A DNA stretch of 20,151 nucleotides from Thermoanaerobaculia bacterium. GTDB taxonomy: Bacteria > Acidobacteriota > Thermoanaerobaculia > UBA5066. Numbering within the stretch: the first letter of the stretch is position 1; every line of letters begins with the position of its first letter. The notes beneath the pieces are model-generated. The model was not told the DNA's origin, made no database searches, and saw only the letters and a list, made by a program, of their open reading frames with translations. Shown here in pieces: positions 1-20,151 of this stretch. Location: assembly GCA_038245905.1 (NCBI GenBank), contig JBBRRY010000048.1, positions 1 to 20,151 on the forward strand. The letters run 5' to 3'. A program made the translations under genes and the position numbers.

Positions 1-2
1 GC

Positions 3-1580
3 TACAAGTGGAATCCGGTCCCGCAGGACAACTCCATCATCGGTCAGAATTTCGAAGGACTGATGCAGATTGGAAACTCCAGTTCGACGCAGGAGTTCAC
101 CCAGGATCGCTTCGCGGTGAGGGACGACGTGACGCTGTCGAGCTTTCAGGCTGCGGGCGAGCACGTCCTCAAGGGAGGCGTCACGTTCGATTACCTGAAG
201 TATCACGTGATCAAGAGCCTCAACGGCAACCCGATTTTCAACTTCCGGGATAGCACGTTTCTCTCCACGCCGGGCGACATGCCGTACAAGGCGTCCATCG
301 GCTCCGGCGATCCCGACCTGTCTACGAACAATAAGCAGTTCGGCATCTACGTCCAGGACGACTGGCGGCTAAACTCCCGCCTGACGGCGAACGTCGGCCT
401 CCGCTGGGACTTCGAAACTGACGAGCTCAACAACAGCTACGTCACACCGGCGGCCGTACGTGCCGGCTTCAGCAAGGTCTACTCGTCGGACTACTTCACG
501 GACGGGACGAACCGTCCGACCTTCTACGGAGCCGTTCAGCCGCGCGTGGGCCTTTCCTATGACGTCACGGGCGACGGCAGGACCGTCGCGTACGCAGGTT
601 ATGGGAAGTACTACGACCGGACTCTCTACAACGACACCCTCGACGAGAAGTACCGGCTCCAGTACAGGGTCTCGACGATCTGGTTCTCGAAGGACGGGAG
701 TCCTCAGGATGGGCGCCCGGCGATCAAATGGGATCCAAAATACCTGAGTCTTGCCGGCCTACAGGCGCTCATCGCATCCGGCACGACCGATCCGCCCGAG
801 ACGTATCTTCTCAACAACAACACGAGGCCGCCGTCCTCGGATCAGTGGAGCGCCGGTGTCCGGCACAACTTCGGCGTCTTCACGGCGAGCGTCGGCTACG
901 CCGGCGTCAAGAGCAAGGACCAGATCACATGGACCTGCGGCATCAAGGCCGCCGACGGCACGTGCGATTGGGGAGCCCGGCCCGCCGCGGGATTCGGCTT
1001 CTCGCTCATCAACCGTCAGAAGGAGGGCTGGTTCAACTCCTTCCAGTTCAGCCTCGACAAGCCGTTCTCGGCAGCGTCCCGGTGGGGCGCATACCTCTCA
1101 TACGTCTATGCCGACGCCCTGCAGACTGGAAACGACCTGTTCAGTTTCCAGCTGGTCGATCCCGCCCTCGGCACCCAGCAGAGAAGTCCGCTCGCCCAGA
1201 AGCACACGATCCTGTTGACGGCCACCGTGGGACTCCCCCTGGACTTCCGGTTCAGCACGGTCGCGAGCCTCGGCTCCGGCTATCCGTTCAGCAACACAGA
1301 CTGCTCGAAGGGCTACGACAAGTGCGTCGACAGTCCCGGCGGCGGCGATCCGCCGAAATGGACCGAGAGCATCGACCTGCGGCTGGAGAAGAATCTCTCG
1401 CTCGGAGGGTCGAGGAACGTGGGGTTGTTCATCGAGGCCATCAACGTCTTCAACTACACGAACGAGCAGTACTACGACGGATGGCAGCCGGCTCTCCCGG
1501 AGGTGAACGCGCACTATGGCCGGACCGATCAGGCGTACAACCCGCGCCGCCTGCAGTTCGGCGCGCGCTTCTCGTTCTGA
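3..1580 (+). CDS. TonB-dependent outer-membrane receptor (Oar-like), 5'-truncated by the window edge
   Basis: The frame is open from position 3 (YKWNPVPQDNSIIGQNFEGLMQ...), so the ATG at 63 is internal. It has beta-barrel motifs GIYVQDDWRLNSRLTANVGLRWD, QPRVGLSYD and IEAINVFNYTN, and ends PRRLQFGARFSF with a terminal Phe. Confidence 0.92.
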   Translation, partial: YKWNPVPQDNSIIGQNFEGLMQIGNSSSTQEFTQDRFAVRDDVTLSSFQAAGEHVLKGGVTFDYLKYHVIKSLNGNPIFNFRDSTFLSTPGDMPYKASIGSGDPDLSTNNKQFGIYVQDDWRLNSRLTANVGLRWDFETDELNNSYVTPAAVRAGFSKVYSSDYFTDGTNRPTFYGAVQPRVGLSYDVTGDGRTVAYAGYGKYYDRTLYNDTLDEKYRLQYRVSTIWFSKDGSPQDGRPAIKWDPKYLSLAGLQALIASGTTDPPETYLLNNNTRPPSSDQWSAGVRHNFGVFTASVGYAGVKSKDQITWTCGIKAADGTCDWGARPAAGFGFSLINRQKEGWFNSFQFSLDKPFSAASRWGAYLSYVYADALQTGNDLFSFQLVDPALGTQQRSPLAQKHTILLTATVGLPLDFRFSTVASLGSGYPFSNTDCSKGYDKCVDSPGGGDPPKWTESIDLRLEKNLSLGGSRNVGLFIEAINVFNYTNEQYYDGWQPALPEVNAHYGRTDQAYNPRRLQFGARFSF

Positions 1581-1601
1581 GCGCGTGAGATCGTCGCCGG
1601 C

Positions 1602-3095
1602 GTGAGAAATCTTCGCTGGCAAGAGGGGCGAGCCCGGCTGTCCGCCGTGGCTCGCCCTGTTCTCTTTCTCGCCGCCGCCGCCCTGTCGACGGCGTGCGGC
1701 GCGCCGCACCATGCGCCGGTCGTTTCCCGGGCGCCTTCGGTCGCCGAGGAATCGTCCCTTCTCTCCTCGGAGGACGTGGCCTTCCTCGACGACCTCGAGC
1801 GTCGCACTTTTCAATGGTTCTGGGACAAGACGGATCCGAGGACCGGCCTCGTTCCGGACCGCGAGCCGACGCCGTCCTTCTCGAGCGTGGCCGCGATCGG
1901 GTTCGGCCTCACGGCCTATCCCATCGGGGCCGAACGCGGCTGGATCACACGCGAGGCCGCGGCGGGCCGTGCGCTCGCGACGCTCCGGTTCCTCCACGGG
2001 GCTCCGCAGGGCGAAGCGCCGCGGGGAATGGCCGGGCACCGCGGCTTCTTCTACCACTTCCTCGACCGCGACACCGGCGCGCGTTTCGAGACCGTCGAGC
2101 TCTCGACGATCGACAGCGCCCTCCTCTATGCCGGGGCGCTCTTCTGCGGGTCGTACTTCGACCGGGACGATCCCATAGAGGCCGAAGTGAGAGCCCTCGG
2201 CGAGGATCTCTTCGAAAGGGCGGACTGGGTCTGGGCGTCGCCGCGCGCCCCTCTCGTCTCGATGGGCTGGACGCCGGAGTCCGGACTTCTCAAATACGAC
2301 TGGCACGGGTACAACGAATCCCTGATCGTCCTCATCCTCGCGCTGGGCTCGCCCACCCACCCGGTCGCACCGGCGGCCTTCACGACGTACACCTCGACCT
2401 ATCGCTGGAAGACTTTCTACGGCCAGACCTTCGTGAACTTCGCTCCGCTCTTCGGGCACCAGTATTCGCATGTGTTCCTCGACCTCGCCGGAATCCGCGA
2501 CACCTACATGCGCGGCAAGGGCCTCGACTATTTCGAGAACTCGCGCCGCGCAACGCTCGCCCAGCGCGCGTATGCGATCGCGAACCCCGGAGGCTTCGCA
2601 GGCTACGGTCCCGACGTCTGGGGCCTCACGGCCTGCGATGGCCCGGCCGACGTGACGGGCGAGGTGAACGGGCGCCGCGTCCGCTTCTACAGCTACGCGG
2701 CCCGAGGCGCGGGTGCTGGCGACGTCCGGGACGACGGAACGCTCGCGCCCGCCGCGGCGGCGGGCTCTCTGCCGTTCACGCCCGCGCTCTCCGTGCGCGC
2801 CCTCCGAACGATGGTCGCGCGCTGGGGCGACGATCTTTTCGGCCCGTACGGCTTCCGCGACGCGTTCAACCCCACCTTCACGTTTTCCGCGGCGCTCAAG
2901 CACGGCCGTGTCGGTTCGGGAAAGGGTTGGTTCGACACGGACGCGCTCGGCATCGACCAGGGGCCCATTCTCGCGATGATCGAGAACCAGAGGAGCGGAC
3001 TCGTGTGGCGGACGATGAGAACGAACCCGGCGATCGTGCGCGGCCTCGTGCGCGCCGGCTTTACGGGTGGATGGCTCCAGGGCGCGACACCCTGA
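1602..3095 (+). CDS. Glycoamylase/DUF3131-type (alpha/alpha)6 glycoside hydrolase, GH144-like (probable beta-1,2-glucanase), probable lipoprotein
   Basis: Motifs TGLVPDR, SVAAIGFGL, GFFYHFLD, ELSTIDSALL, PLFGHQYSH, WGLTA, GPYGFRDAFN and GIDQGPI match the family. The N-terminal hydrophobic stretch ends LAAAALSTAC (lipobox-like). The GTG start position is uncertain. Confidence 0.85.
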   Translation: MRNLRWQEGRARLSAVARPVLFLAAAALSTACGAPHHAPVVSRAPSVAEESSLLSSEDVAFLDDLERRTFQWFWDKTDPRTGLVPDREPTPSFSSVAAIGFGLTAYPIGAERGWITREAAAGRALATLRFLHGAPQGEAPRGMAGHRGFFYHFLDRDTGARFETVELSTIDSALLYAGALFCGSYFDRDDPIEAEVRALGEDLFERADWVWASPRAPLVSMGWTPESGLLKYDWHGYNESLIVLILALGSPTHPVAPAAFTTYTSTYRWKTFYGQTFVNFAPLFGHQYSHVFLDLAGIRDTYMRGKGLDYFENSRRATLAQRAYAIANPGGFAGYGPDVWGLTACDGPADVTGEVNGRRVRFYSYAARGAGAGDVRDDGTLAPAAAAGSLPFTPALSVRALRTMVARWGDDLFGPYGFRDAFNPTFTFSAALKHGRVGSGKGWFDTDALGIDQGPILAMIENQRSGLVWRTMRTNPAIVRGLVRAGFTGGWLQGATP

Positions 3096-4375
3096 GGCGC
3101 GCCGTCTCTCTCTGCGTTCTGGCGGTCCTGATTCAGGCGGCCGCCTGCGCGCGGGGAGGGTCCGAGCACAAGGCCGTCCGCTTCTGGGGCCTGGGACGCG
3201 AGGGCGAAGTCGTGAAGGAGCTTCTCCCGGCGTTCCGCGAGCGATACCCCGGCATCAGCATTGAGGTCCAGCAGATCCCGTGGACGGCCGCGCACGAAAA
3301 GCTCCTGACGGCCTTCGTCGGGGAATCGCTGCCGGACGTCGCGCAAATCGGGAACACCTGGCTCCCCGAGTTCCACACGCTCGGCGCGCTCGAGGACCTC
3401 GGGCCGCGCGTTGCACGTTCATCCGTCATCGCGGCCGGAAACTACTTCCCCGGCATCTGGGACACGAATCTCGTCGACGGCGTCCTGTGCGGCGTGCCGT
3501 GGTACGTCGACACGCGCGTCCTCTTCTACCGGAAGGACCTTCTCGCGGCCGCGGGCGTCGCGGCGCCCCCGCGCACGTGGACGGAATGGCTCGACACTCT
3601 GCGGAAGCTGAAGGCACGCGCGGGCGCCGGCCGCTGGGCCATCCTCCTTCCGACGGACGAGTGGGCGCAGCCCGTCATCTTCGGTCTCCAGTCCGGAGCC
3701 ACGCTTCTCACCGAGCAGGGAGGCGACGCCGCGTTCGAGGCGCCGGCCTTCCGGCGTGCCGCCGAGTTCTACGTCAGCTTGTTCCGCGAAGGCCTCGCGC
3801 CCGCCCTCGCGAATACACAGATCGCGAACGTCTATCAGCAGTTCGCCGCGGGCGATTTCGCGATGTACATCACCGGCCCGTGGAACCTCGGCGAGTTCCG
3901 GCGCCGCCTTCCGGCGTCGCTCCAGGACGCATGGGCGACCGCGCCGCTGCCCGCCGCCGAGGGCTCTTTCCCAGGCGTCTCCCTCGCCGGCGGATCCAGC
4001 CTAGTCCTCTTTCGCTCCTCGAAGCGGGGAGACGACGCGTGGAAGCTGATCGAGTTCCTCTCCGAGCCCGCCCAGCAGGTGCGCTTTTACGCGCTCGCGG
4101 GGGATCTTCCCGCCCGCCGGGACGCCTGGAAGGACCCGCTCCTCTCCGGAGATCCCGCCGCCCGCGCGTTCGAGGAGCAGCTCGGCCATCTCGCCGCGAC
4201 TCCGCGCATCCCCGAATGGGAGCAGATCGCCCAGAAAGTCGCCGAGCATCTCGAGCCCGCGATCCGGGGGGTCGTGACCGTGGACGCGGCGCTCGGGGCG
4301 CTCGACAAGGACGTGTCCCTGCTCCTCACGAAGCGCCGCTGGATCCTCGCGCGGAGGGCGGCCCATGCGCGCTGA
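3071..4375 (+). CDS. Sugar ABC transporter substrate-binding lipoprotein (CUT1 family)
   Basis: This is the real C-terminal part of track ORF 1694..4375. It has signal RRAVSLCVLAVLIQAAAC and motifs EVQQIPW, LPDVAQIGNTW, GVPWYVDTRVLFYRKDLL, FAMYITGPWN and AWKLIEFL. The start is ATG 3071 or CTG 3092. Confidence 0.92.
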   Translation: MAPGRDTLRRAVSLCVLAVLIQAAACARGGSEHKAVRFWGLGREGEVVKELLPAFRERYPGISIEVQQIPWTAAHEKLLTAFVGESLPDVAQIGNTWLPEFHTLGALEDLGPRVARSSVIAAGNYFPGIWDTNLVDGVLCGVPWYVDTRVLFYRKDLLAAAGVAAPPRTWTEWLDTLRKLKARAGAGRWAILLPTDEWAQPVIFGLQSGATLLTEQGGDAAFEAPAFRRAAEFYVSLFREGLAPALANTQIANVYQQFAAGDFAMYITGPWNLGEFRRRLPASLQDAWATAPLPAAEGSFPGVSLAGGSSLVLFRSSKRGDDAWKLIEFLSEPAQQVRFYALAGDLPARRDAWKDPLLSGDPAARAFEEQLGHLAATPRIPEWEQIAQKVAEHLEPAIRGVVTVDAALGALDKDVSLLLTKRRWILARRAAHAR

Positions 4376-5267
4376 GACGCGCCGCGGATCGCCGGCGGAG
4401 GTGCGCGCGGCACTTTTCTTCCTCGCGCCGGGCCTCTTCGTGATCCTCGTCTTCTTCTTCCTGCCGATCGCGGCCTCGTTTCTCCTCTCGGCGACGGACT
4501 TCGACCTTTACGCGCTCGCGGACCCGTCGAATGCGCGCGTCACGGGAGTCGCGAACTACCGGGCGCTCTTCTTCGACCCGGTTTTCCTGACCGCGCTCAA
4601 GAACACGCTCGTGTTCGTCCTCCTCGGGAGCCCGCTTACGGTGGGCGTCGCGCTGTCGGCGGCCCTCCTCGTCAACGCGCGCCTCGCGCGGGCGAAGGGT
4701 TTCTTCCGGACGACGTTTTTCGCGCCCGTCGTCACGACGCTCGTCGCCGTGGCCATCGTCTTCAAGTACGTCTATCACCCGCGATTCGGCCTCCTGAACC
4801 GCGGCCTCGGGCTCGTCGGCATCCCGCCCGTCGATTGGCTCGGCGACCCGCGGTTCGCGCTCTTCGCGATCGTCCTTCTCGCAATCTGGAAGAACTTCGG
4901 CTTCTCGACGATCCTCTTCGTCGCGGGCCTGCAGGGCATCCCCGAGTCTCTCTACGAGGCGGCGCGCCTCGACGGCGCCGGCCGCTGGCAGCAGTTCCGG
5001 CGGATCACGCTGCCGCTGCTGGCGCCCACGCTGCTCCTGGTCGGCCTCACGCGTACGATCGACTATTTCCAGCTCTTCGCCGAGCCGTACGTCATGACGT
5101 CGGGCGGGCCGCTCAACTCGACGCTCACGATGTCGCTCCTCATGTACAAGGAGGGCTTCCGGTTCTGGAACATGGGGCGCGGCGCCGCGATCGCCTTCGT
5201 GCTCTTCGGCGTGATCCTCGTCGCGACGCTCATCCAGTTCCGCCTGCAGAAGGGAGGCGAGACGTGA
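4365..5267 (+). CDS. Carbohydrate ABC transporter permease (MalF/UgpA-like)
   Basis: Multiple hydrophobic helices and the EAA loop GLQGIPESLYEAARLDGAGRWQQFRRITLPLL. A GGAGG RBS lies upstream of ATG 4365. Confidence 0.95.
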   Translation: MRAETRRGSPAEVRAALFFLAPGLFVILVFFFLPIAASFLLSATDFDLYALADPSNARVTGVANYRALFFDPVFLTALKNTLVFVLLGSPLTVGVALSAALLVNARLARAKGFFRTTFFAPVVTTLVAVAIVFKYVYHPRFGLLNRGLGLVGIPPVDWLGDPRFALFAIVLLAIWKNFGFSTILFVAGLQGIPESLYEAARLDGAGRWQQFRRITLPLLAPTLLLVGLTRTIDYFQLFAEPYVMTSGGPLNSTLTMSLLMYKEGFRFWNMGRGAAIAFVLFGVILVATLIQFRLQKGGET

Positions 5268-6085
5268 GGCGGCCCGCCGCGGCTCTCACCGTGAACGCGC
5301 TCCTCATCCTCGGGGCGGCGCTGACGCTGGCCCCGCTCGTATGGATGGTCTCGGCGTCGGTCATGCCCACGGGCGAGGCCAGCTCATTCCCGCCAGGCTT
5401 CATCCCGAGCCGCATCACGTTCGAGCATTACCGCGATCTTTTCCAGCGTCTCTCGCTCGGGCGGGCGTTCGGAAGCAGCCTCCTCCTCGCGTCGTCGGTC
5501 ACGTTCTGCTCGGTGATCCTGAACTCGATGGCGGGCTATGCGTTCGCGAAGCTCCGGTTTCCCGGCCGCGACCGGTTGTTCCGGCTGCTTCTCCTCGGTA
5601 TGGTCATTCCCGTCCAGATCGCGATGCTCCCGCTCTTCCTCCTGATGCGGTCCCTCGGTCTCGTGAACACGTATCTCGGAGTCGTCCTTCCGTCGGCGGC
5701 GGGCATCTTCGGGATCTTCCTCGTCCGGCAGTTCGCGCGCTCCATCCCCGACGAGCTCCTCGACGCGGCGCGCGTGGACGGCGCGAGTGAGTGGATCATC
5801 TACCGGCGCCTCGTCCTGCCGCTCCTCAAGCCGGTGCTCGTGACGCTCGGGGTCTTCATGTTCCTCGGGACGTGGAACGATTTCCTCTGGCCGCTCGTCG
5901 TCCTGACCGACGACACGAAGTACACGCTTCCGGTCGCCCTCGCGAACCTCGTGGGCGAGCACGCCCAGGACACGGAGCTCATGATGGCGGGCTCGGTGCT
6001 GACGGTTCTGCCCGTTCTTCTCCTCTTTCTCGGGCTGCAGCGGGCGTACATCGAGGGCATCACGGCGGGCGGGCTGAAGGAATGA
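5264..6085 (+). CDS. Carbohydrate ABC transporter permease (MalG/UgpE-like)
   Basis: GTG 5264 overlaps the previous stop (GTGA) and has GGGAGG upstream. Motifs AGYAFAKLRFPGR, SIPDELLDAARVDGASEW, WNDFLWPL; ends GITAGGLKE. Confidence 0.95.
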   Translation: MRRPAAALTVNALLILGAALTLAPLVWMVSASVMPTGEASSFPPGFIPSRITFEHYRDLFQRLSLGRAFGSSLLLASSVTFCSVILNSMAGYAFAKLRFPGRDRLFRLLLLGMVIPVQIAMLPLFLLMRSLGLVNTYLGVVLPSAAGIFGIFLVRQFARSIPDELLDAARVDGASEWIIYRRLVLPLLKPVLVTLGVFMFLGTWNDFLWPLVVLTDDTKYTLPVALANLVGEHAQDTELMMAGSVLTVLPVLLLFLGLQRAYIEGITAGGLKE

Positions 6086-9000
6086 CCGGCGCCGCGATCC
6101 TCCTCCTCGCGCTTCTCCTTCCGGGCGGTAACGCGCCCTGGTCGCCGGTCGCGTCGGCCGGAGTCTCGGTCGTCCTCGCCCCGATGGGGACGCCCGCCGC
6201 TCGGAGCGTGCGCATGGCGTACGACTTCCACGGCGGATCGGGCTGGGCCGGGATGCGCCGCGACGTCGCGCTCGACTTCCCGGACGAATGGACGCTCTCT
6301 TTCCGCGTGCGCGGCGCTGGGACGGCGAACACGCTCGAAGTGAAATTCCTCGATGCGAGCGGCGAGAACGTCTGGTGGGCGAGGCGGGAGAACTTCGTGC
6401 CTACGGCCGACGGGGAGAGAATCACAGTCCGGAAGCGCCACGTGAGCTTCGCGTGGGGGCCCGCGGGAGCGCAGCCCCTCCAGCGCGCCGCAGCCGTCGA
6501 GATCGTGCTCTCTGCGGGGACGGGCGGGAAGGGATTCTTAGAGGTTGAAGAGCCCTTGCTCGCCGAGAGGGCGAAGCTCGCGGCCTTGCCGGAGCCGGGC
6601 GTCACGCGGACTTCCGCAGGAATCCTGGTCGACCTCGGCGGCCTGCGCGAGTTCTCCGGTCTTGTCGTGGACTGGCCGGCTAAGGTGCCGCCGCGCTTCA
6701 CCGTCGAGATCTCGTCCGACGCACGTGCGTGGGCGGCGGTTCGCCGCGTCGAACACGGCGGCGCGCGGCGGGCGTTTTTCCATCTGCCCGAGACGGAGGC
6801 GCGGCTCGTCAGACTCTCGCTGCCGCCGGGCGAGTGGGGAACGCCGCGCGTCGCGGTGAAGCCCGTGGAATGGGCTCCTACGGTGAACGAATTCGTCGCG
6901 AGGGTCGCGAAGGAATCACCGCGCGGCCGCTTCCCGCGCGCCTTCATGGGCGAGCAGACGTACTGGACGGTGGCCGGAGTCGACGTCGATACGGAGGAGG
7001 TCCTCGTCTCGGAAGACGGCGCGCTGGAGCCAGGAAAGGGGTCTTTCTCGCTCGAGCCGTTTCTCTTCACCGGTGGCCGGCTCGTGACGTGGAACGACGC
7101 CGCGATCTCGCACGGACTCGAACGAGGCAATCTCCCGATTCCGACGATCACGTGGAAGGCAGGCGACCTGGATCTGGACGTGACCGCGCTCGTGGACGGG
7201 TCGGTCGGGTCTTCCGTCCTCTCCGCGCGTTATCGCGTCGCCAACCGCGGCGGGAGGGCGGTCCGCGTCCGGCTCTTCGTCGCCGTCCGGCCGTTCCTCG
7301 TGAACCCGCCGACGCAATTCCTGAACGCGCCTCACGGCGTCTCTCGAATCGACGCGCTCTCGTTTCGAGGGTCGACGTTGACGATAAACGGCACGCGCAC
7401 GGTCTCGGCGACCCCCGCTCCCGTTGCGACGGGCGCGGCCCCCTTCGACGCCGGGCCGATCTCGGATTTTCTCTTGGAAGGGGATTTGCCGGCGGCGCAC
7501 GAGATCCGCGACGAGACCGGCCTCGCGTCGGGGGCGTTCGCATGGGATCTCGAGATTCCTCCCGAAGGCTCGCGCGACGCGTTCCTCACGGTCCCCCTGC
7601 ACGGCGGCGCTCTCGCGCCCCCGGCGTCCGCCTTCGAGGGAAGACTCGCGTCCGTCACAGCTTCATGGGCGAAAGAAGTCGACCGCGTGCGCTTTCGAAT
7701 ACCCTCTTTCGCAGAATCTCTCGTGGCGACCTTGAAGTCGAACCTGGCCTACGTGCTCATCAACCGCGACGGGCCGTGGATCCAGCCCGGCTCGCGTGCC
7801 TACGAGCGCTCGTGGATTCGCGACGGAGCGCTTACGTCGTCGGCGCTCCTCAGGCTCGGCCACTCGGAAGAGGTCCGCGACTTCCTCGTCGCGTTCGCCG
7901 GGAAGCAGTTCGCGGACGGTCGGATTCCGTGCTGCGTCGATGCTCGTGGCGCTGATCCCGTGCCGGAGAACGACAGCCACGGAGAGTTCCTTTTCCTCGC
8001 AGCCGAATACTTCCGCTTCACGGGGGATGCCGAGACGCTCGGGGCCCTCTGGCCGCGGATCGCGAGGACCGTTGCCGCGATCGACGCACTGAGACACGAG
8101 CGCCGCACGGCCCAATACGAGGCGCCCGGAAGGCGCGCGTACTACGGGCTGCTCCCCGAGTCGATCAGTCACGAGGGGTACTCCGACAAGCCGGTCCACT
8201 CGTATTGGGACGACGCCTTCGCACGCAAGGGCCTCGCGGACGCGGCCGAGCTCGCGCTCTCTCTCGGGCATCCGGACGAGGTCCGCGCCTTCGCGGCGAT
8301 TCGCGACGAGTTCGAGGCGGACCTCCTCGCGTCGATCGCGCGCACGATTGAAGAGAATCATCTCGACACCATTCCCGCCTCGGTCGAGAAGCACGACTTC
8401 GATCCGACCTCGACCACGGCGTTCCTCTCGCCCTGCGGGCTGCAGGAAAAGCTCCCACAGGCGGCGGTGGCGCGCACGTTCGATCGCTACGTGAGAGAGG
8501 CGCGGGAACGGCGCGACCGCCCGGCCGCCCGCGGACCGGAGGCCGGCGCCTATACGCCCTACGAGCTCCGCACCGTCGGCGCGCTCGTGAGGCTCGGGCG
8601 AAAGGCCGAGGCGCATGAGATGCTCGCGTTCTTCATGAAGGACCGGAGGCCCGCCGCCTGGAATCAGTGGGCCGAGGTCGTCGGCCGCGATCCGCGCGCG
8701 CCGCGCTTCGTCGGGGACATGCCGCACACGTGGGTCGGCACGGACTTCATCCGCTCGTTCCTGGACTTCTTCGCGATCGAGCGCGACGGCGACGGAGCGC
8801 GTCCCGCGTCGCTTCTCCTTGGGGCCGGCCTCCCGGAGGAGTGGGTGCGCGCCCCGGGAGGCGTCGGCGTCGAGGGCCTCCGCACGATCTACGGGCCGCT
8901 CGACCTCTCCGTCGCGGCCTCGGGCCCCGAGGTGCGCGCGCGGATCGCCGGGGTGCGGGTCCCTCCCGGCGGCTTCGCTCTCTCCTGGCCTCTCGCCGGA

Positions 9001-9099
9001 ATCCCGCGCGCGGCCACGGTGAACGGCAAGCCCGCGGAGATCCGGGGCGGGGAGATCCTCGTGCTCGAAGTTCCCGCGGAGGTCGTCGCGCGCCCATGA
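6082..9099 (+). CDS. Secreted multidomain protein: galactose-binding-like/CBM and discoidin (F5/8C)-like domains plus C-terminal six-hairpin glycosidase-like domain (1005 aa)
   Basis: ATG 6082 forms an ATGA overlap with the permease stop, followed by signal-like MTGAAILLLALLLPGGNA. The discoidin-like segment is LVDLGGLREFSGLVVDW...FTVEISSDARAW. The helical catalytic-like region has IQPGSRAYERSWIRDGA, ENDSHGEF, HSYWDD and WNQWAE. Confidence 0.75.
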   Translation: MTGAAILLLALLLPGGNAPWSPVASAGVSVVLAPMGTPAARSVRMAYDFHGGSGWAGMRRDVALDFPDEWTLSFRVRGAGTANTLEVKFLDASGENVWWARRENFVPTADGERITVRKRHVSFAWGPAGAQPLQRAAAVEIVLSAGTGGKGFLEVEEPLLAERAKLAALPEPGVTRTSAGILVDLGGLREFSGLVVDWPAKVPPRFTVEISSDARAWAAVRRVEHGGARRAFFHLPETEARLVRLSLPPGEWGTPRVAVKPVEWAPTVNEFVARVAKESPRGRFPRAFMGEQTYWTVAGVDVDTEEVLVSEDGALEPGKGSFSLEPFLFTGGRLVTWNDAAISHGLERGNLPIPTITWKAGDLDLDVTALVDGSVGSSVLSARYRVANRGGRAVRVRLFVAVRPFLVNPPTQFLNAPHGVSRIDALSFRGSTLTINGTRTVSATPAPVATGAAPFDAGPISDFLLEGDLPAAHEIRDETGLASGAFAWDLEIPPEGSRDAFLTVPLHGGALAPPASAFEGRLASVTASWAKEVDRVRFRIPSFAESLVATLKSNLAYVLINRDGPWIQPGSRAYERSWIRDGALTSSALLRLGHSEEVRDFLVAFAGKQFADGRIPCCVDARGADPVPENDSHGEFLFLAAEYFRFTGDAETLGALWPRIARTVAAIDALRHERRTAQYEAPGRRAYYGLLPESISHEGYSDKPVHSYWDDAFARKGLADAAELALSLGHPDEVRAFAAIRDEFEADLLASIARTIEENHLDTIPASVEKHDFDPTSTTAFLSPCGLQEKLPQAAVARTFDRYVREARERRDRPAARGPEAGAYTPYELRTVGALVRLGRKAEAHEMLAFFMKDRRPAAWNQWAEVVGRDPRAPRFVGDMPHTWVGTDFIRSFLDFFAIERDGDGARPASLLLGAGLPEEWVRAPGGVGVEGLRTIYGPLDLSVAASGPEVRARIAGVRVPPGGFALSWPLAGIPRAATVNGKPAEIRGGEILVLEVPAEVVARP

Positions 9100-11480
9100 A
9101 GAAGATCGCACCTCTCGCGGCCGGCGCGTACGGCCACTTCTCCGAAGACGGCCGGGAATACGTGATCACGGACCCGAGGACGCCGCGCCCGTGGGTCAAC
9201 GTCGTCGCCAACCCCCGCGCGGGATTCGTCGTGAGCCAGACGGGGAGCGGTTTCTCGTTCCTCGGGAACTCGCAGCTCGCAGTGGTGACGCGCTGGCAGC
9301 AGGACCTCGTGGAGGACCTCTCGGGAAAGTTCCTCTACGTGAAGGACCTGGAGAGCGGGGAGATCTGGTCTCTCTCCCCGGCGCCCGTCTGGGCGGCCGT
9401 CGACTCCTTCGCCTGCCGTCACGGGATGGGCTACACGGTGTTCGAGACGTCGCGCTCCGGAATCGAGGCCGAGTGGACGATGTTCTGTCCCGCCGAGGAG
9501 ACGGCCGAGGTCTGGCGGATCACGCTCCGCAACACGTCTCAGAGGCCCCGTATCCTCCGGCTCTTCGGAACCCTCGAATGGTGCTGCGGGGTCACGCCTT
9601 CGCCCCGCCGCGAGTTCGGGAAGCTCTTCATCGAGACGCGCTTCGACGAGGGGCGCAGCACGATCGTCGCGCGCAACCACATGTGGGAGGTCGCGTCCGA
9701 GAGGTTCGGCCACTGGAATACGACCTTCCCCTGGATCAGCGCCTTCTCGACGTCCGAGGCCCTCGTCTCGGCGCAGGGCGACAAACGGGCATTCGTCGGG
9801 CGTTACGGCAGCCTCCGCTCTCCGGCGGCGCTCGTCGGGACGGGGGGCGCCGCGGCATTCGGGAGGCACGAGGACCCGATCGCGGCGCTCGAGATCGAGG
9901 TCGCGCTCGCCGCGGGCGCGTCGCGGACGGTCGGCTTCTCCCTCGCGACGGCGGAGTCGGAAGACGCGGCGCTCGCGCTGGGCTCCCGCTTCCTTCGGGA
10001 CGACGAGAGTCGCCGTGCGCTCGCCGAGGTCACGGCGGGGTGGCGGAGCCGCCTGGCGTCCCACCGGATGGAGACGCCCGATCGGACGTTCGACGCCGTC
10101 GTGAACGACTGGGTACGCTATCAGGCGATCGCGGCGCGGCTCTGGGGGCGCTGCGGCTACTACCAGCAGAGCGGCGCCTTCGGCTTCCGCGACCAGCTCC
10201 AGGATTCCCAGGTCTACCTGACGATCGACCCCGCGCTGTGCCGCGAGCAGATCCGACTCCACGCCGGACACCAGTTCAAGGACGGCTCGGTCTTCCACTG
10301 GTGGCACCCCCTGACCGAGCAGGGGCTCGTCACGAAAATGACGGACGACCTCCTCTGGCTCGCGTTCGTGTCGGCGAACTACATGAAGGAGACGGGAGAC
10401 TTCTCGATCCTCCTCGACGCGGCACCCTTCCTCGACGAGGAGGGGGCGTTTCCCTTGACGGAGCACGTCGCGCGCGCGTTCTCCCGCGTCTTCTCGCGGA
10501 TGAGCCCGCGGGGGATCCCGCTCATCGGCGCCGGGGACTGGAACGACGGGCTCTCGGCGATGGGCCTCCTCGAGAAGGGCGAGTCCGTGTGGCTCGGGCA
10601 TTTCCTCGCGGGTCTCCTCGCCGACTGGAGCGAGATCCACCGCCGCGCGGGACGGACCGCGCTCGCGGACGACTTCGCCGCGCGGCGCGGAGCCCTCGTC
10701 GCTGCGCTGAACGCGCACGGCTGGGACGGCGGCTGGTACCGGCGCGGAACGCTCGACGACGGGTCGGTGCTCGGGGGCGCGGAGAACCGCGTCGGGAGGA
10801 TCTTCCTGAACGCGCAGACGTGGGCGATCCTGAACGACGTCGCGCCGCCCGACCGCGCGGCGGCGTGCCTCGCGGCCGTGAAGGAGCACCTCGTCACCGA
10901 AGCCGGCGCGCTCCTCCTCGCGCCCGCGTTCGACCGACCCGTCGCCGAGATCGGTTACATCACCCGGTACGCACCGGGCCTCCGGGAGAACGGCGGCGTC
11001 TACACGCACGCCGCGACGTGGGCGATCGCCGCGGCGGCGAAGGCGAAGGACGCGGCGCTCGTCGAGAGGCTCCTCCTCGCGATCGATCCCGCGAACAAGG
11101 ACTCCGAGCGCTACGAGGCTGAGCCCTATGTCCTCCCGGGCAACGTCGACGGGCCCGCCTCGCCGCACTTCGGGCGCGCGGGGTGGACGTGGTACACGGG
11201 CTCGGCGGCGTGGCTGCACCGCGTCGTCTCGGAATGGGTCTTCGGCGTGCGGCCGGACTGGGACGGCCTGACGATCGACCCGTGCCTTCCACCGTCCTGG
11301 AGGCGGGCGAAGATGGTCCGGCCGTGGCGAGGGGCGACGCTCGAGATCGAAATCGCCCGTGGCGCGCCGCCGCACGGGGGGACCTCGATCGAGGTCGACG
11401 GCGTCCCGCTCTCGGGAAACGTCCTCCCTCCGCCGGAAGGGCCGGGCGGAATGCGCCACGTCGCGGTGACCGTTCGATAG
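9096..11480 (+). CDS. GH94 glycoside phosphorylase (794 aa, cytoplasmic)
   Basis: ATG 9096 forms an ATGA overlap. Motifs YGHFSEDGREYVI, TPRPWVNV, CRHGMGYT, GFRDQLQD, DDLLWL, catalytic GDWNDG, GESVW, ENGGVYTHAATW and GWTWYTGSAAW are all GH94 hallmarks. No signal peptide. Confidence 0.93.
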   Translation: MKKIAPLAAGAYGHFSEDGREYVITDPRTPRPWVNVVANPRAGFVVSQTGSGFSFLGNSQLAVVTRWQQDLVEDLSGKFLYVKDLESGEIWSLSPAPVWAAVDSFACRHGMGYTVFETSRSGIEAEWTMFCPAEETAEVWRITLRNTSQRPRILRLFGTLEWCCGVTPSPRREFGKLFIETRFDEGRSTIVARNHMWEVASERFGHWNTTFPWISAFSTSEALVSAQGDKRAFVGRYGSLRSPAALVGTGGAAAFGRHEDPIAALEIEVALAAGASRTVGFSLATAESEDAALALGSRFLRDDESRRALAEVTAGWRSRLASHRMETPDRTFDAVVNDWVRYQAIAARLWGRCGYYQQSGAFGFRDQLQDSQVYLTIDPALCREQIRLHAGHQFKDGSVFHWWHPLTEQGLVTKMTDDLLWLAFVSANYMKETGDFSILLDAAPFLDEEGAFPLTEHVARAFSRVFSRMSPRGIPLIGAGDWNDGLSAMGLLEKGESVWLGHFLAGLLADWSEIHRRAGRTALADDFAARRGALVAALNAHGWDGGWYRRGTLDDGSVLGGAENRVGRIFLNAQTWAILNDVAPPDRAAACLAAVKEHLVTEAGALLLAPAFDRPVAEIGYITRYAPGLRENGGVYTHAATWAIAAAAKAKDAALVERLLLAIDPANKDSERYEAEPYVLPGNVDGPASPHFGRAGWTWYTGSAAWLHRVVSEWVFGVRPDWDGLTIDPCLPPSWRRAKMVRPWRGATLEIEIARGAPPHGGTSIEVDGVPLSGNVLPPPEGPGGMRHVAVTVR

Positions 11481-11500
11481 CCCGGGAAGAGCGCGGATCT

Positions 11501-12871
11501 TCAGACGTCGAGGGCGCCCCCCCGGCTCCGGATCACCTCGGCGAAGAAGCGCGCGCTCGCTTTCGGGGTGCGCCGTTGCGTCGCGAAGTCCACGTGGATG
11601 ATCCCGAAGCGCTTCGAGAAGCCGTGGGACCACTCGAAGTTGTCGAGGAGCGACCACGCGAAATATCCACGGACGTCGACACCCCGCGCGATCGCTTCGC
11701 GGGTCGCGCGGAGATGATCCCTGAGATAGGCCACGCGCAATGGATCCGCGATGCCGTCCGGCCCGGCTTCGGGAGGGTCGGGAAAGGCCGCTCCGTTCTC
11801 GGTGACGTAAAGAGGAATGTCTCCATAGCGCGACTTAATCCATGTCAGGGCGTCGAGGAGGCCCGGCGCGTAGACCTCCCAGTCCATCTCGGTGTGAAGG
11901 GCGCCGCTCTGCCGGACGCGAGAGGCGCGGGTGGGGAATGCCGCCGGGTCGTCCTTCACGACGCCGCGCGTGTAGTAGTTGACACCGAGGAAGTCGATGG
12001 GGCTAGGGATGAGCTCGAAGTCACCGTCGGGGAACGGCGACCAGGCCTCTCCGAACATTCCGGGCAGCTCGTCGGGGGTGCGGCCGAAGAAAACCGGGTC
12101 GAGAAACTGGCGGTTCATGTAGGCGTCGGCGCGGGTGGTGGCTCCGGCGTCGGCGGCGGACTCGGACGCCGCGAACTTCGGCTCGAGGTTGACGACGAGA
12201 CCGACGCGGCGCCCACCCTCGGCACGGCAGGCATTGACGGCCGCCGCATGCGCGCGGAGGAGATTGCGCGCTGCGATCGCCGCCTCGAAGAGGCTGCGGT
12301 GTCCCGGCGCGAGGATGCCGTGCAGGTAGCCGCCGTCCGTCACGACCCACGGCTCGTTCAGAGTCGCCCATGTGCCGACGCCGGGAAGCGCGCGAAAGAG
12401 GACGCTCGCGTAGTCCGCGAACCATCCGGCGATGTCGCGGTTCAGCCAGCCGCCCCGGTCCTCGAGAGCCGCCGGAAGGTCCCAGTGAAACAGAGTCGCG
12501 AACGGTTCGATTCCCGCGTGAAGGAGCGCGTCCACGAGGCGCCGGTAGAAATCCAGGCCCTTCTCGTTCACGCGTCCCAGGCCCTCCGGCAAGACGCGGC
12601 TCCAGGAAATGCTGAACCGGTAGGCATTGAGCGACAGGCTCCGCATGAGCCCGACGTCTTCTTCGTACCGGTTGTAGTGATCGCACGCGACGTCGCCGAC
12701 GTCGCCGCCCGTCACGAGGCCGGGTGTGTGCGCGAAGCGATGCCAGTTGCTCGGGCCGGCGCCGTCCGCGAGCGGGGAGCCCTCGATCTGATAGGCCGAG
12801 GTCGCGGCGCCCCAGAGAAAGTCCCTGGGGAATCCGGGGCTCGGCGACGAGCCATCGTGCGGGCGAGGCAA
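11501..12871 (-). CDS. bglA: GH1 beta-glucosidase
   Basis: FLWGAATSAYQIEG, ACDHYNRY, YRFSISWSR, TLFHWDLP, acid/base TLNEP, nucleophile YVTENG, and WSLLDNFEW. TTG start at 12871. Confidence 0.95.
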   Translation of the reverse strand: MPRPHDGSSPSPGFPRDFLWGAATSAYQIEGSPLADGAGPSNWHRFAHTPGLVTGGDVGDVACDHYNRYEEDVGLMRSLSLNAYRFSISWSRVLPEGLGRVNEKGLDFYRRLVDALLHAGIEPFATLFHWDLPAALEDRGGWLNRDIAGWFADYASVLFRALPGVGTWATLNEPWVVTDGGYLHGILAPGHRSLFEAAIAARNLLRAHAAAVNACRAEGGRRVGLVVNLEPKFAASESAADAGATTRADAYMNRQFLDPVFFGRTPDELPGMFGEAWSPFPDGDFELIPSPIDFLGVNYYTRGVVKDDPAAFPTRASRVRQSGALHTEMDWEVYAPGLLDALTWIKSRYGDIPLYVTENGAAFPDPPEAGPDGIADPLRVAYLRDHLRATREAIARGVDVRGYFAWSLLDNFEWSHGFSKRFGIIHVDFATQRRTPKASARFFAEVIRSRGGALDV

Positions 12872-12880
12872 GCGCTCAGT

Positions 12881-13870
12881 CTAGAGCAGTTCCTGCATCC
12901 GGCTCAGGATGTCCACGATCCGCTGCCAGTCGTTCTGGTCGCCTTGAAAGGATCTTTCGCGGCGCAGGACGTTGCTCGTGCGGCGCGCGTCCTCGAGCAA
13001 ACGCGAGACGGTCTGCTTCAGATCGCGCGCATCGAAGGAGTTCGTGTCGAGCGTCTGCCTCAGGCGATGCGTCTCGCTGCTGAAGCGGTCGAGGGGTTCC
13101 GGGGAGCGTGCGTCGCGATCGCCGCGGGGCATGGAGTCGCGGGTGCGCATGACGCGCTCGTCGAGCTCCCTGGCGAGCTGCCGCAGCTCCGGGATGTTCG
13201 GGGCATTGAAGCTCCCGCGCTCGTAAGTGCGCTCGAGCGAGGGGGGCGGCGGAACGGGCTGAACCGGCTGCCCTTCCAGACGGTCGGGAATGCCATTGCC
13301 GTTCCGATCGCTATCGCGGTGATCCCATTCGCCGTGGCCCTCGCGTCCGTAACGGACGTAAGGCGGCGGAAGCTGGACGTCGGCGCCGCGCAGGACCTGT
13401 TGCATGCGGCCCAGGATGTCGATCGCCGTGTTCCACAGATCGTATGTGCGCGGGAAGAGCTGCACGTTGACGACCTTCCGGTTCACGTCGCGCGCGCGTT
13501 TGGTCAGGTCCTCGACTTCGCGCCGAATGTCCCACGGCGAATCGAGATAGCCGTCCATGCGCTGATGAAAGTCGGATGTGCGGCGCGCGAAGTCCGAAAC
13601 CGATGCGAGGAGCCGCACCTGCGAACGGTCGCCGCGGGCGCCTCGGTACGCCTCTCGGTTGAGATCCTGGGCGATTTCGTCGAGCGTGTGGGCGAGCGAC
13701 GCCATCGTCTGGTACTGCCGGCCCCGGAGAGGATGGCGCGAATCGATCCGGTGGTAATCGTCTTCTCCGAAGTGGAACTGGAGAGAAACCTGTGCCGGAG
13801 CGGAAAGCGAGGGGATCAGCGCCGCGCATCCCACCCAGGCAAGGGCGCGCATGTTTGCCGGGAATCTCAT
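12881..13870 (-). CDS. Hypothetical secreted protein (329 aa) with two ~100-aa helical repeats
   Basis: ATG 13870 is preceded by GGAGG (13881-13877). The N-terminus is signal-like (MRFPANMRALAWVGCAALIPSLSAPA-Q) and an internal duplication is visible in the translation. The track start at 14014 overlaps the upstream gene and runs through the promoter, so it is unlikely. Confidence 0.8.
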   Translation of the reverse strand: MRFPANMRALAWVGCAALIPSLSAPAQVSLQFHFGEDDYHRIDSRHPLRGRQYQTMASLAHTLDEIAQDLNREAYRGARGDRSQVRLLASVSDFARRTSDFHQRMDGYLDSPWDIRREVEDLTKRARDVNRKVVNVQLFPRTYDLWNTAIDILGRMQQVLRGADVQLPPPYVRYGREGHGEWDHRDSDRNGNGIPDRLEGQPVQPVPPPPSLERTYERGSFNAPNIPELRQLARELDERVMRTRDSMPRGDRDARSPEPLDRFSSETHRLRQTLDTNSFDARDLKQTVSRLLEDARRTSNVLRRERSFQGDQNDWQRIVDILSRMQELL

Positions 13871-13892
13871 GAAGGACCTCCGAAAACGCAGT

Positions 13893-13909
13893 AGCAACTC
13901 GCGTGCCAG
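13893..13909 (-). promoter_or_regulatory. Sigma-54 (RpoN) -24/-12 promoter
   Basis: The minus strand reads CTGGCACGCGAGTTGCT, matching TGGCACG-N4-TTGCW with exact GG-N10-GC spacing. It is intergenic, correctly oriented and 23 nt upstream of ATG 13870. Confidence 0.8.
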
Positions 13910-13982
13910 ACGATGAGCCGATCCGTGAGCCATCCGGAAGCGGCGGAGAAGGGCAGAGCTGGAGGAACAAGCAACCGCGCTC

Positions 13983-14585
13983 CTAATCCCGCCAGACGCA
14001 ATAGACATGCTCAACGCCGTACTGGCTCTTGCTCTCGATTCCCCGAAAGAGATGCCAGTTCAATCCGGCAAAGTGCGCTTCAATATCATGAGAAGCGAGA
14101 GCGAGGTCGGGCACATCGAGCCCCTTGTCCCGATTGTGTTGCAACTCTCGCGTCGTATCAGAGAACGGCGTGAACAGCACGATGCACAGTTTCCTTCGGA
14201 ATGACCCGACCGCGCCTGTCAGGATCTTTGACCAGTTGTAGTTATGCTCGAGTACATGTCGAAGCAGAATGCCGTCGACCTCGCTTCGGTACGTGGTCAG
14301 ATCGGCCACTTTCTCGGCGAACGGCGTCTGGCTGCCATCGATGCCGATATACGTGCCGCCGCAGAATCGCCGGAATCCTCCCGCTCCACATCCCCAGTCT
14401 TCGATTTCGCGGCACCCGACGAGAAATGCGGCCGCCATGTAGTACGTCGTCGCGCCTCCGTACATCATGCCGCCCGCCGGTAGCCTCCGACCCTCGTAGA
14501 ACCGATTCCATTTCCCGGTATTCACTTCGGCGTCGTAGTCGGCCGGCTCAATCGCTCTTCCGGGTGTCGTCGGTGTCCCTATCAC
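13983..14585 (-). CDS. Class I SAM-dependent methyltransferase
   Basis: Motif I IEDWGCGAGG, motif II YIGIDGS, then VDGILLRHVLEH. The GTG start overlaps the upstream stop (GTGA at 14585-14582). Confidence 0.8.
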   Translation of the reverse strand: MIGTPTTPGRAIEPADYDAEVNTGKWNRFYEGRRLPAGGMMYGGATTYYMAAAFLVGCREIEDWGCGAGGFRRFCGGTYIGIDGSQTPFAEKVADLTTYRSEVDGILLRHVLEHNYNWSKILTGAVGSFRRKLCIVLFTPFSDTTRELQHNRDKGLDVPDLALASHDIEAHFAGLNWHLFRGIESKSQYGVEHVYCVWRD

Positions 14586-15274
14586 GGCAGCCTCGGTTGG
14601 CTGGTGTTTGCGCGACGTCTGTTCAGCGCCCGGCGAACTGCAGTCACGAGGTAGTCACGGTCCACCTCGACGTCGTTGGTCATGTTCGTGGCGTGACGCC
14701 GCCAGGTCAGGACGACGTTCTGGTGTTGTCGCACTCCGCAGAGTGCCTCCGTGACCCTTGCGAGGAAATCGGTATCCTGGGCGTGACGCAGTTCGGGATC
14801 GAAGAGTCCAACGCGCTCGAACACCGAACGGCGGAACAGCATCGAGCCGAGTGCCGGATAGTGTTCCGGCGGCCACCGGGGCGATTCGGCGCCGCTCGGC
14901 TTCTCGTCGGACAGGAAGACGATCCGGGTTAGGCCCCAAAGCACGGCGATGTCCGGCGCGGCGGAGAGCATCGCGCTCTCGGCGGTGAGGCGATCGGGCG
15001 ACCAGAGGTCGTCTGCGTCGAGGAAGCCCAATATGTCACCGCGAGCTCCGGCCAGCCCACGGTTCAGAGCCGCCGGCAGTCCCTCGTTTTGCTCCGACCG
15101 GATCACACGGACCGCGTCTCCGCACGCAGCGGCTTCCTCAGCCGTGCCATCGGTTGACCCGTCATCCACGACGATCAGCTCGACCGGACAGGGCTGCTCC
15201 AGGACCGAACGGATGGCATCGCGAATGAACCTGCGACCGTTGTAAACGGGAATGATCACGCTGAGTCCGCTCAC
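14582..15274 (-). CDS. GT2 family glycosyltransferase (GT-A fold), 230 aa
   Basis: SVIIPVYNG, IVVDDGSTDGT, GLPAALNRG, FLDADDLW. Start is GTG 15274 in a GTGA overlap. Confidence 0.93.
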   Translation of the reverse strand: MSGLSVIIPVYNGRRFIRDAIRSVLEQPCPVELIVVDDGSTDGTAEEAAACGDAVRVIRSEQNEGLPAALNRGLAGARGDILGFLDADDLWSPDRLTAESAMLSAAPDIAVLWGLTRIVFLSDEKPSGAESPRWPPEHYPALGSMLFRRSVFERVGLFDPELRHAQDTDFLARVTEALCGVRQHQNVVLTWRRHATNMTNDVEVDRDYLVTAVRRALNRRRANTSQPRLP

Positions 15275-15942
15275 TTGGGCGTCCTCTGACGTTTCAGGTG
15301 GCCCCGGATCACGTCCAGATACTGCTCGCGTATGCCCTCGGCGGTGCGGGTCATGTTGGCCTCGTGAACGCGGCGGTGAAACACGATCCTCTCTAGTATC
15401 GCCGACTGCGCGCCGCCCTCCAGGGCCCGCGCGTACCATTCCATGAACTCGCCTACCGTTCCGCCCTCCCTAAACACTCCAATTCGGTCGAAGAGCGCGC
15501 GGCGCACGAGTGCGGCGCAGGCGGAATAGGCGGGGAACGGCTCCGCACGCACGCGCCAGCGGCGATCGCCGTCCGGACTCGAAAACTCGACGCCGTGTCC
15601 GAAGACCATATCGACCTCGCTGCGCGCGGCGAGAACGGCCGTCTGACGCTCGAGCTTGTCCGGCACCCAGAGATCGTCTGCATCCAGGAACGCGATCCAC
15701 TCCGCCCGGCTGGCCTGGATACCGCGATTGCGCGCGCCTCCAAGGCCGCGGCGTTCCTGATGAACGGCGTGCACGTCGCCGCCGTAAGAGTCGATGATCG
15801 ACGCCGTTGCGTCTGTCGAGCCATCGTTCACCACGACGAGCTCAACCGGGATCGACTGTGCGAGAACAGACTCTATGGCCTCGTGCACGAAACGCCCGGC
15901 GTTATGTGCCGGAATGACGACGCTGACAGCGGGAGCGGTCAT
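15271..15942 (-). CDS. GT2 family glycosyltransferase, 223 aa
   Basis: VSVVIPAHNA, VVNDGSTDAT, GGARNRG, IAFLDADDLW. Start is ATG 15942 in an ATGA overlap. Confidence 0.93.
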   Translation of the reverse strand: MTAPAVSVVIPAHNAGRFVHEAIESVLAQSIPVELVVVNDGSTDATASIIDSYGGDVHAVHQERRGLGGARNRGIQASRAEWIAFLDADDLWVPDKLERQTAVLAARSEVDMVFGHGVEFSSPDGDRRWRVRAEPFPAYSACAALVRRALFDRIGVFREGGTVGEFMEWYARALEGGAQSAILERIVFHRRVHEANMTRTAEGIREQYLDVIRGHLKRQRTPK

Positions 15943-16640
15943 GCGGGTGAATCCGTTTTGCGCAGGGCGCGCATGCGCCCCCGTTCGAACGCCCTCTTCA
16001 ACGCGGCGAAGGGCGCCCGGTCGACGGCCGTCTCGTCCCGCGTGACGTTTCCTGCATGAAAGCGCCTCTGGCAGACGACGTGGGCGTGACGGTCCACGAC
16101 GAGCCGCCGTTCCGTGATCCGAAGCATGAGGTCCAGGTCCTCTCCCACGCGAAGGGTGGGATCGAAGTCTCCGACCTCGTCGAAGACACTCCGCCGGAAA
16201 AGCATCGAGCCGACCGAGAGGGCCCATTGCGGGCGGCCATGCCAGTCCTCTCGCGGCGGTCTTCCACCGGTGCCGACGACATACGTCGACTGCCCCCAGG
16301 CAACGGCGGCGCCTGGCCTGGCGGCGAGGCTGTCCAGATGAGAGGAAAGGGCGGTCACCGGCCACAGGTCGTCCGCATCCAGAAACGCGATGAGCGGTTG
16401 AGCCGCCCTCCTGATGCCGGCGTTGCGCGCCGCGGCCGGACCGAGGTTGCCCTGGCGGATGGAAACGACGCGCTCAGAGAACCGCCTCACGATTTCGGGT
16501 GTCGCGTCGGTCGAACCGTCGTCGACGATGATGATCTCCCGCGGCGTGTGTTCCTGTGCCAGGACGCTCTCGATCGCCTCCGTCAGGTACCCGGCGCCGT
16601 TGTAGACCGGTACGATCGCGCTCACGCCATCGCCGTTCAC
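15939..16640 (-). CDS. GT2 family glycosyltransferase, 233 aa
   Basis: VSAIVPVYNG, IIVDDGSTDAT, GPAAARNAG, IAFLDADDLW, GEDLD. Start is GTG 16640 in a GTGA overlap with the kinase stop. Confidence 0.93.
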   Translation of the reverse strand: MNGDGVSAIVPVYNGAGYLTEAIESVLAQEHTPREIIIVDDGSTDATPEIVRRFSERVVSIRQGNLGPAAARNAGIRRAAQPLIAFLDADDLWPVTALSSHLDSLAARPGAAVAWGQSTYVVGTGGRPPREDWHGRPQWALSVGSMLFRRSVFDEVGDFDPTLRVGEDLDLMLRITERRLVVDRHAHVVCQRRFHAGNVTRDETAVDRAPFAALKRAFERGRMRALRKTDSPA

Positions 16641-17671
16641 GGACCGAGCCCCATGTGACGCGCCCGGACCAGAAGTTCGGCGTCGATCAGCTCGAGATTG
16701 CGCGCGTGATCGCGGGTCAGGTGAAGTCGATAGCACGGCACGGTCAGGATGCGTGAAAGGGCCTCGAGCTTTTTCCGCTCGTCGCCGGGCAGCTGCCTCA
16801 AGGAAGAGGGCAAGATGCGGCGGAGCGCCTCGCCCGGCGAAATGGCCTCGAGCTTCGGCTCTGCTCCGTCACCGCGAGACGGTTGAAAGACGGCGGCGAG
16901 CGGCGCGGAGTCGAGCATGGACGAGCTCGAGACACGAAGAAACGATTTCTCGGTTCGATCGTCGGGCTGCTGGAAGACCGACGCCCCCGCGGGCAGACCA
17001 TGCTCGAGGTCGCCGGCGGCGAGCTTTCCCGAGCCGTACACGGAATGGACGAGCGGCAGCGGCGTTGCCGCTTCCAGGAGAACGTAATCGTCGCCGAGAT
17101 AGGCGAATCCCGCGTCGAGGGAGCGCAACGCGAGGGTCGACTTACCCGCTCCGCCCGGCCCCACGATGAGAGCCGCGACCCCATGCTTGGCGATCGCGGC
17201 GCCATGGCAGAGCATCTGCTTGCGTGCGGTGAACCACGAGTCGAGCAGCCGCAGGAACGGAGCGGCCGCAATCCAGATCGGAAGGGCCGCGGCGTCGCGG
17301 AACCAAACGCCCGCCTGTCCTCTGTCTCGTCCGTAGAGGCTCACCACGCCGCCGATTGGATCGAAGAAGAACATGCCGGCGCCGTCCGAAGCGCGAACGG
17401 GCTCCCGCCGCGACCATCGCTTGGCGACCTTCCACTCGGGGCACGCCCACGACAGGGGCACCGGCTCCCCGTCCCAGGCGAAGATCGTGACGTCCGGTGG
17501 GCGCGTCTCGGGCACCACCCGGTGCCTCAGGGCCGCGGCGAGCAGCTGCGACAGCGTTTCCGTTCCGGCACACACTCGGAACACGCCGCCCGCGAGCGCG
17601 AAGTGAAAGACCGGAAAGTGTCGGGATCGGGCCGCAATGTCGTCGAGAATGTCGAAGAAGCGCTCGGACAT
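16637..17671 (-). CDS. HPr kinase-like P-loop kinase (HprK-related, similar in motif layout to lasso-peptide kinases)
   Basis: CHGAAI...LIVGPGGAGKSTL (His plus Walker A), followed by FAYLGDDYVLL (DD signature). Confidence 0.85.
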   Translation of the reverse strand: MSERFFDILDDIAARSRHFPVFHFALAGGVFRVCAGTETLSQLLAAALRHRVVPETRPPDVTIFAWDGEPVPLSWACPEWKVAKRWSRREPVRASDGAGMFFFDPIGGVVSLYGRDRGQAGVWFRDAAALPIWIAAAPFLRLLDSWFTARKQMLCHGAAIAKHGVAALIVGPGGAGKSTLALRSLDAGFAYLGDDYVLLEAATPLPLVHSVYGSGKLAAGDLEHGLPAGASVFQQPDDRTEKSFLRVSSSSMLDSAPLAAVFQPSRGDGAEPKLEAISPGEALRRILPSSLRQLPGDERKKLEALSRILTVPCYRLHLTRDHARNLELIDAELLVRARHMGLGP

Positions 17672-17703
17672 CCGTGTGCGCTGAGGCTAATGCGTCGCCA
17701 CGA

Positions 17704-18132
17704 TCAGCCGCGTCCCGGAACGTGAGGCCAGCCCACGTCGCTGACGTCGTGGACCGGATCGAGCTTGATCAGTTCGGCCATGTCTTCAAATTTCTCCAGG
17801 CACGGCGTGCCATACGGCTGGCGAGATATCGACGGGGGCGGCGGAACCGCCCGGGCGGGTGAGTCCGGGTCGCCAGGTCCCAGGAGACCGACGGCCAGGA
17901 GATCGGCAACGAAGGACCGGATCTCGGCTTCCACGGATTCCGGCGCGGGTGAGCCCCCTGCCCGATACCAGGCAGCAATGGCATCGACGTCCATATGAGT
18001 GGTCAACATCTGCCAGATCTCACAGGCCGTGCCCCGCATGCTGTAGTAGGAGCCGTTGACGAAATCGATCGCGATGACTTCGCCGTCGACCGTTTGAAAC
18101 GCGATGCGCCGGTCGTCGATTTCGTAAGGCAT
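17704..18132 (-). CDS. PqqD-family/RiPP recognition element (RRE) protein with a C-terminal peptide extension (142 aa)
   Basis: ATG 18132 has GAGGTG upstream. The RRE pattern is three strands (AFQTVDGEVIAIDFVNGSYYSM) then helices (GTACEIWQML, VDAIAAWY, VEAEIRSFVADLLAVGLL). A Pro-rich linker and the tail YGTPCLEKFEDMAELIKLDPVHDVSDVGWPHVPGRG follow. Confidence 0.85.
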   Translation of the reverse strand: MPYEIDDRRIAFQTVDGEVIAIDFVNGSYYSMRGTACEIWQMLTTHMDVDAIAAWYRAGGSPAPESVEAEIRSFVADLLAVGLLGPGDPDSPARAVPPPPSISRQPYGTPCLEKFEDMAELIKLDPVHDVSDVGWPHVPGRG

Positions 18133-18141
18133 GACACCTCG

Positions 18142-18151
18142 ATCATAGAAT
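18142..18151. promoter_or_regulatory. Putative bidirectional promoter: overlapping -10-like hexamers
   Basis: In the 28-bp divergent spacer, TAGAAT (+, 18146-18151) and TATGAT (-, 18147-18142) overlap by 2 bp. Each lies 9 nt from its start codon. Confidence 0.5.
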
Positions 18152-18160
18152 CGCGCCCGG

Positions 18161-18856
18161 GTGTCAGCAACTGTTCGTGTGAGCGCGGTCGTCACGGCAT
18201 TTCAGTGCGAGGCGTTTCTCGCCGAGGCCGTACGGAGCGTCCTCGGGCAGAGCGTTCCCCCGGACGAGGTCCTCGTCGTGGACGACGGCTCCACAGATGG
18301 CACCGCCGCCGTCGCGCGGTCCTTCGGCGAGCGGGTCCGCGTCGTCGAACGCCGGAACGGCGGGCCGGGCGCCGCGCGAAACACGGGGTTAGCCGAGGCG
18401 CGCGGGGAGTGGATCGCTTTCCTCGACGGCGATGACGCGTGGCTCGGCGGAAAGACGGAGGCCCAGCTGGACGCGACCGCGGGCGGGGCGGATCTCGTCT
18501 TCGGATTTGCCCGGAACGTGAAGGCCCCGCGTGGGGTGGCGCTCGACACGGGCGTCCTGGATGCCGGCCCGCCAATCCCCGGCCTCGTGGCCGGCGCGAT
18601 GCTTGCCCGGCGCGAAGCCTTCGCGCGCGTTGGCCCATTCCCGGAAAATCTCTCCGTCGGCGAGTTCGTGGACTGGCATGCCCGGGCCTGCGAGGCCGGG
18701 ATCGCACGGGTCGTCCTTCCCGAAGTCGTCCTTCTCCGCCGGATCCACGGCGGCAACAGGACTCTCGTCTCGCGCGACGCGCCGGGTGACTACGTGCGCG
18801 TCCTGAAGGCAGCGCTCGACCGGCGGCGCGCCGCGGGGCCCGGAGAGCAGGCGTGA
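18161..18856 (+). CDS. GT2 family glycosyltransferase, 231 aa
   Basis: VSAVVTAFQ, VLVVDDGSTDGT, GPGAARNTG, IAFLDGDDAW, RRIHGGN. Confidence 0.92.
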   Translation: MSATVRVSAVVTAFQCEAFLAEAVRSVLGQSVPPDEVLVVDDGSTDGTAAVARSFGERVRVVERRNGGPGAARNTGLAEARGEWIAFLDGDDAWLGGKTEAQLDATAGGADLVFGFARNVKAPRGVALDTGVLDAGPPIPGLVAGAMLARREAFARVGPFPENLSVGEFVDWHARACEAGIARVVLPEVVLLRRIHGGNRTLVSRDAPGDYVRVLKAALDRRRAAGPGEQA

Positions 18857-20151
18857 CGGGGCGGGAGGCGATCCGCGGGTACGCCGCCTACTACATGGGC
18901 TCCCGGCGGCCGCTCCTCGTTTCTCTCGCCGCCGCGGTCGCGCAGCCGATCGCTCTCATCCCGATCCCGTGGCTCGCCCGGCGCGCCTTCGACCGGCTCA
19001 TCCCGGCAGGCGATGTCGGCGGCCTCGTGGCGACGGGCGCTCTGATCCTCCTCCTGACGCTGGCACAGGCCGTGCTGGCGCTCTGGGCGCGCGCACTCAC
19101 GCTCGACGTCACGAAGCGGGCGATCGCCCGCATGCGCGAGGACCTCGTCGCGAAGTTCTACGCCTTGCCGCGATCCTTCCTCGCGACGGCCGATCGGGCG
19201 GCGTTCCACACGCGAGCGGTGGAGGACACGGAGCGTGTGGACGTCATGACGAACGGGCTCGTGACGCAGTTCCTGCCGGCCGCGCTCGTCGGAGCCGCCC
19301 TCGGCCTCGTACTCCTGTGGCTGTCGCCGCTCCTCTTCGGCGTCACCGTCCTCTTCGCGCCCGCCGTATGGCTGACAAGCCGCGTGCTCGGGGTTCGCGT
19401 CCGGCGGGATATTGCCCGCTACCGCGGCGATTTCGAAGTTTTCAGCCGGGGCATCCTCTTCGTCCTCCAGAAGAGGGACCTCACGCAGGCGCAGGCGGCC
19501 GAGGATCAGGAGCGCGAGACTCAGGCGCGCCAGATCGATCGCCTGAGGACGACGAGCGGCCGCATGGCGTGGCTGAACACGGCGTACTCGCTGCTCCACG
19601 GCTTCCTGTTCGCATCGACAGGGATCGTGGTCCTCGTCGTGGGCGGGATCGAGGTCGTGAAGGGGCGAATGACCGGCGGCACGCTCGCGTCGTTCTTCGT
19701 CACACTTGGCCTCTTGCGCGCGCAGATGGCAGCCCTCTCGACGAGCCTTCCTCAGATCATCGGAGGGCGCGCCTCGCTTGAAGCCGTTCTCGAGCTCCTG
19801 CGGCTTCCTGCTCCCGCGTCCGCGGCGGCCCTTCCGCCTCTCGCGTTCCGTGGCGGGATCGCTCTCGAGAACGTCGTCTACGGGTACGACCCGGCGCGCG
19901 AACCCGTCCTCAGGGGCGTGTCTCTCACCCTCGCGCCCGGCGAGGCGGTCGCGCTCGTGGGCCGGAACGGAGCCGGAAAAACGACGCTCTTGAATCTCGT
20001 CCTCGGCTTCGCCGAGCCGTGGTCGGGCCGTCTTCTCGCGGACGGTCTCCCGTACGGAACCTTCGACGCCGTCTCGCTGCGAAGGAGGACGGGCACGGTG
20101 CTCCAGGAACCTCTCGTCGTCCGAGGGACCCTCGCCGAGAACGTGACCTAC
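18853..20151 (+). CDS. ABC exporter, fused permease/ATP-binding protein (MsbA-like type), 3'-truncated by the window edge
   Basis: Absent from the ORF track because it has no stop in the window. Manual translation from GTG 18853 (GTGA overlap) gives MTGREAIRGYAAYY..., hydrophobic helices, EDTERVD, then IALENVVYGY, Walker A GRNGAGKTT (19960-19986) and Q-loop VLQEP. Confidence 0.92.
   Translation, partial: MTGREAIRGYAAYYMGSRRPLLVSLAAAVAQPIALIPIPWLARRAFDRLIPAGDVGGLVATGALILLLTLAQAVLALWARALTLDVTKRAIARMREDLVAKFYALPRSFLATADRAAFHTRAVEDTERVDVMTNGLVTQFLPAALVGAALGLVLLWLSPLLFGVTVLFAPAVWLTSRVLGVRVRRDIARYRGDFEVFSRGILFVLQKRDLTQAQAAEDQERETQARQIDRLRTTSGRMAWLNTAYSLLHGFLFASTGIVVLVVGGIEVVKGRMTGGTLASFFVTLGLLRAQMAALSTSLPQIIGGRASLEAVLELLRLPAPASAAALPPLAFRGGIALENVVYGYDPAREPVLRGVSLTLAPGEAVALVGRNGAGKTTLLNLVLGFAEPWSGRLLADGLPYGTFDAVSLRRRTGTVLQEPLVVRGTLAENVTY

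Follow-up and report, generated by a model that had tools for sequence, protein, structure and literature searches.

A widely conserved, cyclase-free cassette comprising an RRE fusion protein, an HprK-like kinase and small glycosyltransferases in a Thermoanaerobaculia bacterium

Introduction

Among known systems, the gene cassette described here comes closest to a family found in Bacillota, the linear polyphosphorylated peptides (LPPs; LppA/K/B/S/D/N; Popov et al., Nat Commun 2026, PMC13381572). According to that report, the LPP core set consists of an RRE, a kinase resembling HprK, an NTP transferase and a pump of the MsbA-like type, and polyphosphorylation of Ser3 was shown experimentally. 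For lasso kinases, a His-Lys-Asp-Asp motif is described in a review (PMC9266682). Both the LPP family and phosphorylated lasso peptides have a tailoring set to which the cassette analyzed here is related. It is real, widely conserved and previously uncharacterized. The initial annotation knew of no characterized product for this gene set; the absence of one holds only in part, since the related LPP family was published in 2026 (PMC13381572).

Results

Within the window, i.e. the whole stretch of 20,151 nucleotides that was analyzed, eight genes at positions 13983-20151 run outward from a 28-bp spacer, as the initial annotation had described. Each of them was found in the ORF list at the respective position:

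13983..14585, minus strand: methyltransferase-like gene, 200 aa, final gene of the leftward operon
14582..15274, minus strand: GT2 glycosyltransferase GTa, 230 aa from the GTG at 15274, soluble, PF00535 5.5e-32
15271..15942, minus strand: GT2 GTb, 223 aa, soluble, PF00535 4.1e-33
15939..16640, minus strand: GT2 GTc, 233 aa, adjoining the kinase on its 3' side, PF00535 4.4e-33
16637..17671, minus strand: HprK-like P-loop kinase Kin1, 344 aa, PF27840 'ScmC'
17704-18132, minus strand: PqqD/RRE protein, 142 aa, PqqD 1.8e-8
17863..18132, minus strand: RRE domain of this protein (PqqD-like, lasso-B1-like), residues 1-90, from the PqqD match, AF2, Foldseek and the profile against the PDB
17707..17814, minus strand: fused C-terminal segment, residues 107-142, from alignments, AF2 and the motif profile
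18133..18160, no strand: 28-bp spacer from which the RRE gene and GTd diverge, read from the sequence
18161..18856, plus strand: GT2 GTd, 231 aa, opening the rightward operon, PF00535 1.2e-30
18853..20151, plus strand: MsbA-type ABC exporter, TMD and NBD (ABC_membrane, ABC_tran), cut by the contig end at residue 433
20011..20151, no strand: contig-join overlap, 141 nt, reverse complement of the end of the second contig

The annotated 4-bp start/stop overlaps (kinase/GT2, GT2/GT2, GT2/GT2, GT2/methyltransferase and GT2/ABC) follow from the ORF coordinates. The RRE and kinase genes do not overlap but are separated by a 32-nt gap. In the closest relative (L003), the homologous divergent spacer measures 113 bp, compared to 28 bp in the window. 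Pfam scans of the 17 window ORFs revealed no lasso cyclase, B2 peptidase, radical SAM, YcaO, lanthipeptide synthetase or pqq gene, in agreement with the initial annotation.

The cluster runs on into a second contig (C2) of the same assembly via an exact 141-nt end overlap, and synteny with L003 spans the join (89% nucleotide identity over 4.7 kb). C2 carries the remaining part of the ABC exporter, a second RRE-kinase-GT2 set, a GT-C membrane glycosyltransferase, an NTP_transf_5 nucleotidyltransferase, a peptidase and a TPR membrane protein. The cassette is duplicated in this genome (two RRE-kinase pairs), and the whole cluster comprises five GT2s, one PMT_2 GT-C, the MsbA-type exporter and a multi-span TPR protein; methyltransferase, GT-C enzyme, peptidase and exporter extend the cassette here. 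Retrieval of the sequence past position 20151, a check that had been suggested, disclosed no downstream lasso set of cyclase, peptidase and precursor: the 8 kb continuation harbors neither an Asn-synthase-like nor a transglutaminase gene. The description as an RRE-containing cassette without a cyclase was upheld for cluster and continuation. In the genome, whose completeness is 96.4%, only two weak PF00733 matches (36.6 and 21.6 bits) were detected, both on other contigs, PF13471 gave no match, and the only PqqD domains are the two of the cluster.

The 142-aa protein is composed of a lasso-B1-like RRE domain, a linker and a C-terminal leader-like strand followed by a near-invariant segment. 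The RRE domain was predicted with AF2 pLDDT values of about 90-97. Its best Foldseek matches were TbiB1 (5v1v/5v1u) and TfuB1 (6jx3), with TM scores (TMt) of 0.85-0.89, and its profile matched TbiB1 (6.3e-17), PbaB1 (8.9e-11) and LppB (8.8e-6) in the PDB. The leader-like strand reads [YF]xxPxL (Y107-x-x-P110-x-L112 in the window protein) and is followed by about 25 residues of the form DMxxLLLLDPxHxVxxxGWP, represented here by D117-M, L-D125-P126-x-H128 and G134-W135-P136 with a short tail. D117, D125, P126, H128, G134 and W135 were invariant in the homologue alignments. Behind a linker modeled less well, AF2 placed a strand at 112-115 (P-x-L-E-K) with confidence (pLDDT of this block 86-89); values were 54-57 for the last ~20 residues and about 55 for the conserved tail. 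A profile of the C-terminal motif retrieved 3,136 protein clusters from public data at E<=1e-3, and 1,827 with the stricter threshold of E<=1e-10. Among the best 150 clusters, 100 were at least 133 aa long and carried the motif C-terminally. Using a strict regular expression, the motif was found in 33 of 38 kinase-seeded loci, each time C-terminally in the RRE protein. Among 192 sequences, the fused segment contained no invariant Ser or Thr. Only one position, preceding D-M, is mostly occupied by hydroxyl residues (T 123, S 31, E 20, D 10, N 5, A 2, V 1); it could be a helix N-cap and is E in the window's own protein. The tails past GWP are devoid of Ser and Thr in 79 of the 192 sequences. Of the annotated RRE-peptide fusion, the extension is real; the peptide, however, is a near-invariant motif lacking an invariant Ser/Thr rather than a variable core.

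Kin1 scored 22.3 bits against Hpr_kinase_C, below the cut-off of 33.3 bits, and PF27840 (Pfam 38.1, 'ScmC') was precomputed on 28 of 36 homologues. The best PDB matches of the kinase-family profile were HprK proteins (E 3e-5). H156, K177, D194 and D195 are invariant and match the His-Lys-Asp-Asp motif of lasso kinases. The AF2 model (pLDDT 92.7) showed in Foldseek a two-domain fold like that of PEP carboxykinase (E 4e-10); due to this resemblance over both domains, a small-molecule substrate is possible. Complex prediction for the kinase and the RRE fusion yielded a score of 0.51 (runs 0.51, 0.51 and 0.59; best of three controls 0.03), a level at which wrong passes outnumber right ones unless the contact was likely beforehand. 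With a contact agreement of at least 81% and a partner pLDDT of at least 74, the prediction weakly favors contact between the two proteins.

The four GT2 genes of the window matched PF00535 with E values from 1e-30 to 4e-33. GTa and GTb possess no TM-like segment, the PDB relatives of GTc are generic GT-A enzymes, and GTd is 91% identical to its L003 counterpart. The top NCBIfam matches of the GT2s were MftF-like (52-81 bits, compared to a cut-off of 280). The 200-aa protein matched neither Pfam nor NCBIfam. It is probably a class I SAM-dependent methyltransferase, judged from its ESM-Atlas look-alikes (Methyltransf_23/11 class I SAM methyltransferase clusters, 0.95-0.98) and a weak methyltransferase match in the PDB (E 0.37). 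The ABC exporter has no peptidase domain, and its best NCBIfam matches (NHLP exporter, MsbA) were both far under the cut-offs. The full-length L003 exporter comprises 574 aa and is 97% identical to the window copy.

To tabulate the neighborhoods of homologues, as had been advised, 38 kinase-seeded and 80 RRE-seeded loci (metagenome) of other organisms were surveyed. Linkage of RRE, kinase and GT2 proved strongly conserved with both seeds. The order RRE fusion, HprK-like kinase and small GT2(s), in many cases with NTP_transf_5 behind them, recurs in the two sets of loci far above chance expectation. It extends over numerous phyla (Acidobacteriota, Alphaproteobacteria, Actinomycetota, Chloroflexota, Planctomycetota, Bacteroidota and others). 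The kinase-seeded loci contained an RRE in 36/38 cases (immediately 5' of the kinase in 29/38), a GT2 in 35/38 (immediately 3' in 31/38) and NTP_transf_5 in 23/38. In RRE-seeded loci with sufficient room, the kinase adjoined in 36 of 45 and lay elsewhere within the locus in five more, and a GT2 was present in 24/24. Four of the 45 had no detectable kinase; three of these (L064-L066) share identical gene spacing, and L064 has a GT4-like gene where the kinase would stand. GT4 genes and an epimerase occur in some relatives. With at least 5 kb downstream, RRE-seeded loci contained NTP_transf_5 in 11/16 and an ABC gene in 8/16 cases. The conserved fourth partner is the NTP_transf_5 nucleotidyltransferase, located past the window. 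By contrast, ABC genes (6/38), PMT_2 (1/38) and the methyltransferase (1/38, L003) were rare in kinase-seeded loci. The methyltransferase is an accessory gene outside the conserved cassette, and neither methylation nor ABC export, both part of the pathway in the initial annotation, is conserved. The minimal cassette L004 consists only of RRE, kinase and three GT2s, flanked by housekeeping genes. A conserved separate small ORF was not found: among 1,563 small ORFs, no family spanned three or more loci.

Discussion

We assign a probability of roughly one half to the reading that the locus is a cyclase-free, RRE-based cassette for the modification of a peptide or small protein, in which the fused segment is the substrate and is decorated by the kinase, GT2 and NTP_transf_5 enzymes. 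The [YF]xxPxL strand may dock back onto the RRE in cis, as judged from secondary structure and pLDDT, while the near-invariant segment of ~25 residues and the short tail would stay flexible. The C-terminal segment presented in this way would be the substrate of the adjoining HprK-like kinase, acting on a putative acceptor residue. Soluble GT2s would attach sugars, and NTP_transf_5, where present, might act on the phosphate. The end product, a phospho- and glyco-modified peptide or small protein, may be exported; it is probably a phosphorylated, glycosylated peptide, a chemistry that we infer from the gene content. Several observations speak against this reading: a near-invariant 'core' is unusual among RiPPs, and the segment lacks an invariant Ser/Thr, with many tails being hydroxyl-free past GWP. 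The PEPCK-like fold of the kinase, the kinase-less RRE-seeded loci and the weak pass of the complex prediction likewise count against it.

It is conceivable, though rather unlikely, that the RRE fusion is an adaptor or regulatory scaffold, whose cis-bound strand and DPxH...GWP residues recruit or activate the kinase, GT2s and NTP transferase, and that these enzymes act on another molecule, e.g. an unrecognized peptide or protein, a glycan or a lipid-linked intermediate. The near-invariance of the segment without an invariant hydroxyl residue fits this role, as does the PEPCK-like two-domain fold of the kinase. The weakly predicted kinase-RRE contact would be expected of an adaptor too, and the enzymes of LPP and lasso systems receive their substrate from the RRE-leader complex (PMC13381572). 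On the other hand, an RRE groove filled in cis would have no space for another leader, the vicinity of the cassettes contains no conserved small ORF, and L004, with only RRE, kinase and three GT2s, offers no obvious alternative substrate gene.

Clearly improbable is an ordinary cell-surface polysaccharide or glycoconjugate locus, whose GT2s, GT-C, ABC and TPR proteins would serve glycan assembly and export, with an incidental or regulatory RRE-kinase pair. Its basis is the content of the own cluster (five GT2s, PMT_2 GT-C, MsbA-type exporter and multi-span TPR protein), the GT4 genes and epimerase of some relatives, and the situation of LPP clusters in capsule loci (PMC13381572). However, RRE fusion, kinase and GT2 travel together over phyla without polymerase, flippase or sugar-nucleotide genes (e.g. 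L004). The GT2 in every RRE-seeded locus with room indicates a specific rather than an incidental link, and PMT_2 and ABC genes are infrequent in kinase-seeded loci.

True membership of the LPP family is very unlikely. The RRE, HprK-like kinase, NTP transferase and MsbA-type exporter are shared and both systems are cyclase-free (PMC13381572), but Pfam scans of the cluster revealed no SpI/SipW-like peptidase, a separate LppA-type precursor with the YxxPxVLxHQxIxFETxxS motif was not found, the RRE profile is nearer to TbiB1 than to LppB, and the cassette spans many phyla while its authors describe the LPP family as confined to Bacillota. Hardly any credence is due to a lasso-peptide cluster, phosphorylated and glycosylated, with cyclase, B2 peptidase and precursor located elsewhere: the RRE domain has its closest matches among lasso B1 proteins and paeninodin- and pseudomycoidin-type clusters typically carry the kinase/NTP_transf_5 pair (PMC9266682), but the continuation and the nearly complete genome gave the negative results reported above, the PF00733 matches of five related genomes that could be placed (not every contig number was matchable to the locus records) fall outside the fetched loci, L004 has none, and the match of L013 lies ~12 kb from the kinase, beyond housekeeping genes.

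With LPPs (PMC13381572), the cassette has in common a cyclase-free RRE-dependent pathway, an RRE-binding motif of the [Y/W]xxPx[L/V] type and GT-rich surroundings. It differs by the fusion of recognition motif and presumed substrate to the RRE, by a near-invariant instead of a variable segment past the motif, by the lack of a SpI-like leader peptidase, by small GT2s in its conserved core, and by its RRE type and wide distribution. With phosphorylated or glycosylated lasso peptides (paeninodin PadeK, ThcoK/SyanK, pseudomycoidin PsmK/PsmN), it shares a B1-type RRE, an HprK-like kinase with the His-Lys-Asp-Asp motif, an ABC exporter and a nucleotidyltransferase-like enzyme, which in those systems acts after phosphorylation (PMC9266682). 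What separates it from them is the absence of lasso cyclase, B2 peptidase and separate precursor, and a fused segment without a conserved Ser, C-terminal or elsewhere. The NCBIfam 'HPr-rel-A system' (TIGR04352/TIGR04353) and SynChlorMet (ScmC/ScmD) also combine an HprK-like P-loop protein with a PqqD-like protein, and the kinase carries the 'ScmC' family PF27840; however, the cassette misses every curated cut-off widely and has no radical SAM/SPASM enzymes. In borosin-type fusions, a precursor-like peptide stands at the C-terminus of a pathway protein and recognition takes place inside one chain. The C-terminal position of the peptide is the same here, but the partner is a recognition domain instead of a catalytic enzyme and the chemistry differs. 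The mycofactocin pathway comprises the RRE protein MftB, a conserved MftA core and the GT2 MftF. Although the cluster contains no radical SAM MftC, MftD/E or separate MftA, it resembles this pathway in RRE dependence, in a core that is conserved rather than variable and in the presumed decoration by small GT2s.

Gene organization of the cassette and its continuation

The window corresponds to the entire contig C48 (20,151 bp), which belongs to an assembly of 3.8 Mb with a completeness of 96% (96.4%). A Pfam scan of the ORFs revealed a glucan utilisation locus which is unrelated to the cassette and forms its left boundary, followed by a single gene.

3-12871: beta-glucan/oligoglucan utilisation locus (left 13 kb of the window)
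12881-13870, minus strand: likely signal-peptide protein without Pfam or NCBIfam match, directly downstream of the methyltransferase-like gene

The utilisation locus encodes a TonB-dependent receptor (cut), a PF10091 glucoamylase-like enzyme, a GH94 phosphorylase, a GH1 beta-glucosidase, a sugar ABC importer (SBP and two permeases) and a 1005-aa protein without Pfam match. The likely signal-peptide protein probably does not belong to the cassette, since no homologue was found in the closest relative (L003, an Acidobacteriota MAG contig) or in any other related locus. The ORF coordinates confirmed that eight genes are situated from position 13983 onward, as described in the initial annotation, and also the 4-bp overlaps joining the kinase, three GT2 and methyltransferase-like genes on one side and the GT2 and ABC exporter genes on the other. 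The divergent spacer between both groups was likewise confirmed to comprise 28 bp (18133-18160); its counterpart in the closest relative is 113 bp long (L003:6668-6780). As 28 bp are too short for two separate promoters, at least one promoter must be located within a coding region or at a greater distance upstream.

Over its last 141 nt, the window is identical to the reverse-complemented end of contig C2 from the same assembly. L003, whose kinase is 81% identical to that of the window, is unbroken across this join and shows 89% nucleotide identity over 4.7 kb. On C2, the ABC exporter gene is completed. It is accompanied by genes for another RRE protein and another kinase (the second of each), a fifth GT2, a GT-C membrane glycosyltransferase (PMT_2), a nucleotidyltransferase of the NTP_transf_5 family (135 bits), a Peptidase_MA_2 protein and a multi-span TPR protein, and 4-bp overlaps recur at several junctions. 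Because the genes of the window continue onto C2, the cluster comprises approximately 15 genes on 14 kb. The NTP-transferase and the second RRE-kinase set were absent from the initial account, which had named a lasso peptide set just downstream as evidence against its proposal; the continuation contains neither a cyclase nor a transglutaminase-like peptidase.

All five GT2 genes (four in the window and one on C2) scored above the gathering threshold of PF00535 (103-115 bits). Their relatives in the PDB are generic GT-A enzymes, which are uninformative on the acceptor, and no useful PDB relative was obtained for NTP_transf_5. For the putative methyltransferase, named after language-model look-alikes, the Pfam and NCBIfam scans gave no match and a sequence search of the PDB no support. 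Among the cluster proteins, clear membrane segments were predicted only for the ABC exporter, the GT-C enzyme, the TPR protein and, with one segment, the peptidase. The RRE proteins, kinases, GT2s, methyltransferase and NTP_transf_5 are predicted to be soluble; the second kinase contains a single hydrophobic stretch of borderline score.

Conserved linkage and distribution

Seeding with the kinase yielded 38 loci from Acidobacteriota, Alphaproteobacteria, Actinomycetota, Chloroflexota, Planctomycetota, Bacteroidota, Gemmatimonadota, Bipolaricaulota and others. A homologue of the 142-aa RRE protein (RRE-fusion) was present in 36 of these loci, GT2 in 35 and NTP_transf_5 in 23, and PMT_2 in a single one. 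The RRE gene lies directly upstream of the kinase in 29 and a GT2 gene directly downstream in 31 of the 38 loci. The smallest form, found in Allosphingosinicella (L004), consists of RRE-kinase-GT2-GT2-GT2 flanked by housekeeping genes. Independent seeding with the RRE-fusion in metagenomes resulted in 547 confirmed stretches, 80 of which were kept. Where at least 900 nt were available downstream, the kinase was adjacent in 36 of 45 loci, present elsewhere in the locus in five and undetected in four. With at least 2.2 kb, GT2 was found in 24 of 24 loci; with at least 5 kb, NTP_transf_5 was found in 11 and the ABC exporter in eight of 16.

The conserved set is thus composed of the RRE-fusion, the kinase and one or more GT2s, with or without NTP_transf_5. 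Linkage among homologues, as anticipated in the initial annotation, was recovered from both seeds, but its full gene list was not. Methylation and export proved over-specific as general parts of the system, since the methyltransferase occurs in 1/38 and the ABC exporter in 6/38 kinase-seeded loci, the latter in no more than half of the RRE-seeded loci of sufficient length.

Some loci deviate in arrangement. In L052, an epimerase gene is inserted between RRE and kinase. Three of the four RRE-seeded loci without a detected kinase (L064-L066) have identical gene spacing; in L064 a GT4-like glycosyltransferase (L064:2490-3893) follows the RRE-fusion in the kinase's place, and the 7 kb downstream contain no detectable kinase.

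Within the phylum, 13 of the 301 genomes sampled, one of them the genome studied here, gave full-length kinase matches (E<1e-40). This denominator contains one unpublished genome (G152) with only a weak P-loop match, which none of the conclusions depends on. At the same threshold, none of three genomes of the same genus gave a full-length match. The GC3 values of the leftward operon range from 0.70 to 0.81, compared to 0.83-0.93 for the flanking genes. Together with the patchy distribution, the lower GC3 gives only a hint of horizontal transfer.

The RRE-fusion protein

In the AF2 model of the 142-aa protein (38 homologues, pLDDT 84), residues 1-90 form a standard RRE, whose best structural matches in the PDB are the lasso B1 proteins TbiB1 and TfuB1 (Foldseek TMt 0.85-0.89). 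A profile comparison with the PDB gave TbiB1 (6.3e-17), the paeninodin-type PbaB1 (8.9e-11), LppB (8.8e-6) of the linear polyphosphorylated peptides (LPP) of Bacillota, and PqqD (0.03); the RRE remained below the cut-offs of the NCBIfam lasso_PqqD models. After a variable linker, the protein contains the motif Y107-x-x-P110-x-L112. It follows the pattern via which lasso and LPP leaders bind their RREs, described as [Y/W]xxPx[L/V/I/F/A] (PMC13381572). The model shows a confident beta-strand at residues 112-115 (pLDDT of the block 86-89) which is separated from the RRE domain by a weaker linker, and we infer that this leader-like strand may pair with the RRE sheet in cis. It is followed by D117-M...L-D125-P126-x-H128...G134-W135-P136 and a short basic/Pro/Ala-rich tail, with a pLDDT of ~55. 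In alignments of the homologues, D117, D125, P126, H128, G134 and W135 are invariant.

A profile of the C-terminal motif (39 positions) was searched against 1.84 billion proteins clustered at the 50% identity level. It matched 3,136 representative clusters at E<=1e-3 and 1,827 at E<=1e-10, and 100 of the best 150 matches are 133-227 aa long and carry the motif at the very C-terminus. From these numbers and lengths it can be concluded that the fusion of RRE and motif is the rule and that the family is large. Split forms with stand-alone motif peptides were considered and discarded, since most short matches retain part of RRE helix 3 and are thus N-truncated fragments; a few matches of 47-52 aa could, judging by their sequences, be free peptides.

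Two RRE proteins of Bacteroidota (L005:7118-7495 and L006:9404-9781) have kept [YF]xxPxL...DMEDLVLL and are devoid of DPxH...GWP; L005 also harbors a full-length RRE-fusion copy and two kinases. The 77-aa protein P0081 from a 564-nt contig, in which a response-regulator-like N-terminus is joined to the DPIHEVDETGWP motif, is probably an assembly chimera.

The kinase

The alignment of the kinase family revealed invariant H156, K177 (within the P-loop G-x-G-G-x-G-K-S), D194 and D195. This is the same His-Lys-Asp-Asp set that is described as essential for lasso-tailoring kinases (PMC9266682). In the Pfam scan, the kinase of the window matched Hpr_kinase_C only below the cut-off, and the best PDB matches of the kinase profile are HprK proteins (E 3e-5). 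The AF2 model (pLDDT 92.7) resembles ATP-dependent PEP carboxykinase (Foldseek E 4e-10, TMq 0.5-0.6), whose fold superfamily includes HprK. The alignment of the modelled kinase (16637-17671) with PEP carboxykinase spans both domains and extends beyond the P-loop domain shared with HprK. PF27840, named ScmC in Pfam 38.1, was assigned by precomputed annotation to 28 of 36 kinase homologues. None of eight kinases tested reached the curated cut-offs of HprK-related kinase A or B, ScmC or true HprK; for TIGR00679 (bona fide HPr kinase/phosphorylase), the kinase of the window scored 20.3 bits versus a cut-off of 240.

Two distant kinase homologues of ~400 aa (P0032 and P0035) contain both PF27840 and PF05402, so kinase-PqqD fusions exist. 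In L040 (9900-12550), the kinase and GT2 genes are split into several short fragments, representing pseudogenes or long-read frameshift errors.

Prediction of a complex of kinase and RRE-fusion gave a weak pass of 0.51, a score at which most passes are false if the interaction is not already likely (best of three controls, 0.03; contact agreement at least 81%; partner pLDDT at least 74).

Possible substrate and mechanism

For a separate precursor, 1,563 small ORFs around the kinases were clustered, yielding no family that spans three or more loci. The motif [YWF]xxPx[LVIF] occurs in 59 of these ORFs, which by a rough estimate is about chance level. The best-supported reading, drawn by analogy, is that the RRE-fusion offers its own C-terminal segment to the enzymes encoded next to it. 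Its RRE would keep the leader-like strand bound in cis, comparable to the complexes of RRE and leader formed in trans in lasso peptide and LPP pathways, the kinase would phosphorylate, NTP_transf_5 would act on the phosphate and the GT2s would add sugar. This chemistry would be expected from the precedents of LppK, lasso kinases and PsmN: Ser is polyphosphorylated by LppK (PMC13381572) and lasso kinases, and hexose is added to phospho-Ser by PsmN (PMC9266682).

The weak point of the mechanism is the acceptor residue. No Ser or Thr is invariant in the aligned fused segment, and 79 of 192 tails after GWP contain neither residue. In the same number of sequences, the position before D-M is occupied by T (123), S (31), E (20), D (10), N (5), A (2) and V (1); it is Glu in the protein of the window and Thr in the second copy. 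Interpretation of this position (80% S/T, 16% D/E) as a phosphosite with phosphomimetics was set aside and is not relied on, because S, T, D and N also act as helix N-caps, a helix starts just after, and A and V occur. The mostly hydroxyl-bearing position may be nothing more than a helix cap. For these reasons, two other readings have to be considered. The RRE-fusion might be an adaptor rather than a substrate, which is considered less likely, and the substrate of the kinase may be a small molecule.

Since the segment is nearly invariant, the different phyla may share a single fixed product, resembling a cofactor, signal or surface component more than a variable antibiotic. A more far-reaching reading is put forward tentatively, with a probability of roughly 0.3: the proteins would be very widespread, multi-phylum 'self-leadered' carriers composed of an RRE, their own recognition strand and the invariant acceptor segment DPxHxVxxxGWP, on which a phosphate-linked glycan would be assembled by kinase, NTP-transferase and soluble GT2s. 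This would result in a glycoconjugate primed by a protein, or in a molecule of fixed structure resembling a cofactor or signal, not in a variable antibiotic peptide.

RREs are used to detect peptide natural products irrespective of their class. The RRE-fusion described here is accompanied by a kinase and glycosyltransferases, forming a compact system of three or four genes, and its very large family includes thousands of sequence clusters from metagenomes of soil, freshwater and other sources. Should the tail be the substrate, these proteins would represent a large and so far unrecognised family of ribosomal products with phospho-/glyco-modification, and the LPP logic would reach far beyond Bacillota. 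Their conserved structure would hint at a physiological role (cofactor, signal, surface component) rather than at warfare.

Relationship to known systems

The cassette is neither a lasso cluster, an HPr-rel-A system (NCBIfam), a SynChlorMet cassette nor a PQQ pathway. With lasso clusters, it shares the B1-type RRE. Neither the window nor the continuation gave a Pfam match to a lasso cyclase (Asn-synthetase-like); in the whole genome (96.4% complete), PF00733 gave two weak matches only (36.6 and 21.6 bits on contigs C5 and C52), PF13471 (B2 peptidase) none, and the only two PqqD domains are those of this cluster. No Asn-synthase-like gene could be placed inside the fetched loci of five related genomes, for which some contig numbers were unmatched to locus records. 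A separate precursor with a YxxPxL leader was not found, the motif being seen only as RRE fusion. The initial proposal of a modification system which is based on an RRE, lacks a cyclase and includes a fused peptide was right in these respects.

HPr-rel-A and ScmC models were scored with the kinase and RRE of the window, six further kinases and two further RREs. The kinases reached 18.6-40.5 bits versus a cut-off of 200 for TIGR04352, and the RREs ~20-21 versus 35 for TIGR04353. The SynChlorMet models gave 16-25 bits versus 125 (TIGR04249) and ~21 versus 100 (TIGR04248), and the radical SAM/SPASM maturases of that cassette have no radical SAM counterpart in this cluster. The broader domain PF27840 'ScmC' is assigned by precomputed annotation. 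No description of SynChlorMet or HPr-rel-A systems was found in the literature searches. The PQQ pathway is dismissed, as pqqA, B, C or E were not detected beside PqqD in scans of the window and continuation.

Among described systems, the LPP family comes closest; it is cyclase-free and, according to its authors, restricted to Bacillota (PMC13381572). The initial statement that no product has been characterised for this gene set holds only in part, being partly pre-empted by this work. No description of the cassette or of an RRE-leader fusion of its kind was found in the literature searches; the cluster lists in the supplement of PMC13381572 might include related non-Bacillota or fused forms. 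Both systems are similar in outline, with an HprK-like kinase beside the RRE and no cyclase, and the NTP transferase and MsbA-like exporter of LPP may be set beside NTP_transf_5 and the ABC exporter, a comparison of LppN and LppD made by description only. However, the cassette fails on three defining LPP features. LPP clusters encode an SpI (SipW-like) leader peptidase, whereas Pfam revealed only Peptidase_MA_2 and no signal-peptidase family among the 15 cluster ORFs. They possess a separate LppA with an N-terminal YxxPxVLxHQxIxFETxxS and a variable C-terminus, in contrast to the exclusively fused [YF]xxPxL...DPxH...GWP, and their RRE is discrete, not fused to a leader-like strand and presumed core. 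What sets the cassette apart from LPP is thus the fusion of RRE, leader and core, together with GT2s as part of its conserved set.

Follow-up and report, generated by a model that had tools for sequence, protein, structure and literature searches.

The window, meaning the whole 20,151-nt stretch of Thermoanaerobaculia DNA analyzed here, carries a gene for a small protein with a PqqD-type domain and a C-terminal tail (the PqqD-tail gene), which lies among genes for a kinase, glycosyltransferases, and an exporter (Table 1). The 142-aa form starts with the ATG at 18130-18132 and ends with the stop codon at 17704-17706, and a longer ORF on the minus strand (17704..18195) gives 163 aa from the first GTG, an alternative upstream start at 18195. 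The Pfam PqqD match (E 1.8e-8) spans residues 39-105 of the 163-aa form. The whole tail of the 142-aa protein, YGTPCLEKFEDMAELIKLDPVHDVSDVGWPHVPGRG, follows the RiPP recognition element (RRE) and a variable linker of ∼22 residues; nucleotides 17707-17814 encode the 36 residues YGTPCL...PGRG. The RRE with a YxxPxL tail behind a Pro-rich spacer, as first read from the letters of the window, was thus confirmed, the end of the ORF being exactly as quoted and the spacer being present.

Table 1. Features of the PqqD-tail locus, with positions in the window
Feature	Position	Strand	Remarks
PqqD-tail gene (142-aa, putatively self-leadered RRE protein)	17704..18132	-	P0001, the 142-aa database-called form
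RRE/PqqD winged-helix domain, residues 1-86	17875..18132	-	Pfam PF05402, profile, Foldseek, AF2
Pro-rich linker, residues 87-106	17815..17874	-	Variable sequence, constrained length
Leader-like candidate recognition motif YGTPCLEKF ([FYW]xxPxL + strand), residues 107-115	17788..17814	-	Conservation, predicted strand, Y107/E70 covariation
Acidic helical segment EDMAELIKL, residues 116-124	17761..17787	-	Family consensus TDMQDLLLL; helix 118-123 in the model
Invariant motif DPVHDVSDVGWP, residues 125-136 (DPxH[DE]VxxxGWP)	17725..17760	-	Conservation in 232 sequences
Variable C-terminal end HVPGRG, residues 137-142	17707..17724	-	No conserved residue in the family
HprK-like P-loop kinase	16637..17671	-	33 nt downstream of the PqqD-tail gene
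GT2 glycosyltransferase	15939..16736	-	PF00535, E 4.4e-33
GT2 glycosyltransferase	15271..15947	-	PF00535, E 1.5e-32
GT2 glycosyltransferase	14582..15439	-	PF00535, E 5.5e-32; true start probably later than 15439
200-aa protein without family match above noise	13983..14585	-	Glycine-rich GCGAGG motif
Divergent GT2 glycosyltransferase	18161..18856	+	PF00535, E 1.2e-30
MsbA/bacteriocin-type ABC exporter, cut by contig end	18853..20151	+	Continues on contig C2

The kinase showed weak matches to Hpr_kinase_C and HprK_rel_A/B, and among 53 kinases of its family H156, G174, G176, K177, D195, and K242 are invariant, as are the P-loop and DD motifs. The start of the GT2 gene at 15271..15947 was inferred from the start of its domain (residue 148 of a 364-aa ORF), the longest ORF reaching 16365. 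The GCGAGG motif of the 200-aa protein looks like that of class I SAM methyltransferases. The remainder of the exporter gene is on another contig of the assembly, C2, whose end, when reverse complemented, gives an exact 141-nt overlap. The adjoining C2 stretch holds a second module, with a PF14907 nucleotidyltransferase (E 3.6e-39); a PMT_2 glycosyltransferase is also present in this second module. The gaps in the operons of both modules are 23 to 33 nt, none being longer than ∼33 nt. No Pfam match was found in the window between 5800 and 9111.

Similar neighbors were found across the family. Among 46 loci with at least 5 kb of flank on both sides, an HprK-like kinase was present at 43, GT2 at 45, and NTP_transf_5 (PF14907), a PsmN/LppN-like nucleotidyltransferase, at 39. 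The next gene downstream encodes the kinase, in the same orientation, at 52 of 82 loci, and PF14907 was found at 53, an ABC exporter at 31, an epimerase/dehydratase cluster at 16, and a GT4 cluster at 11 of these 82. One locus (L061) carries a natural fusion of the kinase and GT2. Conserved neighbor clusters of "unknown" type (3, 5, 6, 8, 12, and 16) were rejected as antisense shadows.

RRE type and conservation of the tail

The protein contains a lasso/LPP-type RRE with the PqqD fold. Searched against solved structures, the family profile matched TbiB1 at 7e-18, PbaB1 (9x90) at 1.2e-12, TfuB1 at 1.3e-8, and the LppB chain 9x8z_B at 1.7e-7, compared to only 0.06 to 0.68 for PqqD structures. 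The top six Foldseek hits were all TbiB1 or TfuB1 chains from leader complexes (TM 0.86 to 0.89 on the target), and the Pfam PqqD match, the profile, and Foldseek together identify an RRE of the B1 type of lasso clusters; the NCBIfam lasso_PqqD models scored far under their cutoffs (20 versus 80 bits). In the AF2 model, the RRE consists of strands at residues 10-15, 18-23, and 28-33 and helices at 35-44, 49-58, and 64-80. No radical-SAM or PqqB/C genes were found in the window or the adjoining C2 stretch, and PqqD of PQQ biosynthesis was excluded by the weak similarity to PqqD structures and the lack of a pqqABCE context.

Conservation within the protein is highest in the tail, in alignments of 38, 150, and 232 sequences alike. 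D125, H128, G134, and W135 are present in all 232 family sequences, P126 and P136 in 231, D117 in 227, and M118 in 205. The leader-like motif follows with an aromatic residue at 107 in 219 sequences and P110 in 211, ∼5 to 9% of the family lacking the aromatic or the Pro. In the 150-row alignment, the linker columns 87-105 carry 0.6 to 1.2 bits compared to 3 to 4.3 bits for the tail, so the proposed check on homologues came out clearly, with conservation of the tail well beyond that of the linker. The linker is 12 to 30 residues long in the 232 sequences (median, 22) and clusters at 19 to 25 despite its variable sequence, and the GWP motif is followed in the family by 2 to 25 residues (median, 7), none of them conserved. 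In the exhaustive search, all 150 matches listed extended at least to query residue 157, that is, to the GWP motif. The family comprises at least 1,568 clusters at 50% identity (E up to 1e-10) and, judged from record titles, occurs in at least 15 phylum-level groups. Judged from these alignments, the conservation of the tail is far above chance. Searched alone, the tail gave no PDB sequence match at E up to 10 and no NCBIfam match at E up to 1, and Pfam found only the PqqD domain in the protein, the tail being without a match.

Docking of the leader-like motif in the RRE groove

As had been stated for YxxPxL, [FYW]xxPxL is a leader motif of lasso and LPP peptides (PMC13381572). AF2 models of two paralogues that are 35% identical (pLDDT 86.8 and 81.7) have a strand directly after this motif, at L112-F115 in the window protein and at E109-F111 in the paralogue. 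In the crystal structures of PbaB1 and LppB, it is the stretch immediately following xPxL that pairs with the β-sheet of the RRE (PMC13381572). In both paralogues, the strand is predicted in the register of the solved RRE-leader complexes, as the structure-prediction check proposed earlier had anticipated, a placement in which AF2 may be reproducing solved lasso complexes. The invariant motif has a pLDDT of 58 to 67 in the window protein (51 to 67 over both paralogue models) and is therefore probably flexible on its own. Compared to the TbiB1 (5v1u/5v1v) and TfuB1 (6jx3) leader complexes, the fold and the class of recognition motif are the same, but the leader is a separate chain there, whereas here it is predicted on the same polypeptide via the ∼22-residue linker.

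A second indication came from covariation. Tyr107 co-occurs with Asp or Glu at position 70 in 56 of 72 sequences, compared to 34 of 148 for Phe or Trp107 (Fisher, 8e-15), and column 70 has the highest mutual information with 107 among 141 columns. When representatives of the 50% clusters were taken alone, acidic residues at 70 accompanied Tyr107 in 23 of 34 versus 17 of 84, and with genome loci alone in 15 of 20 versus 16 of 57 (p = 4e-4); in the loci-only subset, column 70 was outside the top 8 by mutual information. Position 107 also covaries with 131, the second-best column, which means that subfamily structure contributes to the signal. Position 70 lies four residues before the conserved cleft Phe74 and is equivalent to D70 of LppB, which hydrogen-bonds the leader Tyr (PMC13381572). 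Thus, the covariation of Tyr107 with an acidic residue at 70 fits docking in RRE pocket 1. The original prediction that the tail folds back on its own RRE is favored in part: the in-register predicted strand and the covariation suggest docking, be it in cis or in trans.

Separate precursors and modification of the tail

No conserved free small ORF was found within 6 kb at the 82 loci; the clusters formed from 6,913 small ORFs (20 to 69 aa, within 6 kb) were rejected as shadows of larger genes only. This, along with the short gaps in both modules of the genome, agrees with the earlier reading that no separate precursor ORF is visible. By a strict pattern, the tail motif occurs once per locus, inside the PqqD gene, at 80 of 82 loci, and 14 genomes from the phylum gave 15 matches to the tail, each of them within an open frame of at least 144 aa. 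A profile search returned 132 proteins of 19 to 84 aa that have the tail and no RRE. Of the 24 that were inspected, several come from long contigs and have their start within the linker (P0226, P0229, P0232, P0237, P0238, P0272, and P0290), and ∼11 are fragments or miscalls, since their first residues fall within helix 3 of the RRE. With the single window tail as query, no candidate for a tail-only protein was obtained.

An Asn-synthetase-like cyclase was found neither in the window and the adjoining C2 stretch nor among the conserved neighbors of the 82 loci, PF00733 giving only two weak matches, on the other contigs C5 and C52. The 96.4%-complete genome has no match to the B2 leader peptidase (PF13471) and none to the archaeal-type signal peptidase LppS (TIGR02228), and there is no protease or peptidase among the conserved neighbors of the loci set. 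The Thr-x/Gly1 cleavage context was not found in this tail. The view that the tail is not a lasso peptide therefore holds, because the lasso machinery, both cyclase and B2 peptidase, is missing from the cluster.

The Ser proposed as an acceptor fared worse. S131 is not conserved and was rejected as a conserved acceptor, position 131 being Ser or Thr in only 65 of 232 sequences versus Asp in 127. Position 116 is Ser or Thr in 145 sequences, and a universal hydroxyl at 116 or 131 was likewise rejected, at least one of the two being Ser or Thr in only 183 of 232; 22 of the 232 tails have no Ser or Thr at all in 113-136. As no Ser/Thr is conserved, the acceptor candidates are Asp125, His128, or a subfamily-specific Ser/Thr at 116 or 131. 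The invariant Asp125 lies 18 residues after the aromatic at 107, which is the spacing from Tyr-16 of LppA to its phosphorylated Ser3, and LppK accepts only Ser at that site, the S3A, S3T, and S3Y variants not being phosphorylated (PMC13381572). The near-invariance of the tail across at least 15 phylum-level groups is unlike that of known RiPP cores and fits a docking motif equally well. In two natural fusions (P0043 and P0094; PqqD-tail+PqqD+PqqD+kinase), the complete tail is internal, being followed by two RREs and the kinase, and therefore it is not a releasable C-terminal core there.

Cofolding of the kinase with the PqqD-tail protein, one of the checks proposed at the outset, gave a score of 0.44, compared to 0.01 for the best of three controls; the runs share at least 61% of contacts, and the partner pLDDT is at least 72. 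In the benchmark, whose counts are only roughly valid here because other alignments, our own, were used, 58 of 80 solved complexes attained the mark, as did 2 of 110 mismatched pairs, and in the range up to 0.60 only 7 of the 80 solved complexes passed, plus both passing mismatches. The check thus came out above the controls but in the weak range, and it provides weak backing for the predicted kinase/PqqD-tail pairing.

Known systems and possible roles of the tail

The linear polyphosphorylated peptide (LPP) clusters (lppA-K-B-S-D-N), described in Bacillota by Popov et al. (Nat Commun 2026; PMC13381572), are the closest known system in the sources consulted. Both LPP and this cassette have a discrete lasso-type RRE, an adjoining HprK-like kinase, no macrolactam cyclase, an uncharacterized NTP transferase (PF14907 here), an MsbA-like exporter, and glycosyltransferase surroundings, and both have a [Y/W]xxPx-hydrophobic leader motif, which in LPP binds the RRE groove. 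However, here the RRE itself carries the leader-like motif, and there is no separate LppA-type precursor. LppA reads YxxPxVLxHQxIxFETxxS followed by a variable C terminus; here only [FYW]xxPx-hydrophobic is shared, and an invariant segment follows, with Asp at the spacing of the LPP phospho-Ser. Also unlike LPP, this genome has no LppS and no conserved protease nearby, the GT2 genes belong to the conserved set, and the family spans many phyla, whereas LPP is Bacillota restricted according to its authors (PMC13381572). Paeninodin and pseudomycoidin tailoring shares the B1-type RRE, the ABC exporter, a PsmN-like nucleotidyltransferase, and an HprK-like kinase with a DD metal site (D158/D159 of PsmK, corresponding to D194/D195 of the kinase here; PMC6993621), but this locus has no cyclase, no separate precursor gene, and no C-terminal Ser acceptor, and the genome has no B2 peptidase. 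Both LppK and PsmK are kinases of leader-bearing peptides, and the phosphate then receives a hexose from PsmN, the nucleotidyltransferase required for that addition (PMC13381572; PMC6993621). The literature covered contained no natural RRE-leader fusion and no such cassette outside Bacillota; the supplementary tables of PMC12710340 and PMC13381572 may list such fusions.

Fusions of a related kind exist. In borosins such as OphMA, the precursor is fused to its own modifying protein, and engineered leader-enzyme fusions have been made for lanthipeptide synthetases. These share with the present protein a recognition or substrate segment and a biosynthetic protein on one polypeptide, but there the fusion is to a catalytic enzyme, whereas here it is to a noncatalytic RRE, and product release is not evident.

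The explanation that we tentatively favor, which falls just short of an even chance, is that a lasso/LPP-type RRE and its recognition peptide form one polypeptide, the tail being both built-in leader and acceptor, and that a separate precursor gene is therefore not needed. The length-constrained linker would let [FYW]xxPxL lie leader-like in the peptide groove, in cis or in trans, as the predicted strand and the covariation suggest. Docking would present the invariant acidic segment (TDMxxLLLL-DPxH[DE]VxxxGWP) to the translationally linked HprK-like kinase, which, by analogy with LppK and PsmK acting with PsmN, might phosphorylate the tail; the PF14907 nucleotidyltransferase and the GT2 enzymes may then build sugars on the tail phosphate, as PsmN does, and the ABC exporter could finally receive the decorated protein, whole or in part. 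A more specific proposal, that of a pan-bacterial protein primer in which a phosphate placed by the HprK-like kinase on a non-hydroxyl residue, Asp125 or His128, seeds a methylated oligosaccharide that is made by the PsmN-like transferase and GT2s and then exported, is unlikely. In that proposal, a small protein would carry the growing glycan, much as glycogenin does, in place of a lipid or a free peptide.

The same tail could instead belong to an adaptor, which we consider a serious possibility although probably not the correct one. Here the leader-like strand would merely fill or stabilize the groove, DPxH[DE]VxxxGWP would serve to dock or activate the kinase (with Trp as the anchor and a metal or active site perhaps completed by Asp/His), and the enzymes would modify something else, e.g., a glycan, a lipid-linked sugar, or an unlinked protein. 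A tail that is invariant across phyla and has no conserved Ser/Thr is what such an adaptor would show, and the absence of a conserved protease nearby points the same way. The P0043 and P0094 fusions are a good example: beyond the internal tail, nothing but the [FY]xx[PL]x-hydrophobic strand is retained by their extra RREs, so that each RRE would be self-capped, but GWP occurs only once in each protein. Because LppB is insoluble when its leader is absent (PMC13381572), a built-in leader could be purely structural. The epimerase/dehydratase and GT4 clusters at some loci and the PMT_2 glycosyltransferase of the second module also count toward an adaptor. However, the characterized LPP, paeninodin, and pseudomycoidin trios act on leader-bearing peptides (PMC13381572; PMC6993621). 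An invariant segment of ∼30 residues is long for a docking motif, and the aromatic is as far from Asp125 as it is from the phospho site in LPP. Furthermore, we know of no role for an RRE with a permanently blocked groove.

If, on the other hand, a separate hypervariable precursor exists, the cis tail may be an autoinhibitory or placeholder leader that this precursor displaces. Short, variable precursors can escape small-ORF clustering, and the tail proteins without an RRE that start in the linker could be natural split forms; yet the intergenic gaps of this genome, the lack of a conserved free small ORF at the 82 loci, the single occurrence of the motif inside the PqqD gene, the long open frames around every tail match in the phylum, and the many short forms that are fragments or miscalls make such a switch quite improbable. 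Even less credible, to the point of being very nearly dismissed, is a chance likeness to leaders in an ordinary C-terminal extension unlinked to the groove. The motif is indeed short and degenerate, and some members lack its aromatic or Pro, but chance would have to produce position-specific conservation, an in-register predicted strand in two diverged paralogues, and covariation exactly at the structurally expected position of the RRE.

In the usual view, an RRE receives a leader that is encoded by another gene, and genome mining seeks the precursor next to it. A naturally fused RRE and leader would account for "orphan" PqqD/kinase/glycosyltransferase clusters, which form a very large class (those of the at least 1,568 50%-identity clusters noted above). 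The occurrence of this cassette, with its kinase and sugar-adding enzymes, in many phyla points to an unstudied protein- or peptide-decorating system. If the built-in leader and acceptor reading is true, the protein would be a compact model of the way in which RREs offer a segment to HprK-like kinases, and the phospho-glycosylation chemistry of LPP and paeninodin, described only in Bacillota, would be extended to most of the bacterial tree. An acceptor that is Asp or His would be new chemistry for the HprK-like kinase family.

The PqqD-tail gene and its surroundings

The tail under study is the 3′ end of a minus-strand open reading frame (ORF) encoding an RRE (RiPP recognition element) of the PqqD fold, a variable linker, and a leader-like [FYW]xxPxL tail (residues are numbered by the 142-aa form). 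The original prediction had given the position and sequence of this tail exactly. PqqD was the sole Pfam domain found (E = 1.8e-8; residues 39 to 105 in the 163-aa numbering). Among NCBIfam PqqD models, those of the lasso, HPr-rel-A, and SynChlorMet types scored far under their cutoffs for the window protein, and no model in Pfam or NCBIfam covers the tail.

The gene is the first of a gap-free minus-strand operon (see the table). The 200-aa protein at the operon end may be a methyltransferase of SAM class I, judging from its glycine-rich GCGAGG motif. A 377-aa ORF that overlaps the operon end contains a signal-peptide-like stretch in its interior and matched no family; its homologues were absent from the other 81 of the 82 loci compared here (80 kept from a scan of species-representative genomes, which gave at least 298 relatives, and two in the window's genome).

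The window is the entire contig, and its final 141 nt overlap exactly, in reverse complement, with one end of contig C2 of the same assembly, into which the ABC exporter frame runs on. Because C2 continues the exporter and then carries a second PqqD-tail gene and kinase, the cluster holds two RRE-tail/kinase modules. The paralogue is 35% identical to the window copy and has the tail FAPPRLEKFTDMQDLLLLDPIHEVDETGWP. Its gene is overlapped by 4 nt by that of the second HprK-like kinase, and the module further carries a GT2, a PMT_2 glycosyltransferase, a PF14907 (PsmN/LppN-like) nucleotidyltransferase, a Peptidase_MA_2 protein, and a TPR membrane protein. The first 12.9 kb of the window is an unrelated sugar-uptake/glycoside-hydrolase region. 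It encodes the C-terminal part of a TonB-dependent outer-membrane barrel, a PF10091 "glucoamylase" protein, a solute-binding protein, two permeases, a GH94 phosphorylase, and a GH1 glucosidase; the set of PF10091, GH94, and glucosidase presumably resembles beta-1,2-glucan utilization loci. Pfam matched none of the long ORFs that lie on the two strands between GH94 and the second permease.

Features of the window and of the adjoining contig
Feature	Coordinates	Strand	Remarks
Sugar-uptake/glycoside-hydrolase region	1-12871		
Stretch between second permease and GH94	about 5800-9111		~2.6 kb
Long ORF in this stretch	5791-9099	plus	1,102 aa
ORF overlapping operon end	12881-14014	minus	377 aa
Protein without Pfam or NCBIfam match	13983-14585	minus	200 aa, operon end
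GT2 glycosyltransferase	14582-15439	minus	operon
GT2 glycosyltransferase	about 15271-15947	minus	operon
GT2 glycosyltransferase	15939-16736	minus	operon
HprK-like kinase	16637-17671	minus	33 nt downstream of PqqD-tail gene
PqqD-tail gene, longest frame	17704-18195	minus	163 aa, GTG start
PqqD-tail gene, form in protein collection (P0001)	ATG at 18130-18132	minus	142 aa
PqqD-tail residues 107-142, YGTPCLEKFEDMAELIKLDPVHDVSDVGWPHVPGRG	17707-17814	minus	read from sequence
PqqD-tail stop codon	17704-17706	minus	read from sequence
GT2, divergent	18161-18856	plus	28 nt from PqqD-tail gene
MsbA-type ABC exporter, divergent side	18853-20151	plus	cut by contig end
Exporter continuation and second module	L003 (G000:C2:235000-245605) 2632-10606		

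Conservation of the tail and its predicted docking on the RRE

The tail was the best-conserved part of the protein in comparisons of 38, 150, and 232 sequences. Among 38 relatives, obtained from 206 candidates by a word-indexed search, the invariant columns were D117, D125, P126, H128, V130, G134, W135, and P136, all of them in the tail. Searched exhaustively, 1.84 billion representatives yielded 3,200 matches at E ≤ 1e-3 and 1,568 at E ≤ 1e-10; all 150 of the best-scoring matches listed align to query residue 157 or beyond (the GWP motif), a sample biased to tail-keeping members because it holds the best-scoring ones. In a family alignment of 150 rows, made from 184 proteins after removal of ~34 (fusions or long proteins, partial sequences, and near duplicates), the linker columns (87 to 105) carried 0.6 to 1.2 bits, compared to 3 to 4.3 bits for tail columns, as expected from the original prediction. 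With the 82 locus proteins added (232 distinct sequences), D125, H128, G134, and W135 were present in all 232, P126 and P136 in 231 each, and D117 in 227. In the leader-like motif, position 107 was aromatic in 219 sequences (F 132, Y 71, W 16), P110 was kept in 211, and position 112 was L in 165, F in 30, and I in 19. The linker is variable in sequence and constrained in length (12 to 30 residues, median 22, mostly 19 to 25), and the 2 to 25 residues beyond GWP (median 7) are unconserved.

The closest solved relatives are lasso B1 proteins and Bacillota RREs crystallized with their leaders. The family profile matched TbiB1 (7e-18), PbaB1 9x90 (1.2e-12), TfuB1 (1.3e-8), and LppB 9x8z (1.7e-7), and PqqD proper at an E of only 0.06. 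The AlphaFold2 model of the window protein (pLDDT 86.8) has a three-strand, three-helix RRE, and its best six Foldseek matches were all TbiB1/TfuB1 chains from leader complexes. Beyond the linker, it places a strand at L112 to F115 and a helix at 118 to 123; mean pLDDT is 91 for residues 101 to 110, 83 for 111 to 120, and only 58 to 67 for the invariant DPxH..GWP part. The paralogue, modeled separately, has a strand at E109 to F111 immediately after FAPPRL (pLDDT 92 for 101 to 110). In the PbaB1 and LppB crystals, the RRE sheet is continued by the residues just past the Leu/Val of [Y/W]xxPx[L/V] (PMC13381572); since this happens right after the same motif position, the predicted tail strand is in register. 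AlphaFold may be recalling solved complexes here. As to leader register, the models agree with the proposal that YGTPCL docks on the RRE; their output carries no contacts and does not give the paired RRE strand.

Covariation, an independent test from sequence alone, points to the same pocket. In LppB, D70 sits four residues ahead of F74, the Phe that divides the cleft, and bonds to the hydroxyl of the leader Tyr; its counterpart in PbaB1, Q79, likewise four ahead of F83, bonds to the leader Trp (PMC13381572; PbaB1 numbering was checked against the profile alignment). Because the conserved family Phe corresponds to F74, position 70 of the PqqD-tail protein is the D70 equivalent. Asp/Glu occupied it in 56 of 72 sequences with Tyr107, compared to 34 of 148 with Phe/Trp107 (Fisher 8e-15). 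Of 141 other columns, column 70 had the highest mutual information with the Tyr/Phe107 state, in a run where the window protein counted double because both of its start-codon forms were present. It was again top among 50%-cluster representatives alone (23 of 34 with Tyr107 versus 17 of 84). Among species-genome loci alone, the bias persisted (15 of 20 versus 16 of 57; p = 4e-4), with column 70 outside the top eight by mutual information. The second-best column overall was 131 (Tyr107 with Ser/Thr/Gly, Phe107 with Asp); therefore, subfamily structure contributes and the p-values overstate independence. Both copies in the genome follow the rule (Y107/E70 in the window, F/G in the paralogue). Docking of the motif in RRE pocket 1 is well supported, and docking in cis is favored by the linker-length constraint.

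The putative kinase partner and the role of the tail

Natural fusions tie the RRE-tail, kinase, and GT2 into one machine. P0043 (781 aa) and P0094 (849 aa) have an RRE with a complete tail, then two more RREs whose own tails are reduced to an [FY]xx[PL]x-hydrophobic strand, and then a kinase. A kinase-GT2 fusion occurs at one locus (L061, 14721-16514), and seven further kinase matches are 501 to 606 aa long. P0058 and P0073 have three RREs with a complete tail on the last only, and P0055 and P0056 have two RREs and one complete tail each, on the first and last RRE, respectively. Tandem-RRE proteins have up to three RREs and a single complete GWP tail per protein, and the extra RREs keep the leader-like strand. 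Because fusions place the complete tail internally, it need not be C-terminal.

The kinase looks competent from its residues: across 53 aligned rows, H156, G174, G176, K177, D195, and K242 do not vary and D194 hardly does, and D194/D195 match the DD site whose mutation abolished the activity of PsmK, the pseudomycoidin kinase (PMC6993621). Cofolding with the PqqD-tail protein, which the original prediction had proposed, gave a score of 0.44, compared to 0.01 for the best of three controls; runs shared at least 61% of contacts, partner pLDDT was at least 72, and the output came without a contact list. Of 80 solved complexes, 58 came up to the mark, as did 2 of 110 mismatched pairs, and at scores of 0.60 or below just 7 of the 80 passed, plus both passing mismatches, counts that hold only roughly because the author's own alignments were used. 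The cofold gives the pairing weak support.

The weak point of the original prediction was the tail as a built-in substrate. Characterized kinase relatives phosphorylate Ser: LppK, of the linear polyphosphorylated peptide (LPP) clusters, places several phosphates on Ser3 of the core, with S3A, S3T, and S3Y variants unphosphorylated (PMC13381572), and PsmK targets a C-terminal Ser, PsmN being required for the hexose on that phosphate (PMC6993621). In contrast, no Ser/Thr is conserved in PqqD-tail tails. Of 232 sequences, 65 have Ser/Thr and 127 have Asp at position 131 (S131 in the window), 145 have Ser/Thr at position 116, 183 have it at one or both positions, and 22 lack Ser/Thr throughout 113 to 136. 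Columns 116 and 131 (E116 and S131 in the window) alternate Ser/Thr with Asp/Glu (ST/DE 100, DE/ST 34, ST/ST 27, and DE/DE 21 of 232), a phospho-site-like pattern, although not universal. The invariant Asp125 lies 18 residues past the aromatic anchor, which equals the Tyr-16 to phospho-Ser3 spacing of LppA (YxxPxVLxHQxIxFETxxS; PMC13381572), a suggestive coincidence. The competent-looking kinase and this spacing, set against the lack of a conserved Ser/Thr, lead us to regard the tail tentatively as a built-in substrate, at a probability short of even, and to keep a self-capped adaptor or docking motif as a serious but lesser possibility.

That a separate precursor peptide escaped detection is, by the same weighing, improbable. 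The original prediction saw no such ORF, and this was borne out: gaps around the PqqD-tail gene are 23 to 33 nt in both modules of the genome, and clustering of 6,913 small ORFs (20 to 69 aa, within 6 kb of the gene, 82 loci) gave only shadows of larger genes. In 80 of the 82 loci (all but L022 and L069), a strict version of the tail pattern has a single match, which lies within the PqqD gene. A profile of 80 tails matched 132 proteins of 19 to 84 aa in a 5.8-billion-cluster collection. Of 24 that were read, ~11 start within RRE helix 3, which marks them as fragments or miscalls; others, several of them on long contigs, start in the linker and may be natural split forms or frameshifts.

Distribution and relation to the LPP clusters

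All 82 loci encode a full-length RRE-plus-tail protein. According to record titles, they span at least 15 phylum-level groups: Actinomycetota, Chloroflexota, Pseudomonadota, Acidobacteriota, Verrucomicrobiota, Planctomycetota, Cyanobacteria, Bacteroidota, Desulfobacterota-type lineages, Omnitrophota, Spirochaetia, Chlamydiae, Patescibacteria, Bacillota, Binatia, Sumerlaeia, and Vulcanimicrobiota. In the window's phylum, the tail was found in 14 of 401 genomes, window genome included, always within an open frame of at least 144 aa, and was not found in three other genomes of the same genus; this distribution is patchy and accessory. Among the 14 carriers, only the window genome has two copies.

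Neighbors were counted by clustering all ORFs of at least 70 aa and by searches with the window genome's proteins. An HprK-like kinase neighbored the gene in 67 of 82 loci (52 directly downstream on the same strand), a GT2 in 73, a PF14907 nucleotidyltransferase in 53, and an ABC ATPase/exporter in 31; for the 46 loci with at least 5 kb on both sides, the first three counts were 43, 45, and 39, respectively. Other recurrent neighbor "families" were antisense shadows. The conserved neighbors included no cyclase, B2 peptidase, or other protease. In the window genome (96.4% complete), PF13471 and TIGR02228 had no match and PF00733 had two weak matches only, on other contigs.

Among described systems, the LPP cluster of Bacillota comes nearest; it shares the RRE, HprK-like kinase, NTP transferase, MsbA-like pump, leader motif, and lack of a cyclase. 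Two defining LPP features are missing from the PqqD-tail family: an SpI-like peptidase and a variable precursor encoded separately. No mention of a natural RRE-leader fusion was found in the main text of PMC13381572 or of the 2025 RRE survey (PMC12710340), or in the other literature searched. To the LPP plan, the family adds GT2s and a fused leader-like tail with an invariant segment, and its members occur in many phyla, whereas LPP clusters are called Bacillota restricted by their authors (PMC13381572).
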